From a virus, in IMG/VR virus record IMGVR_UViG_3300031857_000094, positions 18,569 to 82,568 of that record: 64,000 bases of DNA; one strand, 5' to 3'. Position numbers and translations under genes: made by a program. Under the pieces are notes generated by a model that saw only the letters and a program-made list of their open reading frames with translations, did no database searches and had not been told where the DNA came from. This document shows positions 1 to 64,000 of the stretch, in pieces. Positions within the stretch are counted from its first letter, which is position 1, and every line of letters begins with the position of its first letter.

Positions 1-188
1 CCAGGCGCATTTTTAATGTTTTCTCTAATGTTGTCTCTTATGAGAACAATTTCTGTATTGCTATACATCGTTTCCTGATCGCGTGGATCAGGTGTTGAGC
101 TTATCGTTGAATTTATGTTTTTGATGTACACACCAGACCAGTCTTGACTTGAAGTCTTAGTGAATTTTTTAATAGCTCTAACAGTCAT
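1..188 (-). CDS. Hypothetical protein, truncated by the window edge (MTVRAIKKFTKTSSQDWSG...)
   Basis: ATG at 188 preceded by GAGG; open to position 1; read manually. Confidence 0.6.
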   Translation of the reverse strand, partial: MTVRAIKKFTKTSSQDWSGVYIKNINSTISSTPDPRDQETMYSNTEIVLIRDNIRENIKNAP

Positions 189-212
189 CTAGGTTCCCTC
201 TAAAATCAAAAC

Positions 213-1253
213 CTATTCTATGAAATGAGGTTTTGATCGAAACTTGTATTGTTGTTTAGTCGAAAATCCAAGTCTATTTATATACTTTAAACCGTCAATG
301 AATATGTTATATATTTCTGAATTCTTATGTTCAAACATGAACATATCTCTTGCGCTAACAGAAGTAGAAATAGATTTGGGCGACATGAAAACCAAAGGAT
401 GTTTTAAATCATACAGCAGTTTGTTTAAGATTTCATTTTCAGTTTCGTCAGCATCACCGTAATTATTGATTCTTTTGTATGTGTTAACAACGTGTGCTTG
501 TTTCCTTATGATGTTCGTTGCAGTAAAGTGAACATCCGTATAGAAATTTACTCGTTGAAAATTTTCGTCGTGATACTTAGATCCATAATCAAAGAAAGAA
601 AGATCTACGAAAAAAACGTTAGATTTATGACCTATCCGATAGTCAAGATTTACTTTGTCGGTACCCATGATATAACAGGTATCTTTAGAGTTTTGATGTC
701 CGATAAACTTTTTAAGATCATGCCAAAATAAAGTGTGAACGCTCCTAAATCCGCCAATATGTTTAGTCCACTCACGGCCGTGATTAGAAAGAGCAGTGAA
801 GTTAATCTTTGGGTCGTTAAACCATTTAGTATAGTCGGCGACTGTGATTTTCGTGTTGGGTAAATTTAATCGACTAAGAGTAGGAAATACATTTTCATAT
901 AACTCTCCGTTATGATTTTCATCACTTCCCTTATAGCTATCTCGAGCCAAAGCTCCAACCACAAGAATTTCATCGATATGAATGTTGTTATAGTAAAAAG
1001 TTTCTAAGATGTTTGTAGAGTCATGCCCACCAGAATAACAAAGAATAACATACTTGTATTTGTCCCTGATGTACTGCGCACGAATTTTGTAAAGAGTATC
1101 TAATGATTCATGTGGCTCTGTTTTCCAATCTACCATACGCATTTCTTTATCATAAAAATAAAGATAACAGTTTTTACCAGAAAGAAGAGCATCTATTTGA
1201 TTATTGTAAATATCGCCGTCTTCATCATAGTAGTAGATTGAATCAGTTATCAT
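213..1253 (-). CDS. PP-loop (adenine nucleotide alpha-hydrolase-like) protein
   Basis: VILCYSGGHDS motif; 346 aa. Confidence 0.65.
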   Translation of the reverse strand: MITDSIYYYDEDGDIYNNQIDALLSGKNCYLYFYDKEMRMVDWKTEPHESLDTLYKIRAQYIRDKYKYVILCYSGGHDSTNILETFYYNNIHIDEILVVGALARDSYKGSDENHNGELYENVFPTLSRLNLPNTKITVADYTKWFNDPKINFTALSNHGREWTKHIGGFRSVHTLFWHDLKKFIGHQNSKDTCYIMGTDKVNLDYRIGHKSNVFFVDLSFFDYGSKYHDENFQRVNFYTDVHFTATNIIRKQAHVVNTYKRINNYGDADETENEILNKLLYDLKHPLVFMSPKSISTSVSARDMFMFEHKNSEIYNIFIDGLKYINRLGFSTKQQYKFRSKPHFIE

Positions 1254-1998
1254 CTATGAATTCAACTTTGTATTTGGTGTTAGGATATATCGTTCTCTTT
1301 GCTCTTATCGCAGCAAGAGCTTTTTTATATGGTAATCCATAATCATAGTTCAACTTAGGTCTAAATGGAACGTTGTATATTCGGTACTTGAAATCTTGAT
1401 GATCGCCTCCATCATATTCTTTTTGCATGGCTTTAACAAGTTCTGGAGTCCACATGAAAAAGTATATACTGTTATCTTCATGAATCAGCACATCATTATA
1501 GAAATCCCACTCACTAACATCGTCGTATGCATGCTCTCCAATAACAGCCACACCACCCATTTCTTCAGCGTATCTACCTGCCAATAAAGCCGATACAGAG
1601 TCTGAACCTATACCATTGAGTTTCATGAAGATATCATCGTAATAGATCTGAAGCATTTCAGCTTCGGTTTTTTGAATAACAACGGGTTTTAAACTATGTT
1701 TTTTGCAGTAGTGAAATGCGTAAGATGACTCTAGCTTGTTGCCTGGAGTATCAACGATAATTGGCGTAGGATATAGATGTTTCAGACAGTCAAACACAAA
1801 CTCTGAATCCATACCTCCGCTGAGGGGAACATATAGTTTCTTACTGATCCATGAAAAATCTGTGATTGTGTCGAACAGAGCTTGTTCCCAGGTTAAAGTT
1901 TCAACTTCTTCAACATCATGCCAAACTTTCAAATCTGCTGCTGGATTTGTGAGACGCTCTGCTATATTAGTTTTCAGCCAGTTGTTTTTCGTTGCCAT
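1243..1998 (-). CDS. PP-loop (adenine nucleotide alpha-hydrolase-like) protein
   Basis: LYVPLSGGMDSE motif; start reassigned to ATG of MATKNN. Confidence 0.6.
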   Translation of the reverse strand: MATKNNWLKTNIAERLTNPAADLKVWHDVEEVETLTWEQALFDTITDFSWISKKLYVPLSGGMDSEFVFDCLKHLYPTPIIVDTPGNKLESSYAFHYCKKHSLKPVVIQKTEAEMLQIYYDDIFMKLNGIGSDSVSALLAGRYAEEMGGVAVIGEHAYDDVSEWDFYNDVLIHEDNSIYFFMWTPELVKAMQKEYDGGDHQDFKYRIYNVPFRPKLNYDYGLPYKKALAAIRAKRTIYPNTKYKVEFIDDN

Positions 1999-2428
1999 TT
2001 TTCTTAGTCCCAAAGACTAGATCCCAAATCGGAAAGAACACTCCGTAGTTTTTAGTAGGATCTTCATGATGCACCAAATGCCATCTACCACTAGTTAGTA
2101 TTGGATACAGATTGACTTTGGGATTGTGTTCGATTGCTTCTTGTATGAATGCAGCCCAAACATAGTAGAAACCAAACAGCCACCAATGGCCAGTTACAGC
2201 AGCTAAGACGAATGTAGGAATGACTTCGGTCAGCCACTGATCGACTGTGCTTTTCCAGTTGTCGAACCAGAGAAAAGCGTTTTTCCAGTTAAGGCCTTGA
2301 ATGGTAGATTGGGTTACTTGCTTATGATGATCGTTGTGGAACTTGCGCATGAACGACCACACATGCGCAAGTCTGTGCATCCAGTAGATCATAAACGTCC
2401 ATAGAAGAAATACTAATGCGTAGGTCAT
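1967..2428 (-). CDS. Fatty acid hydroxylase / sterol desaturase family membrane di-iron enzyme
   Basis: His boxes HRLAH, HNDHH, EH and HLVHH, followed by NYG..FPIWD.VFGT; hydrophobic segments. Confidence 0.85.
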   Translation of the reverse strand: MTYALVFLLWTFMIYWMHRLAHVWSFMRKFHNDHHKQVTQSTIQGLNWKNAFLWFDNWKSTVDQWLTEVIPTFVLAAVTGHWWLFGFYYVWAAFIQEAIEHNPKVNLYPILTSGRWHLVHHEDPTKNYGVFFPIWDLVFGTKKNGNEKQLAEN

Positions 2429-2829
2429 CTATCATTAGCTGTAATCTTATCAATCATTTCTTGAATTTGTTCGTCAGTTAATGTGTCGAACTGAGTTTCT
2501 AGTTTACTCACATCAACAGTAAAAGACGTATTTTTCAGTTTGATAATATCAGACATAGATGTATCAATGTCTGGCGCTTGAACCTTTTCCAAAGTTTTCA
2601 ACCACTCAATCGGTGCTTGTTTAATTATGAAATCTTCTAATTCTTTTCCAATAGGAGCTGGAATAGGAAGTGTCAGAGAAACATCAGAACGACATCTTAC
2701 TGGAGTTCCATCTTCGTTGCGATTAGAATCGCTAGCCAAAAACTCTTCGGAAAGAATATCTGTCCAGTATCTCGCTACAATCAAATGATCACTGGGCCAT
2801 ACTTCTACGATTTTATAATGTAAGTTCAT
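2425..2829 (-). CDS. Hypothetical protein, possible tail-fibre-associated chaperone
   Basis: 134 aa, coupled by ATGA overlaps, directly after the fibre gene. Confidence 0.5.
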   Translation of the reverse strand: MNLHYKIVEVWPSDHLIVARYWTDILSEEFLASDSNRNEDGTPVRCRSDVSLTLPIPAPIGKELEDFIIKQAPIEWLKTLEKVQAPDIDTSMSDIIKLKNTSFTVDVSKLETQFDTLTDEQIQEMIDKITANDR

Positions 2830-4205
2830 GCTATTGGTCCGTTTCTAGTTCCTGTTGCTATGTATCTAGTTATATTTGCATTGCCTGTTACAGCATTACC
2901 CTGAGAACCTGTAGGTCCAGTTGCACCTGCTGGAGCAAAACCAAAACCACCCGCTCCTGCTGGACCTGTAGGGCCCGTTGCACCAGCATTGCCTGGAGCA
3001 CCCGCAGGACCAGTTGCTCCCAAGTTTCCTTGAGCACCAGTCGGTCCAGTAGCTCCAGCTGCACCACCTCCGCCACCAGCACCATTGTTGAAGTTATTGT
3101 TAAACGATCCAGCGCCACCAGCGGCGCCTAAGTTACCACCGACACCACCAGATCTTGGCGTCGCATTAGTAACGGTTCCGCCATTACCACCACCATTTGC
3201 TGATCCTGCACCAGCGTTTGCTGCTATAGTTCCAAAAGATGTTCCTCCAGCACCGCCAGGAACACCTGCGCCACCGCCACCACCAGCACCAGTATTCGCA
3301 ATAACACCTTTACCGTCGGAGTATCCGCCGCCACCACCGCCGCCGCCACCGCCGCCAGATCCGCCTGGACCACCAGGTCCGCCAGGTCCGCGAGCACCTC
3401 CTGGACCGCCAGGACCGCCAGGACCAGCTGCACCGCCTGGACCACCAGGACCACCTGGTCCGCCTGTTCCACTTAAACCACCTGGGCCTCCTGCGCCACC
3501 AGGTCCGCCTGTTCCGCCAGTGAATGTACCGCCAGCATTATCTACAACTGTAATCAATCCAGTTACAGAGGGAACAGTGAAAGAAGACCCACCTGTTCCA
3601 CCAGATCCACCAGCGTTGCCTGGTCCGCCAGCATTAGCAGCATTGCCTGGTCCGCCAGCATTTCCTGGCGATCCGTTATTTCCCGTGCCGCCTGGTCCGC
3701 CTGTTCCACCATTATTTCCTGGTCCACCTGTTCCACCAGCGTTGCCTGGAGATCCACCTGCTCCAGGATTACCTGGAGCGCCGTTAGCTCCATTTCCACC
3801 ACCACCACCAGCACCAGAGTTACCAGGAGTACCAGTATTGCCTGGATTACCAGCTGCACCTGGATTACCTGTTGTTCCTGTGTTTCCAGCTGCACCAGCG
3901 TTTCCTGGTGTTCCTGGATTTCCGTTAGTTCCATTATTACCAGGAGTTCCAGCGTTTCCTGTATTTCCGATTCGACCTGTAATCGTATTGTTATTGTCGA
4001 CGTAAACGAGCGATCCACCTTTCCATCCAGATCCTACGTCGAACGCTGGTGTTGCTGGAGAGTTAGAAGTTACACCAGCATTAATGAAGCATAGCAAGTT
4101 AAGCGGATAAGCTGGGCTTCCCGCTTGAGTATAGAGATTGACGTTCGTAGCAGCATTGCTGATCGTAACGACTTTTGTTGGTCTTGCTAATAATGCTAGA
4201 AACAT
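2826..4205 (-). CDS. Collagen-like / glycine-rich tail fibre protein
   Basis: Long Gly-X-Y runs (GNP/GTP/GGP/GAT/GPT) plus a poly-Gly segment. Confidence 0.8.
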   Translation of the reverse strand: MFLALLARPTKVVTISNAATNVNLYTQAGSPAYPLNLLCFINAGVTSNSPATPAFDVGSGWKGGSLVYVDNNNTITGRIGNTGNAGTPGNNGTNGNPGTPGNAGAAGNTGTTGNPGAAGNPGNTGTPGNSGAGGGGGNGANGAPGNPGAGGSPGNAGGTGGPGNNGGTGGPGGTGNNGSPGNAGGPGNAANAGGPGNAGGSGGTGGSSFTVPSVTGLITVVDNAGGTFTGGTGGPGGAGGPGGLSGTGGPGGPGGPGGAAGPGGPGGPGGARGPGGPGGPGGSGGGGGGGGGGGYSDGKGVIANTGAGGGGGAGVPGGAGGTSFGTIAANAGAGSANGGGNGGTVTNATPRSGGVGGNLGAAGGAGSFNNNFNNGAGGGGGAAGATGPTGAQGNLGATGPAGAPGNAGATGPTGPAGAGGFGFAPAGATGPTGSQGNAVTGNANITRYIATGTRNGPIA

Positions 4206-4213
4206 GTTATCCC

Positions 4214-5044
4214 TTACTTAACGTCTGGGAGATAAGATCCATAAAGATTCGTACCATCAGAATAGAATGTAAACAAGTCTCTTGCACCAACTGTTGTTGT
4301 GAGCGAAGGAGCTACACCAGCAGGCCACTTGAATACACCGTTCCATGTGATAGTGTAGCTACCCGATCCACCTTGAATGACGCTTAGAATATATGTGCCA
4401 ACTTTAAGATTCGTTGGAGCAGCCATCGTACGCGAAGCGCCAATAGTTACTGTAGCAACGCGACCTAGTGATGTATCCCAAGTGATCGTAGCTTGATCTG
4501 TCAGAGTCTGATTGAGGGCGTTTGAACGATCTGTGGTTGTGCCGTTGAGTGTAGTATTACCACCAACGAAAAGATTCGTTGAAACAGTAGCACGTCCAGT
4601 TACACCAAACCAACCAGTGGCGTTTGCTGTAGCTCCAGAACCACCAACAGTAAGAGTTTTAGACGCACCACCAAGAGTCGTATTACCAGAAACAGTTAGA
4701 TTTGTTCCTACTGTAGCGCGCCCCGTGATTGTTAAAAGATCTGTGGTTGCATCGCCTAGATTGATGCCGCCATTTACGTTCAGGATACCGCTGATAGTCG
4801 TGTTACCAGCTACGTTAAGATTTCCGTTCGCGCTCAGGAGTCCATTAACGATAGTTCTGTTTGAGCCAGTAGTACCTAGTCGTGTAGATTGAGAAGAAAC
4901 GAATCGAACGTTGGCTGTAATAGTGTTTGCATATAGCTTTGAGTTGTCAATGGCAAACTGACTTAGGCGATCAAATGCTTCGTTTGATCGTGTTCTCCAT
5001 GTATCAAATGTGTTGGTTAGAGCAACGTTAGCAATTTTTGCCAT
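4214..5044 (-). CDS. Tail fibre / virion structural protein
   Basis: N-terminal TNTFDTWRTRSN motif typical of T4-like fibre proteins; repeated (T/N)LxVxGNTT beta-strands. Confidence 0.65.
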   Translation of the reverse strand: MAKIANVALTNTFDTWRTRSNEAFDRLSQFAIDNSKLYANTITANVRFVSSQSTRLGTTGSNRTIVNGLLSANGNLNVAGNTTISGILNVNGGINLGDATTDLLTITGRATVGTNLTVSGNTTLGGASKTLTVGGSGATANATGWFGVTGRATVSTNLFVGGNTTLNGTTTDRSNALNQTLTDQATITWDTSLGRVATVTIGASRTMAAPTNLKVGTYILSVIQGGSGSYTITWNGVFKWPAGVAPSLTTTVGARDLFTFYSDGTNLYGSYLPDVK

Positions 5045-5047
5045 TGG

Positions 5048-5263
5048 TTATCCTATCTTGTCTAATAGACGCTGCATGAGCGTTTTGAGTTCGTTGACTT
5101 CCTGTCTTAAGTTATTTATATCTTCAACAGCAGACTGAATTTCCTGCTGTTTTTCGCGTTTCTTTTTGTAGGCTTGCAAAGCGGTTAAGTTAGTGTTCAA
5201 AATCGCTTTGCTATCCATATCCCTGATCAGCTCAGGGTTTTCTTTTACCTTGGCATATTTCAT
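5048..5263 (-). CDS. Small coiled-coil protein of the kind found downstream of VrlC-like genes in T4-like phages
   Basis: LIRDMDSKAILNT plus a C-terminal coiled coil. Confidence 0.6.
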   Translation of the reverse strand: MKYAKVKENPELIRDMDSKAILNTNLTALQAYKKKREKQQEIQSAVEDINNLRQEVNELKTLMQRLLDKIG

Positions 5264-5264
5264 G

Positions 5265-8200
5265 TTAAATCATCAGTGCTATAGCTCTCAAGTCTTTGAC
5301 TCGAGGTGGATTACTGCTTGTGCTATTCGTCAGAACGATCTTAATCGCGAAATACTTAAACTTGCTATATGCAGCACGAGCAGAGTTGCGATACTCAATG
5401 ATACCTGTCGAGTTGTTAGCGCCCGAACGAGCCGTATTGGTATAGTTCGGAACATCGTAAACTAGTTCAAGGAAATCATTTTTATTTTCGCTTGACGAGT
5501 AACGAGTTGCAGCAGTAAAGCCCTGAGATTCGTTAAGCTCCATTGGAATCCAACGAACGTCAGCCATACTATCATTATCTTCAGCCGCAAGGATCTTGTA
5601 GTAAACAAAGATGTTCGATCCGCTTGGCTTATAAGCCGTCAGATAAACGCGGAGATCTTCAGCGTCCTGTCCGTCTGCGAGGCCAACGATACGTGTGATA
5701 TATCGTGTTTCAGCGTTTCCGCCAAACTTGACATAATCTTCTGAGCTACCGATAGCGGCGTTCGTGCTGATCAAGTTATGAGTATGATACAATGCAATAC
5801 GATCAAGATCGATAGCTGGAGAAGCTACGATATTTCTTCCGTCGATCTCATACTTGATTTCCAACGATCTGTTCGTAGCCATAGTAGCAGACGAAGCAGA
5901 AGTGTTAGATTCAATGCTACGACTCAGAACATAACGTGGAGAGCTCAGCTCTGTGTCGCCGTTGATGTTCACTCTGAAGAATGAAGAGTCGCGAGCAGAT
6001 GTAGATGTTGCCATCTTAGCGAAAGCACGAACTTGATTATTCGATGGAACAATCATGTTAGTGATCAGATTCATATTATCAATTGCAACGTTGTTGATAG
6101 TTACGATGCGAGCATTGTATCCACTTGTCTGACCTTTGATATACGTATCAGTCGCGAAAGCACGAGCGTTGGCAAATGCAACGCCGCTATTAACATATGA
6201 AGTATTTGCTACAATCAATCTTGTATTAGCATAGTTGATTGCATCATAGTATGTTACGCGACCAACTGGATACGTGGCTGATGTGATTCCACCAGTTGAG
6301 TTACCAGCGAGCGGCGAAGTCGTTGGGCTTGCGCCAAGACGGAAACGAACTGCTTCGCCACCACGGAACTTAGCTCCAGTCGACACGTCACGAACAACAA
6401 CGTGATTTGCGCTGACAGAAACGATCTTACCAGTAGCACCAGAAGTCATACCCTGAACGAACGAGTTACCTGTAGCAGTATTACCTTTCAGTCCATTTCC
6501 TGGAGTGAACGTTCCCACCAGTCTCGTTTGACCATGAACAACTTCACCAATGCTTGAAAGAGCACCAGTTGTATTTGCGATTGTTAAGTGATCACGAGCT
6601 GGATTCTTAACGATCAACGTACCTACTGTAGATTTGTTAAACTCAGCATAGTATGCTGTGAACTTAAGATCTTCTTTTTGTTCTGGCTGGAATACTCTCT
6701 GATTCGCAGAAACGAACAGAACACCAGCGGCTGGCTGTTCAGAAACAATTGATTTGTCAATTAAATCTTTTCCTCCTAAAACAGCTGTATATACAGAGTA
6801 ATAGGGACTACCAGACTCTGGAGTGATTACGATAGCATATTCAGTTTCATTCGACAAATGAACTGGCGAAGGGAAATATACTGGCGTTGCTGCGCTAGAA
6901 TCCGCACTAGTATTAACTTCTGCAGATGTTAAAGTTACTCTAGAATAAGGAACAACTTTCATCGTTACAGCAGATGTAAGTGGATCTACTTCACGAATAT
7001 CAATTGTAACGCTTCTGATATTATCTTTTGAAGCAAAGAACAAATCAAATTTCGTTAGATACATTCCAGAAGTTTGTGTTTTCGTAGAAAGTATGCTATT
7101 AATAAAGAAACTTTGTCCAATAGGATCGCCATGTGCTGGAACTTCTGGTGGTACCCAATCACCTCCATCGTCATTATCTTCTTCTGGAGCTGGAATAGTT
7201 CCGACAACAACCTGTCCACTTGATGTTGTAACTGAACTTGAACTTCCATATGTTGTTGAGTTCAACGCAGATTGAGTTATTTCAACAGATTTAGTTGTAA
7301 CTGTAAGCGATGAAACTGTTTGAGCCAAACCTTCTGCAGTATAAGTTGCTTCACAAGATGTAACCAACTGACCAAATGATCCAGAATTTGTTGGATTATC
7401 AGTAAATCTAAGGCGTTTTGCTCCAGTTCTAAACTTCAAAGAAGAATCATTTGGCAGTTGGAACGCGCCATAAGCAGTGCCATAAGCATCTGTTACAAAA
7501 GCAGAACCAGCAGCAGCTGCAGGAGTAATTGGTGCTCCTGTTATCGTTTTAAGACCAGAGGTAAACTCTGCTTCTGTAAGTGGTGTAACATATGCATTAA
7601 CATCAACTCCGTCAAAAAATCCATAAACGCGAATTGATGGCATCATTCCTTGCATCTTGAAGAGAATTTGACGCGAGCGCATGTATGGGATGATTGAAGT
7701 ATCTACTACGATATTACCATAAGATGCGGTCGTTGTAACAAATCCGATACCAGTTTGTTCGCCAGTTTGCGTTGTAATAGTAGGAGTAGCATAGTAATTT
7801 TGAGTTTGAGTATCCTGATAGATGATTTGAGAACCATCTATCTGAGTAACAGCATATGTACCGCCAACATTATTTGTCGCGCTTCCTACCAGAACAGGAG
7901 AGCCTGTAAAGCTAGTAATAGGTGCATTCCAATTTGCAGGCCATGTTGATGCTAGGTATTCCCATGAGTCCGTATTTAAATCAATTGTAATATTCGTATC
8001 TGGACCTTCAACCGTATCACACCAATAATCGTTATCAGGAAGAAGTGTTAGTGTACCAACGAAATTCCAAATAGCACCAGCGCAGTTTCTTGTTGTTGTA
8101 GCGTATGGTTGATTAACAAGAATTTTGTGCGAGTATGGAAGCGTTACGAGTTTACCAGCAGTTGTTGCTGTTACAGATGAAACATTTGCTGATTCACTTC

Positions 8201-11200
8201 CGCCAACAGCACGATTTCCAACTACAGTAGCTCCAGCTGCAAAATTAACAATTGCATCCTCAACATACAACTTATTTCCAACCCTATGTCTAATTGTAGC
8301 GGATGGTGTGCTACCAATTTTTACTTCGGTACCAGGAAGGAAAGCTGATGATGATGGTGTAGAAGAAAGAACAATAACTTGATCTCGCGACAAACCAGCA
8401 GGCGTTACGTTCGTGCGAACAACGTTTGCTGAGTTGGCAGTCATCACGAGTGGCGTTTCGTCGTTAGTGAAACGTGGGCGCATTTCGCCCTTAGTAGGAT
8501 CAATAGCAACCTTGTAGTCTAAATCAAACACGTTACCGACAGCATGTGTCGTGAACGAATCCACGAGGATACCGTTCTTGAAACGATCTAAACCGTTGGC
8601 GTCTTGAACAAGCAAGTCTTGTGCTGACAGTTCAAGAAGAGTCAGTGATGTGTAGTATTCAAGACGATCGATGCGCTCCGCAATCTTACCAATATCGCGC
8701 ATTGTATAGCGACGATTGTTGAACTTGCGGAACTTGTTAGCCTGATCTGGACGTCCAACACGACGAGCCAGAACTGGAGGAAGTGATGGATATGGAGCAA
8801 GCTCGATAGAAGCCATAGCCATAACATCATTAGGAGCAGGAGGCGTCGCAGGTCTAACTGCAGGAACACCCTTAGTGACTACAAGACTTCCGTCAGTATT
8901 CAATCCGATGATATCAACACGACGCAGATAGTATTCAAGATCTGTCGTAAAGTCCTGGCCCGTAGGTGAGAAGTGCAAGCCACCTGAAGGAAGAACGAAT
9001 GTGTTCGATGTTTTAGGATTGGTAGCAATAGTGCTTGAAGAAAGTACAGTCACAGAATTAGCTGTATCTGTCATGCGTGGGCGGAAATCTACGCAATCAC
9101 GAAGATCGTATGAGATACCTGTAGAAGGTGAAATATATACAGGAATTTCATATGTAAAAATTTTACTTGTGTTTGTTGCAGCTGTTGCATCGTCAACTGG
9201 ATAAGAATCATACGAGAAAAATCCTGTTGGATTTACCCCGTGTGTAAAGTAATCAAACTTAACAAGCAAACGATCGCCAGAAGCGATAGAAAGCGCGCTT
9301 GATGATTTCTTAACTAGACGAGAATGGCTATAATAACTATCTAGCATACCACTGTCTAGTGTAAAGTGTGATGTTACGTCTGTACCTTCAGTTGCAGAAG
9401 CGAAGTCAGCGCTGCTCTTCTTACGAACTGAAATAAGTTTGAAACCATCTGACAGACCGAGCGACCACGGACCAGTTGTATTGGCTGTATATCCAGACCC
9501 ACCACGATTACTGCCGACATGAATCTGTACAAGTCGATTGCGCTGAACGGATTTAGACTGTTCCTGCCCATTAATTTTGTTTAACGTGGAAACAATTGTT
9601 GCACTAAGAGTAGTAGTTAAAGTTTCGTTGATATCAAACGTTGCACCAGTTGATGATGTAATATTGATAGAACGAGCTCCATCTTTTCCAACACCAGCAA
9701 AGTCAAGAACTTGACCAGGGAAAAATCTTTTAAAGAACGATTTACCAGAACCAGTAACACCGTTTACAGGTCCAAGAGTTGTAATCGTAGAACCACTAAC
9801 TGTGCTTACAATAAACGTATTGCTGACTGAAGAAATATAAATCGCGTCTCCAGGATTTACTTTACCATCAATCGTAGCACTAGCTGTTATTGTATTTGAT
9901 CCATTGGTCGTAGAAAGCGTTTCGCTGAACGTTGTAGTATTGGCGTATCCACGAGAAACGACATAAAAATCTGTTCTTGTAGCAGCATCGCTTAGAACAC
10001 CAGAACCGTCAAACGTTCCATCACTAAGGGTTAATGTAGCTATTCCGCCTGTCGTAAAGGACACATTGTTCGAAACATAGAACGAATAATCGTTTCTAAC
10101 GGTTCCTGATGTGGTGCGCAAACGCTTAATAGCTTGGGCTGGAAGACGGAAAACTGCACGATCAAATAGAGGATCTGAAGTGTTGGCATTTAAACCATTA
10201 GATCCAACAATATCTGCTTTACCATAAACAGTACTACCGCCGCCATTGTAACCAATAGACTGCACAGCCGTGAACGACTGACCTGCAGCCATTGTTACGT
10301 CAGTAAGATATAGCTTGTACTGTGCGCTTGGAAGCCCAGGAGTTCCGCTGTAGTATTCGATACCACGAACACGAGCTGTACCAATTTGAGAACCAGAGAA
10401 AACAGTTGTTGAGTAGTTTCTTGAGCTAACGGCATCAGCTTGCGCTGAACGCAGAGAAACGATGCTCTGTTGATTTACATCCCAGTTACCAACAACGTTA
10501 TCTACAATAACATAGTTGCCATAATCAACTAGCGCTTTTGCAGACTGTACTGCTTCTGAATCTGTTGCTTTTTGAATATTTCTGCCAATAGTAGCAATAC
10601 GTTCGATATCATACCCTTTAACGTATGCTTTTCCTGGCTCAGCAAATACAACTAGGAGTTGATTGTTGCCGCCTTCAGCCGAAGTCAGTACCCCTTGATT
10701 GTTACCAGTTTTAAGGTGTTCTTTTACGTTAATCTCGAATCCATTTACAACGTAATCACCAGATTCATCCGCGGTACGTTTTGCGATGTAATCGCGAATT
10801 TGAGAATACTGCGGACGTGTAGAAATCGACTGAACAACGCCATCCTTAACTTGGAAAAGCTCAACGAATGTGTTAGATACTGTAGCAGTAAGAGCAACAG
10901 AGCGAACGTTGGCCGTAAGTTTAAGACGAGCAGCACCAGGAGCGGCATAGTTGTATGAACCGCTCGCTGGATCAAGCAGTGATTCATCGGTTGTTTCTGT
11001 TACAATAGTTTCTGTAATATCAAAACCAACACGAGCTGACGCGGTTGTCGATTGATAATTACTTACAAGAACAGTTTGTTCTGGAACACGAATAAAGTGA
11101 TCTTTGGCATAAACAATACCAGTATTAAATGTGACTGCGGCCCCAAATCCAGTCGCACCAGATGTGATTGAGTTTGCTGAGTAAATCGTTCCACCACCAA

Positions 11201-11675
11201 CTGTTCTGATGATTTCGTTATTAGCGAAGAAACGATATCCAGTTGAGTTGTTGGCTGCAATATATTTAACATACAACGTTTTATAGTTTGGTGATGTAGA
11301 TTCTGAACCGTCTTTAACTTTAACAACTATACCAAGAACACCAGACGTTGCACCTTTAACGATCTTATTAGAAAAATCGCTAACTGTTACTGTATTACCA
11401 GTTGAATTGTTGTTGCGCAGTTTAACGAAACTATAACGAGTATCGTAATTAGTTTCAAGACCCTGAACGGTTGAACCTTCTCTAAAAATATGCGAAGCGA
11501 AACGATCGATCTGATTTTGAAGGATCGTTTGCATCTGCGTGAGTTCGCGAGCCTGCACAGCCAATCCTGGGCGGAACAGAATACGATGGAAGTTTTTAGA
11601 CTCATCGAAATCGTCGTAGTAAGGTGATACGTTGAAGTTCGTTGAGAGCGTGACGTTATTAGCTTCTGCAGCCAT
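5265..11675 (-). CDS. Large virion structural protein, VrlC/DUF4815-like
   Basis: N-terminal NFNVSPYYDDFDESKNFHRILFRPG..QARELTQ.Q; internal YTMRDIGKI..RIDRLEYYTSL and DRFKNGILVDSF. Confidence 0.85.
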   Translation of the reverse strand: MAAEANNVTLSTNFNVSPYYDDFDESKNFHRILFRPGLAVQARELTQMQTILQNQIDRFASHIFREGSTVQGLETNYDTRYSFVKLRNNNSTGNTVTVSDFSNKIVKGATSGVLGIVVKVKDGSESTSPNYKTLYVKYIAANNSTGYRFFANNEIIRTVGGGTIYSANSITSGATGFGAAVTFNTGIVYAKDHFIRVPEQTVLVSNYQSTTASARVGFDITETIVTETTDESLLDPASGSYNYAAPGAARLKLTANVRSVALTATVSNTFVELFQVKDGVVQSISTRPQYSQIRDYIAKRTADESGDYVVNGFEINVKEHLKTGNNQGVLTSAEGGNNQLLVVFAEPGKAYVKGYDIERIATIGRNIQKATDSEAVQSAKALVDYGNYVIVDNVVGNWDVNQQSIVSLRSAQADAVSSRNYSTTVFSGSQIGTARVRGIEYYSGTPGLPSAQYKLYLTDVTMAAGQSFTAVQSIGYNGGGSTVYGKADIVGSNGLNANTSDPLFDRAVFRLPAQAIKRLRTTSGTVRNDYSFYVSNNVSFTTGGIATLTLSDGTFDGSGVLSDAATRTDFYVVSRGYANTTTFSETLSTTNGSNTITASATIDGKVNPGDAIYISSVSNTFIVSTVSGSTITTLGPVNGVTGSGKSFFKRFFPGQVLDFAGVGKDGARSINITSSTGATFDINETLTTTLSATIVSTLNKINGQEQSKSVQRNRLVQIHVGSNRGGSGYTANTTGPWSLGLSDGFKLISVRKKSSADFASATEGTDVTSHFTLDSGMLDSYYSHSRLVKKSSSALSIASGDRLLVKFDYFTHGVNPTGFFSYDSYPVDDATAATNTSKIFTYEIPVYISPSTGISYDLRDCVDFRPRMTDTANSVTVLSSSTIATNPKTSNTFVLPSGGLHFSPTGQDFTTDLEYYLRRVDIIGLNTDGSLVVTKGVPAVRPATPPAPNDVMAMASIELAPYPSLPPVLARRVGRPDQANKFRKFNNRRYTMRDIGKIAERIDRLEYYTSLTLLELSAQDLLVQDANGLDRFKNGILVDSFTTHAVGNVFDLDYKVAIDPTKGEMRPRFTNDETPLVMTANSANVVRTNVTPAGLSRDQVIVLSSTPSSSAFLPGTEVKIGSTPSATIRHRVGNKLYVEDAIVNFAAGATVVGNRAVGGSESANVSSVTATTAGKLVTLPYSHKILVNQPYATTTRNCAGAIWNFVGTLTLLPDNDYWCDTVEGPDTNITIDLNTDSWEYLASTWPANWNAPITSFTGSPVLVGSATNNVGGTYAVTQIDGSQIIYQDTQTQNYYATPTITTQTGEQTGIGFVTTTASYGNIVVDTSIIPYMRSRQILFKMQGMMPSIRVYGFFDGVDVNAYVTPLTEAEFTSGLKTITGAPITPAAAAGSAFVTDAYGTAYGAFQLPNDSSLKFRTGAKRLRFTDNPTNSGSFGQLVTSCEATYTAEGLAQTVSSLTVTTKSVEITQSALNSTTYGSSSSVTTSSGQVVVGTIPAPEEDNDDGGDWVPPEVPAHGDPIGQSFFINSILSTKTQTSGMYLTKFDLFFASKDNIRSVTIDIREVDPLTSAVTMKVVPYSRVTLTSAEVNTSADSSAATPVYFPSPVHLSNETEYAIVITPESGSPYYSVYTAVLGGKDLIDKSIVSEQPAAGVLFVSANQRVFQPEQKEDLKFTAYYAEFNKSTVGTLIVKNPARDHLTIANTTGALSSIGEVVHGQTRLVGTFTPGNGLKGNTATGNSFVQGMTSGATGKIVSVSANHVVVRDVSTGAKFRGGEAVRFRLGASPTTSPLAGNSTGGITSATYPVGRVTYYDAINYANTRLIVANTSYVNSGVAFANARAFATDTYIKGQTSGYNARIVTINNVAIDNMNLITNMIVPSNNQVRAFAKMATSTSARDSSFFRVNINGDTELSSPRYVLSRSIESNTSASSATMATNRSLEIKYEIDGRNIVASPAIDLDRIALYHTHNLISTNAAIGSSEDYVKFGGNAETRYITRIVGLADGQDAEDLRVYLTAYKPSGSNIFVYYKILAAEDNDSMADVRWIPMELNESQGFTAATRYSSSENKNDFLELVYDVPNYTNTARSGANNSTGIIEYRNSARAAYSKFKYFAIKIVLTNSTSSNPPRVKDLRAIALMI

Positions 11676-11687
11676 GATACCTTCCAA

Positions 11688-13511
11688 TTAGTATTTAATT
11701 GCTATTTTGAAATCTTCTGTCTGAGCAGGATCGCGGAGAACAGCTTCTCTATTTTCAGTATATATGACAAAACCAGTGTGGGGTTTTGTAGCAGGTTTCG
11801 TTAGTGAAACTACGTTGGCTGTGATAGATGAAGTCAATCCTGTCAATGTTTCTCCAGGAGTAAACGATCCACCAGTTCCATTGGTTACTACACGAATGAC
11901 TTTCGCGACACCTTTGGTTCTAGAAGCATTTGAGTTGGCAAAATAAACAAGTCGTGCCTTTGCACCGCTCGTTGATCCAACTACAATTTCATCCTCAACG
12001 AAATCGCCCGTAACTAACTCTACACCTATTCTGGTTGTCTGATCGATAACAGTAGAGTTGGCATATGAACCGTTAGCAAGAATAGGATCTCTAAGAATAC
12101 CAATCAAACGGAAATCGTTGTTTGTTGGGAACGTATTCGATTCTGATCCGCTAGTGCGAATGTTCAAGAAGATAGTCGTTCCACCAAGCTCGTCGACTGG
12201 ATCTGATCCATGACCGTTGAGTGGTGAAATGATAGGACGAGCCGTTGCACCAAAACCATGCGAAGAGTTAGCAGTAATCGTAGCATTCGCTGACGAATAC
12301 GAACGACCCTGATTAATTATGGTGATCTTACGAACACTACCACCAGTCGTACTTGATACATACGCAGTCGCGCGCGAAGTAGTCGTTCCACCTGAATCGC
12401 CACGAATAGTAACGAGCGGAGAAATCACATAACGACTTGATGTGGTAGGCGTGACAGTAAAAGCTGAGTTAACAATTAAAGTGTTGTTAGATCCCCAATA
12501 CTTTACAATTTTACGAAGCTCTCCCGCGGCGGGTCCTTCACTTATAAACAAACCAGAACCAACATAAGTTCCGTCGATACCAGAAGAAGTTGACTGCAAT
12601 TTCATTACTGTTGTACTCGTAACAGTGTGAAACGTATTTGTTGTATGAAGATATCCAGCGCCGTCAGCGATAACCTTAACGTGATGAATTGAACCGTTAC
12701 CCGATGTGCGAGCGTTTTGTTGCACCGTCCACTGCGCACTATTACTGCTGGATGTTAAAGTTTTAACTGGCATATAATCAACAGTCAAAAACTGAGTGCG
12801 TTCTCCAGACTCGATGGTATACATGTATTTCCAACGATATCCATCGGCTGTCGTTTCGATAGATGTTCCAGTTGTCGTTGGTTTTACAGTTGAGTTGGCT
12901 CCACGATTATTATCAATGCACTTATACACATTGTAATCGTCCGTCATCATAAAGAAACGGAGCGATCCAGGCGCAGCCGTCAATGAAACTACTGCTTTAT
13001 CGTCCCACTCATTGTAAAACGTATTATTAGCCCAATTGACGCGAGGAATGGCATGAGTCGCATCTGAAGACTGAATTTTCTTCATGGATGTGATGTCGTC
13101 AACTAAATCGTAGTTAACGTTGAAGTAACTTGGCGTTACAGCTGGAGGTTGAGATTCAGAAAACGTCTTACGAATATAAGCGTTTGCTCCAGTTGTGTTA
13201 GCGCCAGATGGTCTCGGTGTAACAACAATAGTTTGTGCAGTCGGAATAGAGTGAACACGAACTACTGTCGACTGACCAGTAATACCAATTCTATCACCAA
13301 CGGCAAGCTCTGTCGTAAAGTATGTGCCTATGCCTACGATAGTATTAGAACTCGTCGTCGTTTTTACAGTCCCCGCGATAGGAATCGCATTAGCATATTG
13401 TTGAGGTTTCCCGATGAAAAAGTAATAGCGAGTAGGTGCTGCTTCGTTCAGTCCCTCAAGGAACTGTTGGGCGTTCAGCACTCTAAATCGACGAGGTACT
13501 AATCCTGGCAT
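11688..13511 (-). CDS. gp8: Baseplate wedge subunit (gp8-like)
   Basis: YNVYKCIDNN, DGYRWKYMYTI and GHGSDPVDELG motifs; synteny. Confidence 0.85.
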   Translation of the reverse strand: MPGLVPRRFRVLNAQQFLEGLNEAAPTRYYFFIGKPQQYANAIPIAGTVKTTTSSNTIVGIGTYFTTELAVGDRIGITGQSTVVRVHSIPTAQTIVVTPRPSGANTTGANAYIRKTFSESQPPAVTPSYFNVNYDLVDDITSMKKIQSSDATHAIPRVNWANNTFYNEWDDKAVVSLTAAPGSLRFFMMTDDYNVYKCIDNNRGANSTVKPTTTGTSIETTADGYRWKYMYTIESGERTQFLTVDYMPVKTLTSSSNSAQWTVQQNARTSGNGSIHHVKVIADGAGYLHTTNTFHTVTSTTVMKLQSTSSGIDGTYVGSGLFISEGPAAGELRKIVKYWGSNNTLIVNSAFTVTPTTSSRYVISPLVTIRGDSGGTTTSRATAYVSSTTGGSVRKITIINQGRSYSSANATITANSSHGFGATARPIISPLNGHGSDPVDELGGTTIFLNIRTSGSESNTFPTNNDFRLIGILRDPILANGSYANSTVIDQTTRIGVELVTGDFVEDEIVVGSTSGAKARLVYFANSNASRTKGVAKVIRVVTNGTGGSFTPGETLTGLTSSITANVVSLTKPATKPHTGFVIYTENREAVLRDPAQTEDFKIAIKY

Positions 13512-14083
13512 TATGCAGACGCAGTATAAGTTACGTTAACAACGTCACCGTTACCAATGGTCTTATCGCCACCTGTGAACAGACCTGCTGAGTAAAGTGA
13601 ACCAGAGTATCCACCCTTAGCCGCAGCTAGACCAGTTCCAGTGTTAGCCATCAGGAACGTACCTTTGATTGTGTTGGCTGAAGTAATCGAGAACACAGCA
13701 GCTGTTGAAGTCGCCTTCGAGCCGCTTGATGCTGCTGAAAACGATGGTGGGCGACGAGTTGTCTGTGAGTAACCTGTGAACTCAGTCCAGCCCGTATGTG
13801 AGTTAGCTGTATCGCCAGCAGCAACAGCAGTATAACCTGTTGAGCTGATCAGACCAAGAAATACTTTTCCAGTGTATGCAGAACCAGCTAGATACGTATC
13901 TAGAAGATGATTCTTGCCCTGAGTTGTAACAAGATTACTAAACTCTTCTTCCCACTTTAGGTTTCCATGCGCATCAAAACATTGTGCAACATACTTACCT
14001 GTTACATTAACCTCTTCCATATTACCTGCTCCTCTAACGACTGTAGCGTCGGCGTGAGTTGTTGATTTGATTGATTCTGTCAT
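13511..14083 (-). CDS. Virion structural protein, hypothetical
   Basis: 190 aa, own late promoter, lies between gp7 and gp8; NLVTTQGKNHLLD. Confidence 0.55.
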   Translation of the reverse strand: MTESIKSTTHADATVVRGAGNMEEVNVTGKYVAQCFDAHGNLKWEEEFSNLVTTQGKNHLLDTYLAGSAYTGKVFLGLISSTGYTAVAAGDTANSHTGWTEFTGYSQTTRRPPSFSAASSGSKATSTAAVFSITSANTIKGTFLMANTGTGLAAAKGGYSGSLYSAGLFTGGDKTIGNGDVVNVTYTASA

Positions 14084-14098
14084 AATGCTTCCTATCCG

Positions 14099-14106
14099 TA
14101 TTTATA
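14099..14106 (-). promoter_or_regulatory. T4-type late promoter TATAAATA
   Basis: Exact T4 late -10 consensus 15 nt upstream of ATG 14083. Confidence 0.75.
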
Positions 14107-14113
14107 ACTAGAT

Positions 14114-16519
14114 TTAGGACACAGTAGCGTCAACTGTATCGTATAGATTAATTGTGATATCACCAACTGGAGTGCTTTGCTCAGAAGACACTAAGTTATC
14201 TTGATAGTTCAAGATCAATACGCCAAATATTCCGTTGGCCGTAATCGTCGCGTTTTCTGCAACAACAGTCGTGATCGACTCTGATATTGAAGTATTAGCG
14301 ATAAATGTAGCATCAGGAGTTTCAGTAGGAGTGATAGATTCTGAAGCAAACGTATTAGCAATAAATGTAGCATCAGGAGTTTCAACGGATGTAATTGATT
14401 CCGTGATGTTTGTATTAGCAGTGAATGTTGCGGTGTGTGTTGCATCAGTCGAAACAGAATCAGTTACGCTCATACCGTAATTGTATTCTGCTGTCGCTGT
14501 TTCTGTTACCGCCGCCGTAATAGGCTCTCTCACTACGCCGCGAGCAACGCTTGGCGCTTCGTCGATAACTGTGATATTTACATTCGCAGTCGAGCTAATA
14601 ACGTAATCACCGAACAACTTGACGCCCGCTGGATGAACGAGAGCCTTAATGATATCACGATACTTACTCAGCATCTGATTGACGCGAATAACGTATGAAA
14701 ACTCTTGATAGTAGAAGTTATCTTGCAGCTTATTGTTCCAGCTCAGGAAACCTTTAGTGTCGATATAACGACCTGGGAACGAAACGAAACCAGATGGTCT
14801 GGCTGTTCCAAAACCTGAGTATGTTTTCTTGCGATTCAGAGATCTATTGCTCGATGCTCCATTCGCGAAAGAGCTGCTTAAAGTTTGAATGATTGCCGCA
14901 TTAGACTGCGTCAAGTTAAAGATTGTAGCATCTTCATACTTGTTAAAGTTTGAGCCAGAAGTTGTGACGCGGATTTTCGAAATTGAACCAGGCGCATTAT
15001 CTGCTACAACAACTGCATTGTTACCGTGGAAATTGCCATATCCATCTGATAGATTCAATCTTCTAATGAAATCATCTACGATTGTAATCGTAGGTAGCGA
15101 AGTGCTGTATCCCTTACCTGGATTAATAAGAGTGATTGCGTTGATTGAATAGAGCGATGTGGTACTGAATGTAAGAGCACTGACTAGTCTCGTGCTAACA
15201 TTCGCAGCAGCCAAACGAATGTATGCGTTTGCGCCTGTTACATTTTGGAATGGTGTTTGCGTAGAAACGAACGAATTCGCACTAGTGATGGAATGAACGC
15301 GGGCAGTATTAGCTACGCCAAAAATGCGAACGATATCACCAACTTGCAACTGCGAAGTAAAGTTTGTTCCAATTCCTGAAATAGTATTGGAAACACTCGA
15401 TGTTGCAACAGTTCCTGTTAGTTTAGTTGCAATTCTAGCTGTATTCGCTCCGCGACGAACAAAGAAAGATGGCGTATCAAGGCGCACATCTTTCATTGGG
15501 CCAATGAGATCTGTATTGATCGAAAGACCTGCAATAGGTTGAGATGTATATGATTCAACCTTTGCTTCGAATCCCGACCCGTTGCCGCCACTTACGAAAA
15601 GTCTAGTATTTTCTCTTGTGTATCCAGAACCAGCTTTCGTGAGTCTAACAGTGACTGCGCTTTTATTGGTAACTTCTGTGATAACGCCAGTCGCGTTTTC
15701 AGTAGAGCCAGCGCCGCTGATTTCTACGCTATCTCCTAAGTTATGAAATGCACCACCGTCGGTTACATCAATTCCGACGATAGATCCAACTTGAGAGCTG
15801 ACTGTCGTGAACTCACTAGTATTATCTGCGTTGATTACTCGTTCGCCATCGTTAAATGTTCCCACTATGTTACGAACAGTCATATCATAAACGAGAAGAC
15901 CGAGAGCTTCTGTAGCGATAATATCTTCTACGAATGCAGTGGCTCCAGAAGTTACGCCACGAATGCGCTTACCTTGTAGCGTTCTTGGATTAATGTTAGA
16001 CGGAGAGCCAACGCGAAGACGAGTTTCCTGTACCCAACGTCCGTCAGACGCGCGAAGGATATCGTCGCCAGGATAATAAAAATCAATTTCTTGACCGAAG
16101 AGCGCACGGAAAAGGAAACGATATGACTCTTGCGAACCACGAGTACGATAGAACTCGCGGATGTGTTTAGTCAGCAGACGCTTATTAGCCAAAACGTCTT
16201 TAGGAATGTTGATCATAAACTGTTTGCGGAAATATTCTACAAACGAATCAATAGTTCTGTCGATGTCTTGATTGTCGCGAATCGCACGAGCGGCATTGAT
16301 TGCTTTTCCGCTCTGCTCCATATACTCGAAGTATGCCTTCATGAAGGCAACGAACTGAGGTCCTTCTTCTCGAATGAACCCAGGTAGCTGAGTTTCAATT
16401 TGAGAAGATATCTTTTTCAAAATTTCTTCAGCACCCACGATTGCTTTAGCATCAGTATTTGCGTCTGACGCATCACTGGTGGTAATAGATTCTGTGATAC
16501 TATCTGTAAATGTAGTCAT
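14114..16519 (-). CDS. gp7: Baseplate wedge initiator (gp7-like)
   Basis: FY.TRGS.ESYRFLFR.LF, LQDNFYYQEFSYVI and LVHPAG.KLFG motifs; follows gp6. Confidence 0.8.
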   Translation of the reverse strand: MTTFTDSITESITTSDASDANTDAKAIVGAEEILKKISSQIETQLPGFIREEGPQFVAFMKAYFEYMEQSGKAINAARAIRDNQDIDRTIDSFVEYFRKQFMINIPKDVLANKRLLTKHIREFYRTRGSQESYRFLFRALFGQEIDFYYPGDDILRASDGRWVQETRLRVGSPSNINPRTLQGKRIRGVTSGATAFVEDIIATEALGLLVYDMTVRNIVGTFNDGERVINADNTSEFTTVSSQVGSIVGIDVTDGGAFHNLGDSVEISGAGSTENATGVITEVTNKSAVTVRLTKAGSGYTRENTRLFVSGGNGSGFEAKVESYTSQPIAGLSINTDLIGPMKDVRLDTPSFFVRRGANTARIATKLTGTVATSSVSNTISGIGTNFTSQLQVGDIVRIFGVANTARVHSITSANSFVSTQTPFQNVTGANAYIRLAAANVSTRLVSALTFSTTSLYSINAITLINPGKGYSTSLPTITIVDDFIRRLNLSDGYGNFHGNNAVVVADNAPGSISKIRVTTSGSNFNKYEDATIFNLTQSNAAIIQTLSSSFANGASSNRSLNRKKTYSGFGTARPSGFVSFPGRYIDTKGFLSWNNKLQDNFYYQEFSYVIRVNQMLSKYRDIIKALVHPAGVKLFGDYVISSTANVNITVIDEAPSVARGVVREPITAAVTETATAEYNYGMSVTDSVSTDATHTATFTANTNITESITSVETPDATFIANTFASESITPTETPDATFIANTSISESITTVVAENATITANGIFGVLILNYQDNLVSSEQSTPVGDITINLYDTVDATVS
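14245..14470 (-). repeat. 60-nt (20 aa) tandem repeat in the gp7 C-terminus (ESITxxETPDATFIANT)
   Basis: ataaatgtagcatcaggagtttca occurs at 14301 and 14361, with degenerate copies on both sides. Confidence 0.8.
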
Positions 16520-18411
16520 TAGAAGCTATACAACCTGATTGATGGTGTTTGAATAGTAGCTGTTTGTCCGATAGTTTCAATATTCGAAGCTGTAGCCACA
16601 GTTCGATTAGTCTTATCGTCAACGATATCAACACGGGTTTGAGAAATCAACAAGATCTGATTTCTAACAGGACTGATGTTTGGTGAAATTGGCGAAACGA
16701 AAACAGAAACGCCAGATCCGCTGTATGCGGATGGAAGGAACGAACTGATGTTCACTATTCCAGCTTCATACTCAATAGTTCCTGCCGAGAAGTTAGTATA
16801 AACTCTACCAAGGCGCCCAGCGCCAGAGCGATAGTATGTTCTTAGTGTGCCAAATCCGTTGTCATCAAAAAACGACTCTTGATCCTGATAAGTGAACGAC
16901 GATGAAGTTATAGATCCATATCCTGGATGGCGCGCAACTCCGCTAATCAGTTCTGGAGTACCTAGTCTCTGAATGCCATTGTTGAAGTTGATTGTATAGT
17001 TGCTAGAAATCGCTAGATTAGGAACGAACTGTTTTCTTAAACGAATATTAGCGTTGGTTGTTCTGATAGACTCATCTGTTCCGTCAACATAGTCAAGGAA
17101 ACGTGAGTATCTAAAGCTCTTATTGAATGTCGATAGATTCGTAGATTCAAACTGAATAACACGAGCTGCAACAGCACTAGCCAATTCGCCAGGAGTCAGC
17201 GTCGTAAGTGTTGGATCGTATCTGACTGTTACTTCTGGAACGATGTAGAGATAGACTGGATCAACGACTTCGATGTCGATTGACTGCACGTTGTATTTAC
17301 GAACAGCATTAACGATTTCTTGTTTTCTGTTTTGTGAAAATACAGTTGACGTTTTTGGCTTGGCAGATACAAACACTTTACCATAGATAGGCGGATCGTT
17401 TTCTTCGCCACCCCAAACAGAAATAGCTTGAATGTCTGGATTTTGTTTCAGAAGGATACGCTCATAATCCTCAGATGTTACTGTGCGATTTTGTGTTTCA
17501 TAGATACGCGGAGCATTAAATCTGACTGATTCAATATCTTCGATAGAAGCACCACCAGAAGATCTTCCGATTGGAACTACAGTGATTCCGCTTTGTCCAT
17601 TGATAGTCGTGTTAACGAGATTGAATGTGTTCGCGCCATTAGGAGCAGATCCGTTGCATACGCGATACGAAACTGTAATGATAGAAGATGTCGTTGGCTG
17701 TTTACCAAGCACATTATCGCCAAATGAAATCTTATATTTTTTCTGACGATCAGCTTCAATAAAGAAAACTTGAGACGAAGAGTTGGTAGTCATCAAGTCG
17801 TCAGCAGGAATATACGTTTGAACGTTTCCGCTGGCTGTAACTGAAACAGTGATACTTGTTGTATCTACATTTTCGTTAGGAAGAACAAATGATTGATTAG
17901 CAGTTCTGTTATAAACGAAACGATGTGTAAGTGGTGTTCCCTCTTTGATTTCAACGTATCCAGCAAATCCACCAGCACTATTGGCTGTAATTGTATATGT
18001 TTGTGGTGTTACGAACACATAGCTCGTTCCATTGACAGTCGTAGTGAACTGTGTGTTTTTAGGAACTTGAAGAGAAAGTAATGAAGAGTTAGCTGTAGTT
18101 GCAGTAAAAATCAGCTGAACGTTTGCTGTAGAGCTACGAGCAGAAGTTGGCATATAGCCAAGAGACTTGGCATGAGACACAACGCTATCATACAGCTGAG
18201 CTGTATCGATGAATCCCTCGTTCGTAGCCATATTCGTATAGAATGCGTTCAGATATGTGTTATACGCAAGCACATCGAGCAACGTACCAAGCGCTGAATC
18301 GCTGAAGTCATAGTCAGTAAACTCTGGCTTAGATGCGATATAGTTTCGCAGATTCGAACGAATAGAATCGAAGTCTAATCCAGTTACTACAAGATCGGTA
18401 GTCGTTGCCAT
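16519..18411 (-). CDS. gp6: Baseplate wedge subunit
   Basis: LDFDSIRSNL, TDYDF, LLDVLAYNT, QNRTVT.EDY and WGGEENDPPIYGKVF motifs. Confidence 0.93.
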   Translation of the reverse strand: MATTTDLVVTGLDFDSIRSNLRNYIASKPEFTDYDFSDSALGTLLDVLAYNTYLNAFYTNMATNEGFIDTAQLYDSVVSHAKSLGYMPTSARSSTANVQLIFTATTANSSLLSLQVPKNTQFTTTVNGTSYVFVTPQTYTITANSAGGFAGYVEIKEGTPLTHRFVYNRTANQSFVLPNENVDTTSITVSVTASGNVQTYIPADDLMTTNSSSQVFFIEADRQKKYKISFGDNVLGKQPTTSSIITVSYRVCNGSAPNGANTFNLVNTTINGQSGITVVPIGRSSGGASIEDIESVRFNAPRIYETQNRTVTSEDYERILLKQNPDIQAISVWGGEENDPPIYGKVFVSAKPKTSTVFSQNRKQEIVNAVRKYNVQSIDIEVVDPVYLYIVPEVTVRYDPTLTTLTPGELASAVAARVIQFESTNLSTFNKSFRYSRFLDYVDGTDESIRTTNANIRLRKQFVPNLAISSNYTINFNNGIQRLGTPELISGVARHPGYGSITSSSFTYQDQESFFDDNGFGTLRTYYRSGAGRLGRVYTNFSAGTIEYEAGIVNISSFLPSAYSGSGVSVFVSPISPNISPVRNQILLISQTRVDIVDDKTNRTVATASNIETIGQTATIQTPSIRLYSF

Positions 18412-18839
18412 TAGCGGACCTTATTGAGATTGATGTCTAGTGTTAGTTGATTCAGAGTCGTGACGTTTCGGAATCTAATCGTAACATACAACTCGTTACT
18501 ATCACGATTTTCAGTAACGGTTACAGGTTTCGACTCTCCGCTAATATCAGCTCTAGGCTCAAAGTTTTCGATCGCGTTAACAATCAAGTTCTCAAAGTCG
18601 CTAGCCGCGATATCATCAAAGTTCTCGAACAGCCTAGAGCGAATATTTCCACCATAGTTCGGAAGAAACGGACGCTCGTAAGTATTAGTCAGAATCAAAT
18701 TCTTCAAGGCCTGCTTTACAGCATCATCATCTTTTTTAATCAGCAGCTTTCCCGTCGATGGATGACGACGAAACTGAAGATCAAAATCACGGAACGTGAT
18801 CTTTTTGAGTGAAGCTGGTAGCGGTCTTTTGTTATTCAT
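18411..18839 (-). CDS. gp25: Baseplate wedge subunit gp25-like
   Basis: AVKQALKNLILTNTYERPF.P.YG and FEPR motifs. Confidence 0.9.
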   Translation of the reverse strand: MNNKRPLPASLKKITFRDFDLQFRRHPSTGKLLIKKDDDAVKQALKNLILTNTYERPFLPNYGGNIRSRLFENFDDIAASDFENLIVNAIENFEPRADISGESKPVTVTENRDSNELYVTIRFRNVTTLNQLTLDINLNKVR

Positions 18840-18855
18840 TGCTTTCCCTTTTCGT

Positions 18856-18863
18856 TATTTATT
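18856..18863 (-). promoter_or_regulatory. Late promoter variant AATAAATA upstream of gp25
   Basis: One mismatch to TATAAATA, 16 nt before the ATG. Confidence 0.55.
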
Positions 18864-18876
18864 CAGGAAAAAAGTC

Positions 18877-18905
18877 TTGACAATATAACCAAAGACCATT
18901 ATAAT
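18877..18905 (+). promoter_or_regulatory. Perfect sigma70 promoter, antisense to the late operon
   Basis: TTGACA-N17-TATAAT with an upstream A-tract. Confidence 0.7.
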
Positions 18906-18916
18906 AAGAACTGTGT

Positions 18917-20332
18917 TCAGGCGGTCGTAATAGCTGTATTCGCTCTTGCTGCTTCGATAGCTTCGTCTTCCTCAATAATAGCCAACGCTTCTAGAACTGG
19001 AGTTGTAGGCTTGATTCGTGGATGCTTCTTAACTAGATCCTGATATGAATACTTAGTGAGCTTGCTATAGTCAACTTGACTCAATAGCTCCTGAGTTTCC
19101 TTTTCGATCTTAGCACTGATTTCCAATCTTCTCTTTTCCTGCAACTGAGTTGTAGTATTACGACCGTATCCACCTGAACCCCAGTTAACTGTATTAGCAT
19201 TACCATTTAGCTTTTGATTGTAGGAAGTTTTAGCAGCAGAGTCAGCTGTAAGATTCGTTTGCGGCGCGATAGTAGAACGGATTCCCATGAACTGTGACAA
19301 AGGCTGCTTGAGTGTAGCCATAGCAGATCCAGCAGCAGCTTCTGCGAACAGATTTTTAAGTTGCACTGGCGGCTTTGGTTTAGGAGGATTAGCTGTTTTC
19401 AGCGGCTTCATTGCGTCAAGAACTGGTGTGATACCTGGAGCGGATAGCATCTTAATCGCTCCTCCAGCCATAACCATATTAGGAACCATGCTCTTAATGT
19501 TAAATCCCTTACCCCCAAGCGCACCAGCGATTGCTCCAGCCACCATATTAGATGCTAGTTTGTTTACGTTGATCATCGGGAATGTGCGAGCGATGTATGC
19601 AGCTTGAGCCGCAAACGCAGCTGCATTACCTGCAACAGCAGCAAGATTCGCGACTTCGGACTGTAGATTAACAGCTTTAGCAAGCTCTCCTACACCAGGA
19701 ATGTCGGATAGGAAATTACCTTTAACTGCTGCGAAGATAAGTGACGCTGGTCCTTTGACGGCTACATCAAGCAACGTTTTAACTGCTACGATTTGATTTA
19801 CGATATTGGCTGCTCCACCAACATTAAATGGAAGCTGCTTGGTTACGTTTCCGATAACAGCTTTAACTGCTTGAACTGGCGCATCTAATCCAGGCGGAAG
19901 GAAGTTACTAGCTAGACCAGCGACTGCTCCTACAGCTCCGCCCGCAAGAGCACCTTTAATTGCGCTTTCAATTTGATTTTTTGATGTGTATTGGGGCCCG
20001 CAGAAGGGATCATTAACAGCAGCCAATGCACCATACAGCGCTCCACCAATCGCTCCACCCAACACGCCATCAACGTCTCCTGTGAGAGCTGCTATTAGGC
20101 TTGGATCCATTTGATACACTGGAGGAACAAATCCTAACGGATCACTCAGCATAAGTGAAACGTTGCGTGTATCTACCAGATCGACGTAGCCGCGTGACAA
20201 ATCGTCCAACTGATCTACAATAAGATCAAGCCCAGTATACTGAACTTGTTTACCACATAAAACGAATACGTCTCCTGGAACAACATTAGGATAACGCATT
20301 CTTAGTCGAGTGTCAATCTGTAGCTGATCCAT
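18917..20332 (-). CDS. Hypothetical Ala/Gly-rich protein in the baseplate cluster
   Basis: 471 aa ORF with AGGA RBS; no recognised motif. Confidence 0.65.
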   Translation of the reverse strand: MDQLQIDTRLRMRYPNVVPGDVFVLCGKQVQYTGLDLIVDQLDDLSRGYVDLVDTRNVSLMLSDPLGFVPPVYQMDPSLIAALTGDVDGVLGGAIGGALYGALAAVNDPFCGPQYTSKNQIESAIKGALAGGAVGAVAGLASNFLPPGLDAPVQAVKAVIGNVTKQLPFNVGGAANIVNQIVAVKTLLDVAVKGPASLIFAAVKGNFLSDIPGVGELAKAVNLQSEVANLAAVAGNAAAFAAQAAYIARTFPMINVNKLASNMVAGAIAGALGGKGFNIKSMVPNMVMAGGAIKMLSAPGITPVLDAMKPLKTANPPKPKPPVQLKNLFAEAAAGSAMATLKQPLSQFMGIRSTIAPQTNLTADSAAKTSYNQKLNGNANTVNWGSGGYGRNTTTQLQEKRRLEISAKIEKETQELLSQVDYSKLTKYSYQDLVKKHPRIKPTTPVLEALAIIEEDEAIEAARANTAITTA

Positions 20333-20338
20333 GTTATC

Positions 20339-20407
20339 CTAAAATTGTGCAGGTGTAATCGGTTTGATTGGTTGATTTATTGGTTCTTCTTTCTTTTCGT
20401 CAGACAT
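20339..20407 (-). CDS. Possible 22-aa peptide MSDEKKEEPINQPIKPITPAQF
   Basis: Strong AAGGAG RBS; fills the intergenic gap. Confidence 0.4.
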   Translation of the reverse strand: MSDEKKEEPINQPIKPITPAQF

Positions 20408-20424
20408 AATTAATCTCCTTATTT

Positions 20425-21315
20425 TTATGATGGATAAAATCCACCTATGCCAGGGATAAGTCCAGCAGTATCGATCTTAGAACCATCATCCGTTTCAACG
20501 AGTAATTTACCGCCAGCGCCAATACGAACGTCGTGATCTTTCGAAAAGATGCCAGCTTTGTATCCTGAAGCGGCCATCAAGGCTCCGCCACTACCACTGC
20601 TTATGATATTAATAGCATATTCATCTCGAATAAATGTTCCTAATTTAGCGTTTGACTGTATCTGTGATTCTGACTTTAAACTCATAATATCAGCAGAAGC
20701 GATACCCATCTGACCCCCAGAGCCAAATCCCATACCGCCTGCCGATACAACTTGATGCTCGCCACCAGTGAGCGTTGCGTTATGTGAAGCTACGATCTGT
20801 GTGTTTTCGCCACCAATCGTTTGTTTATTATCCGATCCAACAGACTCCGTATTATTTCCACCAGTAATTGTTTCACGATCGCCAGATGTACGATGCGAAG
20901 TCTTACCGTTGACTTGAACGCGCTGATCACCACCAAACTCCATGATATTTTTGCCAGCAGCTTTTACCTTAAAGTCCCCGTGAGTAACGATCTCGTAATC
21001 ACCGCGAACTTCATGTTTCAATTTTCCTGTAACGTGCATGCAAACGTCACCAGCAATAATTACGCTGAAGTTTCCAGTAACAACTTGATCTATACCTTTA
21101 TTGAAGATCTGTTGTTCTTTTCCTTCTACCTTCGTAATTCTAACGCCGTCATCTTTAATTTCAATGCGCGTTCCTGAAGCGTGACGAATATTAATACGCC
21201 TATCACCAGGCGTGTTATCGTATTCGACCATGTGACCAGCTTCTGTGGTTACAACATGATTTCCTAGATATTGGGATTTTTTCCCGCCTGGATCTTCTTC
21301 GTTAATTTTTGCCAT
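20425..21315 (-). CDS. gp5: gp5 C-terminal part (beta-helix spike)
   Basis: T.AGH..EYDNTPG.RRI.IRH.SGT motif and 8-residue VxGxxxxx repeats. Confidence 0.8.
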   Translation of the reverse strand: MAKINEEDPGGKKSQYLGNHVVTTEAGHMVEYDNTPGDRRINIRHASGTRIEIKDDGVRITKVEGKEQQIFNKGIDQVVTGNFSVIIAGDVCMHVTGKLKHEVRGDYEIVTHGDFKVKAAGKNIMEFGGDQRVQVNGKTSHRTSGDRETITGGNNTESVGSDNKQTIGGENTQIVASHNATLTGGEHQVVSAGGMGFGSGGQMGIASADIMSLKSESQIQSNAKLGTFIRDEYAINIISSGSGGALMAASGYKAGIFSKDHDVRIGAGGKLLVETDDGSKIDTAGLIPGIGGFYPS

Positions 21316-21328
21316 AATTTATCCTATC

Positions 21329-22111
21329 CTATACTAAACTACCAAATGTTGAGTTTGTAGGCAGATTATCAGTATTAACTCCTGTCGTGCCTACAACAGC
21401 GTCAGATAATGCTTGCGTTTCTTGCTGTGCCTTTTGTACATCGCCTAACAAATCTTGAGCTTGATCAGCTGATCCTAATGTCAAATCATATGTATCTTCT
21501 GCATCATCGCTTCCATCTGTAGCTCTAAACGCATGTTTTCCTGGTGGCAATGCTGCATCTTTTACTTTTGTTTTTTGATCGCTCGTTGGTCTAGGATCTT
21601 CAGACCTTTCTTCATTACCAGCAGCAAGAAGCGTGGTTGATGATTGATCGTCGAGCGTAGGATGAACAGAGGGAAGTGGCGTTAGTCCATTCTTTCCGCC
21701 AAACAGCAGATTAATCGAGTTCATTAATAAACTAAGTCTAGCATATCGCTGGCGCAAATTATATTGCTGCTGAGAAGCTGATTTTCTTGTAGGCGGCGCA
21801 GTAATAATAAGCTCATTGACTGTATCGTCAGAAGCAATGATTTGATTTGTTGCGATATCGTATACGATAGCCTCTACGTCATACGTTCCTGGATATAGCG
21901 GAGAGTCAAAACGCAGCTTCCACTCATTGGGCGTTTTCGTTTCGTCTAGTCCAAGATTACCTTCGAACAGTCGATATGGAACATAGTTCACATAGACTTC
22001 AATCGACTCCTTCGCTTTTCCAGGCGCACTGAAACGCTGGAACTCTACGGTCCCTGTGAGCGTGGGAGTAGTATTAGAAGTCGTAAGTTTCTTTACGGTT
22101 ATTTTAGCCAT
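21329..22111 (-). CDS. Hypothetical protein with an N-terminal Ig-like domain, lying between the gp5 halves
   Basis: TSNTTPTLTGT...W......PL.PGTYDVEA resembles bacterial Ig-like repeats. Confidence 0.5.
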   Translation of the reverse strand: MAKITVKKLTTSNTTPTLTGTVEFQRFSAPGKAKESIEVYVNYVPYRLFEGNLGLDETKTPNEWKLRFDSPLYPGTYDVEAIVYDIATNQIIASDDTVNELIITAPPTRKSASQQQYNLRQRYARLSLLMNSINLLFGGKNGLTPLPSVHPTLDDQSSTTLLAAGNEERSEDPRPTSDQKTKVKDAALPPGKHAFRATDGSDDAEDTYDLTLGSADQAQDLLGDVQKAQQETQALSDAVVGTTGVNTDNLPTNSTFGSLV

Positions 22112-22112
22112 A

Positions 22113-22508
22113 TTACTTCTTTACGTTCGATCCAGATCCAGGCGCATTATCGCCAATATTCTTTTTCGTTTGAACATGTGGAAGCGATCCAATAATTACT
22201 GGAATCTGCTCGCCGTCATCATCCATAAAAAATCCTACGACTTTACTGTTCTCGACTAATCCTGTAGGACTGCATCCCGTTCCGCTAATGCTTGCTGAAG
22301 TCGTTGGAGTCATAACATACGCCCAAGGAAGTTCTTTTGTTGGGAGTTTGCTTTTATCTTCCGTATGTCTTCCGTGAATGCGAATCTTTACGCGCCCAAT
22401 CTTCAGCTCATCTTTCTCACCTGAGAACTGTCCTGTGCCACGATCTTCAACAGTGGCGATAAACCACTTCAAACCGCTCTGACCAACCATTGATTTGAAT
22501 AGTGACAT
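22113..22508 (-). CDS. gp5: gp5 N-terminal OB-fold as a stand-alone gene
   Basis: WFIATVEDR..GRVKIRIHG.H..LPWA and VVGFFMD...Q.PVIIGSL. Confidence 0.85.
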   Translation of the reverse strand: MSLFKSMVGQSGLKWFIATVEDRGTGQFSGEKDELKIGRVKIRIHGRHTEDKSKLPTKELPWAYVMTPTTSASISGTGCSPTGLVENSKVVGFFMDDDGEQIPVIIGSLPHVQTKKNIGDNAPGSGSNVKK

Positions 22509-23776
22509 TAAGAAGCTACTCCAGAAGGTGATGATTGTTTATTGGCGTGAGAGTCAGACTTACACTCAAGAATGCAGTTATATTTAACGTCCTGCACTTC
22601 TTTATATAGCACGTGTCGGACTGACGTTACGAGGAACGTTCCCGAGCGGGGATCAAGTGAAGTGCCGTCTTGGTTAGATGGAATATTCAATTTAATTTTA
22701 ATTCCAGGTTTCAGTGAAGTATCACCAGGAACGCGAACGTTCATAATGAGATTGTCTAACTGCAATGCAGCCGACGATTGTGCGGCGTGTTCTGGAAGAG
22801 TGCGCTTATATTCTACAGCCTTGGGATCGCGCGCTTTTACGAATCCGCTATCCTTTGCTGATGCGCCTGGTGCAACGATGAAGGAACGAACAGCGCCAGT
22901 CTCAGATTTTTTATCTTCAGTCAGTGTATCTTTTCCTGTATGATTTCCCTCACCAGCGCCATCGCGCTTGCCTTTCTTAGGAACTGAGTCGATTTTTCCT
23001 ACGAGCGGATCATAATAATAAACATGCTCTGACTCAGCACCATTTTCAGTTGATTCATTTCTATTAAAATCTTTTGCCTGATCGAACGAGATAATATTCT
23101 TTGATTCGTCTGACGCTCCTGCGCTTCCGATATTCTGACTGGCGTATGCGAACGTTGCTGTCTCAGATCCCTTGAGCATAGCGTCGATTGTCTTGAAGTG
23201 ATATCCATCGCGATCTTGCCAATACAGATAGTTCGACGCTTTGGATTCGGAAGACATACCTTCCTTAGCAGCCCAACGAATCGCAGTCGTGGGAGAGCGA
23301 CCAGTTCCAACGTAGCTCTGATTCCCCTGCGTTTCTTCGTTAGTGACTAGATCTTTTTTAATTGTATTTGTTTCTTTTACATAATCATCATGCCATTCTT
23401 TCACCATCTCAGATATCTTTTTGCCGTTATATGCTTTCGCGATATCCTTACGGTGATTATCAATCATTTCTTGGGGAACGCCGACGATGAGATACATATC
23501 GAGATTATCTTTCGCACGAATGCGATCCGTGACGCGCTCGACCTTGAATTTCATACGGATTGATTCGCCTTTGCGAGCAGCGAAGTTGATAGATATTTCC
23601 TCGCCGCCCTTCAGCTTCGCGCGCTCGTGGAATCCGCTACCATCGGATAGCGTAATATTGCACGATGCTGCTGTCGAGTAAACGCTCTCGAAATAATCTA
23701 GCTGAGTGACAAGGTTTTTAATATCGACGTTGTCAACCGTGCACTCATTAAATATACCGCCGCCTACATCACTCAT
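22508..23776 (-). CDS. Baseplate hub protein (gp27-like)
   Basis: YFESVYS, YLYWQDRDGYHFKTID, VPGD..LKPG and SGTFLVTSVRH motifs; lies between gp53 and gp5. Confidence 0.7.
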   Translation of the reverse strand: MSDVGGGIFNECTVDNVDIKNLVTQLDYFESVYSTAASCNITLSDGSGFHERAKLKGGEEISINFAARKGESIRMKFKVERVTDRIRAKDNLDMYLIVGVPQEMIDNHRKDIAKAYNGKKISEMVKEWHDDYVKETNTIKKDLVTNEETQGNQSYVGTGRSPTTAIRWAAKEGMSSESKASNYLYWQDRDGYHFKTIDAMLKGSETATFAYASQNIGSAGASDESKNIISFDQAKDFNRNESTENGAESEHVYYYDPLVGKIDSVPKKGKRDGAGEGNHTGKDTLTEDKKSETGAVRSFIVAPGASAKDSGFVKARDPKAVEYKRTLPEHAAQSSAALQLDNLIMNVRVPGDTSLKPGIKIKLNIPSNQDGTSLDPRSGTFLVTSVRHVLYKEVQDVKYNCILECKSDSHANKQSSPSGVAS

Positions 23777-24366
23777 CTTACAAACGTGCCTTCTTCAAAG
23801 ATATATGGGTGCTGTTCTTTAATCAGCTGCAGATAGTTCAAGTCAATTAAATATATGTGACGTCTTTGCTCATTTAAATTGTTTTCATAATCAAACACAG
23901 AAACAGATTTTCTTTTATCTGCTGCCAGCGTGAGATATGTGGTATAGTCCACTTCTAATGTTCTTTCAGGCAAAATGCGCTGAATGCCGTTCTCAACAAT
24001 CAATCCTTGTGACTGCAAAATCTGCTCGTAATGATGAACAGTTTGATAAGCATTTCGAACGGTGCCATATTTTTGAGCAAGATAGGAATTGAACTGCTCA
24101 TAGGAAAGTGGCCACTCATAATATGGATCATGAATTTCGTTGGCTAACAGAATCAGCCAGTCCATAGTTTCATCGTCGTAATAATCGTATGCTACTGTAT
24201 CTGGACGCTCGCCATCCTGAACATAGTATTCGTCGAAGTTAACTCCAGCGTTTCTTACGAAATTAGCCACAGAAAATCTACGAGTGATATCTGTCACTGC
24301 AATAGTTTGCTTCGTTCCAGGAATGCGATAGGGAATAGTAGGATGGGCTCTAAAATAAAATGCCAT
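23773..24366 (-). CDS. gp53: Baseplate wedge subunit
   Basis: Y.VQDGERPD.VAYDYY...WLILLANEIHDPYYEWPLS. Confidence 0.9.
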   Translation of the reverse strand: MAFYFRAHPTIPYRIPGTKQTIAVTDITRRFSVANFVRNAGVNFDEYYVQDGERPDTVAYDYYDDETMDWLILLANEIHDPYYEWPLSYEQFNSYLAQKYGTVRNAYQTVHHYEQILQSQGLIVENGIQRILPERTLEVDYTTYLTLAADKRKSVSVFDYENNLNEQRRHIYLIDLNYLQLIKEQHPYIFEEGTFVR

Positions 24367-25494
24367 TTATCTTCCCTCTTGTTCTGGATTTAGTCGAGGT
24401 AAGGATCCATCCATTGTGCTAGGAACATTATCTGCTCTTCTATGCTGTATGATATTTTCTCTTCCAACTGGAGCAGGTGGTGTTGGCTGATTGCGAAGTC
24501 CTCTCGTAAGAGTATTCTTCGTGATAACTTCCGTTTCCTTAAATGATAGTGACAGAGTAACTTCTGCTGGAGCAGGAATACCACTGCCGTCAGCGTCACG
24601 AATATATGCTGGGAATCCCTGTCCGTGATAGTCGATACGAACGTCGGTACATACTGATGGCTCAAGCTCGAACAGATATGATGGATGACGGAATTTAATT
24701 TTAAAGAACTCAGGATATTTAAAGAATAATCCACCAGCGAGATATTCTGGATGCGAGTAAAACTTAAACATCTCGCAAATTAAATGAATATCATTTGATT
24801 CTTTTCTGCTTCGTGGAGATAGTTTCCAGCTGAACGTATGATCGCGGAAGCCAACGCCTGTGAATAATACAACCTTATGTGGATTAACCGCTACGCCGCC
24901 TAGCACTTTTAGTGCAGCATTTACGCCTTCAGCGCCGACACCAGGAATAGAAGCGGCTTTAGTGGCTGCTACAGTTGTTGCTAGGCCTGCGGCTCCATTT
25001 TGTGCAGCCGTTGCTATTGCGCTACTGGCTGTTCCCATCTGTGCTTCTGTTTCCAGATCGCGATTTCCATACATGTTGCGATCAAATGGTTTTAGTGCTG
25101 CACCAGCCGCTGGTCCTAAATCTTGCTCAGTATATTGTGGATTATAATCTGTAGATAAGCTGGAGGGCATTGGCAGTCGAATCGTGCCGCCATTAATTAT
25201 ACTTCCTCTAGCTCCAGGCAGACTGCTAGCAATAACATCCGTCGCGAAACCTTTTGTTTCTTGCGCAACGAATTCAATCCAGTGATCGTTATCAACTAGA
25301 TCTTCTGGAAACTGAACAGAGGCACCAGCATATGGATCTGCTGTTGAAGCAGATTTACCCATAAGAGAATAAAGCGAAGCGCCTGCAGCTATAGCTAGTC
25401 CAACACCACCAACAATTCTTGCTTTGTCTGCTACGCTGATTCTATCGTTTCTGAGGTTTCTGCTGCTACCGCTTGTTCTTGGTGCTCTTGCCAT
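24367..25494 (-). CDS. gp48: Baseplate tail-tube cap
   Basis: I.LPMPS.L, NP...LF.GV.FR..TFSWKLSPRS..ES and YPEFF.I motifs. Confidence 0.85.
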   Translation of the reverse strand: MARAPRTSGSSRNLRNDRISVADKARIVGGVGLAIAAGASLYSLMGKSASTADPYAGASVQFPEDLVDNDHWIEFVAQETKGFATDVIASSLPGARGSIINGGTIRLPMPSSLSTDYNPQYTEQDLGPAAGAALKPFDRNMYGNRDLETEAQMGTASSAIATAAQNGAAGLATTVAATKAASIPGVGAEGVNAALKVLGGVAVNPHKVVLFTGVGFRDHTFSWKLSPRSRKESNDIHLICEMFKFYSHPEYLAGGLFFKYPEFFKIKFRHPSYLFELEPSVCTDVRIDYHGQGFPAYIRDADGSGIPAPAEVTLSLSFKETEVITKNTLTRGLRNQPTPPAPVGRENIIQHRRADNVPSTMDGSLPRLNPEQEGR

Positions 25495-25518
25495 TAAAAT
25501 CCCTTTCGTGAGATACAT

Positions 25519-25526
25519 TATTTATA
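25519..25526 (-). promoter_or_regulatory. T4-type late promoter TATAAATA driving the gp48-baseplate operon
   Basis: Exact consensus in the divergent intergenic region. Confidence 0.75.
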
Positions 25527-25543
25527 TTGAAATACATAGAGTC

Positions 25544-25987
25544 ATGGCAGCATATAGAGGTAGATTTCAACCGAAGAATCCCAGTAAGTATAAGGGCGAT
25601 CCTACGAATATCGTTTATAGATCTTCGTGGGAGTTGCGCTTTATGAACTATCTGGACAGCAATCCCAATGTTATTCAGTGGGCTTCTGAAGAATTATTCA
25701 TTCCATATAAATCTCCGCTCGATGGTAAGTGGCATCGCTATTTCCCTGACTTCATTATTCGTATGAGAGATAAGGACGGAAAAACGCTCGTGAAGATGAT
25801 TGAGATCAAACCGCGCTCTCAGTCTGTTCCTCCACAACCAAAAGCCAAAGGCGCGCACAGCAAGAAGTATCTACGAGAGGTGGCGACATTCGGAATAAAT
25901 AGTGCTAAGTGGCACGCAGCGAAAGAATATTGCGCTGACCGTAACTGGGAATTCGTCGTACTCACAGAAAAAGAATTAGGGATTTAA
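25544..25987 (+). CDS. gp4: Head completion protein (TnsA-like nuclease fold)
   Basis: AYRGRFQPKNPSKYKGDPTNIVYRSSWE, HRYFPDF and EIKP motifs; start reassigned. Confidence 0.92.
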   Translation: MAAYRGRFQPKNPSKYKGDPTNIVYRSSWELRFMNYLDSNPNVIQWASEELFIPYKSPLDGKWHRYFPDFIIRMRDKDGKTLVKMIEIKPRSQSVPPQPKAKGAHSKKYLREVATFGINSAKWHAAKEYCADRNWEFVVLTEKELGI

Positions 25988-26598
25988 TGGTCGCTTACGT
26001 TTTTGATAGAGTATTACAGCGAGGATCGCAAGCGGGTGTGGCTCCGTCAATTAAACGCGAGTCGCGTCAGTGGTTCCGTCAGCAGACTAAGAATTTAACT
26101 GTTAGTCCTACTCGCATGATTCGCAGCGATCGCACAAGATTAACGGATAAGCCGCTACTAGGTCGCATGTATCTGTTTCAGTATGATCCTAAAGGAAAGA
26201 AAACATTACCTTACTATGATAGATTTCCTCTTGTTTTTCCGATCGATTCTACACGCACCAGTGGATTTGCCAATAGTGGAGGATCGTTCTTGGGAATTAA
26301 TCTCCACTATCTACCGCTCCCTCTTAGAGCCAGATTAATGGATGCGCTGTATGATACGATCACAACAAAAGAATTAGACGAGAGCACTCGTATTCGTATC
26401 TCATATAATATTCTACAGCAAGCGAGCAAGTATCGTTTCTTCAAGCCTTGCATCAAGAGATATCTTATCTCTCACGTTAAATCTAGATTCTTTTATATCG
26501 AGCCGACTGAATGGGAAATGGCATTATTCTTACCGCTCGATAGATTTGTCGGAGCTAATATGTCGCGTATCTATCGCGACAGTCGTAACAGGATCTAA
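25987..26598 (+). CDS. gp2: DNA end protector protein
   Basis: YDPK.K.TLPYYDRFPL and GINLHYLP motifs. Confidence 0.92.
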   Translation: MVAYVFDRVLQRGSQAGVAPSIKRESRQWFRQQTKNLTVSPTRMIRSDRTRLTDKPLLGRMYLFQYDPKGKKTLPYYDRFPLVFPIDSTRTSGFANSGGSFLGINLHYLPLPLRARLMDALYDTITTKELDESTRIRISYNILQQASKYRFFKPCIKRYLISHVKSRFFYIEPTEWEMALFLPLDRFVGANMSRIYRDSRNRI

Positions 26599-26600
26599 CA

Positions 26601-27284
26601 ATGCCATTTAATATCGCAGATTTCAACTCAGAAATAGCACGATCAGGTATCGCTTCGACATCACAATTCGAAGCATGGATTCTTGGTGGACCTGGATCGC
26701 GTTATGGCATAACTGGAATTCTCGAGCAGTATGGATTGAAAGAAGGAATGCGCCTTCGTATCGAAGCAGCGAATATGCCAGGACGTCAGCTCGTCACGCT
26801 GGATCAAAACTATTATGGGCCTGTTCGTCGTATTCCGTATCGCTTTAACAATCAGCCAGTCACGCTCTCAGTCATTCTATCCAAAGACATGCGCGAGCGC
26901 GAGATCTTTATGAAGTGGCAGGATTTCTTTGTCGGTCACTATCGTACGAACGTAAATCGCTCGAATATGGCTGGAATGTTTGATGGAAAATACTTTAATG
27001 ATGGAGTCGGTAGCATCGACATCGTTCAGTATTCTTATCCAAATAATAATGGTGGATACGGATATTATTTCGAATCTGAGGGCGGAACGTATGAAGTTCA
27101 GAATGTGATTACGCTCGTAGAAGCATACCCAGTCAATGTCAACGATATTCAGATGTCGTGGAACGATGAGGGATATGGTAAGCTACAAGTGGAAATCAAT
27201 TATCGTTATGCTATCGAAGATAATACAAACTTTGGAAGTGGTAAGAATTACGAGATCGATCGCGCTGGTCGTGGAAGATATTAA
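26601..27284 (+). CDS. Tail tube initiator / tube-like protein (gp54/gp19-like)
   Basis: NMPGRQL, F.KWQD and L.EAYPVNV..IQMSW motifs. Confidence 0.7.
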   Translation: MPFNIADFNSEIARSGIASTSQFEAWILGGPGSRYGITGILEQYGLKEGMRLRIEAANMPGRQLVTLDQNYYGPVRRIPYRFNNQPVTLSVILSKDMREREIFMKWQDFFVGHYRTNVNRSNMAGMFDGKYFNDGVGSIDIVQYSYPNNNGGYGYYFESEGGTYEVQNVITLVEAYPVNVNDIQMSWNDEGYGKLQVEINYRYAIEDNTNFGSGKNYEIDRAGRGRY

Positions 27285-27301
27285 TTAAATTGAGGTGAAT
27301 T

Positions 27302-28009
27302 ATGGCATTACCTAAGGTTGCGACTCCACGCTTTTCGCTGGAGCTACCGTCTAATGGAAAAAGAGTATCGTTTAGATCATTCTTGGTGAAGGAAGAAAAA
27401 GTATTGCTGATGGCCGCTCAGTCGGAAGATCCGTTGGCTATGATTGATGCAGTGAAGGATGTTATTGCGTCGTGTATCGTTGATGATCTCGATGTTAATA
27501 AGCTGCCCTACTTTGATCTGGAATATCTGTTTCTGAATATTCGCGCCAAGTCTATCGGCGAAATCGTCAAGATGGAGTATCGTCATATCGACGGCGTGAA
27601 CTATCAGGGAATTAAATGCGAAGCGGTGACGCCCGTAGAGATTAATCTAGAGCAGGTCAAGGTTCAACGCGGCGAAGGACATACGAGCAAAGTCAAGCTC
27701 GACGATAGACTAGGAATTGAACTGAGATATCCTACGATTAATGACGTCAAGCTGATCACGGGTGGTAATGACGAGATCGAAATGCTAGCTCGTTGCATTC
27801 TTAGCGTATATGACGCGAATGATGTGTATGAGCCAGATAATCTACAGGATGCAGTTCAGTTCGTTGAGTCGTTGAATTCAAATCAGTTCGCTGAGATTAT
27901 GAAGTTTATTGACACGATGCCCAAGCTAAGACACACATTTAAATATAAGTGCAAGGGATGTGGACAGGAAGATACCATTACGCTGGAGGGTATGTCTGAT
28001 TTTTTTTAA
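27302..28009 (+). CDS. gp26: Baseplate hub assembly / tail chaperone
   Basis: MALPK, RSFLVKEEKVLLMA, FDLEYLFLNIRAKSIGE and CxxC..LEG..DFF. Confidence 0.9.
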   Translation: MALPKVATPRFSLELPSNGKRVSFRSFLVKEEKVLLMAAQSEDPLAMIDAVKDVIASCIVDDLDVNKLPYFDLEYLFLNIRAKSIGEIVKMEYRHIDGVNYQGIKCEAVTPVEINLEQVKVQRGEGHTSKVKLDDRLGIELRYPTINDVKLITGGNDEIEMLARCILSVYDANDVYEPDNLQDAVQFVESLNSNQFAEIMKFIDTMPKLRHTFKYKCKGCGQEDTITLEGMSDFF

Positions 28010-28185
28010 TGATCCTCTCTCATAATACGCTTGCGAACTATTATCAGACTAACTTTTCGTTGATGCAATACCACAAATATTCACTGAGTGACGTTGAAAC
28101 AATGGTTCCGTGGGAGAGGGATATCTACGTTAAGATGCTGGTAGATTATCTAGAGAAGCTGGAAGAAGAATCTAAGAGAAGGTAA
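28009..28185 (+). CDS. gp51: Baseplate hub assembly catalyst (58 aa; not in the ORF track), probably also a -1 frameshift extension of gp26
   Basis: NYYQTNFSLMQYHKYSLSDVETMVPWERDIYV. Confidence 0.85.
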   Translation: MILSHNTLANYYQTNFSLMQYHKYSLSDVETMVPWERDIYVKMLVDYLEKLEEESKRR

Positions 28186-28188
28186 TAA

Positions 28189-30564
28189 ATGGCAGATAAA
28201 GAGAGCGGCGAAGATATTCTCCGTGCCATTTTAGAAAAGGGAAATAAGAACGTCAAGGATCAAGTCGCAAAGATCCTAGAAGAACAGACGGCTGCTCCCA
28301 CTCCAGCAAAGCCAACGAAAGCTCGTAAGAAGAAACTTGGTGTAGTCGTAGGAAAGGTCGGACAGTCGCGTTTCTTCAGAACTCCCGAAGGTGCAGTCGT
28401 CGATGAGAATGGAAAGCCAGTTTCTATTGGACTCGCGAAAGCATTTTCTCAATACGAGCCCAAAGCGAAAGCAGCTGCTCAAACAAATGAACCAAAGCCC
28501 AGTGGTGGGCTCGCGCGAGCGCTCGAGCGTGATCTACGTCGCAGCATACAGCTATCCAATAATATCGTCAAGGCCCAGGAATTAATTAATAAAAGAATTC
28601 CTGTGATGATTAATAATACGACTAATCTTGTCGATAAGATGTCAAAACAAAATGAACAGATAATTGGTTCATTCATACAGCAAAATCAAGAATTCCAAGA
28701 TAAAGTTGTAGAGGCTATGACTGGCGTGAAAGCTCCTACTCGCGCGGGAGGAGCGAAAGCAAAGCTATCCAGAGGCGTAGGTGCTTCTCGTGCAGCTCGT
28801 CGTGTTAAGCCACGAGATACAGAACGCGCTCAGTATGTTCGTGATAGAGCTGAGCGTATAGCTGATATTCGTATGAAGCGCAATATCGCTTCCATCGCTG
28901 GCGCTGGATTACTGGGTGCTGGTGTTGGACTTGGTGCAGCTGCTGGAATCAACGCGCTTATCAATAAAGCTCCGTCTGATGCTGAGCCGTCTGGTCCTAT
29001 CACCAAGTTCGAGGGACTAGGAAGCATTTCGCAGAAGTATGAGTCAGGAAACAAAGGCGTTCATACAGTATCCTCAGGCGCTGGTGATCCAGGCGGCGTA
29101 TCGTATGGAGCACATCAGCTCGCGACTAATACTGGAACGATGGCTCGCTATCTCGCATCAGCAGAAGCAAAAGATTATGCAGGACAGTTCGCAGGATTAC
29201 AGCCAGGAACTGAGCCGTTCAATCAAAAGTATAAGCAAGTCGCAGCAAGTGATCCACAGGGATTCGCTGCATCACAGAAAGCATTTATCACAAGAACACA
29301 CTTCGATCCAGTATCAAAGCATGCTGGTGATCTTGGCTGGGCTGTAGCTGATCCACGAGTTCAAGAAGTTCTGTATAGCATGGGCGTTCAGCACGGCGGC
29401 GCTAAGAAGATTGTTTCTCAGGCTGGTAATCCGCAAGGCAAGAGCGTAGAAGAGCAAGTCAAGATGCTGTTCGAAGCGCGAAAAAACTACGTCGCTGGCG
29501 TATCTATGCCAGAGGGAACGAGACAGTCGCTCTATAGAAGATACGCAAGCGAGCAGCGAGATGTGCTTGCTATGACTGCTGCAGCTGGAGCTGCAACTAC
29601 AACTGCTTCTGCTCCTGCAGCTGCTCCATCAAGTCCTGCCGCTGGTGCTGCTGCGACTGCTGCAACTAGTCGCGCTCAAGCACCTGGTCCATCTGGTGGT
29701 CCTGCGCAATCTCTAGCTGCTCAAACTGCTGCTGGTGCTCGCGCGCAAGCTCCTGGTCCTTCGGGTGCACCTGCTCAAGTTCAAGCAGCGACTACTGCAA
29801 GACAACCTGGTCCTGGTGCTCCTACTGCTGAACAGATGGGAGCAGGCGGTGGAGCTGGCAACGTCAGAATGACTAATCAGGGAGCGACGAGAAACAAGCC
29901 AATTACTCCGTATCTATTGAGTGCTATTTCTACAGCAGTCACTGATGTATATGGTCCTGGTGCTCGCGCTGAAATTTATTCTGGAGGACAAGAGCCATAT
30001 CCGAGCCGACAGAGAACTGGATCTACACGACACGACGGCGGTATGGCTGCTGACGTTTATGTTTATGTCGGTGGACGTAAAGTATCGGGAGACGATCTTG
30101 GTCGTTTAGCTCAGTATTGGCTTGCTCGCAGACTCGGTGGTGCTGGTATTGAAATGCGTGGCGGCGGTATTCACTTGGATCAGCACACGAATCGTCATCC
30201 ATACTGGTTTTATAATGCTGGCGAAACAGCTAAGTCACGCGCGATGGTTATGGCTGGCGTTCAGGGACAGATGCCTGAAGCCGCTGGATCAACTATGATA
30301 GCACAAGGACCTGGCGCTCCAGCTGGCGCTTCTGCTGGTGGAGCTCCTCGTCAATACGGCGCACTTGGTGCTTCATCGCGCGCAAATGAAATGAGAGAGA
30401 TGCAAGCAACAACAGCTAGACCCATTATCATAGAAAATAGAGTTATGAATCATCAGCAATTCATTACTAGAAACTCTTATCCTGTAGGTCAAAGAAGCGA
30501 ACAGTTTAATCCACTCGAAGTTGCTGTTGCCGCAGGAATCGGTAAAGCTCTGAGGTTGTTCTAA
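28189..30564 (+). CDS. Tape-measure-like tail protein with two predicted peptidoglycan hydrolase domains
   Basis: LGSISQKYESG..GDPGGVSYGAHQLA (VgrG3-C/lysozyme-like) and RHDGGMAADV...GIHLD (peptidase M15-like). Confidence 0.7.
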   Translation: MADKESGEDILRAILEKGNKNVKDQVAKILEEQTAAPTPAKPTKARKKKLGVVVGKVGQSRFFRTPEGAVVDENGKPVSIGLAKAFSQYEPKAKAAAQTNEPKPSGGLARALERDLRRSIQLSNNIVKAQELINKRIPVMINNTTNLVDKMSKQNEQIIGSFIQQNQEFQDKVVEAMTGVKAPTRAGGAKAKLSRGVGASRAARRVKPRDTERAQYVRDRAERIADIRMKRNIASIAGAGLLGAGVGLGAAAGINALINKAPSDAEPSGPITKFEGLGSISQKYESGNKGVHTVSSGAGDPGGVSYGAHQLATNTGTMARYLASAEAKDYAGQFAGLQPGTEPFNQKYKQVAASDPQGFAASQKAFITRTHFDPVSKHAGDLGWAVADPRVQEVLYSMGVQHGGAKKIVSQAGNPQGKSVEEQVKMLFEARKNYVAGVSMPEGTRQSLYRRYASEQRDVLAMTAAAGAATTTASAPAAAPSSPAAGAAATAATSRAQAPGPSGGPAQSLAAQTAAGARAQAPGPSGAPAQVQAATTARQPGPGAPTAEQMGAGGGAGNVRMTNQGATRNKPITPYLLSAISTAVTDVYGPGARAEIYSGGQEPYPSRQRTGSTRHDGGMAADVYVYVGGRKVSGDDLGRLAQYWLARRLGGAGIEMRGGGIHLDQHTNRHPYWFYNAGETAKSRAMVMAGVQGQMPEAAGSTMIAQGPGAPAGASAGGAPRQYGALGASSRANEMREMQATTARPIIIENRVMNHQQFITRNSYPVGQRSEQFNPLEVAVAAGIGKALRLF

Positions 30565-32258
30565 TGGCTATTTCAAATCTAGTTACGCCAAGCGGAAATG
30601 TAAATAGACCTAGCGTCGCTGCTATGTTTGGTCAGCGCGCATCTAATGATAACTTCGCGAAAGAGTCGGATATCATTTCTGGATCGTTCGTTGCTTCTGC
30701 TGCGAACTCTATCACACAGCTCAATACTCAGTTAGCTAAACTGCAGGAAAGTTCTAAAGCAATTGTCAAGTCGATTAACGACTCGGTGAATAAGATTAAG
30801 ACAGTCGACAAAGATATGTCGCAGCGTTTCAGAAAACTGAATGCTGAAATCGCTGCTTCACGTCCAGACTTTGGTAAGTTTCTTTACAAAGCTCCTCCGC
30901 TTCCATTAGCAGAAATTGCTCCAGGATCTATTCAGCAAGGGAAGTTGGCGAATACTGCTGGATTAGTTCCACCAGCACTACCAATCCCAGATATTGATCT
31001 TCCTAATAGAAAACGCACTTCAACGGGTGGTGGTAATGAACCAACAAGATCAAAAAAACCTGTTACTCAAACTGAACGTCCGCCAGTCACTAAAGCTGAA
31101 CCACCAAAAGCTCCCGTTGATACGGAAAAGCCAAGAGCTCCTGTTGATACGGAAAAGCCAAGAGCTGGTGCTCCCGAATCGACTGCTAGACCATCACCAG
31201 CTCCTCCTCAAGGAGCACCAGAAAGAGCGCAGCCAGTATTAGATGAGCGAGGAAGAGGATCGCAGTATAGAGATCCACAGAGCGGTAGATTTGTAAAGGT
31301 AACTCCAGAAGAACTAGCTGCTAAACAAAGCAAACTGTCTAAGACATTAGCAGGCGGAGGAAAAGCTACAGGTATGATATTGGGGCCTGTTGCTACAGTA
31401 TTTTCTGCTGTTATTGCTGGTATGGAAGCGAAAGATGAATATAAGAAGTATCAGGAAACTGGTGATAAGCAACATCTAAAAAGAGTTTATGAAGTTATCG
31501 GTGAAGAAGCTGGATCAACAGGCGGCGGATTTGCTGGCGCGATCGCAGGTGCATTCGCTGGTGGACCTATTGGTTCAATCGCAGGTGGTTTAGTTGGTCT
31601 CGTGAAAGGTGGTGATACTGGTCTCGCTGTTGGTAGAGCATTGTATGCGCACAATCACGAGGGAATGGATTTCATGCAAGCGTTAGAAATAGAAACGCTT
31701 AGACTCGCTAAAGAAAACAAAGATCGTTTAGTTGCTGGACAAAAAGAAAGAATGGAAGGTAGCACCATAGTCACTAGAGGTGCGCAACAACAGCTCAGCA
31801 GATTACAGGCAGATGCCGCAGATATCACTGCTAGATTAGACAGATCACTAGAAAATGCTGTAGGCGATTCTGCAGGATTCACAGGTGCGTCTGGTGATAT
31901 TCTTCAACAAGCAACTAAACCTACAGAAGCTCCAGGTGGTGGTGAAGCTGGTGAAGAAGGTGGAGAACGCGGCACCACGTCTGCTCCTACAGGAGAAGCG
32001 ACTGCTGATAAAACAGCAGTGGGTGCGCCTACAGCAACAACGCCAACTCCTACTACACCATCAGCTCCTCCTCCGCCCCCACGACCAAATCAAGGAGCAG
32101 GTGGAGCAGATGTAGTTGTAAACAACACAACGAATACGACTGCTTCAAGTTCAGGTGGCGAAGGACAGAACGTCACTAACCCTAACATGAAACTGAATGC
32201 ACATAATCCTTTCATAAAGGATTCGCTTGGTCGTCAGATGCTTCAAGAGCACAATTAA
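30564..32258 (+). CDS. Tape-measure / baseplate hub-like protein (gp29-like position)
   Basis: Helical and Gly-zipper segments, Pro-rich linker, C-terminal VVVNNTTN. Confidence 0.55.
   Translation: MAISNLVTPSGNVNRPSVAAMFGQRASNDNFAKESDIISGSFVASAANSITQLNTQLAKLQESSKAIVKSINDSVNKIKTVDKDMSQRFRKLNAEIAASRPDFGKFLYKAPPLPLAEIAPGSIQQGKLANTAGLVPPALPIPDIDLPNRKRTSTGGGNEPTRSKKPVTQTERPPVTKAEPPKAPVDTEKPRAPVDTEKPRAGAPESTARPSPAPPQGAPERAQPVLDERGRGSQYRDPQSGRFVKVTPEELAAKQSKLSKTLAGGGKATGMILGPVATVFSAVIAGMEAKDEYKKYQETGDKQHLKRVYEVIGEEAGSTGGGFAGAIAGAFAGGPIGSIAGGLVGLVKGGDTGLAVGRALYAHNHEGMDFMQALEIETLRLAKENKDRLVAGQKERMEGSTIVTRGAQQQLSRLQADAADITARLDRSLENAVGDSAGFTGASGDILQQATKPTEAPGGGEAGEEGGERGTTSAPTGEATADKTAVGAPTATTPTPTTPSAPPPPPRPNQGAGGADVVVNNTTNTTASSSGGEGQNVTNPNMKLNAHNPFIKDSLGRQMLQEHN
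31110..31163 (+). repeat. 27-bp tandem duplication (APVDTEKPR x2)
   Basis: gctcc(c/t)gttgatacggaaaagccaaga repeated twice. Confidence 0.85.
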
Positions 32259-32282
32259 AAAAGGGGGAGCCGAAGCTCCCCC
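32257..32282 (-). terminator. Rho-independent terminator with CUUCGG tetraloop between convergent transcription units
   Basis: Minus strand reads GGGGGAGC-TTCG-GCTCCCCC-TTTTTT. Confidence 0.9.
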
Positions 32283-32318
32283 AAGTTAAATCACAGGTGA
32301 AAGGAATAAGCCCTGTGA

Positions 32319-33233
32319 TTATTCATCGTCCTCAGCCAGCTTGTTGAAGAAATCCAAATCGTCATCTTCATCAATAGTAGGCTTCTTTGCAGGAGCAGCC
32401 GTCTTACCAACTGCTGGAGCCGCAGACGGACGCGGAGCAGGACGCTCAAAAGGGATATCGTCATCCTCACTCTTACGAGCAGCGCCGTTTGGTTCAGACA
32501 GAACCTTTTCCAAACGCTTCTTGAGTTCATCATAGCTCTTGAACTTATCAGCAGCTACGAGTTCAGCAAGTGAAAACTGCGTCTTCCAGATTGCTTCCAT
32601 ATCATCATCGTCATCGAGCAGCGGAGCTGGTTCATCGAACTCAGACTTGTCGTAGTTACGATAGCCTTCAACCTTACGAATCTTCAGCTTGAAGTTAGCG
32701 CCAGCCCACAGATCGAATGGATTCGTCGGCTTTTCGTCTTCGAACTCAGGATTCATCTTCTCGTTGATCTTGTCGAAGATCTTCTTACCAAACTTGTAAA
32801 GGAAAACCTTTCCTTCGTTCTCAGGATGAGCGGGATCCTTGACAACATAGATGTTGGCGATATAGTTCAAGCGACGCTTCTGCTTACGAGCAATCTCCTT
32901 GTCCTTGTCGTTACCTGAGTTCCAGAGCTTGGAGTTATACTCAGCGACAGGATCGGTCTGATTGAGAGTAGTCAGAGAGTTTTCGATATACCATCCGCCT
33001 GGACCTTGGAAACCATGATTCCAGATACGGACCCACGGAAGTTCTTCGTTAACAGGTGCGGGAAGGAAGCGAATGATAGCGTATCCGTTACCAGCCTTAT
33101 CAACTTCTGGCTGCCAGTAGCGATCATCAGACGAAGATCCCTGTTCCTTGTTGGCGAGCTTGTTGATTTCTTTGGTGAGACGCTCCAGCGAAGAAGTGCG
33201 CTGACGCTTGAGGGCAGAAAATGATTCGTTCAT
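32319..33233 (-). CDS. gp32: Single-stranded DNA-binding protein
   Basis: DKAGNGYAIIRFLPAP, WYIENSLTT, YKFGKKIFDKI, NYDKSEF and an acidic tail. Confidence 0.96.
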   Translation of the reverse strand: MNESFSALKRQRTSSLERLTKEINKLANKEQGSSSDDRYWQPEVDKAGNGYAIIRFLPAPVNEELPWVRIWNHGFQGPGGWYIENSLTTLNQTDPVAEYNSKLWNSGNDKDKEIARKQKRRLNYIANIYVVKDPAHPENEGKVFLYKFGKKIFDKINEKMNPEFEDEKPTNPFDLWAGANFKLKIRKVEGYRNYDKSEFDEPAPLLDDDDDMEAIWKTQFSLAELVAADKFKSYDELKKRLEKVLSEPNGAARKSEDDDIPFERPAPRPSAAPAVGKTAAPAKKPTIDEDDDLDFFNKLAEDDE

Positions 33234-33281
33234 GTATGTCTCCGTTGTATGTTCGGTGTGTTACGTCTTATCCACTTAATC

Positions 33282-33310
33282 ATCATATAAGTTATATAGC
33301 GTGTTGTCAA
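33282..33310 (-). promoter_or_regulatory. sigma70-type early promoter
   Basis: TTGACA-N17-TATGAT. Confidence 0.75.
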
Positions 33311-33903
33311 GACGCAAATACATCACGCATAACTTTTTTTATCGTAGCCTTCTCGACCTTTACGAATGGGCGATACTTACTCAGCTGACGATAGAACTCA
33401 GGCCAGACAACTGGATCGTCGATTTCGTTGTTCCATTTGTCTAGAACATCAAATGTAATATCAAAGGCAATAACAGTTTCGGCTGCAATCTTGTTCGCCA
33501 TATACATCTTCAATAATACTGGATGCGTCTTTTCAACCAGAAGAATACGGCTTACGCTGTTATTGCATTCATCAAGTAATGTTTCCAGATCTTGCTTCAG
33601 ATAGTATGAAAAGGCTTCCATACGTTTCTGCCAGTTGAGATAAACTTTCTCAGACTCTGGACCATTCATTTCTCCAACCCAGCGAACTCCTGCGTTGGAT
33701 ACAAAGTTAGCAACGAAGAAATCTGTTAGTTCTTCATCACTGTATTTACGTTCCAACTTACGAAAGAGATACTGATCCTTTCGCTTGAGGAACGATTCCT
33801 CGCTGATCTTGCGGATCTTGCCACCATACTTCACAAAGTCATAATCAGAAGTGAAGTGTAGCTTGAGCGCCTGATAGCGGCTGTAGGCTTTCATCCCTTC
33901 CAT
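33307..33903 (-). CDS. gp59: Helicase loader
   Basis: Y.ALKLHFT.DYDFVKYGGK and F.KRKD.Y.F.KL motifs. Confidence 0.9.
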   Translation of the reverse strand: MEGMKAYSRYQALKLHFTSDYDFVKYGGKIRKISEESFLKRKDQYLFRKLERKYSDEELTDFFVANFVSNAGVRWVGEMNGPESEKVYLNWQKRMEAFSYYLKQDLETLLDECNNSVSRILLVEKTHPVLLKMYMANKIAAETVIAFDITFDVLDKWNNEIDDPVVWPEFYRQLSKYRPFVKVEKATIKKVMRDVFAS

Positions 33904-34838
33904 TAGATGAACGCAATTTCAGATTTCCAACCGCGATCAAAGAACTTTTGATAACGCCAATACTCTGGCGTCTTATCACTATTCGGACGAAGAGTTTTGT
34001 TCTTAATAAGATTAAAAACTTCGCGGCTCATGAACATCTTATCATTCGCATAATCGTATGACACGCAGCAATGCTTGAAGTCGAAGCTGTCGATGAGTTC
34101 CTTGCGCGTATTATATTTCGTATAGATGTACTGAAGAGCAGTGCGACCAAGTGATACTGTTTTTTCGATCTTGTCGTTCTTGAAATATTCCTTATCGTTG
34201 ATCTTGGTAGAAGTAGGGCTTAACGCAGATTCCTTCACTGTCAATAGATTCAACGCCAACTCATTACGAGAATTATTAAGTAGGAATATGTCGAAGTCTT
34301 TTACAACTTCATCGTTCATCATGGAAGCAAAGCAACCACCAGCAACGACAACGCCAGACATATCGAAGTCATATGTAGGCATGTGTTTATGAATATACGA
34401 ACGAATAGATTTCTTCACTTCCATGATCTGAAGTTGTTCATCATCGCTAAACAGTTTCTTAGCAAGCACATCTTTCTGAGCCTGCTCCGTGTAGTATTCA
34501 TCAACATATGCGGGTGCGCCCATTGCTCCACGCATCCCAATCCCACCAGCTCCTCCAGAACTGACAGAATATTGTCCTGCTCCTCCTAGAGCACTAGTAT
34601 GAACTGATCCAGTCGTAGGTAACATTTGAGCAATCGTTTCTATTATCGCCTGTCGTCTAAACGCGGGTTCCAGATATTCAATGGTCATCCTACTAACAAT
34701 CTTAGATTCATTAGTAGTTCTGTTGCGAATGGCTATTGAATCTGTTGCATAGTCTACATCAAAAGATATATCGTTGATCTTGATACTCGTAACCCAGTTC
34801 AAGAACTCTGACCAGTTTTCTGAGGGTGATCCGAACAT
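33903..34838 (-). CDS. Protein with a C-terminal pol-beta-type nucleotidyltransferase-like domain
   Basis: VVAGGCFAS....VKDFDIF and ..SFDFKHC motifs. Confidence 0.55.
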   Translation of the reverse strand: MFGSPSENWSEFLNWVTSIKINDISFDVDYATDSIAIRNRTTNESKIVSRMTIEYLEPAFRRQAIIETIAQMLPTTGSVHTSALGGAGQYSVSSGGAGGIGMRGAMGAPAYVDEYYTEQAQKDVLAKKLFSDDEQLQIMEVKKSIRSYIHKHMPTYDFDMSGVVVAGGCFASMMNDEVVKDFDIFLLNNSRNELALNLLTVKESALSPTSTKINDKEYFKNDKIEKTVSLGRTALQYIYTKYNTRKELIDSFDFKHCCVSYDYANDKMFMSREVFNLIKNKTLRPNSDKTPEYWRYQKFFDRGWKSEIAFI

Positions 34839-35080
34839 TAGATTGGTAACCTTGATCCAGTGCGTTTGATAAGATTGAGAGTCATAGCTTCTGACTGAAG
34901 CAGCTTACGCATGGCTGGAGTCATGAGCTTCGATACGTTCTCGAACTCCAGTCCAGTCTTTTCACATACATCGGTAATCGCTTCAAGATAGCTCATACCC
35001 TTATCGCTGATACGTTCTTCTACCATAGACACGAATGTATTAGAACTCATAATGCTTGCTACAGCAGCTGTCTCTGTCAT
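34838..35080 (-). CDS. gp33: Late transcription coactivator
   Basis: SYLEAI..CE...E.E.V.KL....K.L..EA..LN. Confidence 0.85.
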   Translation of the reverse strand: MTETAAVASIMSSNTFVSMVEERISDKGMSYLEAITDVCEKTGLEFENVSKLMTPAMRKLLQSEAMTLNLIKRTGSRLPI

Positions 35081-35604
35081 TTATCATATCCTTCATAGGG
35101 AACATTATCTAGAGCGCTGTCGATATCGACTTTGATTCTTCCAGCTTCTGCGATCTCAGCAAGAGTGCGTCCGCATCCAATACATCTTTCACCTGATTCA
35201 TCGAGCTGACAAATCTTAACGCACGGTGACTTCTTAGGAACAGTGATAGGAACAGTTGCCTTACCACCGACGCTGCGGCGCACGATATCTTCGCTGATAG
35301 CTTCTGGATAATAGAGTTCTAGTGCAACACAGTCTTCAACGCAGTTGAACCAATGGAACTCGCCAGGACGGACAGTAGTAAAATCGCCTGCTCGAAGTGT
35401 AGTAATGTCGGTGAGATCATAGTTATTCTTTGCGACATGGATTTCCAACACTCCACTGATGACATAGAATCCGTTCCACTTGTGTTCATGCTTATGCTCC
35501 GAGCAGCGATAGCCAGCTTTGATATTGATCTTATGGAGTTCGACGAGTGGCGTCTGAATAAGAACGCTCGTGTCGCCCCATACTTTTCCAGTGATATTTC
35601 CCAT
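35077..35604 (-). CDS. Cupin domain fused to a DUF1289-like Cys4 domain
   Basis: CSEHKH.HKWNGFYV.SG cupin motif; SPCVKICQLD...CIGCGRTLAEI. Confidence 0.7.
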   Translation of the reverse strand: MGNITGKVWGDTSVLIQTPLVELHKINIKAGYRCSEHKHEHKWNGFYVISGVLEIHVAKNNYDLTDITTLRAGDFTTVRPGEFHWFNCVEDCVALELYYPEAISEDIVRRSVGGKATVPITVPKKSPCVKICQLDESGERCIGCGRTLAEIAEAGRIKVDIDSALDNVPYEGYDK

Positions 35605-35606
35605 AA

Positions 35607-35789
35607 TTAACCTTTCGGAACACAAGCCAGTTTGTATTGATCCCACATTCCACGACCGTATTTCTTTTCTTCGATGAACTTCAGCGCATACATGCAGGAT
35701 TCGTATGTATTGAACTCTTGGAACTTTACATTCTGACCGTTGCCAGCATTGCCAGAAAAGTATGTGATGACTATGAGAACGTAGATCAT
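35607..35789 (-). CDS. Small hypothetical protein
   Basis: 60 aa, ATGA-coupled to kdsA. Confidence 0.55.
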   Translation of the reverse strand: MIYVLIVITYFSGNAGNGQNVKFQEFNTYESCMYALKFIEEKKYGRGMWDQYKLACVPKG

Positions 35790-36613
35790 CGCCTTAAACT
35801 CCGTTTGGAGATATAATCCAATTCTATTAAATCATATAGTAGTTGCTCGAAATTGTCAAGACGAACCATGTTCGGACCATCGCTTGGAGCGGATTCTGGA
35901 TTCTGATGAACTTCAATGAACAGAGCAGCCACGCCAACAGCTACAGCAGCGCGGGCCATCGTAGGCACGAACTGACGTTGTCCGCCAGAGCTTGTGCCAT
36001 TACCACCAGGAAGCTGAACTGCGTGAGTGCAATCCATGATGACACGGTCAGTATATTGCTTCATCACTTCTAGCGAACGCATATCGACCACAAGATTATT
36101 GTAGCCAAACGTTGTTCCGCGTTCAGTGAACAGATACTTATCACAGCCAAACGTTCTTAGCTTCTCAGCTACGTTTGCCATTTCCCACGGAGATAGGAAC
36201 TGACCCTTCTTCACGTTGACTGGCTTACCACTCAGTGCAGCAGCTTGAATCAGGTCAGTCTGTCGGCAAAGGAACGCAGGAATCTGAATGATATCAGCTT
36301 GAACTGCTTCGCATTGCCAAGGTTCGTGAACGTCCGTGAGAACCTCGATTCCTCGAGCACGGACGGCCTCCATTCCGTAAAACGCCTCGTCGAAGCCGCC
36401 ACCTCTACTACTATTCGCGGAACTTCGATTTGCTTTATCGAAAGAGGTCTTATAAATGAAGTTGATTTCTGTATCGAATCTATTACCAACGCTGAAGCAG
36501 ATATCACGCAGTGCAGTAGCCATTTCCACTGCGTGATCCTTAGTTTCAAAAGCACAAGGTCCAGCGATAATGCTCAGGGGTTTATCATTCCCGCAGTTGT
36601 CATAGAAGCTCAT
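35786..36613 (-). CDS. kdsA: KDO-8-phosphate synthase
   Basis: IIAGPC, KTSFDKANRSS, QIPAFLCRQTDL, NVKKGQFL, ERGTTFGYNNLVVDMR and SDGP motifs. Confidence 0.95.
   Translation of the reverse strand: MSFYDNCGNDKPLSIIAGPCAFETKDHAVEMATALRDICFSVGNRFDTEINFIYKTSFDKANRSSANSSRGGGFDEAFYGMEAVRARGIEVLTDVHEPWQCEAVQADIIQIPAFLCRQTDLIQAAALSGKPVNVKKGQFLSPWEMANVAEKLRTFGCDKYLFTERGTTFGYNNLVVDMRSLEVMKQYTDRVIMDCTHAVQLPGGNGTSSGGQRQFVPTMARAAVAVGVAALFIEVHQNPESAPSDGPNMVRLDNFEQLLYDLIELDYISKRSLRR
35831..35859 (-). promoter_or_regulatory. sigma70-type promoter inside the kdsA 3' end
   Basis: TTGACA-N17-TATGAT. Confidence 0.6.
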
Positions 36614-36615
36614 GA

Positions 36616-37200
36616 TTAGTCCCACAGAGAGCGATAGTACCTACCAAACAAACGAAGACCGTTTTGAATACGTTGATTGTGTGCATCTAGTGCATCTTTG
36701 TCCCAACCACTTACTTCGGCATAGAACAGATCATAGTCGTTATCGTTCTTGAGTTGTTCGAACGTCCATACGAGTTCGTCCATCACCCAGTTATAGCGAT
36801 CCTGTGCGTTCGTGTCGCTGTGACCAAAATCAGTTTCATCACCCTTACCGATGTGAGGAACGTCTTCAGCATCTGGATGAAAGAAACCGTGATTCGTGTC
36901 ACGAAGCTGAACCAGCATGGGATGAATGATAAAAGCGAGCGTGTGATCCATGGACCAAGTATCGTAAGGATCAATGCGAACCTTTACATCGCGCTCACGA
37001 TCGCCGATCATTTTGTTGACTGTTGCGTTTAGAACATCTTGAATGATATCGCAGATACGCTCGATGAACTTATCAGTCTTGGTGTATTCACTATCTTGAA
37101 CAGACCAATATGACTTGTCGTGTTTCCACTCCATATACTTGTCGAATAAAGTGTATGCGCTGATATGAGTTGTGCGATAAGGACCAATGTAAACTTTCAT
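36616..37200 (-). CDS. Conserved-type phage hypothetical protein
   Basis: MKVYIGPY..DTWSMDHTLA.II.PML..GLRLFGRYYRSLWD; start moved downstream of the tRNA. Confidence 0.7.
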   Translation of the reverse strand: MKVYIGPYRTTHISAYTLFDKYMEWKHDKSYWSVQDSEYTKTDKFIERICDIIQDVLNATVNKMIGDRERDVKVRIDPYDTWSMDHTLAFIIHPMLVQLRDTNHGFFHPDAEDVPHIGKGDETDFGHSDTNAQDRYNWVMDELVWTFEQLKNDNDYDLFYAEVSGWDKDALDAHNQRIQNGLRLFGRYYRSLWD

Positions 37201-37215
37201 AACAATCTCCAAAAA

Positions 37216-37291
37216 TGGTTCGGGGTGATGGGATCGAACCACCAACCTACGGATTCAAAGTCCGCTGTTCTACCAATTGAACTAACCCCGA
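37216..37291 (-). tRNA. tRNA-Gln(TTG)
   Basis: Cloverleaf; anticodon arm GCGGA-CTTTGAA-TCCGT; TTCGA; encoded CCA. Confidence 0.92.
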
Positions 37292-37295
37292 ATGA

Positions 37296-37520
37296 TTACT
37301 TACCTGCGTGTTCGGTGAGAAGTTGAGTTACGTTCTTGACTGTTGGGTCGCGAATGTCGTCGATGAACTTCATAAGCTCGTCGGCTTTCTTGATAACTTC
37401 AGCTGTGGTTGGAAATGGTTTCTGCTCACCGCCGCGTTCAGCAGCGATAAGATATTCCGCATCGCACATCGACTGTGCCATTTGAAGAACGGAAAGACGG
37501 ATATGCTTTTCTTCGGACAT
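37296..37520 (-). CDS. Hypothetical protein
   Basis: 74 aa with GAGG RBS; IRL..L.MA...FPT..EVI.KA..L..F. Confidence 0.7.
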   Translation of the reverse strand: MSEEKHIRLSVLQMAQSMCDAEYLIAAERGGEQKPFPTTAEVIKKADELMKFIDDIRDPTVKNVTQLLTEHAGK

Positions 37521-37543
37521 AGTGAATACCTCAATGTAGGAAA

Positions 37544-37820
37544 GTGGGGGGATTCTGTTTCCAAGCTCCCCCCGAGCTCATTCTTAGGCAGCTAGTGCGT
37601 AAGAGATAGGTGCATTATCGTTTGCATCTAAAACGCGCTTTTGGTCTCTTCGCATCTTTACTACGCACGTCGATCCTAGTTCACCCCCATCAAAAACAGT
37701 AGCATCCAATCCTTACAGCGATGGTTCACATTGGGCTTCCTACTGCTTATGGTGGAGGCGGCGGGTACTGCCCCCGCGTCCGAAACGTTTATTCCATACG
37801 CCTCAACGACCTTAGCATAG
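37544..37820 (-). ncRNA. ssrA: Circularly permuted (two-piece) tmRNA
   Basis: Acceptor piece ends GCGGGGGCAGTACCCGCCGCCTCCACCA at 37750. Coding piece starts GGGGGTGAACTAGGATCGAC at 37688. G3.U70 pair present. Tag ORF 37625-37584 = ANDNAPISYALAA*. Outer ends are approximate. Confidence 0.93.
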
Positions 37821-37825
37821 TATTT

Positions 37826-37854
37826 ATTCTAGCTTGCTTTACTCTGATTGTCAA
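37826..37854 (-). promoter_or_regulatory. sigma70 promoter of the tmRNA, overlapping a late-type AATAAATA (37821-37828)
   Basis: TTGACA-N17-TAGAAT. Confidence 0.75.
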
Positions 37855-37863
37855 GAACTCATT

Positions 37864-39198
37864 TCACAAAAAATTTTCTAGGAGTTCTACGACATCTGGA
37901 AAGGTTTCTTTCCAGTCTGTACCACGAAGTTTATCTAGGGCGTCGCTTCGCGCGATGAAACTTTTTATATTTTGGGCGCAAACTTCTTCAGAGTCAGAAT
38001 TGTATGTGTTCTTAACATAGCCCAAAGTCATGGCTTTGTGTTGCAGTTTTAGATCAGATTCTTCATATGCTTTGATTATCTTGTCTTTGGCTTTGCGTGG
38101 ATACCATCTCAAATCGTAGCACTTTGGCGAGCGCAGTAATCTAAACGAAAACTTATCGAATCCAAAATTTTGGAAATGAGGAACTACTCTCATAGGAGCA
38201 TACACGTCAAATATGCCTACACAAGAAGTGATGGTACAGAACATATTAGAATGTTTCTTCAATCGAAGAATGTTTTCGTTCAGTTTTCTCCAGCTTGATG
38301 GATATCTGATTAGTTCGTATCTTTTTTCAGTATCATCCACGCTTATACCAAATCGAACTTCTTTGAAGCGATCGAGTTTCTGTAAAATCTTGTCATTGAT
38401 AACAGTTAGATTCGTGTCGTAAACCAATCGTATCTTTTCAGCCTGACCGCATGAAATTAAACGATCTAGCATTTCTTCGTGTGCTGGTTGAAGAAATGGT
38501 TCTCCGCCAGTAATGTATACATGCAACAATCTATTTTTAATTGTTTCGAACTGTTCCCACCAGATCGGAGAATCGTGCCATCGAACAAAATCGCTTTTGA
38601 GTTTGTTTCCTTCAGCGTGGATATGATATTCTTTAGGTCCAACCCAAAACGTATTCTTACCAGTCAAAGCAACATGATCAGAATACCACAGAGTAGAATA
38701 TTGCGGCTCGCATTGAATACATTTAGAATTGCACAGATTGGAAAAGCGAATATCGAGAGCTATCGGTAGATTGCTGATGGATCCATCAGAGTTCATGATT
38801 CTGCTTGCGTCTTCGAGGTTTACTCCGTTTTCTTGATCTTTCATGTGAGTAAACGTTCGACCTATGCGATAAGACAAACCGCCAATAGTTTCTGGTTCGA
38901 AGTATTCTTCCTGTTGCAGTTTTCTGTTGGCATCTTCTTTATCCCAACAGACACGACACACTGGATGTCTTTTGTCTTGGGATTGGAAAAGCCTCAGTTC
39001 TTTATGAAGATCGCTGTTAAGAGCTTGTTCAAATGTATGGGTGAGAATGTTCATCACTTCACCCGTAGATTCATCTTTACCTATTCCATGATCTTTAGTG
39101 TTATCATTTCCAGAAAAACAGCAGATCTTGAAATTACCCGAGGGATTGATTTGAATTGAAGCCCACGGAAGAGCGCAAAAAGTATTCTTAGAAAACAT
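37864..39198 (-). CDS. Radical SAM protein with an N-terminal SPASM/twitch-like domain
   Basis: FCALPW..CC, CRVCW, NLCNSKCIQC (CxxxCxxC) and TGGEPF. Confidence 0.9.
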   Translation of the reverse strand: MFSKNTFCALPWASIQINPSGNFKICCFSGNDNTKDHGIGKDESTGEVMNILTHTFEQALNSDLHKELRLFQSQDKRHPVCRVCWDKEDANRKLQQEEYFEPETIGGLSYRIGRTFTHMKDQENGVNLEDASRIMNSDGSISNLPIALDIRFSNLCNSKCIQCEPQYSTLWYSDHVALTGKNTFWVGPKEYHIHAEGNKLKSDFVRWHDSPIWWEQFETIKNRLLHVYITGGEPFLQPAHEEMLDRLISCGQAEKIRLVYDTNLTVINDKILQKLDRFKEVRFGISVDDTEKRYELIRYPSSWRKLNENILRLKKHSNMFCTITSCVGIFDVYAPMRVVPHFQNFGFDKFSFRLLRSPKCYDLRWYPRKAKDKIIKAYEESDLKLQHKAMTLGYVKNTYNSDSEEVCAQNIKSFIARSDALDKLRGTDWKETFPDVVELLENFL

Positions 39199-39883
39199 TG
39201 CTCTTGCTTCCTTGTTCTTTCCTCCACTCATACTGATCGCGAACGCGAATCAGTTGACGAACATAGTCGTTGCGCTTGCCTTCGAAGCAGTCGAACTCGC
39301 CTTCATCTGATACGATGAGAATGGCAAAGTCATGACATTCAATGCCAGTGTGTTCTTCGAACATGATAGAGTATGCAGTAGCCTGAAGGAAGTAATCTGT
39401 GATCATATCTGCAGTCTTTCTCTTACGAGAAGTCTTGAAGTCGATCACCGTTACTTTGCCATCCCACTCGCAGATTAAGTCCGCGGTCCCTGCGATTCTG
39501 AGGATGTCCGAGAACATCGGCGTTTCAGACGCATAAACAAGCTGTAAGTTTTTGTCAATACATTTCTGAACAATACGAAAACGTGCGAGTGTCGAGGGCA
39601 TGATTTTCTTGGCATCTATCTCATCTCCCAGAATGTATGATTCCATAAGATTGTGAAGTTCAGTTCCACGATTTGCAGCTTGTCTGCTAATCTTGTTAGC
39701 TTCTTCTTCACCGACACGAGCGCGCCACTCAGCGAGAGATTTTTTCTTTTCAGGCTGATCGCCGAGTAGAGTTGTGATTGATGGGTAGACGTTACCATCT
39801 GGAGTTTGATAACGTCTACCGTTTGGAGTGTTTATCTGACGGGCTCTTGGCAAGTCAATATATGGATCATGATTAAATTTCAT
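39188..39883 (-). CDS. Cas4-like PD-(D/E)xK exonuclease
   Basis: YPSITT.L, RGTELH, AGTAD, IDFKTS and Y.LQ..AY motifs. Confidence 0.88.
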   Translation of the reverse strand: MKFNHDPYIDLPRARQINTPNGRRYQTPDGNVYPSITTLLGDQPEKKKSLAEWRARVGEEEANKISRQAANRGTELHNLMESYILGDEIDAKKIMPSTLARFRIVQKCIDKNLQLVYASETPMFSDILRIAGTADLICEWDGKVTVIDFKTSRKRKTADMITDYFLQATAYSIMFEEHTGIECHDFAILIVSDEGEFDCFEGKRNDYVRQLIRVRDQYEWRKEQGSKSNVF

Positions 39884-39894
39884 ACTATTATATA

Positions 39895-40665
39895 TTACGC
39901 AATAACGCCGCGCTCCTCAAGATTACATCTAGTCAGGATATACTCTTTGACGAAGCCCGAACGAACAACGTCTTCCTTGTGAAACTTGACGATTTCGAAA
40001 GAACGCATCTCACCTGCAATCTTTAGCAGATTGTTCATACCAGACCCTTCACGAGTATAGTCCTTCTGTGTAAAGTCACCACAGAAGATAACACGACATC
40101 CTTCACCAACGCGAGTCATGACCGTATGGATTTCGTGGTCGCTCAGGTTTTGACACTCGTCGATGATAATGATGTTGTCGCGGAAAGTCATACCACGAAG
40201 GAATGACGTGATATCAAACTGAATGTATCCGTTCTGCTTCATCCACTCATATGGCTTATCGCAAATCTCGGAAACGATTCCTTGATACGGAGCTTCATAG
40301 ACTGCTGCTTTATCCTTCGCGTTGCCAGGAAGGAATCCGATGTCGCGAGTAGGAACAACGCTGCGTAGAATCACGATTGGCTTAGGGGCATCTCCACTAA
40401 GCATAGCGTTCATGGAAAGCCACAGAGCGAGGAACGTCTTACCAGTTCCAGCGCAACCATGAAGGATTAGATTTTTGTCTGAATTGAATGCGTCAACAAC
40501 TATACGTTGAGCTGCTGTTCTAGGGGATACACGACACAAGCTAGGAATCACTGGTTGTCGATAACCAGTTCCCTTTGCTCTCTTCTTTTGTTTTCGTTCT
40601 TTTCTCGTCAAATACTTCGATGCTTCGGCTTCAAGAAAGGCTTCGTCTATGATTGCAGTCTGCAT
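39895..40665 (-). CDS. phoH: PhoH-like ATPase
   Basis: GCAGTGKT, IGFLPG, LRGMTF, DECQN and GDFTQ.D motifs. Confidence 0.93.
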   Translation of the reverse strand: MQTAIIDEAFLEAEASKYLTRKERKQKKRAKGTGYRQPVIPSLCRVSPRTAAQRIVVDAFNSDKNLILHGCAGTGKTFLALWLSMNAMLSGDAPKPIVILRSVVPTRDIGFLPGNAKDKAAVYEAPYQGIVSEICDKPYEWMKQNGYIQFDITSFLRGMTFRDNIIIIDECQNLSDHEIHTVMTRVGEGCRVIFCGDFTQKDYTREGSGMNNLLKIAGEMRSFEIVKFHKEDVVRSGFVKEYILTRCNLEERGVIA

Positions 40666-40734
40666 GGCTGCTCCGCTGTTATTGTTTATGGGATCATAAC
40701 GAACGAGAACGAGTTCTGTGTCGTGCGGGTCTCC

Positions 40735-40968
40735 TTAAAATGTGTTGACGGTTGAGCGTGGATGGCGCTTCTTGATTGTCTTAAGAATGTCGCGGAATCC
40801 CGAGTCGGGCTTATTACGACCCGACGAAACGCCGCTTACAATAAGGGGAGCGCCAATTTCTTGACGAATGTGGGGATTCTCCTCAAGATAGGTTTCCATC
40901 TGGGAGATAGTCATGAAATCATCAAAGACTTCGTTGGTCTTCGTATTGACGAAAGTATATCTTGGCAT
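40735..40968 (-). CDS. FmdB-like small regulatory protein
   Basis: MPRYTF.N..T.E..; typical neighbour of phoH in T4-like phages. Confidence 0.6.
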   Translation of the reverse strand: MPRYTFVNTKTNEVFDDFMTISQMETYLEENPHIRQEIGAPLIVSGVSSGRNKPDSGFRDILKTIKKRHPRSTVNTF

Positions 40969-40973
40969 ACGAC

Positions 40974-41657
40974 TTATTTAGTATCCTGCTGAAGTACGTC
41001 TGTGAGAGACGGGAAAATCTTTATGATTTCGTCCCATGCTAGGGATGCGATTTCACGGTGTTCTTTCTGTGTTTCGACGCCCATACGCAACTCGCAGTAG
41101 TGAATCCAGCTACGCAGCGTTCCGTTCATATACATACGGGACTGCGTAAGACCCTCAGGAAGCACAGCGCGAGCCTGTTCCTTAGCGACACCATTCTCAA
41201 TAGCCCATTTATATGCATCTTCTGCCGAGGCTTTTACACACTTCTGAACATTTTCCCATTGCATTTGTAGATCATCATCATCAGTCTCAATACTATTCTG
41301 ACGATTCTTCATATCCTGCAAACGAGCTTCGCGTGTAACAAAGCCAAGATCCTTGGTCGGATCAGCATAACGCTGTGAGAACTCTTGGAAAGAAAACGAA
41401 CGATGACGCAGAATTTGACGAGCGATATCACGGGTCGTGTCGATTTCCATGCAGATAGAAACCATTTCGAATGGCGACCAATGCTTGTGCTTGGCAAGAT
41501 ACTTCAACAGCTTGGGAGCTGTCTGGGTATTCATCTGATTGCTGGGATTACTTACACGAGCAACATAAGCAATGAACTCATCAACACCAACGATATATCC
41601 TGTAATAGGATCGCTGATTGTCGGTTTACTTACAGCTACAATTTTCACGCTTTGCAT
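40974..41657 (-). CDS. thyX: Flavin-dependent thymidylate synthase
   Basis: HWSPFE, QILRHRSFSFQEFSQRY and EQARAVLP motifs. Confidence 0.96.
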   Translation of the reverse strand: MQSVKIVAVSKPTISDPITGYIVGVDEFIAYVARVSNPSNQMNTQTAPKLLKYLAKHKHWSPFEMVSICMEIDTTRDIARQILRHRSFSFQEFSQRYADPTKDLGFVTREARLQDMKNRQNSIETDDDDLQMQWENVQKCVKASAEDAYKWAIENGVAKEQARAVLPEGLTQSRMYMNGTLRSWIHYCELRMGVETQKEHREIASLAWDEIIKIFPSLTDVLQQDTK

Positions 41658-41859
41658 TTAATACCTCATTCAATTTGCTTACGACTTCACTCAAACTTTC
41701 TTCGACGAACCATTCGTTTCCGTTTGTAGCATAGATCGTTGTTGTCAGACTGGCGCCTTGGGTACGCCGTGATTCATAAACGGACAAAACGTTCCTAGCA
41801 TTAATATACACTGGCATATCAAGGAAGTTAGCATTTAGATTAGTCAGCTTGATGAACAT
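41626..41859 (-). CDS. FlbD-like small protein
   Basis: MFIKLT......INA..V..V....T.I...NG....VEES..EV pattern. Confidence 0.5.
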   Translation of the reverse strand: MFIKLTNLNANFLDMPVYINARNVLSVYESRRTQGASLTTTIYATNGNEWFVEESLSEVVSKLNEVLNAKRENCSCK

Positions 41860-42385
41860 CGAACCACTCGGGTGTTGGGCGATTCGACCATTTCGCGAAT
41901 CGTTTCTTGTGCTCTATGTAGTATGTGCGATAGCCGTCTACTGGATTTTCGCGCTTGCAATCATCGGGCATCGCTTGTGGAAACTGTGTTAGCGGACCGA
42001 CAGGAATATTCCTAGGTGGTTTCGACAGTTCATCAAACAGCTGACTGCACTTGTGCTGTTTGCCGTAGCGATACTCATATTCCTTGAGCAGAGCGCCAAG
42101 CAAGCAAACTGACCAGTTGTAGTTGTTGTTTGTCTGCATCGACCACTGAGTGCATGGATGATTGATATGCGTGACTTGATAGATCTTATCGTCGCGCTCA
42201 TCGTCGAGCTTCCAGCGTTTAGCCTTGCGACCAGACTTCGACTGACCTTCATACTCAGTGCCGTCGAGAATACGATGCGCAGAAGAAAGCATCTGACATT
42301 CTTCGAGGATCATCTTGACGACGTGCTTGTCGCAGTGCTGTTGTGCAGCTACGATAGGATCTTTATCGAGAATGAATCTATTCAT
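41840..42385 (-). CDS. Pyrimidine-dimer DNA glycosylase (DenV-like family)
   Basis: MN.F.LD.DP..AAQ.HCDKHVVKMILE..Q.L, THINHPC and EY..RYGK.H motifs. Confidence 0.8.
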   Translation of the reverse strand: MNRFILDKDPIVAAQQHCDKHVVKMILEECQMLSSAHRILDGTEYEGQSKSGRKAKRWKLDDERDDKIYQVTHINHPCTQWSMQTNNNYNWSVCLLGALLKEYEYRYGKQHKCSQLFDELSKPPRNIPVGPLTQFPQAMPDDCKRENPVDGYRTYYIEHKKRFAKWSNRPTPEWFDVHQAD

Positions 42386-42549
42386 TTCGCGTCTTCCCAT
42401 TTCCATTCAAAAACATAATACATCATCTTACGAGTCAACCAACGTGGACGCTTGAATGCAGTGAACTTGATTGTTGTAACTGCACTAACACTTCCTGGCA
42501 TAATCCAATAACCAACAGGCTTTGGTGAAGGTTCGATCTTATATTCCAT
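42382..42549 (-). CDS. Hypothetical 55-aa protein (not in the ORF track)
   Basis: MEYKIEPSPKPVGYW...; fills the gap; ATGA overlap with the next gene. Confidence 0.6.
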   Translation of the reverse strand: MEYKIEPSPKPVGYWIMPGSVSAVTTIKFTAFKRPRWLTRKMMYYVFEWKWEDAK

Positions 42550-42550
42550 A

Positions 42551-43216
42551 TTAGATTTCTACGATCAACGGCTTATAGATTCCGTGATCATCGTGTTCGC
42601 CTTTGTATCCACGCGGATGACAGATCACTCGTGTTTCACCGATCATGTAGTCGAAGCGATCATGCGTGTGTCCGTGAATCCACAGCTTTGGCGGCTTACG
42701 CATAGAAAGGATTTCTTCTTCCATATCGTTGGAGAACGATGTGTTGTATGGGCTTGTCAGATATCGCGGATGAATAGACTTGCGCGTGGGTGTGTGATGT
42801 GACACGATGATATCCGCTTCGCTAGTCATCAGGAACTTCTTGTGATATGCGTGTGTCGCAATCATGTCCTCTTGATTAAGATCCTTGATATAGCGATAGT
42901 CGATAAGCCCGTTCACATAGTAGACCCAGTCCATGGTTTTAGACAGATCAGTCCACAACGTAGCACCAGCAATCTTAACATCATCAACAGTTCGCGTCAG
43001 CAAGTGCATGTATGCGTCGCTGAACGTCGATCCATAGTAATCATGATTACCAAGGATAGCGAACATATGATCTGCGTGACGCTGCACGAACTCATCACGG
43101 AAATCGTGCTGCTCGCTGATATCACCAGCACAGATATAGAACACATCGTCCTCAGGCTCGAAATCCCAAGGGCGCTCACGATACATATGCAAGTCTGAGA
43201 TGATACCAATCTTCAC
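42551..43216 (-). CDS. Calcineurin-like metallophosphoesterase
   Basis: SDLH, AGD, GNHD, SHH and HGHTH motifs. Confidence 0.9.
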   Translation of the reverse strand: MKIGIISDLHMYRERPWDFEPEDDVFYICAGDISEQHDFRDEFVQRHADHMFAILGNHDYYGSTFSDAYMHLLTRTVDDVKIAGATLWTDLSKTMDWVYYVNGLIDYRYIKDLNQEDMIATHAYHKKFLMTSEADIIVSHHTPTRKSIHPRYLTSPYNTSFSNDMEEEILSMRKPPKLWIHGHTHDRFDYMIGETRVICHPRGYKGEHDDHGIYKPLIVEI

Positions 43217-43452
43217 AGCCCTACTCCATAATGTTGCATCAGACCCATTAGATATATTATAGTCACAACGATCTGAATTGTCAAGAGCGAATACTTACGC
43301 CAGATCCAGCCAATAACGAACCAGCCAAAGTTACCAGCGAGCGATAGCCATACGTTTAATGGATAGATGTTCCACGCAGTCAATGCTACGCCAATGATAA
43401 GAATCGCTGTCGATATCCATTCGATCCAAAATTCTGTTCGCTTGCTTACCAA
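43213..43452 (-). CDS. Small membrane protein (start uncertain)
   Basis: Three hydrophobic helices; NIYPLN. Confidence 0.6.
   Translation of the reverse strand: MVSKRTEFWIEWISTAILIIGVALTAWNIYPLNVWLSLAGNFGWFVIGWIWRKYSLLTIQIVVTIIYLMGLMQHYGVGL
43256..43284 (-). promoter_or_regulatory. sigma70-type promoter
   Basis: TTGACA-N17-TATAAT. Confidence 0.7.
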
Positions 43453-43601
43453 TGTCGAATAACCCCCGCCACAATAAATATGTTCGTGATGATATAACAC
43501 AACACAATAAGAGTGCGGATAAGTGCTACCTTATCCGCCTCCTTATCGTTTTTGCCAGCTTTCTCACCTAGAGCTTTAGCCCATAGACGCCAGAAGTTCA
43601 T
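43446..43601 (-). CDS. 51-aa membrane protein of a type common in T4-like phages (not in the ORF track)
   Basis: MNFWRLWAKALGEKAG..DKEADKVALIRT..ITN.FIVAGVIRHW. Confidence 0.75.
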   Translation of the reverse strand: MNFWRLWAKALGEKAGKNDKEADKVALIRTLIVLCYIITNIFIVAGVIRHW

Positions 43602-43694
43602 GACAGCATGTAAGCCCAATATGCGATGATATCATCTTTGTTTGCTGGATCCCAACCGTTCACGAACATATCGTATTCGACAAGAAGTTCAAGT

Positions 43695-44165
43695 TCACTC
43701 TGCATTTTTACGCTCCTGATGTTTGAGGGAATACATTCGATAGTGTTCACCGCAAGTCTGACGATATCCACCTTCTGCTGGAAAACCAGCGCTGATCTGC
43801 TCATAGCATCCTGGCTCATCGCAGCAGCTCAGAATCTTCTTCAGCTTGTCATGATCGTTTTCAGCAAGCGCCTTACGAGCATCTGGAACTACATCGAGAT
43901 CAAACTCGTTGCTGATAGTCATACCATCAGAGCAGAGCGGAGCGTATGCTTCTGGACCAAAGCCCAAACGATCATAGATCAGATAGCGATAGCTTCCACC
44001 TTCGCTTGCGTGAGCAACGATGTGTTTCATTACCCACTTAGTCACAGCGAGCTTCATCAATGGTGAGCACTCGTCAGCCATCTTGGCATATTCGGCGTCG
44101 ATATCTTGAAATGCTTTCTGGATGTTTTCTACAGCATCCCAGAATTTTCTATTGTCTTCGGTCAT
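43695..44165 (-). CDS. Hypothetical protein with a C-terminal Cys/His cluster
   Basis: 156 aa; GGSYRYLIYDRLGF; CCDEPGC..TCGEH. Confidence 0.65.
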   Translation of the reverse strand: MTEDNRKFWDAVENIQKAFQDIDAEYAKMADECSPLMKLAVTKWVMKHIVAHASEGGSYRYLIYDRLGFGPEAYAPLCSDGMTISNEFDLDVVPDARKALAENDHDKLKKILSCCDEPGCYEQISAGFPAEGGYRQTCGEHYRMYSLKHQERKNAE

Positions 44166-44377
44166 GGGAACATATCCACTATTCGATCCGTTTGTTCACT
44201 GACTACGCGAACGCGAGCAGTATGTGTTGCGCTCATATTTCTTTTCATCGCGAGCGCGCGAGGAACGTAAATCTTTGGATCGTTCTGAACAGAACCTTCC
44301 ATCGTAGTCCAGTTCTGAAGAACGTAGTCTCCTGGTCCATTTACTAGCATGAACTCGATGCGAACAGTATCCATCAC
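44162..44377 (-). CDS. Hypothetical protein
   Basis: Coupled small ORF. Confidence 0.55.
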   Translation of the reverse strand: MMDTVRIEFMLVNGPGDYVLQNWTTMEGSVQNDPKIYVPRALAMKRNMSATHTARVRVVSEQTDRIVDMFP

Positions 44378-44580
44378 TTCACTCCAAAGTGTTCTTTGAT
44401 CTGTTGAAGGTCTCTTTCGTTTTCACAGAGGCTTAGGCATTCTTCGACAATGAGTTTAGCAAACTCCTCAATCTCATCATTGAGATCATATCCCTCGATA
44501 TACGGAGAATAGAGACCATCATCATTTTTGTATTTCTTAAAGCCAGATTTGATTGCAAGTTCTTGGATTCGCTCGTTCAT
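44374..44580 (-). CDS. Hypothetical protein
   Basis: MNERIQELA...FAKLIVEEC...IKEHFGV; GAGG RBS. Confidence 0.65.
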   Translation of the reverse strand: MNERIQELAIKSGFKKYKNDDGLYSPYIEGYDLNDEIEEFAKLIVEECLSLCENERDLQQIKEHFGVK

Positions 44581-44737
44581 CACACATACCTCTTTACGAT
44601 AACAGGACCAAGTCTCCAACAGTGATATGGAGAATAACCATACATAGATCCTGCGCCGTTCAAACGAAAATCATTCCAAATGAACAGCGAACCTTTCCAA
44701 CCAATATATTCGATTGTCCAGCGATTGTTGATGCGCA

Positions 44738-45112
44738 TCACTTGCACTCCCGAACATGCTTGCAGTCTTTACGGAAACCAAAGCCAACACAAGTGCAGCT
44801 CCAATGCGAACCATCGCGAGTGACTGTATAAGTTGATCCAGGCTTTGAACCCTGAACGACGAACGTTTCAGTGCGAGGCTTATCGCAGGATACGATAGCC
44901 GCATCCAACCCAACGATCCGCTCACGATCAATGATACGGAAAGGGAACTGGGTGTCGCCAGTAGAGATGCAGATGGAGTCTGAGGTTACCCACTTGGGAT
45001 TAGGTAAGATCTGACCAGTATACTCACAGAACTCGCGGATGACGCCACTAGCATACAATGCAGGATTGCGAGTATCGCGCACGCGGATCGTAACAGAATC
45101 ACCAACGTTCAT
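44738..45112 (-). CDS. SWIM zinc-finger protein
   Basis: YTV......WSCTCVGF.FRKDCKHV. Confidence 0.75.
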   Translation of the reverse strand: MNVGDSVTIRVRDTRNPALYASGVIREFCEYTGQILPNPKWVTSDSICISTGDTQFPFRIIDRERIVGLDAAIVSCDKPRTETFVVQGSKPGSTYTVTRDGSHWSCTCVGFGFRKDCKHVRECK

Positions 45113-45135
45113 AGCCGAACTCCATCGTATAAACT

Positions 45136-45164
45136 ATTGTATCAGCGTTTCAGGTAACTGTCAA
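45136..45164 (-). promoter_or_regulatory. sigma70-type promoter
   Basis: TTGACA-N17-TACAAT. Confidence 0.65.
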
Positions 45165-45756
45165 GAATAACATCTGCGGTGCCACACATCTGTTCGATTG
45201 TGCCATCGTTGTGAATTGCAGCATCCATTGGCTCTCTATTCCAAGCCCGTTCGGACTCGTGGATCGACGGATCATCTTTGCCAAACCAATCAGGAAGCGG
45301 ACCGCGGCGAACATGCCAAATCTTTCCGCCATTACGACGAATCATAGCAATCTCGTTGGGAAAGCGCACATCGCTGATAACGAAGTTAGGCTTCTGACCA
45401 GTCATCTCAGCAAACATCTTTTCTGTATCAAGGATGCGCTTTTCTGTAGCCAATACCCAGATGTCAGAATGGAAATGATGCCGCATGACTTCCGTTCCCA
45501 TATACTGAAGAAGATATCGCGGCGAAAAATCCTTGATGCCGAGACGCTCGCTCCACCATTCATCGATCTGCTCGCGCTCGTACCGTGATTCAGTCGTAGC
45601 CCCTTCGAGCATATCACGATCCCAACCAAAGATACACGCTGCTGCGTCCTTGAGCGTCTCAGCAAAAGACATACCAATAAAATCATGCTGACGCATAAGA
45701 TGCTCAGCCGTAGTTCCTTTACCAGAACCAATCAAACCACATAGACCAATAATCAC
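45142..45756 (-). CDS. gp1: Deoxynucleoside monophosphate kinase
   Basis: IIGLCGLIGSGK, SFAETLKD, LQYMGTEVMR and ISDVRFPNE motifs. Confidence 0.9.
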   Translation of the reverse strand: MIIGLCGLIGSGKGTTAEHLMRQHDFIGMSFAETLKDAAACIFGWDRDMLEGATTESRYEREQIDEWWSERLGIKDFSPRYLLQYMGTEVMRHHFHSDIWVLATEKRILDTEKMFAEMTGQKPNFVISDVRFPNEIAMIRRNGGKIWHVRRGPLPDWFGKDDPSIHESERAWNREPMDAAIHNDGTIEQMCGTADVILDSYLKR

Positions 45757-45986
45757 TTAGATTCCTCCATAGACTTTGCGACCAGACCGTCGGCGATCTG
45801 ATAAAACTCTTCTGCCATTTGCTTCGCGCCGTAAGCATCGACCCATGTGTTATGTATAGTGAGGAACACCGTATCCATCACGAGTTCTGCTGCTTGCTTC
45901 TTTTCCATTCCTTGTTCGGACAACTGATCTATCTGTTTGAATAGGAAGTCGAGGAAACGTTGCTTAACGATTTCATGATCGATCAT
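45753..45986 (-). CDS. Hypothetical protein
   Basis: Coupled ORF, 77 aa. Confidence 0.55.
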   Translation of the reverse strand: MIDHEIVKQRFLDFLFKQIDQLSEQGMEKKQAAELVMDTVFLTIHNTWVDAYGAKQMAEEFYQIADGLVAKSMEESK

Positions 45987-46252
45987 ACATAGTATCCATA
46001 TTGTGCGAGGATCTGCTCGAACGATTTACGAAATCGATCGTCATTATCAATTATGTAGGATTGGCGCAGCTTCCACAAAAGATCATCCAGCTCTTCTTCT
46101 TCGTATGATTGTCTGAGCCAAGAAAACTCTCTACGATCTTTTTTGACAACAGAATATCCGCGATGTCGCAATTCATCAACGAGATCTTCATCGTCGAAAT
46201 CTTCAACATCCACATCAACATCTACGTCGACTGTAACGGTTCGTGAAGTCAT
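45983..46252 (-). CDS. Acidic hypothetical protein
   Basis: VTVDVDVDV.VEDFDDEDLVDELR; ATGA-coupled. Confidence 0.6.
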   Translation of the reverse strand: MTSRTVTVDVDVDVDVEDFDDEDLVDELRHRGYSVVKKDRREFSWLRQSYEEEELDDLLWKLRQSYIIDNDDRFRKSFEQILAQYGYYV

Positions 46253-46755
46253 TTGTCGCTTCCATCTTCTTCTTCGGCCAGCTCTTCCTGCCACTCTTTC
46301 CAGTTTTCGTATTCATACTCGAGCAGCGAAAGGACTTCGTCGTCATCGATCTTGTCGCGCCAGTTTTCATCTTCGAAGTTGTATTCTACATAATACTCTT
46401 CATCGGGAGAAGTGAATCGACCAGCGAAACACATTCCTGGCTCATGGAACGTGATATCAACTTCGAAACCAAGTTCGCTCAGCTTTTCGTAAGCAAGAAT
46501 GCCTGGACCCCATGGAGTTTCGAACCAACCACTGCATGACTTACCCTCTTCATCGATCTGAACATCGCCAGGAGTCGCATCCCACTTGGTGCCCCAAGTT
46601 TCCAGCGCAGCACCATAGTCCCACTCGTTGTTTTCCGTAGGGAGCGGAACCAACTTAGTGAAAAGCTCTTGCGCGCTCAGCGCATCAGCGAACTTCTTAA
46701 TCATTTCGGGATCTTTATGATAGACCGTGAAATTGTTGGAACACCAGTTAGGCAT
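46249..46755 (-). CDS. YubB/DUF1281-like ferredoxin-fold protein
   Basis: MPNWCSN, WGTKWD, FETPWGP and EPGMCFAG motifs. Confidence 0.75.
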   Translation of the reverse strand: MPNWCSNNFTVYHKDPEMIKKFADALSAQELFTKLVPLPTENNEWDYGAALETWGTKWDATPGDVQIDEEGKSCSGWFETPWGPGILAYEKLSELGFEVDITFHEPGMCFAGRFTSPDEEYYVEYNFEDENWRDKIDDDEVLSLLEYEYENWKEWQEELAEEEDGSDK

Positions 46756-46757
46756 AT

Positions 46758-46967
46758 TCAGCTCCTCTCAACTGTATCGAGCAAATCTTCGAGCCACTCA
46801 GCTTCATTAGCCAAGCGACAATTGATACCCAGTTCAAACTCGTCGTCGAGTTCAAACTTCACGCGACTTGCGCGACGCACTTCAGTCAGTCGATCATACA
46901 AAGCAGCGATGATAGCCTGCTTCGCTTGCGCTGGATCAGGCGGCAGAAAGGAAGAGTCGGTCATCAT
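46758..46967 (-). CDS. Hypothetical protein
   Basis: ORF with AAGGA RBS; start reassigned. Confidence 0.5.
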   Translation of the reverse strand: MMTDSSFLPPDPAQAKQAIIAALYDRLTEVRRASRVKFELDDEFELGINCRLANEAEWLEDLLDTVERS

Positions 46968-47136
46968 GGAAGTCCTTTTCCATTCGCTCGAGAATCGCGT
47001 CGCGTTCGTCGAGCAGTTCGTTACCAAAGTCGGTAATTTCCGCGAGAATCAAATCACGCGGCTTGTTCATGTGATGCGCATCGAGAACGAGTTGCGCGAT
47101 ACGCATAGCGATTGAGTCGTAGTCAGTGAGGGACAT
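46936..47136 (-). CDS. Hypothetical early protein ending in LSAA
   Basis: AAGGAG RBS. Confidence 0.6.
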   Translation of the reverse strand: MSLTDYDSIAMRIAQLVLDAHHMNKPRDLILAEITDFGNELLDERDAILERMEKDFHDDRLFLSAA

Positions 47137-47147
47137 GATATAACTCC

Positions 47148-47366
47148 TTAGGCAACATCAAGAACGAATTGCTGCTCAACTCCCTCGGAGTCGATGAGGC
47201 AGATTCGGTTGTTGTCAAGAACGATGGTATACAGCTCGCAGAACTGATCGGCGTAGTGAACCAACGGATTCGGTGATTCAGTTCCTTGGAACACCTGAAG
47301 ATCATACGAATCCATCGGGCGGAACGTAGAACGGGCTACGAGGGCGAGGGCTTGAATGGCGTTCAT
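47148..47366 (-). CDS. Hypothetical early protein
   Basis: AAAGGAAG RBS before MNAIQ; downstream of a promoter. Confidence 0.6.
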   Translation of the reverse strand: MNAIQALALVARSTFRPMDSYDLQVFQGTESPNPLVHYADQFCELYTIVLDNNRICLIDSEGVEQQFVLDVA

Positions 47367-47391
47367 GTCACTTCCTTTCATCATATACTTT

Positions 47392-47420
47392 ATTCTATCA
47401 CTGGCGAGCGTGATTGTCAA
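47392..47420 (-). promoter_or_regulatory. sigma70 early promoter
   Basis: TTGACA-N17-TAGAAT. Confidence 0.8.
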
Positions 47421-47535
47421 GGCGGTTACTGCAACATTTTTGCAATAACCAATCCCATGCCAAAGCCAGCGAGCCAGTTGATGGCAAAGAGGGCGAATTC
47501 GATTTTATTGTCACGAGTCATGTCAGTTCCTTTCA

Positions 47536-47796
47536 TTAGGCGGTCCATCCGTTTTCGTTACGAACGTTTCCAATCCAGTTACCTTTGGAATCGTAGTTCG
47601 GGATGTTGGGGAAGCGGGCGAGGAAATCGTTCAGCGCCTTCTTCGAGTGATTATCGGGCTGGAGTTCGTAGTTGTCGCACAGAACGCCATATTGCTCGAT
47701 CAGCTCGATGAACAGCGAACGCTCGCGATTCATCTGTTCGAGGCGTTCAGTAGCACGAACGGCACGGGCGTTGTCGAGGAAAGATTCGTAAGCCAT
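47536..47796 (-). CDS. Hypothetical early protein
   Basis: AAAGGAAA RBS before MAYESF. Confidence 0.6.
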   Translation of the reverse strand: MAYESFLDNARAVRATERLEQMNRERSLFIELIEQYGVLCDNYELQPDNHSKKALNDFLARFPNIPNYDSKGNWIGNVRNENGWTA

Positions 47797-47826
47797 TTGG
47801 TTTTCCTTTCGATTCATCATATATTC

Positions 47827-47855
47827 ATTCTATCCCATAGCCTACTGATTGTCAA
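47827..47855 (-). promoter_or_regulatory. sigma70 early promoter
   Basis: TTGACA-N17-TAGAAT. Confidence 0.8.
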
Positions 47856-47875
47856 GGCCTATCCCTAATAAAAAT

Positions 47876-47923
47876 CCCTAGCAATATCAATGACTTACTG
47901 CTAAGTGACTGATACTACTAGGG
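47876..47923. repeat. Imperfect intergenic inverted repeat
   Basis: CCCTAGcaaTATCAatgACTTA-ctgc-TAAGTgacTGATActaCTAGGG. Confidence 0.7.
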
Positions 47924-47946
47924 AATAATTTTTGTTACAAAATCTG

Positions 47947-48231
47947 TTACAGACGTAACAGTTTACGGGCTGAACGTAAGTCGTTTAGAGCCTTAGTTAA
48001 GTTAAAGTCGGCGTGGTTTTGGTGATACTTTACTTTACTTTCGATTTGATTTATTACTTTTAGTAGGTCGAATTTACTAGTAAAATCAGCCACTTGAAGT
48101 AAACGCTTTGCCTCGATTAGATCTATACTATACTCGACCCATTTAATAGTGGGGCTAAACTTAGGGACCCCGCCTTTAAACTTAGTTTTAGGGCGGTTAT
48201 ACTTAGCGACTAGCGTTTTTACTTTTGACAT
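47947..48231 (-). CDS. Basic 94-aa early protein with atypical codon usage
   Basis: Own promoter and AAGGA RBS. Confidence 0.7.
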   Translation of the reverse strand: MSKVKTLVAKYNRPKTKFKGGVPKFSPTIKWVEYSIDLIEAKRLLQVADFTSKFDLLKVINQIESKVKYHQNHADFNLTKALNDLRSARKLLRL

Positions 48232-48260
48232 TTTTAGGGTCCTTTGGTAGCTAACTCTTA

Positions 48261-48289
48261 AGTGTAGCTGGCAAAGGAATAATTGTCAA
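48261..48289 (-). promoter_or_regulatory. sigma70 early promoter
   Basis: TTGACA-N17-TACACT. Confidence 0.7.
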
Positions 48290-48657
48290 GGCCCTTTATC
48301 TTTAATCACCTTATCTTTTTCTCGAATGAACTCGAAGCGCAAACCAATCTGCTTGAACACGTGTTCATGAGTCATCTTATGGATTTCATCCATTTTCTTT
48401 GCTTGTCCGATGAACTTATCGTTCCCACCAAACCAAGCATAATACAATCCATTCTCACGAACGACCTTAACAGGAATGTATGGCATATCGCTCTTGTCGA
48501 AATCGACGATGTCATCTGAAGAAACAGAATCAACAGCCACTGGTCCATCTGGATCAATGCTCATGAACTTTCTAAGAATGAAACGAGCTATCATAATACC
48601 AACGATCCAACTCGAAGCCACGACCAAGACGTTAGCAATATAAGCAGTCGTATCCAT
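48286..48657 (-). CDS. Hypothetical membrane-anchored protein
   Basis: N-terminal transmembrane helix; RBS present. Confidence 0.6.
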   Translation of the reverse strand: MDTTAYIANVLVVASSWIVGIMIARFILRKFMSIDPDGPVAVDSVSSDDIVDFDKSDMPYIPVKVVRENGLYYAWFGGNDKFIGQAKKMDEIHKMTHEHVFKQIGLRFEFIREKDKVIKDKGP

Positions 48658-48670
48658 ACAGTTTCCTTTC

Positions 48671-49453
48671 TTATGCGAAAAACGAATCGAGAGTGCTGCC
48701 GACTTCTTTTCTTGTATCTCTGAGTCTCAGTTCGGCATGACCAGTTGTTTCGCGGATATACATTGTGCAGAGGCCAGGATAACGATCAGCAAGAATTTGA
48801 GCTGACTCGTGGATGCGCTCGCTCGTGCGAGTAACCTGCATTCCGCCATCTTCAGTATAGTATTTAGATTTGACAGTGATATCGTCAAGACGAACAACTT
48901 TGCCGTCCTTGACGTAGTGCTGAAGCGTGCGCTCGAAGTCTTCCTTATCGTCGAGCGTAACAGTCAAGTCTTGATCGTGACGAGTGATGAGACCCCAGCA
49001 CGAACCGATGCAGTAATACAATCCAACTGCTACACGGTTCTTCATGAACATGGCGTTAGCTGCTGCATAAACGCCAAACAGATTAGCACCGTTCTTCTGA
49101 CACTCAACGAATCCACGACAGATAACATCACCTTCAAGATCAGTGACAGGAACCATAGTCTTGTCATCAATCTTCTTCATGACTTCTGACAGATCGTCAT
49201 CAAAGTTCATGACCTGAGTTCCCTCAGGATAGTATCGCTGAATGAAACGACGAATCGCACCCATACCAACCTGACCGATCACGATCTTGTATTGTTCAGG
49301 AAGTTCTTTGCGATAGGTTTCGTATTCTTCTTGATTGCCTACGAATACCGTGATCTTTTCTGCGGGGATATTATGACGCTCGAGCAGCGCGAGAGTTTTT
49401 TCACGCAGCGTTTTTGCGCGGCGATAGCTCGGGATTGCGATTACATAGTCCAT
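48671..49453 (-). CDS. TET-associated glycosyltransferase (TAGT/GREB1-like, GT-A fold)
   Basis: IAIPSYRRA, NFDDD, KEDFERT and GGMQ motifs; same operon as TET/JBP. Confidence 0.8.
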   Translation of the reverse strand: MDYVIAIPSYRRAKTLREKTLALLERHNIPAEKITVFVGNQEEYETYRKELPEQYKIVIGQVGMGAIRRFIQRYYPEGTQVMNFDDDLSEVMKKIDDKTMVPVTDLEGDVICRGFVECQKNGANLFGVYAAANAMFMKNRVAVGLYYCIGSCWGLITRHDQDLTVTLDDKEDFERTLQHYVKDGKVVRLDDITVKSKYYTEDGGMQVTRTSERIHESAQILADRYPGLCTMYIRETTGHAELRLRDTRKEVGSTLDSFFA

Positions 49454-50387
49454 TCGTTTCCCATTTCCATGAATCAAGGATAATCTGTTCTAGATTTCTT
49501 TCGGGCTTCCAGCCAAGAATCTTTTCAGCTTTTTCTGCGTTCGCGACAAGCGAAGGTGGATCACCAATTCGACGTATATCATATTGGAAATTGATCGACT
49601 TGTCAAGAACTCTTTCAGTCGTGTTAATAAGCTCTAGCATCGACGTGCCGTTGCCAGATCCAAGATTGAATGGCTCAGCACATCTGTGGCTTTCAAGATA
49701 CTGCAAAGCCAAAACGTGGGCGTGGGCTACGTCTTGAACATGCAGATAGTCGCGAACACAAGTTCCATCTTTCGTTGAGTAGTCATTACCAAAAACCTTG
49801 AATGGCGTATTGTTAATGATAGACTTCAACAGAATCGGAACAGCGTGTGTTGGCGTCTTTGAGTTGTAGCCGTGATTCTTACCTGAGCCAGCGACGTTGA
49901 AATAGCGCAAAGAAACGCTGCTGATTCCATGAGCATGATATACTGCTTCCAGCATCTGCTCTGACCACAGCTTCGTTTGTCCATAAGGATTGAGCGGAGT
50001 AGTTGTGCGATTTTCGTCGATCTTCGATGCAGAAGCATCATAGACTGCTGCGCTGCTGCTGAACACAATCTTGACGTCAGTTTCCTTAGCGTATTCAAGC
50101 AGACGCAACATCGAACACATATTGTTCTGATAGTATTTCAGCGGATCTGCTACGCTTTCGGGAACGACATGGCTTGCTGCCATGTGAATGATAGCGTCGA
50201 ACTTTTTGTAGTATGAATGAAGCCCGAACTTGTTGAGATCAAAGTTTAAAACTTCGACATCGAGCTTCTTAGTCCAATCATTGATTACACGGTCAAAAAC
50301 CGTAACCGTGTAACCGTAGTAGAGGAGTTCATCGACAACAGCACTGCCGATGAACCCACTTCCTCCAGTCACTAGAACATGTTTCAT
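49401..50387 (-). CDS. galE: UDP-glucose 4-epimerase
   Basis: VTGGSGFIGS, VPESV.DPLKYY.NN, FSSSAAVY, YGQTK, LRYFNVAG and DGTCVRDYLHV.D motifs. Confidence 0.9.
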   Translation of the reverse strand: MKHVLVTGGSGFIGSAVVDELLYYGYTVTVFDRVINDWTKKLDVEVLNFDLNKFGLHSYYKKFDAIIHMAASHVVPESVADPLKYYQNNMCSMLRLLEYAKETDVKIVFSSSAAVYDASASKIDENRTTTPLNPYGQTKLWSEQMLEAVYHAHGISSVSLRYFNVAGSGKNHGYNSKTPTHAVPILLKSIINNTPFKVFGNDYSTKDGTCVRDYLHVQDVAHAHVLALQYLESHRCAEPFNLGSGNGTSMLELINTTERVLDKSINFQYDIRRIGDPPSLVANAEKAEKILGWKPERNLEQIILDSWKWETNGLCNRNPELSPRKNAA

Positions 50388-51793
50388 GCAAAGAAATCTT
50401 CAAGAGAGGTTTGATTAGTACCTTTACCAATTTTATTTAGAACTTCTTCTGCTTCATCTGTGAGACCATTGTTTCCAAGATACTCACCCCATTCTTCCGT
50501 ATCCCACATTCCTGGCGATACTCCGTTCCAGTTTTCTTGCCAGAGCGGATGTTCTTTATTGTTTCTGCGCATATAGACGAAGTTCTTACGAGCTTCTTCA
50601 TACTTCTTAGAGCCACACTCAAGCATTGACTCACGGAAATACATCACGACTGACATACGCTCGAACCCTTCTTCGTAGTCGAACGCAGGAGAGTTGCTGT
50701 GAATACGATGAGCGTTCATCATAATCATGTCGCCAGCACGAATATCAGCAGCTACCCGAAACTCAGGGAAGCAAAGATAAAAGCCGTCATAATGCTTGCC
50801 ATTGTCAAGGACGAGAAGATTACTAAAGCCTCGAGGGTTTTCATGTGACTCCCATGATTCGCATAGATCGCCAACGTCACGATGCGCTGCTGTGCGGAAG
50901 TCGCGATTGATTGTTAGAGTTGTATATGGTGTATTACCAATCTGCCAGTCTTTACCTAGCTTCTGCATTGCTTCCATCTGACCAGCAAAGCGAATCGGAA
51001 TGTTTTCTTGGAACACGCGCGATGCTTCTTCGAACAGAGGCAGAGCTGATTCATACAGCTCGTGATGACTTGCGCTCCAGCCCGTTTCGCGACAGAATGG
51101 AATGCGTGGATAACGATCCATGAATCCACCAACGCCAGAACGAACGCCGTTCGCATAAGTTGTATCTGAAATCATGTCATTCAGAATATGATCTGCGGCG
51201 AGCTTACGATCCTTAGACGTTTTATCCTTGACTGAGTCGTACCAATCGTCGAACACGAAGTCCTTCGACTTGTTTACAATCCAAATCGCACCAGCACCAA
51301 TTTCACCTTTGTTCTTGTCTGCTCCAGATCCACGACCTTGCAATGGCTTATCTGGAGTTGTGCTGTAGATTTCATGCAGCATATCTTCGCCAGTAATAGA
51401 AAGCGGCGAACCCTTAGCCATATACTGAAGAACAGCTTTTTCGCGCTGCGTCACCCAGCGACGAGAACCTTCGCCGTCTGGTAACTTCTGATAAGCTGTG
51501 TCGCGTTCGATACCAGCAGCAAGCCCACGATTGTCAGACATGATCGCACCAGAACGAAGAGCAGTATAAGCTGCGTCTGTCATTTCCTTCGAGAACACAC
51601 CTTTACGGAACTTGCAGAGCAAATTCTTTTCAGAATGCGTTTCGCCGTTTGCGATTTGCAAAGGAGTCAGTGGTTCATAAACATCAGTATCTTCAGTCAG
51701 CACTAGATCATAGCAATCATGATCTAGGAACTTACCTAGCATATGATCCATCTTGTTAAGATTAGAGTGTTCGAGATAGATTTTCTTTACCAT
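50384..51793 (-). CDS. TET/JBP-family 2OG-Fe(II) dioxygenase
   Basis: TT.TINRDFRTAAHRD.GD (HxD), GD....NAH..HSN and R.SVVMYFRE motifs. Confidence 0.85.
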   Translation of the reverse strand: MVKKIYLEHSNLNKMDHMLGKFLDHDCYDLVLTEDTDVYEPLTPLQIANGETHSEKNLLCKFRKGVFSKEMTDAAYTALRSGAIMSDNRGLAAGIERDTAYQKLPDGEGSRRWVTQREKAVLQYMAKGSPLSITGEDMLHEIYSTTPDKPLQGRGSGADKNKGEIGAGAIWIVNKSKDFVFDDWYDSVKDKTSKDRKLAADHILNDMISDTTYANGVRSGVGGFMDRYPRIPFCRETGWSASHHELYESALPLFEEASRVFQENIPIRFAGQMEAMQKLGKDWQIGNTPYTTLTINRDFRTAAHRDVGDLCESWESHENPRGFSNLLVLDNGKHYDGFYLCFPEFRVAADIRAGDMIMMNAHRIHSNSPAFDYEEGFERMSVVMYFRESMLECGSKKYEEARKNFVYMRRNNKEHPLWQENWNGVSPGMWDTEEWGEYLGNNGLTDEAEEVLNKIGKGTNQTSLEDFFA

Positions 51794-51820
51794 AGGCCTC
51801 TCCTCCTAAAACTGTTATCT

Positions 51821-52399
51821 CTATGTATGCTTCAGGAGATTTTCATATGTGTTGAAATAGACGTTTTCACCAGCAATCTTAGTCACATTTTGGATACTAG
51901 GGAAAATAAAAATGAAATCAACTTCTGGATGCTTCCGCACAAGCCACTGAAGATAGTTCACACGACCAGGATTGTCTCCCGCGCTCGCGCGAGTATCAGC
52001 GCCATAGTTGTCTGTTCCATCGTAGATGTTGGAAAGAAGTTGATTGCCATCTTGAATCAAAAAGTCAAAACCAAGACAGATAATCTGATTGTATTCCATC
52101 TTGATCGCTTCACGCATAGCATTCATGCCAGCATTACTACGAGGACGACCAATGTTACATTCAGCAGGTTCCCAGCGTTCATCAATCGGTGGTACGATGA
52201 AACGCTTTGAAGGGAAGTCGCTGCCTTCTATCTCGGTAATGATACCATCATCAATACTAACGAGGAAATCAGGAAAAGACCTGTCAGGGTAATCACGATA
52301 AAGCGCATTGCAACCAAACACCGTTCCATATGGTTTCAGTTTAGTAAGATCGAATCCCTTGCGACTCGTACCATTACCGATGATAAAAGCTGTGTTCAT
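51821..52399 (-). CDS. Rossmann-like protein resembling the CstII-type sialyltransferase / MptE-like family
   Basis: AFIIGNGTSR, GCNALYRD, SNAG..A and I.CLGFDF motifs. Confidence 0.55.
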   Translation of the reverse strand: MNTAFIIGNGTSRKGFDLTKLKPYGTVFGCNALYRDYPDRSFPDFLVSIDDGIITEIEGSDFPSKRFIVPPIDERWEPAECNIGRPRSNAGMNAMREAIKMEYNQIICLGFDFLIQDGNQLLSNIYDGTDNYGADTRASAGDNPGRVNYLQWLVRKHPEVDFIFIFPSIQNVTKIAGENVYFNTYENLLKHT

Positions 52400-52977
52400 G
52401 CTACTTCTTTCTTAGTAGAACCTTTCGGACGACCGCGCCCACGCTTGACAGGAACTTGAGTTTCATCATACTCGAGAAACGTTGAGTTGTCAAGTTCAAC
52501 CTCCTGTACAATAGGAGCTGGCTGTTCGATTGGCGTTGCAACCTTACGACCCCAGGCTTCCCACAGATTAGGGAATGCTTCAGCAATCGCTTCGGGCATA
52601 ATCTTGATCTGACGATTTTTCATACGAAGGAGCAGCTTAGCATCACGCGGATCAATGGACTCAAGCACCTGAATGAACAACTGTTCGCGCTTGAGCTGCT
52701 TGACTTGAGCACCTTCAGGGCTATCGACGAAATAGATCAGCTTCTTGCATTCAATGTAGAAACGTCCTTCCTGATCAGCTGCATCAAACAGAGGGCGATA
52801 CGGCGGATCACCATCAGGAAGCAACCACTTCACGCCTGGATCCATGCCATAACCTAGAACAGCCTTAAGAGCATAAGAGCTATGCAGCTTTAGGAACTCA
52901 GCTTGCTTTTCTGCAGTCGTTTGTGCTTCAATCTTTGAAACAATATTAGCCATACATTTGTTTGTATCAAGGGCCAT
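52396..52977 (-). CDS. Conserved-type T4-like hypothetical protein with a C-terminal AT-hook
   Basis: WLLP.G.PPY, KREQLFIQVLE.I.P.DA and KRGRGRPKGS. Confidence 0.7.
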   Translation of the reverse strand: MALDTNKCMANIVSKIEAQTTAEKQAEFLKLHSSYALKAVLGYGMDPGVKWLLPDGDPPYRPLFDAADQEGRFYIECKKLIYFVDSPEGAQVKQLKREQLFIQVLESIDPRDAKLLLRMKNRQIKIMPEAIAEAFPNLWEAWGRKVATPIEQPAPIVQEVELDNSTFLEYDETQVPVKRGRGRPKGSTKKEVA

Positions 52978-53275
52978 CATTAATCTCCACTGGTTCGTAT
53001 GCAATTACATTTATAAACTGTTTCTTCTGTTCGTCATCCCACGCAGCGAGATAATCGTTTTCCTGATCGAACAACTTGAGATATTCTTCTTCACTGATTT
53101 CGCGATGATCGATGATTGCAGTAGGATCAAGATGCTTCTGACTGAACTCCTTGAACGTAGTATCGTTTTCGCGCCACACAACTTCATCGAGCGCATCAAT
53201 GACATTGTTTTCGACACGCACGACATAACGAATGCGGAACGAAGAAAGAACATCGACCATTACGAGCTTAGACAT
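52967..53275 (-). CDS. Hypothetical protein
   Basis: V.VD.LSSFRIRYVV; EFSQKHL. Confidence 0.65.
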   Translation of the reverse strand: MSKLVMVDVLSSFRIRYVVRVENNVIDALDEVVWRENDTTFKEFSQKHLDPTAIIDHREISEEEYLKLFDQENDYLAAWDDEQKKQFINVIAYEPVEINDGP

Positions 53276-53736
53276 TAGATATCGCCTTCTTTACGATTCT
53301 CAGAGTAATATGCGTTGAACTTGCCGCCAGGATAACGAGCTTCGAGTTTAGCAACGTTTTCTGCTACGACTTCATTGGGATCAAGATCAAGAGCGTTGCA
53401 AGCATTGATCCAATACCAAATGACGTCGCCAAGTTCTTTCTTAAGATGCTGACGAGTTTCTTCGGTGTATGGCTTACCCTGAAACAAAACTTTCTTAACG
53501 ATTTCCTGCGCTTCGCCAGCTTCACTTGTCATACCAATGATAGCTGTAAGAAGTAGCGATGCATTGAGCGTTGTGCTATTGAAATGAATTTCCCTCAGAC
53601 GATCGATGAATGCTTCGACTTCACGACTTTCTTTACTCGTGACAGCCATAACAAACGAGGCATACTTTTCTAGATCAATCATAACCTTGTCATACTCCCT
53701 ATTGTGATAGTCTAAATCTGGAACGGTGATAATCAT
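53275..53736 (-). CDS. MazG-like NTP pyrophosphohydrolase
   Basis: G..SEAGE..EIVKK, KELGDVIWY and N..KLEARYP motifs. Confidence 0.88.
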   Translation of the reverse strand: MIITVPDLDYHNREYDKVMIDLEKYASFVMAVTSKESREVEAFIDRLREIHFNSTTLNASLLLTAIIGMTSEAGEAQEIVKKVLFQGKPYTEETRQHLKKELGDVIWYWINACNALDLDPNEVVAENVAKLEARYPGGKFNAYYSENRKEGDI

Positions 53737-53933
53737 CGACGACCTCCATTGTAAACAATGGCGTAACACTCATACTCTTTCTTACCATCATCCAAGCATT
53801 GTTTGTAATGAAATGTTGCACGTTCTGTTTGTGATGCAACAATCATATAACCCAATAGCATGATTACACCAATTATGGCAATCATTGTCTTACCAAAGTG
53901 AAGATCAATCCATGATTCGCGGAAATAAGTCAT
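53733..53933 (-). CDS. Small membrane protein
   Basis: Transmembrane helix; C..DGKKEYEC. Confidence 0.55.
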   Translation of the reverse strand: MTYFRESWIDLHFGKTMIAIIGVIMLLGYMIVASQTERATFHYKQCLDDGKKEYECYAIVYNGGRR

Positions 53934-54124
53934 CACACGCTCCAAATCAAAAGGATCATGACTACAGGAAGCGCGATAGCATGAAACGCTAACAACGAAC
54001 GACCAGCCCACACAAGCCATTTGTTAGATGCAATCTCACTTCTAAACGTAATACCAAAGACAGCGGTGCAAGCGCCAGTCACGACTAAGGTTAGAATAAG
54101 TTGTAGACATTGAATTGGTGTCAT
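53933..54124 (-). CDS. Small two-TM membrane protein
   Basis: Two hydrophobic helices. Confidence 0.5.
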   Translation of the reverse strand: MTPIQCLQLILTLVVTGACTAVFGITFRSEIASNKWLVWAGRSLLAFHAIALPVVMILLIWSV

Positions 54125-54125
54125 A

Positions 54126-54986
54126 TTAGAACTCCGAGATAGCGTCTGTCAACTGACGCAAACGTTTTTCGATGAAGTAGTTCAAGATTTTATTGCGTGG
54201 ATTGTATTTGTATGTAGCATACGCATCAACGATCTGTTTCTGAAGTTCATCAGGAATACAATCAAGATCGACCATCATCTTGTTGCGATGATAGTTGCGC
54301 AGCATCTCACCTTGACAATATGATTCAGGCTCCATCAACGTCCACTCTTCGAGCTTTTTCTTAGGAAGCGGCTTCTGGCGGCCACCAGATACGAACGTAT
54401 CATCAGCCGACAAGAAGTTAGGCACACCGTCACCGCTGTCGCCTTGAAGGATATGATACTGCTTGAAACGCTCAGGATTGACATCTGGTGTGATGAACTT
54501 CTTAGCGATCGGGGAATACTGCGCGACGTTATCATACTTCTGCAACTGCGCGAAGTCTTTGTCGCCTGAGATGATAAGGATCTTCTCTGTGACTACGCCA
54601 TGCTGACCATGAGCATGACACAGAGCGCCAATGATATCGTCAGCTTCTGCTCGTTCGAAGCGCAGAACTGGATACGGCATATTTTCTTCTAGCTCGTCGC
54701 GAATCTTGTGAAGGGCGTTGAAGATCAACGACCAATCGTGTGAAGACTTTTCGCGAGCCTTCTTACGACCAGCCTTGTAGTGAGGATAAATCTCACGACG
54801 CCAGTATGACGGACCGTCAGCACAGATAACGATCTCACCATACTCAGCGCCAAACTTGCGCTTGTAAAGACGCAAGCTCGACAGAACCATGTGACGAACC
54901 ATGTCTTCTTCGAGCTTACTGTCATTGTTAGCCAACTGCATCATGATATTGGAAATCATGACTTGGCTGAAATCTACGAGAATCAT
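54126..54986 (-). CDS. rnh: T4-type RNase H / 5'-3' exonuclease
   Basis: ILVDFSQ, WRR..YP.YK, EADDII, SGDKDF.QL and GD.GDGVPN motifs. Confidence 0.93.
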   Translation of the reverse strand: MILVDFSQVMISNIMMQLANNDSKLEEDMVRHMVLSSLRLYKRKFGAEYGEIVICADGPSYWRREIYPHYKAGRKKAREKSSHDWSLIFNALHKIRDELEENMPYPVLRFERAEADDIIGALCHAHGQHGVVTEKILIISGDKDFAQLQKYDNVAQYSPIAKKFITPDVNPERFKQYHILQGDSGDGVPNFLSADDTFVSGGRQKPLPKKKLEEWTLMEPESYCQGEMLRNYHRNKMMVDLDCIPDELQKQIVDAYATYKYNPRNKILNYFIEKRLRQLTDAISEF

Positions 54987-55009
54987 AACGAACTCCATTG
55001 CATGATAGT

Positions 55010-55038
55010 ATCATATACTATCTATGCGTAATTGTCAA
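55010..55038 (-). promoter_or_regulatory. sigma70 early promoter
   Basis: TTGACA-N17-TATGAT. Confidence 0.75.
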
Positions 55039-55409
55039 GCAGGATCGAACTCGTCGTCATCGTTGTCTGGCGACAACTCAGCTATCGTCTTGACCGTATG
55101 TTCCACGACTTCTTGGAACGGATGATGTAGCCCAAGAGTCATGAGCAAAGTTGAACGCAGGGCTTCGACTGTAAAACCAAAGTGCTTGTCGAAGTCTTTG
55201 TTGAATATGTCAAAGCCTTGTTGGGCCAACTTGTTTGCAACATGCGTAGCATAAGCATCTGTCACCTCATCGACGTATGCTCGTTGAGTTGCCTCACGAA
55301 CTGCTTCATCTTCTGCGGGCGGAAGAATTCTTGTATTCTTCTTAGGAAAGATTACAACGTTGTTATTTGACTGCCCTGAGGATGACGGTGAACTCATTGA
55401 TACGTCCAT
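55035..55409 (-). CDS. Hypothetical protein
   Basis: NVVIFP; E.LRS.L....L.HPFQ. Confidence 0.65.
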   Translation of the reverse strand: MDVSMSSPSSSGQSNNNVVIFPKKNTRILPPAEDEAVREATQRAYVDEVTDAYATHVANKLAQQGFDIFNKDFDKHFGFTVEALRSTLLMTLGLHHPFQEVVEHTVKTIAELSPDNDDDEFDPA

Positions 55410-56499
55410 TAGGATTAGCTTCTTTCGTCTTGAGATTATCGAACGCGCGTTCTGCGGCTTTAGGTGTTGAACCAGTAATCATTGGAAGAATATCTGCTGG
55501 CTTGCGCAGTTTCTTTTGCTGAGAACGCCCAGGATCGACGCCTTGAAGTGTAGTTCCCTTGACGGACAGTCCCTGCTCTGACCAGTAGTGAGCAAGAACA
55601 TTGTATTTAGTATTGAACACCCAAAGCTCTTTAGCCCCAACGATTTTCGTAGGATCGATCGACACGATCTTCAGCTCTGTATGCTCTTTCTGGAACTTGA
55701 GCTTACCGACGAGCTTGTCAGCTGTCTTAGGCTTAGTCTTACGCGGCTTGCGCACAACTGACTTGCGGCTGTTAGACAGATACGATTCGCAGTCTGAGAT
55801 GATGCCAGAGAAAAGCTCAACTCGTTCCTTGAGCTGCTTCTTGGTCAGATACGCATACGCTTCCTTGAGCTGCGGATCAACATTGCGCTCTGATGCTTCA
55901 GTCAGTTCAGCAAACCATCCAGCATAATAATCAATCACACCGCGAACGTCTGCTGGCTTTGCGCTACGATTCTTAAGCCATTCATAGAAGCCAGATAGCG
56001 AGTCCGACTCTTCGTCGATCATCTGCTCAATATCAGTGATCAGTTCGTTGTATGGAAGTTTCTCAGGCACGTTTATCTTAGCTGCGGCTTGTTTCTTATC
56101 TTCTTCAACGAGAGCTGCGCCCTTACGGCATAACTCCATGATTCGCGATTCAATCTTCTTGCGCTTCTCAGAATCTTCCCAACCCATAACATACATACGA
56201 CACATGGCAGCCGTAGTGCTATTGATCTGCGAATCTGAGATGCGCTTAAACATCACGACTGCGGGCTTCGGCATATTTACCGTTTCCATGAACTCCAAGA
56301 TATAGCCACGAGCTTCCTTGGCTTCATAGAAATAGTTGTACCAATTGAACGCAGCCATTTCGCGAGAGCGGATCTCGCTCTCAGTCAGGAACGGCAAATC
56401 CTCCCACGATGGCTCAGCACCAAAATGCTTGGCATCAGCGCCACGAGGGAGAATGGTTTTACGTTTCTTTGCCTTTACAGCCAACAAGCTCTTAGCCAT
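55363..56499 (-). CDS. Conserved-type T4-like hypothetical protein
   Basis: FNWYNY, SI.P.KIVGA.ELWVFNTK, KGTT, KKLRKP and NGRIN motifs. Confidence 0.75.
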   Translation of the reverse strand: MAKSLLAVKAKKRKTILPRGADAKHFGAEPSWEDLPFLTESEIRSREMAAFNWYNYFYEAKEARGYILEFMETVNMPKPAVVMFKRISDSQINSTTAAMCRMYVMGWEDSEKRKKIESRIMELCRKGAALVEEDKKQAAAKINVPEKLPYNELITDIEQMIDEESDSLSGFYEWLKNRSAKPADVRGVIDYYAGWFAELTEASERNVDPQLKEAYAYLTKKQLKERVELFSGIISDCESYLSNSRKSVVRKPRKTKPKTADKLVGKLKFQKEHTELKIVSIDPTKIVGAKELWVFNTKYNVLAHYWSEQGLSVKGTTLQGVDPGRSQQKKLRKPADILPMITGSTPKAAERAFDNLKTKEANPNGRINEFTVILRAVK

Positions 56500-56523
56500 T
56501 AGGATATCCTTTCATCATGACTT

Positions 56524-56552
56524 ATCATAGCACATTGGCTGTTAATTGTCAA
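56524..56552 (-). promoter_or_regulatory. sigma70 early promoter
   Basis: TTGACA-N17-TATGAT. Confidence 0.75.
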
Positions 56553-57550
56553 GGCTTGTTTGCCATAGAAGCTAGGAAATCCCGCCACTGACTAGCCCGA
56601 ACGTCCCAATTATAGAACGAGTCGAAGTAGGCTTTTTGAAACTTGAGTCGTTCTTGATTGAATGGCGCTCTGTATTCCTTAATGACCATAGCCAATATGC
56701 CAGCGAACACATTGGCGTGCTTGTTATTGTTTTCTGTCCAGCCATACTGAACTGCGAAGTTGGCGCATGTTTCTGGAAGCGCAGCCAATGTTGGGCAAAT
56801 AACATTGCAGCCAGCGCTCATAGCCTCGATGACTGAGATACCAGAAGTTTCTGGCCAGATGCTGGGATATGTATAGATGTGCGCTTTCTTGAGAGCTTCG
56901 CGAATAACAGAGTTTGGCTGCCATCCATGATAAGTCATTTTGCCGTTGCGTTTGATACGTTCAAACAGTTCCTTGTATGGTTCATCGCGCTGTGGCCATC
57001 CGTAGATACCAAACGATGAATAGACATCAAGATGGAAGTCGAGCCCCTTATCAGCTAGGAACTCTACGACTGGAACAAGAAGCTCGAGTCCACGATGCGG
57101 AGTTGTATGATAGATCAGATTGATCGTGCCTTCAGGCTTTTCGTGAGGCTCGATAGGAACGATCGCGTTCTGAAGAACGATACCCTTGTCGTATGGTACT
57201 CCAAGTCCGAGATTGTAAGTAGACTGCTGATAGTGTGAAACGAATACGAGTTTCTCGAATCGGTCAAGACTCTTGGCGTCCTTCAGATGTTGTGACTCTG
57301 GATCGTCGAAAGTATCGTGTAGCCACAGAATGTTTTTCTTTGTCTTACTGATGCTATCTTCGCGCACGCGCGAGCAGATGATATTGAACTGATCAGTCAG
57401 CTCGTTTGGTAGTCGTGCCATCAAGCCTTCATACATCTGCTCAGTTCCACCCTTGGAACCAAGATGTGCATATGTACCATTCTTAGCTGGCTCAAGATCC
57501 TTAGCCTTAGTCGCGCTTTCTTTGAGTCCAGAGATATTCAATTTAGTCAT
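56549..57550 (-). CDS. GT-B glycosyltransferase (GT4-like)
   Basis: GGTE, LWLHD, TPHRGLE and YPSIWPETSGISVIEAMSAG motifs. Confidence 0.88.
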   Translation of the reverse strand: MTKLNISGLKESATKAKDLEPAKNGTYAHLGSKGGTEQMYEGLMARLPNELTDQFNIICSRVREDSISKTKKNILWLHDTFDDPESQHLKDAKSLDRFEKLVFVSHYQQSTYNLGLGVPYDKGIVLQNAIVPIEPHEKPEGTINLIYHTTPHRGLELLVPVVEFLADKGLDFHLDVYSSFGIYGWPQRDEPYKELFERIKRNGKMTYHGWQPNSVIREALKKAHIYTYPSIWPETSGISVIEAMSAGCNVICPTLAALPETCANFAVQYGWTENNNKHANVFAGILAMVIKEYRAPFNQERLKFQKAYFDSFYNWDVRASQWRDFLASMANKP

Positions 57551-57797
57551 TTACAATCCTCACGTCAATAATCGAATCCAGGCGGAACGAACGCCATCCA
57601 CTATTATCTATATCCCAAACAGCGAGCACATCTGGATTTTCCTTCTTAGTCGCTTCTCTTCGCTCTTGCGATAGATAATCTTCTGACAACGTGCAGTTCA
57701 TAACTCGTTCGGTTCCATCTTTCTTAACAAAAGAAATTTGAAGTTTCCCGTTGAACAGCATTTCACTCAGTTCATTCTTATCCCACAACTTCAACAT
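57543..57797 (-). CDS. SH3/WYL-like beta-barrel protein
   Basis: F.KKDGTER.M.CTL; VWD....GWRSFR.D. Confidence 0.75.
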   Translation of the reverse strand: MLKLWDKNELSEMLFNGKLQISFVKKDGTERVMNCTLSEDYLSQERREATKKENPDVLAVWDIDNSGWRSFRLDSIIDVRIVND

Positions 57798-58189
57798 TAG
57801 ATTTTCCTTCCGAGATACTTAGCTTCAGTTCCGTCAGTAATATACTGCGTCGCACCTTTGTTATAGGCAGGAGCAACGCGCATAGCCTTTTCTTCAATAG
57901 CCTTGACAGTAGCAGCAGACTCTTGACGATCACGCTTCCAGAGATGATCTGTGCGAATGTCGCGTTTAGCAGCTGCACCGCCAGGAATGGTATTGGATAG
58001 CGGAGCTGCGTTAGACACACATGAAAGTGAGTATGAAAACTTCTTAGCAGACTTGGTTGGCTTACGATATCCAACCTTATCAAGAAGTTCCTGAGTGATA
58101 CGCTGAGACTCGATCATAGCCTGAGTTGGCTTACGAGCTTTACGTTTACGCATATTGTTCGTGGTATAGTAGATAGGTAAAATAGCCAT
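57797..58189 (-). CDS. Hypothetical protein
   Basis: VAPAYNKG..QYI motif. Confidence 0.65.
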   Translation of the reverse strand: MAILPIYYTTNNMRKRKARKPTQAMIESQRITQELLDKVGYRKPTKSAKKFSYSLSCVSNAAPLSNTIPGGAAAKRDIRTDHLWKRDRQESAATVKAIEEKAMRVAPAYNKGATQYITDGTEAKYLGRKI

Positions 58190-58213
58190 AACTGACCCCT
58201 CATTACACTATTC

Positions 58214-58242
58214 ATTATATGCTATGAGGGGTCGATTGTCAA
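58214..58242 (-). promoter_or_regulatory. sigma70 early promoter
   Basis: TTGACA-N17-TATAAT. Confidence 0.8.
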
Positions 58243-58829
58243 GTATATTCGACCCAGCCAGTGACGATATATTTCGTATTGCTGATTGGCGGATTGCCAC
58301 GATGCGTATGAGTGAAGCCAGCAGGCCACAGAATGAATCTGCCCGTTTTGGCTTTAACTCTCTTAGGATAATACAGGAATTCCGTTTCTCCGCCTTCTTC
58401 AACATCATTTAGATATAGAATGAATGTGGCCACGCGACGCATGTTCTGTGGCGTATCATCTTCGTTATGCCAAACATGATATCCTCCGCCAATTTCAGTT
58501 TTCTGAATTTTGGCTAAACGAACAGTCATATTTGCCACTTGATTCAATACGCCATACTGTTCTGCGTATGCTGGATATACTGTATTCCAGAAACGTTCAG
58601 TCATCATACGGAAAGGTGCGATGTCTGAAATATCGAGTTCCATTCCAGACAAGAAATCAGAAAAGTAAAACTGATCATCTTTCTTTACGGTGGAGTTCGT
58701 TCCTTCTTTCTGTCGACTGATAGTAAATCCAGCTCGTTCCATTCTATTGAATGAGTCGATGAACTGCTGACACTCCTGTGCGGAAAACAAGTTATCGTAT
58801 TGAAGAATGAAATTTTCTACTGTAATCAT
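58239..58829 (-). CDS. 2OG-Fe(II) oxygenase, prolyl-4-hydroxylase-like
   Basis: YHVWH.E, LYLNDV..GGETEF, THTHRGNPP and KYI.TGW motifs. Confidence 0.88.
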   Translation of the reverse strand: MITVENFILQYDNLFSAQECQQFIDSFNRMERAGFTISRQKEGTNSTVKKDDQFYFSDFLSGMELDISDIAPFRMMTERFWNTVYPAYAEQYGVLNQVANMTVRLAKIQKTEIGGGYHVWHNEDDTPQNMRRVATFILYLNDVEEGGETEFLYYPKRVKAKTGRFILWPAGFTHTHRGNPPISNTKYIVTGWVEYT

Positions 58830-59302
58830 GCGCTTAGAATCTCCTTTAATCTATCGGCAGCATAAGATGCGGCAAACGCATCAGGCTTAACACGAGGAGT
58901 TACATTACACACACCTCGAACGTATCCGATCGCTTGCTGCACAACGCAACTACTACCATGAATTATATCTGGATTGATATCGAGATGAACTTCTGCGTGT
59001 CGATCTCCTATCGCTTCAGCAAGATCCATGTAAAGTTGTGAAACCTTATACACTTCGTTCATCAGACGATATGCTGGACGATCCATTCGTTGATCGAAGT
59101 CACGTTCAGTTTCCATACGCCCGAACACTTTGCAACCGCGCGATCCTTCATAATGAATCACGACAGCCAACGTGTAGTCAGCATACCACAGATCGTCTTT
59201 TCCGCAGTATCGTTCGCTATCTGCACCAATGTAAATGCAGGTGTTTTCAGAAGTGTTACGAATGAATTCACGCACTTCATCGATGTTCATATTCTTAATC
59301 AT
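58826..59302 (-). CDS. RNase H-like YkuK/DUF458 protein
   Basis: IYIGADS, RLMNEV, EVHLDIN and KP.AFAASYAAD motifs. Confidence 0.8.
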   Translation of the reverse strand: MIKNMNIDEVREFIRNTSENTCIYIGADSERYCGKDDLWYADYTLAVVIHYEGSRGCKVFGRMETERDFDQRMDRPAYRLMNEVYKVSQLYMDLAEAIGDRHAEVHLDINPDIIHGSSCVVQQAIGYVRGVCNVTPRVKPDAFAASYAADRLKEILSA

Positions 59303-59303
59303 A

Positions 59304-60821
59304 TTATTCGCTCAACATTTTCTGCTTATATGTATGTATCCTAGATTCGTAGTTTTTTCTTAATGCACCAAAAACCGCTCCACTCTTATTCTGATCTGCT
59401 AATCTTGCCAGCTTTACAGCGTTTTCTACTTTCAATCCTACGTTGTGCAAGAACGGTAGCGAAAACGCAGCTATCGTTGAGTTCGTTTTCATATTGAATG
59501 TATAGGCCAACTTCATAAACTCATCAGATTTTCCCCAAGGACTAGTCCAGGTGCCAGGATCATTTCCTGATTTTTCATAAACGCTGAATGGATTATTACG
59601 ACTCGCGTTAATTTCATTCTTGGTTTCATTACCTTCAAATAGGATCAACGAAGTGAACGTGTAGTGATCAATGTAATGTTTTCCTTCCTTAGAATTCAAC
59701 CATTCGTATGTTCTATACAAGTCCTCTGGTGTTTCGTACGGAAGTCCCGAAATGAACGAAGCAGTTGTAACGCAGTTATCGCCAATCACATCTCTGAATA
59801 TATCAAAAGATTTCATCAGCTTATCTTTGTCTGTCATCTTACCGATGCTAGGCCCAGCTTCCTTCTTTAAGGACTCGATACCGAACGTAGCTCCAGCTAT
59901 GCCTGAATCAAGCAGTAGCTGAGCTTGTTCTTTCCTCTTAATTGTATCAAGCCTAACGTATCCAGTCCATCGAATATCTACGCCAGTTTTTTCTCTGATC
60001 TTAATTAAGAACTTCAACTTTTCTTCATAGTCGTTCATGATGTTGTCAGTCAGTAGGTACATTCTTGTTTTGAACTTTTCATAGTTCGTTAGAAGTTCAC
60101 GCTCGAAGCTCTCGTATGAGCGCATGTACTCAGTTTTCTTTTTACCCAAAGCGGCATAGTTGCAAAACTGACAACTGAATATGCATCCAGCAGCAACTTC
60201 AGTAGAGAGACTTTCGTCATCCATGATGTGATCTTCAAGTATAGGTGTAGATGCACAATCACTGAAGTCTACGATGTTAGAAGTATATGCTATCTTAGAA
60301 CCACGAATTTCGGTGAATTCGATAGTTTGATTTTTAGCCAACTTGTCTATGACGTCGATGTTATTACCTAAAACGTAATAGTCAACATACTTATCGAGAA
60401 CGTCAATACCCCAAGCATATCTTTTTGATCTTTTGAATTTAGATTCAATGATTTCCCATCCACCAAGCAGAATAGGAATCTGTAATCTTTTACATAACGA
60501 AAACGTTTTTATGAAAAATTGGAAAGTATCTAATCCCCAAGCATGCCCTTCTTCTTCTTGATCGGGAAGTTCTGATACGTTCTTTCGAAAAGTCGTATTG
60601 ATGAAAGACGTGCTAAAACACGCAATAGACTGTTCGCCTTGCGTGAAGTTTTCTATAATCTGTTTGATTTCTTCTACTGAAAACGAAAGACAGTTATGAA
60701 TTTGTTTGACTTCATAACCAACTGATCGAAGCATATATGAAAGTCTAAGATTAGAAGCAGATTTCATGAAGTTGAAACCTGTTCCATTGTTTTCAGAAAA
60801 GATAATGATCTTACGAATCAT
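59304..60821 (-). CDS. Radical SAM protein, B12-binding-like class
   Basis: GCIFSCQFC, FGIESL and FISGLPYET motifs; N-terminal Rossmannoid region. Confidence 0.8.
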   Translation of the reverse strand: MIRKIIIFSENNGTGFNFMKSASNLRLSYMLRSVGYEVKQIHNCLSFSVEEIKQIIENFTQGEQSIACFSTSFINTTFRKNVSELPDQEEEGHAWGLDTFQFFIKTFSLCKRLQIPILLGGWEIIESKFKRSKRYAWGIDVLDKYVDYYVLGNNIDVIDKLAKNQTIEFTEIRGSKIAYTSNIVDFSDCASTPILEDHIMDDESLSTEVAAGCIFSCQFCNYAALGKKKTEYMRSYESFERELLTNYEKFKTRMYLLTDNIMNDYEEKLKFLIKIREKTGVDIRWTGYVRLDTIKRKEQAQLLLDSGIAGATFGIESLKKEAGPSIGKMTDKDKLMKSFDIFRDVIGDNCVTTASFISGLPYETPEDLYRTYEWLNSKEGKHYIDHYTFTSLILFEGNETKNEINASRNNPFSVYEKSGNDPGTWTSPWGKSDEFMKLAYTFNMKTNSTIAAFSLPFLHNVGLKVENAVKLARLADQNKSGAVFGALRKNYESRIHTYKQKMLSE

Positions 60822-61683
60822 CAGTCGTCAATCTACGAACGATTTCTTGCACTGGTAATAACTCATTTGTAAAATCGATTCCAGTTCCAGCAAATATCAC
60901 ACCTCTTTCTAGATTTCCAGACACTCCCTCATAAAGTCTTTTGTCGATAGTTCTTCTTCTTTTCTGTTCTGGTTCAATATCTCGATAGATTAATCCCTGT
61001 AATCCAGAAAGTTTCATTCTAGAAAGATCGTTAGAAGTTTTTTCTAACATCCTTTTCTTTGTTGAGATATCTATCGAGCTTTCTTCACTCATTGCAAAAA
61101 GAGTGCCTATCGAAACTGCAAGAGCGCCCGAATTCATATAATAATCTATTTGAGCTTTGGAAGCTATTCCGCCAGATGGTATCAACTTATCTGCTGAAAT
61201 GAATTGTTTTTGAATGTCAAAAAAATCTTTAGTTTTAAGATTATGACTATAGCCTGCAGACTCAGTTCCGTTAAGAACTAGTGCATCAAATCCAAATGTT
61301 TTATTATTAACAATCGCAACTTTCCTCATAATGAAACAATCTAGTTCGCGTAATCGTTCAATAAAGTTTCTATCATTGTTGAGATCAGTATGTATCAACT
61401 CACAATGACTGATCTTATACTTTTCAATCAACTTTAATATGAATGTTTCTAAGAGCGAACTATCAGGAATAGCTACTCCTAAAATCAAACGGCAGTGACC
61501 CATTTCTTGAGTGAACTTATCTAATTCTGATGGTAGCTTTTTGAGCTGAGATTCAAATGGAGCTGTAGTTAAACTTGGTACGATACCAGCTTTGGCACAA
61601 GCAATAGCTAAATTGATATCACTTACGCAAGTCATAGCTGAACACGTAATAGGATGTTCATATCCAAAAAAATCTCTATACAT
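60811..61683 (-). CDS. Nitronate monooxygenase-like FMN TIM-barrel oxidoreductase
   Basis: PI..SAM..VSD..LA.A...AG, G.ESAG, SGGI and GTLFAMSEES motifs. Confidence 0.75.
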   Translation of the reverse strand: MYRDFFGYEHPITCSAMTCVSDINLAIACAKAGIVPSLTTAPFESQLKKLPSELDKFTQEMGHCRLILGVAIPDSSLLETFILKLIEKYKISHCELIHTDLNNDRNFIERLRELDCFIMRKVAIVNNKTFGFDALVLNGTESAGYSHNLKTKDFFDIQKQFISADKLIPSGGIASKAQIDYYMNSGALAVSIGTLFAMSEESSIDISTKKRMLEKTSNDLSRMKLSGLQGLIYRDIEPEQKRRRTIDKRLYEGVSGNLERGVIFAGTGIDFTNELLPVQEIVRRLTTDDS

Positions 61684-61698
61684 AATGATCCTATTAAA

Positions 61699-61772
61699 TG
61701 GCACCAGTGGAAGGAGTCGAACCCTCGCCTGCGGTTTTGGAGACCGCCGTGCTACCGTAACACTTCACTGAT
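61699..61772 (-). tRNA. tRNA-Trp(CCA)
   Basis: Anticodon arm GCGGT-CTCCAAA-ACCGC; encoded CCA end. Confidence 0.92.
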
Positions 61773-61775
61773 ATT

Positions 61776-63620
61776 TCAAAATACCCATTTCAGCCCGACG
61801 AGACCATAAGTATTATTATATCTCGTATTGATTCCTTTGTCAAATCCTACGGTCGCTGTCAGTGAAACGTTTTTACCAATCTTTTCACTAACTGTAACAC
61901 GATTACTTATAATAGTTTTATGATCTGTATTAGTAATCACGCGAGTTTCAATGGCTGCATTCTTGCTGATTTCATATCTTGCGCCAATATATGGGCTAGC
62001 TTTTGTTGTGGATCCGTTTCTAGGTTTGCTCGACAACAGTGGTGATCCGCTTTCTGTTGAGTCTAACTCACTTCTATTTACAGTAACTCCTACGAGTGGT
62101 CTGAATCCATAGAACGACTGCGGTGAATATACAGCCATGTCAGCATAGAAGTTCTTCTGATTCACTTTGTTGTTATTGATCAGAGCAAACTCAGGAATAG
62201 AAACATTCGTTCTGTGATCGCTTGAGCTAAATCCTACAGATCCTTTGACCCAAGCATACGGCTGACGACTCATGATGTATGCGGTGCCGCTAGTTGACTC
62301 TGTAGAAGTTTTAGATCCAGTGTATCCACGAGAGTCACCAGCAAGGTGACTGAACGCGAATCCGAATGTGTTGTTATCTATAGTTCTTTGCCAACCAAAC
62401 GCAGCACCGCTAAGAGCGAACTTACCGTTGATGCTTCCTGCTGGTGCAGCCCACGTTCCATCTGGTGTTGATAGTGGATCAATTAAGAACAGATTCATAT
62501 TCTTATGAGCAACTGCATCTTTAGCACCAGTCGAAGATACACTCTTCGTTTTAGCTGAAGAATCACCAAACTGATACGTCGTTCCTGTCTGCGTAGTTGT
62601 AGTCGCAGGATTGTTTGGATCAGCAATCGTTGTAGTTGTATTGTCGCTCCATGTCTGAGTTACCTGCGGAGTTGTAACTGTTGTGGTTGTCCAAGGCGTA
62701 GCAGTTACAGGAGTCGTTGTCTGAGTTACGTTGAACTGAGACCCTGTATTCGTGCTTGAGTTTACTATCAAACTAGCAGCAGGAGCAGAAGTTCCAAAAG
62801 TCGTTGACGAAGTAACAGTTGGATTGGTCGGAGTTGTGCTCACTACTGTTGGATTTGATGGTGTAACAGGACCAACAGTCGGCATGTCTGGATTGTTAGG
62901 AGCAACAGCACCGAACGTAGTTCCGTTCTTCGTTACAGTTCCAAGACCATCGTTCACATACAGAACTGGCGAGAGCGCCGTGTCGCCCTGATTGAATGAA
63001 GCAAAGCCAAGACGATATGTTCCAGCATCTACGACTTCGTAGTTGACGATCTGCCAACCAGTTGAACCGTAAGAGCCAGTTGAATAGTTACCTGTTCCTG
63101 GATTTGTAGCACCAAGCAGAATGTATTGTGTAAGAATGTTATTGATCTTACCGAGCGTTGTTGCGCTGCTTGTATTCACGAATGACGTGATCGAACCATC
63201 GTTGAATGGAACGTAGTCAGTCGATGTGTAGACCCAATACATCGAGAACGTAGCAGGAGCGTTGAACGAGAAGTCTTTGTAGACCCATGCTCCGTTTGTA
63301 ATCGACCCGCCACCAGATGGATTCTGTGCTGCAATTTCAGCAGCCAATGCGGAAGCAGACGCTGAACTCATTCCGAGCGCGCCTGTCATAGTATTAAATG
63401 TTGCTGTTGGATTAGTTGGCGTGAGACCAACCATCGTGGAACCAGTGTAAGGACTGATAGCCCATGCGTTCGGACCAGCCTGAAGATTCTGTGTTCCAGT
63501 ATATGTTGTTGTGCCGGCGGGACCATTAGCCCAACCGCTGGCGCTTAGTGAGTAATCTTGGGCTGATGCTGTTGTTACAAACGCGAACAGAGCCGCTGTT
63601 GCGGCTAAAATTTTCTTCAT
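61776..63620 (-). CDS. Autotransporter-like outer-membrane protein
   Basis: Sec signal MKKILAATAALFAFVTTASA/Q, Thr/Pro linker, amphipathic beta-strands, C-terminal GLKWVF. Confidence 0.7.
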   Translation of the reverse strand: MKKILAATAALFAFVTTASAQDYSLSASGWANGPAGTTTYTGTQNLQAGPNAWAISPYTGSTMVGLTPTNPTATFNTMTGALGMSSASASALAAEIAAQNPSGGGSITNGAWVYKDFSFNAPATFSMYWVYTSTDYVPFNDGSITSFVNTSSATTLGKINNILTQYILLGATNPGTGNYSTGSYGSTGWQIVNYEVVDAGTYRLGFASFNQGDTALSPVLYVNDGLGTVTKNGTTFGAVAPNNPDMPTVGPVTPSNPTVVSTTPTNPTVTSSTTFGTSAPAASLIVNSSTNTGSQFNVTQTTTPVTATPWTTTTVTTPQVTQTWSDNTTTTIADPNNPATTTTQTGTTYQFGDSSAKTKSVSSTGAKDAVAHKNMNLFLIDPLSTPDGTWAAPAGSINGKFALSGAAFGWQRTIDNNTFGFAFSHLAGDSRGYTGSKTSTESTSGTAYIMSRQPYAWVKGSVGFSSSDHRTNVSIPEFALINNNKVNQKNFYADMAVYSPQSFYGFRPLVGVTVNRSELDSTESGSPLLSSKPRNGSTTKASPYIGARYEISKNAAIETRVITNTDHKTIISNRVTVSEKIGKNVSLTATVGFDKGINTRYNNTYGLVGLKWVF

Positions 63621-63690
63621 TTGACCTCCCTATGTGTGGACGATTTACGTCATCAACATCATAGTGAAGTCAATCAGAACATTTGCGTTC

Positions 63691-63698
63691 TATTTATA
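63691..63698 (-). promoter_or_regulatory. T4-type late promoter TATAAATA
   Basis: Exact consensus between the tRNA array and the autotransporter-like gene. Confidence 0.65.
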
Positions 63699-63700
63699 AG

Positions 63701-63788
63701 TGGCGGAGAGTATAGGATTCGAACCTATGCTACTTTTCAGTAGGACGATTTAGCAAACCGCTGCTTTCGACCGCTCAGCCAACTCTCC
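63701..63788 (-). tRNA. tRNA-Ser(GCT)
   Basis: Loop TTGCTAA; long variable arm; G73; CCA. Confidence 0.92.
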
Positions 63789-63793
63789 GTAAA

Positions 63794-63869
63794 TGGTGTC
63801 GGAAGCAAGGATCGAACTTGCGACGCGCGGCGTATGAGACCACTGCTCTACCATCTGAGCTATTCCGAC
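63794..63869 (-). tRNA. tRNA with CAT anticodon (elongator Met or Ile2)
   Basis: Anticodon arm GTGGT-CTCATAC-GCCGC; G1-C72 paired, so not an initiator; CCA. Confidence 0.85.
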
Positions 63870-63873
63870 GAAT

Positions 63874-63950
63874 TGGTGCCCTATGTAAGATTCGAACTTA
63901 CAACCTTCGGTTTCTAAGACCGACACCTCTACCAGTTGGGCTAATAGGGC
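63874..63950 (-). tRNA. tRNA-Leu(TAG) with a short variable loop
   Basis: Anticodon arm TCGGT-CTTAGAA-ACCGA; 5-nt variable loop; A73; CCA. Confidence 0.85.
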
Positions 63951-63954
63951 AAAT

Positions 63955-64000
63955 TGGAGCGGAGAATGGGGATCGAACCCACGACCACTTGCTTGGCAAG
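63955..64000 (-). tRNA. tRNA-Gly(GCC), partial (5' part outside the window)
   Basis: TTGCCAA loop, GTTCGA T-arm and TCCA end. Confidence 0.8.

Follow-up and report, generated by a model that had tools for sequence, protein, structure and literature searches.

Three overlapping genes, all on the minus strand at positions 48671–51793 of the window, encode a TET/JBP dioxygenase, a GalE-type epimerase and a TAGT GT-A glycosyltransferase, and as a whole they are best explained, with moderate confidence, as an accessory cassette with which a T4-like phage hypermodifies its DNA after, and probably coupled to, replication. The window is the 64,000-nucleotide stretch analysed here, and its source is a T4-like environmental phage. 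The whole record to which it belongs (G000; 82,568 bp, 99 ORFs) is ~50% complete by CheckV, and it was compared with a relative, G001 (90% complete, 221 ORFs), which has homologues for 79 of the 99 ORFs at a median identity of 74%.

In the pathway that we propose, ordinary T would be made via ThyX and then incorporated into DNA, where the Fe(II)/2-oxoglutarate dioxygenase would convert a 5-methylpyrimidine to its 5-hydroxymethyl base, most likely T to 5-hydroxymethyluracil (5hmU) and less likely 5-methylcytosine (5mC) to 5-hydroxymethylcytosine (5hmC). GalE would convert host UDP-Glc to UDP-Gal and/or UDP-GlcNAc to UDP-GalNAc, and the TAGT enzyme would put that hexose on the hydroxymethyl group, the product being a base-J analogue of galacto type. 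The dioxygenase and the glycosyltransferase would probably be docked on the gp45 sliding clamp, acting just behind the fork; GalE, as a small-molecule enzyme, would work without a clamp tail. The pathway class is already published (Burke 2021, PMC8256090; Pyle 2023, bioRxiv 10.1101/2023.12.21.572611, and Cell Rep 2024 according to PMC13229309; O'Toole 2026, PMC13229309), the first two describing paired epimerase/glycosyltransferase clusters beside phage 5-methylpyrimidine dioxygenases (5mYOX) and the third describing phage thymine dioxygenases; these papers, and the gp45 studies PMC6212786 and PMC13216743, are cited from partial text. What sets this cassette apart from those pathways, as far as the available text shows, is the presence of polymerase-like tails on both DNA-acting enzymes.

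Gene arrangement and identities

The features of the locus, all on the minus strand, are as follows.

51821–52399, minus: p192, upstream island border; conserved 192-aa protein with a sialyltransferase/Maf/MptE-like fold
50384–51793, minus: TET/JBP-type 5-methylpyrimidine dioxygenase (5mYOX), 469 aa; core ~207–402 plus a long N-terminal part
50387–50407, minus: dioxygenase C-terminal tail SLEDFFA, candidate gp45 sliding-clamp-binding epitope
49401–50387, minus: GalE-type UDP-hexose 4-epimerase, 328 aa; clamp tail absent
49578–49606, minus: sigma-70-like promoter match TTGACA-17-TATGAT (11/12 match), within the 3' portion of GalE and ahead of the TAGT start
48671–49453, minus: TAGT-family GT-A glycosyltransferase, 260 aa from ATG
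48674–48694, minus: glycosyltransferase C-terminal tail TLDSFFA, candidate clamp-binding epitope
48286–48657, minus: p123, downstream island border; conserved small protein, 123 aa
40974–41657, minus: ThyX (flavin-dependent thymidylate synthase), Pfam Thy1 150.5 bits; source of ordinary dTMP

The three co-oriented genes lie where the preliminary description had placed them, and each product exceeds the curated cut-off of its family and retains its catalytic residues. The dioxygenase and GalE genes overlap by 4 nt. The TAGT ORF opens at a TTG at 49477 (268 aa), its likely true start being the ATG at 49453, which gives an overlap with GalE of 53 nt (77 nt with the TTG start); the last 18 codons of GalE are shared, in a different reading frame, with the TAGT gene. 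The promoter match inside GalE is a lead only, since promoter-like sites are not in excess over shuffled sequences (18 against 13.2 ± 3.5). The same TTGACA/TATGAT hexamer pair was found again at 52493–52465 and 55038–55010.

The dioxygenase matches Tet_JBP (PF12851) over residues 234–388 with 49.8 bits against a Pfam cut-off of 34.9, and phrog_24024 at 3e-101. The best structural match of its AF2 model (pLDDT 90.7) is human TET2 (Z 21.4, 270 residues aligned, rmsd 4.2), followed by NgTET1 (Z 19.3), CMD1 (Z 18.6) and CcTet (Z 18.4; Foldseek E 2e-11), whereas the AlkB-type enzymes AlkB and FTO reach a Z of 14.4 or below. H304, D306 and H365, the HxD...H iron triad, are invariant in 40 aligned homologues, across which the 2-oxoglutarate-binding R379 is at least 90% conserved. 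By score, by the TET-type double-stranded β-helix fold of its model and by its retained residues, the enzyme is a TET/JBP member, for which oxidation of T or 5mC is predicted.

The glycosyltransferase scores 52.3 bits against TAGT (PF20691; Pfam cut-off 27.5), and also matches phrog_25200 and phrog_842; in a PDB sequence search it had no match up to E 10. R12, D86 and D87 (of FDDDL, D85–D87) and D172 (of KEDFER, E171-D172-F173) are invariant in eight sequences, and conform to the R...DDD...EDY/F active-site motif common to the base-J glucosyltransferase (JGT), which in phage GT-As has been aligned with the T. cruzi enzyme (Pyle 2023). The only biochemically defined TAGT that we found named in the literature, the T2/T6 β-glucosyl-HMC-α-glucosyltransferase, puts a sugar onto a sugar rather than onto a base; a hydroxymethyl base in DNA is the acceptor predicted here.

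The substrate base

A ThyA-family enzyme or hydroxymethylase (PF00303) was found in neither G000 nor G001, and both encode ThyX; a hydroxymethyl base must therefore arise after replication. Thymine is more likely than cytosine to be its source. This was also proposed in the preliminary description, from the absence of a C5-methyltransferase in the window and the presence of ThyX. Both observations hold, and PF00145 is likewise not found in the whole 82,568-bp record (~50% complete). The absence is nonetheless a weak argument for thymine, because half of the genome is missing and G001 has a C5-methyltransferase (176.9 bits) ~65 kb from its TET gene; the flanks of the methyltransferase gene are absent from G000, which does not cover the region.

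Other evidence suggests that the proposed target is probably right. PF00145 is absent from five complete genomes of cultured phages that carry a homologous TET (DLP_6, C48C1, Cr30, S-CBWM1 and HTVC112P), and over its catalytic domain the dioxygenase shares 39% identity with the HTVC112P TET, which adjoins a ParB gene, against 26% with the C5-methyltransferase-adjacent TET of Melnitz phages. Moreover, in 6 of 21 related loci an orthologous TET (~80% identical) has an amino acid:DNA transferase (AADT; PF18724, 74.6 bits) and a P-loop kinase (Ploopntkinase3, 46.2 bits) downstream of it, a combination known as T-hypermodification machinery (O'Toole 2026). This last argument is not exclusive to T, as P-loop kinases also occur in published C5-methyltransferase/TET contigs (Burke 2021). 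In the available text, C5-methyltransferases co-occur with only 6% of 5mYOX pathways (O'Toole 2026), and no residue rule was found to separate T from 5mC oxygenases (Burke 2021).

The same chemistry could instead act on cytosine, with an unlinked phage C5-methyltransferase in the missing half of the genome producing 5mC, TET oxidising it to 5hmC and the TAGT enzyme glycosylating the product, as in the published clade A/B systems. We regard this as unlikely. In its favour, the nearly complete G001 does carry such a methyltransferase, its homologues lie directly beside a TET-like gene in Melnitz phages, and all experimentally rebuilt epimerase/glycosyltransferase clusters acted on 5hmC (Pyle 2023). 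Yet the ~65 kb separating methyltransferase and TET in G001 differ from the adjacency of the active published pairs (Burke 2021), methyltransferases of this sort in the cyanophages S-B05, S-B43 and S-CRM01 fall outside the 13 records with a TET match, and the low identity to the Melnitz TET, counted over the core, and the absence of PF00145 from all five cultured genomes also speak against it.

The donor sugar

The epimerase exceeds the cut-off of the NCBIfam GalE equivalog TIGR01179 (317.2 against 262.3 bits) and matches Pfam Epimerase at E 1e-51, whereas all other SDR sugar-enzyme models remain far under their own cut-offs; its 32 best PDB sequence matches consist entirely of UDP-Glc/Gal 4-epimerases, the GAL10 epimerase domain included. 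S112, Y135 and K139 align with S124, Y149 and K153 of the E. coli enzyme, and the N-terminal GGSGFIGS is the GxxGxxG motif. At the gatekeeper position (E. coli Y299, human C307), which sets hexose-only versus HexNAc use by a rule that covers aromatic versus small residues only (PMC5349592), the phage enzyme has Leu280, which differs both from the aromatic residue seen in monofunctional GalE and from the Cys/Ser of the bifunctional kind; three relatives have Leu there as well. We therefore leave the donor as Gal or GalNAc.

The preliminary description had taken the epimerase to point to a UDP-Gal/UDP-GalNAc donor. That idea gains from published precedent, in that glycosyltransferases of epimerase-paired ("subclass II") clusters were inactive without the partner epimerase, and it is for the same reason not new (Pyle 2023). 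The general reading, that a 5-methylpyrimidine in DNA is oxidised and then glycosylated with a sugar supplied by the epimerase, is supported.

A DNA target with a donor other than a galacto-hexose, from an SDR enzyme that acts on UDP-GlcA/GalA or UDP-Xyl/Ara or runs towards UDP-Glc, seems to us quite improbable. The atypical Leu280, a His at the position of E. coli GalE N199, and the range of products from published epimerase-paired clusters (Hex, HexNAc or HexA on 5hmC; Pyle 2023) would accommodate it, but the GalE equivalog score, the failure of the other SDR models and the uniform PDB matches all argue for an orthodox GalE.

Candidate clamp-binding C-terminal tails

The dioxygenase ends in SLEDFFA and the glycosyltransferase in TLDSFFA; GalE has no such tail. 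The genes for this phage's own polymerase and clamp fall within the half of the genome that the record lacks, and the G001 DNA polymerase, which ends in SSLEDFFS, was used as the reference tail. The seven residues of the glycosyltransferase tail also recur unchanged at the end of the Stenotrophomonas phage DLP_6 DNA polymerase (ATLDSFFA). A strict tail pattern occurs at 2 of 99 C-termini in G000 against none of 26,105 internal positions; in G001 the tail is found in three of 221 ORFs (~0.11 expected), namely the DNA polymerase, TET and a TAGT-like glycosyltransferase, and the strict pattern at none of 48,976 internal positions. Across lineages the tails co-vary with that of the polymerase: C48C1 has TLEDFFG on the polymerase and SLEEFFV on TET, DLP_6 has TLDSFFA and TLGDFFV, respectively, and Cr30 has DLSSLFD on the polymerase and DLSKLF on its TAGT. 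The tail is conserved in the TAGTs of relatives, and the TETs of type C relatives and of S-CBWM1 are without it.

T4 gp43 ends in EKASLDFLFG, of which the C-terminal SLDFLFG, resembled by the tails described here, binds gp45 (PMC6212786); gp55, gp33 and ligase have gp45-binding epitopes too. T4 α-glucosyltransferase binds gp45 as well, a precedent for a clamp-bound DNA glycosyltransferase (PMC13216743), and G001 encodes a gp45-type clamp gene, which a PF02916 search missed. Because they share the acidic/hydrophobic end peptide of the DNA polymerase of this phage group, the dioxygenase and the glycosyltransferase are probably docked on gp45; the tails, as compared with the polymerases of relatives, suggest tethering of both enzymes to the clamp. 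They offer a testable answer to how a post-replicative dioxygenase and transferase might reach every site in a fast-replicating genome, and to the question of why certain phage T-dioxygenases depend on a ParB-like clamp and others on nothing.

Relation to known systems

The subclass II clusters (Burke 2021, Pyle 2023) contain the same three enzyme types in a tight unit, the adjacent glycosyltransferase and epimerase genes overlapping in the present case, and in both a GT-A with an R...DDD...EDF motif accompanies an epimerase presumed to be the source of the donor. In the rebuilt clusters of the literature a C5-methyltransferase lies alongside and 5hmC is the base acted on, whereas no such gene adjoins the 5mYOX gene here; the portions of those papers available to us contain no mention of a polymerase-like C-terminal tail, which here is found on both DNA-acting enzymes.

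Among phage thymine dioxygenases, the ParB-independent clade C2 shares the association with a glycosyltransferase, and the ParB-dependent clade C1 has the AADT and P-loop kinase found beside orthologues of our dioxygenase; likeness to clade C was judged by the identities given above (39% against 26%) as a proxy. Neither clade has a neighbouring C5-methyltransferase, and likewise none was found here (record ~50% complete). The ParB-dependent subclass has a co-located ParB-like activator, whereas ParB_N (PF02195) was found in neither G000 nor the records of five relatives; in place of that ParB-like CTPase clamp, the candidate DNA-tracking partner here is the replicative clamp gp45. At 469 aa, the dioxygenase is also longer than the enzymes of ~290–300 aa characterised in the available text of O'Toole 2026.

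Trypanosomatid base J synthesis (JBP1/2 and JGT) follows the same logic, in which a TET/JBP enzyme converts T to 5hmU and a GT-A then adds a hexose. Its sugar is β-glucose from UDP-Glc with no dedicated epimerase, whereas the donor here is probably galacto-configured; and JBPs carry a J-binding or SNF2 domain where the enzymes described here carry clamp tails. The T-even system shares the T4-like phage background and a glycosyltransferase of the same Pfam family, that of T2/T6, whose action places a further sugar on one already attached; hmC in T-even phages is synthesised prior to replication by dCMP hydroxymethylase, for which no gene was found in G000 or G001. Post-replicative glycosylated 5hmU has been predicted for phages, and in the literature available to us, partly in excerpt, we found no report showing the product. 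With only three genes and an orthodox GalE, this compact unit would lend itself readily to demonstrating that product and identifying its sugar.

The accessory island

The dioxygenase and the genes downstream of it form an accessory island that is a swap hot spot. In close relatives the downstream part is replaced by a sugar-activation/TAGT set or by the amino acid:DNA transferase/kinase set, with p123 downstream of the variable cassette; loci L032 and L040 are without the island, and there p123 directly follows p192. These natural swaps behind one orthologous dioxygenase provide a comparison set for studies of anti-restriction and anti-glycosylase arms races. We tentatively extend the proposed mechanism to T4-like phages at large, as an idea that is possible but somewhat doubtful: a thymine dioxygenase and its decorating enzymes would ride the sliding clamp by polymerase-mimicking tails, turning T, directly behind the fork, into a base-J analogue that carries galactose or GalNAc; the exchangeable downstream module (sugar, self-activated sugar or amino acid) would set the final chemistry; and in T4-like phages the gp45 tail would play the part that an activating ParB-like clamp plays for other phage T-dioxygenases.

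That the glycosyltransferase and GalE act away from DNA, glycosylating a protein (e.g. of the virion) or remodelling a host glycan beside an incidental TET gene, would fit the swap hot spot, the window's other glycan genes (KdsA, a GT1 glycosyltransferase and a sialyltransferase-like protein) and the nearest cultured TAGT homologues, from mycobacteriophages and Arthrobacter phages (32–40% identity), some of which adjoin a gene annotated "glucosaminyl deacetylase" and near which no TET appears in the annotations, but is very unlikely given the polymerase-type tail on the glycosyltransferase, the motif that it shares with JGT, a TAGT-like glycosyltransferase after TET in 5/5 type B loci, in S-CBWM1 and, at 3 kb, in Cr30, and a single protein, P0206, fusing Tet_JBP to a TAGT stretch that scores 27.1 bits, just below the 27.5 cut-off.

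The border gene p192 is not specific to TET, being linked to DUF6433 in 79 of 80 loci and to TET in only 11. Its AF2 model (pLDDT 89.4) resembles the Maf glycosyltransferase 5mu5 (Z 11.6) and CstI 2p56 (Z 9.4) in a wide VIA search, and CstII is its top Foldseek match (E 1.8e-3).

Gene organization and precedent

The preliminary description had claimed three co-oriented, overlapping genes, and these were found on the minus strand of the window:

50384-51793, minus strand: TET/JBP dioxygenase (TET), 469 aa
49401-50387, minus strand: UDP-hexose 4-epimerase (GalE), 328 aa
48671-49477, minus strand: GT-A glycosyltransferase (TAGT), likely start the ATG at 49453

TET and GalE overlap by 4 nt, and GalE and TAGT by 53 nt. 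The window spans positions 18569-82568 of its parent record in IMG/VR (G000; 82,568 bp, ~50% complete by CheckV), which belongs to a T4-like myovirus with genes for gp32, gp59, RNase H, PhoH, ThyX, a dNMP kinase and MazG. Its gp32 shares ~60% identity with the homologues from cyanophages and Pelagibacter phage HTVC008M. The cassette is real and intact, and is a variant within an enzyme class that is already published; its 3.1-kb stretch had no blastn match among 50,697 phage records. Phage TETs are described alongside glycosyltransferases and epimerases (Burke 2021, PMC8256090), epimerase-dependent glycosyltransferases attach Hex, HexNAc or HexA to 5hmC (Pyle 2023, bioRxiv 10.1101/2023.12.21.572611), and phage thymine dioxygenases are reported with glycosyltransferases as their commonest neighbours, sugar epimerases noted, and a C5-MT in only 6% of pathways (O'Toole 2026, PMC13229309). 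The sequences of that last study were mined from IMG/VR and may already include this contig or its relatives.

A sigma-70-like match (TTGACA-17-TATGAT) occurs in three identical copies on the coding strand, at 55038-55010, 52493-52465 and 49606-49578 (minus strand); the last copy is within GalE, ahead of where TAGT starts. Promoter-like sites overall were no more numerous than in shuffled sequences.

Identity of the three enzymes

We favour a reading in which TET would oxidise thymine in DNA, TAGT would add a GalE-derived sugar, and the C-terminal tails of TET and TAGT would dock the gp45 clamp. The family assignments proposed earlier held in HMM searches, with TET scoring 49.8 bits on Pfam Tet_JBP (cut-off 34.9), TAGT 52.3 bits on Pfam TAGT (cut-off 27.5), and GalE 317 bits on the NCBIfam GalE equivalog model (cut-off 262), while other sugar-SDR models all fell far under their own cut-offs on GalE. 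As PDB sequence queries, neither TET nor TAGT gave a match at E up to 10. An AlphaFold model of TET, built with 40 homologues (pLDDT 90.7), best matched TET2 (Z 21.4, 270 residues aligned), NgTET1 (Z 19.3), CMD1 (Z 18.6) and CcTet (Z 18.4; Foldseek 2e-11), whereas AlkB-type enzymes reached at most Z 14.4, below the TET-family structures. Residues H304, D306 and H365 are invariant across the 40 homologues, and R379 is nearly so. A phmmer search over 1.84 billion representatives returned 1,131 relatives of TET, most of them ~300 aa and matching residues 207-402 only; similarity over the full length is confined to ~20 clusters.

TAGT retains R12, an FDDDL triplet and KEDFER, in agreement with the R...DDD...EDY/F motif that Pyle 2023 aligns with the T. 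cruzi base-J glucosyltransferase. Its nearest homologues in cultured phages (H26-H43), at 32-40% identity, come from mycobacteriophages Acadian, Donny, Baee and others and from Arthrobacter phages; some of these actinobacteriophage genes adjoin one annotated as 'glucosaminyl deacetylase' or 'oxidoreductase'. Among protein relatives of TET, a Tet_JBP domain is joined in one 1123-aa protein (P0206) to a TAGT-like stretch (27.1 bits, marginally below the cut-off of 27.5), and in a 1281-aa protein (P0200) to an Amino acid:DNA transferase (AADT) domain; these fusions give independent support for joint action of the fused enzymes on DNA.

In an alignment with E. coli GalE (NC_000913), S124, Y149 and K153 are retained in the phage enzyme, and the gatekeeper Y299 is Leu280, as in three relatives. 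According to PMC5349592, an aromatic gatekeeper gives UDP-Glc/Gal-only enzymes and a small one (Cys/Ser) bifunctional enzymes. Leu280 belongs to neither class and thus does not choose between Gal and GalNAc; we infer that the sugar is one of the two. The final 18 GalE codons run into the TAGT gene in a different frame in the window and in a related locus (L013), and GalE is shorter in relatives with an extra 259-aa gene; deletion of such a middle gene would fit the overlap in the window and L013.

The cassette lies in an accessory island

With TET as query, 21 related viral loci (L-numbers) were gathered. The block RNase H - MazG - p102 - DUF6433 - p192 - TET, in which p192 is a 192-aa protein, is kept in every locus with sufficient upstream sequence, and the variable part is the stretch from TET to p123, a small conserved protein of 123 aa.

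Genes downstream of TET in the window and related loci
GalE, then TAGT: window, L013
GalE, 259-aa weakly TAGT-like gene, TAGT: L003, L005, L021
Partial GalE at contig end: L002, L004
Type B, 520-aa nucleotidyltransferase/APH fusion, HAD-like protein, TAGT-like glycosyltransferase: L006 (contig stops after the HAD-like gene), L014 (additional GT1), L016, L017, L019
Type C, 257-aa unknown protein, AADT (PF18724, 74.6 bits), Ploopntkinase3: L007-L010, L020, L022
Assigned to no downstream type (4 of 21 loci): L011, L012, L015, L018

A scan of the p192 family yielded 80 loci, with DUF6433 before p192 in 79, RNase H linked in 68 and TET after p192 in 11. Where p192 was at least 74% identical (12 loci), TET followed in 10, and the other two, L032 and L040, pass from p192 directly to p123. 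Because the downstream genes vary, TET linkage is so infrequent and these two loci bypass the island, TET and its downstream genes constitute an accessory island that occupies a fixed hot spot, and p192 is a core gene. The idea that p192 or the DUF6433 protein partners TET specifically, or activates it in the manner of ParB, was rejected on the same linkage counts and TET-less loci, and neither protein had a ParB match in Pfam or NCBIfam. A role for p192 as a 5hmU-activating pyrophosphokinase, raised by MptE/TPK-like matches (Z 7-8), was dropped on its linkage to DUF6433 rather than to TET; its modelled fold resembles Maf (Z 11.6) and CstI (Z 9.4) sialyltransferases.

In the window, p192 (51821-52399, minus strand) and the DUF6433 protein (52396-53004, minus strand), which ends in an AT-hook-like RGRGRPKG stretch, represent a widespread core pair of T4-like aquatic phages that usually follows RNase H. 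In Caulobacter phage Cr30 (L025; 8985-12432), TET is followed by a 409-aa unknown protein, a TAGT-like glycosyltransferase whose tail resembles that of the polymerase, and an inositol-1-phosphate synthase, a gene set that suggests another donor chemistry.

Polymerase-type tails on TET and TAGT

TET ends in TSLEDFFA and TAGT in STLDSFFA. Among 99 ORFs of the parent record, these two alone matched a strict tail pattern, which occurred at none of 26,105 internal positions. In a 90%-complete relative (G001), which has homologues for 79 of the 99 ORFs at a median identity of 74%, a looser pattern ended 3 of 221 ORFs (0.11 expected): an 839-aa DNA polymerase (SSLEDFFS), TET (TLEDYFA) and a TAGT-like glycosyltransferase (TLDSFFE). 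Genes for a clamp of the gp45 type and for a gp44 clamp loader are also present in G001; the clamp was found by blastp with the annotated DLP_6 and Cr30 clamps, PF02916 having matched nothing, controls included.

The tails co-vary with that of the polymerase in the C48C1 (polymerase TLEDFFG, TET SLEEFFV), DLP_6 (polymerase TLDSFFA, TET TLGDFFV) and Cr30 (polymerase DLSSLFD, TAGT DLSKLF) lineages. Across cassettes, tail-like ends were seen on TETs and TAGTs, on the HAD-like protein of type B and the 257-aa protein of type C and, in weaker form, on AADT; GalE, the kinase and the nucleotidyltransferase fusion lack them. Exceptions are the type C TETs and several further TETs, which end differently, and S-CBWM1, which had neither a PolB match nor a tail. 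In T4, the gp43 C-terminus EKASLDFLFG is the gp45-binding end (PMC6212786), ends of this type on gp55 and gp33 are interchangeable (PMC2988020), and alpha-GT co-purifies with gp45 (PMC13216743, citing Sommer 2004). Tethering of TET and TAGT to the clamp is a prediction well supported by sequence. Polymerase-type tails on 5mYOX/TAGT enzymes were not found in the literature searched; in passages of two of these papers, 'clamp' refers to ParB/KorB (O'Toole 2026), and gp45 and clamp feature only as neighbouring genes (Pyle 2023).

Thymine or 5-methylcytosine as substrate

A ThyA-type hydroxymethylase is absent from both G000 and the 90%-complete G001, and both encode ThyX, so any hydroxymethyl base must arise on DNA. 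The preliminary description saw no C5-methyltransferase in the window and proposed that thymine could be the target. The first point extends to the whole 82,568-bp record, which lacks a PF00145 match at ~50% completeness; the second we retain as a preference, thymine being roughly twice as likely as 5mC, tempered by a C5-methyltransferase in G001 at 51010-52053, ~65 kb from its TET. The phage of the window may or may not have a counterpart, which would allow TET to oxidise 5mC instead, since neither the G001 gene nor its flanking genes had a match in the half-complete G000. In favour of thymine, PF00145 was found in none of five complete cultured phage genomes with a homologous TET. Type C cassettes, moreover, pair a TET ~80% identical to that of the window with AADT and kinase genes, which O'Toole 2026 counts as T-hypermodification machinery; against this, Burke 2021 places P-loop kinases in C5-MT/TET contigs too, and notes that T and 5mC enzymes are told apart by no residue rule. 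Also in favour of thymine, the TET core is nearer to the HTVC112P TET (39% identity), whose gene immediately follows a ParB-like one, than to the Melnitz phage TET (26%), which adjoins a C5-methyltransferase. The literature searched yielded no demonstration of glycosyl-5hmU as a phage product.

The G001 C5-methyltransferase (L023, G001:C1:49510-53553) is flanked on one side by a peptide deformylase and on the other by an ORF of 227 aa that is SAM-methyltransferase-like, and its homologues directly adjoin a TET-like gene in Methylophilales Melnitz phages.

Other genes in the window

37864-39231, 59304-60821 and 60811-61704, all minus strand: twitch-domain radical SAM protein (274 bits); B12-binding-type radical SAM protein beside a nitronate-monooxygenase/FabK-like enzyme
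56549-57550, minus strand: GT1/GT4-family glycosyltransferase (Glycos_transf_1, 42 bits)
35786-36625, minus strand: Kdo-8-P (3-deoxy-8-phosphooctulonate) synthase (361 bits on the NCBIfam equivalog model, cut-off 242)
35077-35646 and 36616-37245: its neighbours, a cupin/DUF1289 protein and a 209-aa protein without family match

No phage role is obvious for the two radical SAM proteins and the nitronate-monooxygenase/FabK-like enzyme; the twitch-domain protein ends in ELLENFL, a loose fit to the tail pattern. A few kb separate the cassette from the GT1/GT4 glycosyltransferase, which adjoins a 378-aa protein without family match. Together with the sialyltransferase-like p192, the Kdo-8-P synthase and its neighbours hint at an ulosonic-acid pathway.

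Follow-up and report, generated by a model that had tools for sequence, protein, structure and literature searches.

Organisation of the locus

The window (the whole stretch of DNA that was analysed, 64,000 nucleotides) belongs to an 82,568-base (82.5-kb) contig that represents half of a T4-like phage, as marked by genes for the gp32 ssDNA-binding protein and the gp59 helicase loader (Table 1). A megablast search of the region against GenBank phages returned zero matches, and relatives were reached with tblastn. One of them is G001, a 157.6-kb genome collinear with the contig: 78 of 103 ORFs are common to both, and the TET proteins are 87% identical. The named T4-like phages DLP6, C48C1 and Cr30 were compared as well. 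Both PolB and gp45 were looked for on the contig and neither was found; the replication module of G001, at 46-68 kb, lies beyond the portion that the contig covers. Comparison of the tails described below with their cognate polymerase and clamp therefore leans on relatives. A C5-methyltransferase is present in G001, and searches for one found none on the contig or in DLP6, C48C1, Cr30 or S-CBWM1.

Table 1. Features of the window that bear on the analysis
Feature	Position	Strand	Assignment or remark
Look-alike baseplate protein	27302-28009		phrog_150; PF12322 in relatives; ends MSDFF
gp32 ssDNA-binding protein and gp59 helicase loader	32319..33903	-	phrog_224, E 1.6e-121; phrog_269, E 1.8e-55
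TET-associated glycosyltransferase (TAGT, GT-A like), 268 aa	48671..49477	-	PF20691, E 9.1e-14
TAGT C-terminal tail STLDSFFA	48674..48697	-	48671-48703 translates as VGSTLDSFFA, then stop
GalE-like NAD-dependent sugar-nucleotide epimerase, 328 aa	49401..50387	-	PF01370, E 9.7e-52
TET/JBP-family 2OG/Fe(II) dioxygenase (TET), 469 aa	50384..51793	-	PF12851 (Tet_JBP), E 2.8e-13, residues 234-388
TET C-terminal tail TSLEDFFA	50387..50410	-	50384-50416 translates as NQTSLEDFFA, then stop
192-aa protein (phrog_30607) and 202-aa DUF6433 protein	51821..53004	-	just upstream of TET; conserved

The dioxygenase scores 49.8 bits against its Pfam cut-off of 34.9. An H304-R-D306 motif, H362/H365 and R379 are invariant across 25 homologous sequences and presumably supply the HxD...H iron triad and the arginine that binds 2OG. 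The glycosyltransferase (52.3 bits; cut-off 27.5) aligns with positions 2-205 of the 205 in its profile and contains a DDD stretch resembling an acidic DxD motif, in which D87 is invariant and D86 at least 90% conserved. Its start is a TTG codon; an ATG at 49453 would yield a protein of 260 aa. The two conserved proteins upstream of TET are 81% and 79.5% identical to those of G001 and collinear with them, and neither carries a tail. Downstream of TET, cassettes of genes are exchanged among close relatives.

Translation confirms what the preliminary description had read from the sequence, namely that TET ends in SLEDFFA and TAGT in TLDSFFA, and that the GalE-like enzyme encoded between them, with the C-terminus PRKNAA, has no such tail. 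The range given in that description (48671-50410) extends from the stop codon of TAGT to the codon that opens the TET tail. In structural models of the two enzymes (mean pLDDT 81.6 for TET and 87.5 for TAGT), the tail follows a coil at residues 455-463 of TET as a short helix at 464-468, and in TAGT it forms a helix at 255-259 after the last strand at 240-244; the last blocks have pLDDT values of 55 and 52. As modelled, both tails are thus at the extreme C-terminus, where they extend past the folded domain on flexible linkers predicted with low confidence.

Specificity of the C-terminal ending

The ending was defined as L[DEGSA]x[FYL]Fx{0,2} at the C-terminus and sought in six-frame ORFs of at least 30 aa. 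On the whole contig only two of 725 ORFs match, and these are TET and TAGT. Across six genomes there are 19 matches among 8,395 ORFs, with a background of ~0.07% per ORF; 13 of the 19 are gp43, TET, TAGT or Dam methylase, and the remaining six are unannotated ORFs of 43-101 aa. The 89 loci around TET genes yield 106 tailed ORFs out of 3,667. Fifty of these are TET, 28 gp43 and 12 TAGT; ten are proteins of ~447 aa, all five of those tested belonging to Glycos_transf_1, and the rest comprise one ADDT, one P-loop kinase, two baseplate proteins and two others. The baseplate protein of the window fits looser patterns only, and its family in relatives (PF12322) has a similar G(L/M)xDFF or xDFF ending. 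Since a structural baseplate family also ends in xDFF, the ending is not specific by its letters.

Further carriers of the tail in related loci are GT-B glycosyltransferases, an amino-acid:DNA transferase, a P-loop kinase, a Dam methylase (in C48C1) and, in two loci, a PP-loop ATPase adjoining gp43. At least seven unrelated folds bear it. The preliminary description had remarked on one tail shared by two unrelated folds, and the tail recurs on further unrelated DNA-modifying folds. The further suggestion, that such a tail points to DNA as the substrate, fares less evenly: sugar-nucleotide enzymes of the same operons (GalE, NTP-transferase/kinase) agree with it in having no tail, but the C5 DNA methyltransferases of G001 and Melnitz also have none, though they act on DNA.

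Polymerase tails and the sliding clamp

The same ending is found on the polymerases of related phages. The tails of gp43, TET and TAGT are SSLEDFFS, VTLEDYFA and NTLDSFFE in G001, and ATLDSFFA, ATLGDFFV and DLSSFFN in DLP6. In C48C1, gp43 ends in ATLEDFFG and TET in SLEEFFV; in Cr30, gp43 ends in DLSSLFD and TAGT in DLSKLF. Among IMG/VR loci centred on the clamp gene, all 15 gp43 proteins end in (S/T)LE(D/G)FF, and the tail is present on 28 of 29 gp43 proteins in loci centred on TET. The TET tail of the window is almost identical to the gp43 ending of the clade, KQSTLEDFF(S/A/G), and its TAGT has the same final seven residues, TLDSFFA, as DLP6 gp43. Where the polymerase varies, the enzymes tend to vary with it: in locus L168 TET ends in SLEDLFA and gp43 in SMGDLFG, and in Cr30 both gp43 and TAGT have LF. 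When 15 distinct TET/gp43 pairs are compared, the residues agree at 65 of 90 positions, whereas the figure for shuffled pairs is 57.9 (65 being reached by 168 of 10,000 shuffles), a modest signal of co-variation calculated with relatedness ignored and uncorrected for phylogeny.

The canonical PIP box is Qxx(L/I/M)xx(F/Y)(F/Y). With the Q that precedes it, the TET tail reads Q-T-S-L-E-D-F-F, a Q-x-x-L-x-x-F-F arrangement that fits the PIP pattern, and 13 of the 15 gp43 proteins have the similar Q-S-T-L-E-(D/G)-F-F; the TAGT tail does not fit, having G for Q.

HMMER aligns the end of G001 gp43 (sekrssledff) with that of RB69 gp43 (yekkaslfdmf), at residues 887-901 of 903. The 11 C-terminal residues of the RB69 polymerase have been co-crystallised on a hydrophobic patch of the clamp, as described in PMC2988020, and by this alignment the gp43 tail of the clade is positionally homologous to the clamp-binding C-terminus of RB69 gp43. 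The clamp of the clade is itself a full-length homologue of RB69 and T4 gp45 (1b77/1b8h, E 1.1e-30; 1czd, E 9.6e-29) and is encoded in G001, DLP6, Cr30 and C48C1, that is, in four of four complete or near-complete tail-bearing genomes. The profile PF02916 (DNA_PPF) missed the clamp even in G001, where a BLAST search with the annotated DLP6 clamp recovered it and comparison with solved structures confirmed it.

In T4 the classical clamp clients include gp55. In G001 this protein has no tail and ends in KRGSKKAAS, and in DLP6, Cr30 and C48C1 it has vague tails only, with no FF; gp33 was sought as a further client and none was identified. The premise of the preliminary description, that T4 gp43, gp33 and gp55 dock on gp45 through a C-terminal peptide, is in print: passages of PMC2988020 describe the clamp-binding motifs of the three proteins as highly similar, interchangeable and hydrophobic-acidic. 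The exact form (S/T)LDF(L/F) is the description's own wording, the gp45-binding motif being named LDFL in PMC9690074. The only T4-like LDFLF ending seen belongs to a 43-aa unannotated ORF of Cr30.

Docking of the TET tail was modelled with three copies of G001 gp45, a clamp taken from a relative, and residues 425-469 of the window's TET, from alignments built for this analysis. The complex reaches an ipSAE of 0.58 (runs 0.56, 0.58 and 0.61), with contact agreement of at least 77% and a partner pLDDT of at least 52. The best of three controls gives 0.04, and a control in which an unrelated protein replaces the clamp gives 0.00. Of 80 solved complexes, 58 reach the pass mark, as do two of 110 mismatched pairs, yet at values of 0.60 or below only seven of those 80 do so, together with both passing mismatches. 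As a like complex has already been solved (1b8h), the pass may reflect the predictor's training on that structure, and the prediction lends weak support to docking of the TET tail on gp45.

Conservation and loss of the tails

The TAGT tail is widely kept. Among 120 homologues of 53-92% identity, 91 have the strict form and 20 a variant, 111 in all. An alignment of 16 TAGTs, some of them no more than 13-23% identical, has only seven invariant columns, two of which are the tail residues L255 and F258, and the tail is present in both of two TAGT types that are 21-23% identical. The TET tail is patchy, and it is lost or altered in whole sub-lineages. The strict form occurs in 34 of 120 database homologues (five of 12 at 79-91% identity, one of 30 at 69-79%, four of 41 at 48-64% and 24 of 37 at 40-44%). 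Twenty close relatives in IMG/VR comprise eight with the strict tail, one with STLDDF, five with NENSTL(M/V) and six with LGLEQTF, LGLEPAH or similar. As negative controls, the TET-like proteins of podovirus HTVC112P and siphovirus P12024L have no tail, and neither does the TET of S-CBWM1, a genome where searches for PolB and gp45 homologues likewise gave none. Conservation among homologues, a point raised in the preliminary description, thus holds for TAGT and fails in part for TET.

The LGLEQTF, LGLEPAH and xLDI endings were considered as alternative clamp motifs matched to other polymerases. This idea is unsupported, because in two loci where TET ends in xLDI (L127 and L129) gp43 still ends in TLDSFF, and the contigs with LGLE-type TETs contain no polymerase.

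Probable clamp docking and its alternatives

The preliminary description's reading of the two endings as clamp-binding tails is supported by these comparisons, and we consider it likely that both serve, like the C-terminal tail of gp43, to dock their proteins on the gp45-type sliding clamp that the phage itself encodes. Each enzyme would then comprise a compact catalytic domain, a short flexible linker and an eight-residue hydrophobic-acidic peptide, (S/T)L(D/E)xFF, which would insert into the hydrophobic pocket that a clamp subunit has on its face. The clamp is trimeric and has three pockets, so that a single clamp could bear both the dioxygenase and the glycosyltransferase along DNA. Placed by the loader gp44/62 on newly made duplex, it would move the enzymes along, and bases would be oxidised and glycosylated processively, shortly after they are incorporated. 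Oxidation would act on 5mC if the phage has a C5-methyltransferase like that of G001, and otherwise on T. GalE would need no tether, as it only supplies the UDP-sugar, and it has none. From the tails and their likeness to gp43 we infer that the enzymes bind gp45, slide with it, are coupled to replication and are selective for phage DNA; the phage probably masks its DNA on clamps that ride freshly copied DNA, which may be clamps at the fork or clamps that the fork has left behind.

It is unlikely that the tails bind a partner other than gp45, such as another replisome protein in contact with the polymerase tail (gp32, gp59) or the host beta clamp, which would still recruit the enzymes to replicating DNA by a route other than the phage clamp. 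The argument for tail function is drawn from likeness to gp43 tails, the complex prediction with gp45 is weak, and gp55, which depends on gp45 in T4, has no tail in G001, which leaves clamp use in this clade probable at most. Against such a partner, the gp43 tail aligns with the very RB69 residues that were crystallised on gp45, every complete or near-complete tail-bearing genome encodes a gp45 homologue, and exchange of the clamp for an unrelated protein abolished the predicted interaction. The bacterial beta-clamp consensus is QL(S/D)LF, and by eye the SLEDFF and TLDSFF tails do not fit it.

Slightly less probable still is that the tail serves as some other shared signal (a degron, a capsid packaging signal or an oligomerisation handle), with its likeness to the polymerase convergent or incidental. 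The endings of the baseplate family place hydrophobic-acidic C-termini outside DNA contexts, and several sub-lineages dispense with the TET tail. Yet, that family aside, the identified carriers are all polymerases or DNA-modifying enzymes, the sugar-nucleotide enzymes of the same operons lack the tail, and the tail follows the local gp43 variant, FF or LF. Functionless remnants of recombination between the 3' ends of genes, for example copies from the gp43 gene, are very improbable: the tails are indeed short and nearly identical to that of gp43, and cassettes next to TET do move between close relatives, but the leucine and first phenylalanine persist across TAGTs that are otherwise only 13-23% identical, nearly all TAGT homologues keep the tail in strict or variant form, and it sits on many unrelated folds against a very low background.

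Relation to known systems

Like the motifs of T4 and RB69 gp43, gp55 and gp33, the tails described here are extreme C-terminal hydrophobic-acidic peptides on flexible linkers, and the interchangeability of the T4 tails (PMC2988020) suggests a motif that is portable between proteins, as it appears to be here. The carriers differ, being DNA-modifying enzymes instead of a polymerase or transcription factors, and so does the local consensus, (S/T)L(D/E)xFF in place of LDFL, with no tail on gp55 of the closest relative. T4 DNA ligase is a further gp45 client beyond the polymerase and transcription factors; unlike these enzymes it reportedly uses no C-terminal tail but an internal clamp-interaction loop, which the title of PMC6212786 calls a 'unique mode' of interaction.

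The only published precedent of this kind is T4 alpha-glucosyltransferase, whose in-vitro interaction with gp45 is cited as reference 20 in a 2025 preprint (bioRxiv 10.64898/2025.12.06.692756, the same as PMC13216743). The preprint did not reproduce it: alpha-GT and beta-GT, both His-tagged at the C-terminus, showed no co-purification with gp45 in vitro or in vivo. The proposals have in common a T4-type DNA glycosyltransferase that rides the clamp and modifies DNA during replication. The difference is that a conserved gp43-type tail is present here, on another glycosyltransferase family (TAGT, PF20691), whereas the preprint's passages on alpha-GT describe no tail motif. In eukaryotes, DNMT1 likewise combines DNA modification with a clamp-binding motif, a PIP box that binds PCNA and raises its action on newly replicated DNA (PMC9690074); there the motif is internal, N-terminal and confined to a single enzyme, whereas here it is a C-terminal tag common to several enzymes in a single phage pathway.

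Phage TET/5mYOX and glycosyltransferase systems have the same enzyme families and gene neighbourhoods, with TET/JBP, TAGT or GT-B, epimerases, kinases and sometimes a C5-methyltransferase (PMC8256090; bioRxiv 10.1101/2023.12.21.572611; PMC13229309). Term searches of the main texts of these three sources found no clamp-binding tail, and 'clamp' only as a neighbouring gene or in a ParB context. Published phage TET and GT enzymes, among those sources, carried His tags at the C-terminus, like the T4 glucosyltransferases of the pull-downs. A docking peptide would be buried by such a tag, and clamp dependence may have been missed for this reason. While clamp-binding C-termini are already known, such tails on phage DNA-modifying enzymes were not found in print; a literature search, to which most subscription journals were closed, found no paper on these TET and TAGT tails.

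Significance

Taken more broadly, the distribution of the tail somewhat favours a portable 'clamp tag', in which the C-terminal peptide of the polymerase brings whole post-replicative hypermodification pathways to gp45. The tag would extend over a large clade of environmental T4-like phages and over the TET/JBP dioxygenase, GT-A and GT-B glycosyltransferases, amino-acid:DNA transferase, DNA kinase, Dam methylase and PP-loop ATPase. Processive modification of the daughter duplex would take place on the clamp as on a moving workbench, and through exchanges of sugar cassettes among relatives the tag would stay on whichever enzyme contacts DNA.

Post-replicative hypermodification shields phage DNA from restriction enzymes and CRISPR. 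A clamp tether, if confirmed, would provide a concrete mechanism by which the enzymes reach every target base of the phage in time, a phage counterpart of DNMT1 with PCNA, and would bring back, with better support from sequence, the contested idea of T4-type DNA glycosyltransferases on the clamp. The tail also offers a cheap sequence marker for predicting DNA-acting proteins among uncharacterised phage proteins, such as the PP-loop ATPase adjoining gp43 and a 390-aa protein in locus L169. If the clamp tag holds across the clade, it would account for the speed and selectivity with which these phages mask their own DNA.

Tails on the oxygenase and glycosyltransferase

The genes for a TET/JBP dioxygenase (TET), a GalE-like epimerase and a TET-associated glycosyltransferase (TAGT) form a consecutive row of three on the minus strand. 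The preliminary description had read the TET and TAGT ends as docking peptides for the phage gp45 sliding clamp, with a tail-free GalE in between, and the translated ends match that account exactly (see table). Both are of the (S/T)L(D/E)xFF type and are the sole matches on the whole contig (2 of 725 six-frame ORFs of at least 30 aa) to the census pattern L[DEGSA]x[FYL]Fx{0,2}, anchored at the C-terminus. A radical SAM/SPASM protein fits a loose pattern only. A second glycosyltransferase and a small 2OG-Fe(II) oxygenase, both tail-free, are encoded 5-7 kb upstream of the window TET. In GenBank, TET/JBP homologues of three phages are labelled 'SNF2 DNA repair protein', which looks wrong because the window homologue matches PF12851 only.

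Features of the window and of related phage loci
Feature	Location	Strand	Family, size or context	C-terminus
TET	window 50384-51793	minus	Tet_JBP PF12851, 469 aa	NQTSLEDFFA
GalE-like epimerase	window 49401-50387	minus	PF01370 and relatives, 328 aa	PRKNAA, no tail
TAGT	window 48671-49477	minus	PF20691, 268 aa	GSTLDSFFA
Radical SAM/SPASM protein	window 37864-39231	minus	PF04055, PF13186; 455 aa	ELLENFL
Second glycosyltransferase	window 56549-57550	minus	Glycos_transf_1, 333 aa	no tail
2OG-Fe(II) oxygenase	window 58239-58829	minus	PF13640	no tail
Long ORF	window 5265-11687	minus	2,140 aa, amid structural genes
Baseplate protein	window 27302-28009	plus	phrog_150; PF12322 in relatives	LEGMSDFF
Sugar cassette	window 48671-50387
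Sugar cassette, G001	L024:11426-14151
C5 DNA methyltransferase, G001	L179:1441-2580			YEELQ
C5 DNA methyltransferase, Melnitz-3	L182:850-2067			NAETNG
gp55 homologue, G001	46932-47474, within L035			KRGSKKAAS
Amino-acid:DNA transferase	L132:18424-19407		PF18724; beside tailed TET	ALEDFFN
P-loop nucleotide kinase	L132:20600-21247		PF18751; beside tailed TET	SLDDFFS
PP-loop ATPase	L077:17870-18691, L099:14522-15346		Asn_synthase/QueC-like, 273 aa; directly downstream of gp43	(N/S)TLEDFF
Dam-type N6-adenine methyltransferase, C48C1	L051:13480-14364 (OQ984149.1)		PF02086; adjoins gp43	STLDAFFG
Small unannotated ORF, Cr30	KF301602.1 154662-154793	plus	43 aa	LLDFLFGD
'SNF2'-labelled TET/JBP homologue, DLP6	L002:4962-6308
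'SNF2'-labelled TET/JBP homologue, Cr30	L004:4959-6287
'SNF2'-labelled TET/JBP homologue, S-CBWM1	L005:3729-5165

Comparison with polymerase tails

The 82,568-base contig (estimated completeness 50% in its IMG/VR record) encodes T4-type gp2 end protector, tail tube, baseplate proteins, gp32 and gp59; a search of the whole contig found no family-B polymerase and no recognisable clamp. Its relative G001 (an IMG/VR record of 157,580 bases, estimated completeness 90%) is collinear with it, a homologue being present for 78 of 103 ORFs, and the two TET proteins are 87% identical; the long window ORF is 73% identical to a 2,226-aa ORF of G001. The contig maps to 107.5-157.5 kb and 0.7-32.7 kb of G001. 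Because it is collinear with these segments only, the replication module (in G001, gp55 at 47 kb, a C5-methyltransferase at 51 kb, gp45 at 60 kb, gp44/62, and gp43 at 65.6-68.1 kb) falls in its missing half.

With no gp43 (DNA polymerase) on the contig, the comparison was made on the gp43 of T4-like relatives, and tails of like type were found in all four. G001 has SSLEDFFS on gp43, VTLEDYFA on TET and NTLDSFFE on TAGT, and Stenotrophomonas phage DLP6 has ATLDSFFA, ATLGDFFV and DLSSFFN, respectively. In phage C48C1, gp43 ends ATLEDFFG and TET SLEEFFV, and the Dam-type methylase shares their tail; in Caulobacter phage Cr30, gp43 ends DLSSLFD, TET GATLF and a weak TAGT match DLSKLF. The window TAGT and DLP6 gp43 have the same final seven residues, TLDSFFA. 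In 37 IMG/VR loci built around clamps related to that of G001, (S/T)LE(D/G)FF ends 15 of 15 gp43 (KQSTLE(D/G)FF in 13), and 28 of 29 gp43 in 89 TET-centred loci carry the tail. The gp43 C-terminus of G001 aligns residue by residue with the final residues of RB69 gp43, the last 11 of which have been co-crystallised on a hydrophobic patch of the RB69 clamp, as described in PMC2988020; that source also reports the gp43, gp55 and gp33 tails to be highly similar and interchangeable. This kind of motif is already known. The clade's clamp is homologous to RB69 and T4 gp45 over its full length. In T4-like Melnitz, gp43 ends TTLEDFFG and a TET-like protein NLNDFLGE. A 43-aa ORF of Cr30, whose end resembles the T4 LDFL motif, could encode a small clamp-binding factor or be a chance likeness.

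Conservation and other carriers

The expectation that the tails would be conserved held for TAGT and only in part for TET, which has lost its tail in sub-lineages. Among the best 120 of 405 TAGT matches in a large protein collection (53-92% identity), 91 have a strict tail, 20 have a one-step variant and 9 lack a tail or are fragmentary; only seven columns of the alignment are invariant, and the tail residues L255 and F258 account for two of them. Among the best 120 of 985 TET matches, 34 are strict, distributed by identity to the window TET as 5/12 (79-91%), 1/30 (69-79%), 4/41 (48-64%) and 24/37 (40-44%), with 8 others in the last group ending xL(D/P)I. The 20 close IMG/VR relatives comprise 8 strict tails, one STLDDF, five NENSTL(M/V) and six LGLEQTF/LGLEPAH or similar. 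Where TET lacks the motif, the adjoining TAGT retains its tail at five loci (L021, L023, L026, L113, L114) and ends in the variant TLESFMS at L116. No tail was found on the TET-like proteins of two non-T4-like phages, HTVC112P and P12024L; the TET of S-CBWM1, a phage that yielded neither a PolB nor a gp45 homologue, is also tail-free. In some sub-lineages, TET can dispense with the tail.

Whole-genome censuses returned 19 tailed proteins among 8,395 ORFs: four gp43, four TET, four TAGT, one Dam and six small unannotated ORFs. In TET-centred loci, 106 of 3,667 ORFs were tailed, including 50 TET, 28 gp43, 12 TAGT and ten ~447-aa proteins encoded directly downstream of TET (5/5 tested were Glycos_transf_1). 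The remainder were an amino-acid:DNA transferase and a P-loop kinase, both of thymidine-hypermodification types, two T4_baseplate proteins, one unknown protein and one small ORF. In two clamp-centred loci, a PP-loop ATPase also has the tail and may likewise modify DNA while tethered to the clamp. Sugar-donor enzymes are tail-free, both the window GalE and the NTP-transferase/kinase fusion that G001 encodes at the corresponding position.

Predicted structures

In AlphaFold models (mean pLDDT 87.5 for TAGT, 81.6 for TET), both tails lie beyond the final fold element on short coils, each as a short low-confidence helix (last-block pLDDT 52 and 55, respectively); as modelled, this is the look expected for a tethered docking peptide. 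Prediction of three copies of G001 gp45, a relative's clamp, with window TET residues 425-469, using author-made alignments, gave an ipSAE of 0.58 (runs 0.56, 0.58, 0.61) against 0.04 for the best control, with at least 77% of contacts shared between runs and partner pLDDT of at least 52. The mark used is met by 58/80 solved complexes and 2/110 mismatched pairs; at ipSAE of 0.60 or less, it is met by just 7/80 solved complexes and by both passing mismatches. The prediction thus lends weak support to docking of the TET tail, and memory may contribute to the score because a like complex (1b8h) is already solved.

Evidence against clamp docking

Besides the loss of TET tails, several observations count against docking or limit the case for it. 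TET and gp43 tails co-vary modestly (65/90 positions identical versus 57.9 expected; 168/10,000 shuffles reach 65, kinship ignored). The C5 DNA methyltransferases of the TET-bearing T4-like phages G001 and Melnitz-3 are tail-free; should 5mC be the TET substrate, the opening step of the pathway is untagged. The gp55 (late sigma factor) homologue of G001 has no hydrophobic-acidic tail, and those of DLP6, Cr30 and C48C1 end LSIEEDLG, IENVKEAS and DLSEWMED; in this clade, the clamp may activate late transcription in a different way. A window baseplate protein has an xDFF ending (GLKDFFL and GLSDFFV in relatives), a conserved look-alike on a structural protein that probably has nothing to do with the clamp. 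Finally, an interaction of T4 alpha-GT with gp45 was not reproduced in a recent study, although the enzymes in it were C-terminally tagged (bioRxiv 10.64898/2025.12.06.692756).

Proposed mechanism and substrate

Taken together, the sequence comparisons support the reading of both tails as clamp-docking peptides, the binding itself being predicted. TET and TAGT would dock by their tails onto the phage clamp, gp44/62 would load clamps where replicating phage DNA has a nick or a primer end, and the loaded clamps would carry both enzymes along the new duplex, so that oxidation and glycosylation would follow synthesis closely. In T4, late transcription is reported to be activated by clamps left on the DNA (PMC2988020, PMC9690074). 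For that reason, newly copied DNA bearing loaded clamps is preferred as the site of action, rather than the fork that was first suggested.

The C5 DNA methyltransferase present in G001 points to a putative route from 5mC through 5hmC to glycosyl-5hmC; a search found no such enzyme in DLP6, C48C1, Cr30 or S-CBWM1, and in relatives TET also occurs together with ADDT and kinase genes of the kind usual in thymidine hypermodification. The sugar cassette is swapped between close relatives: GalE and a type-A TAGT in the window versus a 520-aa NTP-transferase/APH-kinase fusion, a 130-aa ORF and a type-B TAGT in G001. The two TAGT types are 21-23% identical and both keep the tail; the swap suggests that a different sugar is attached to the DNA.

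In three phage TET/GT papers, clamps came up in term searches solely as neighbouring genes or in a ParB context (PMC8256090; bioRxiv 10.1101/2023.12.21.572611; PMC13229309). In the literature searched, which covers subscription journals thinly, no phage DNA-modifying enzyme was found described with a clamp-binding tail; as far as searched, a common tag across a whole DNA-modification pathway is undescribed.
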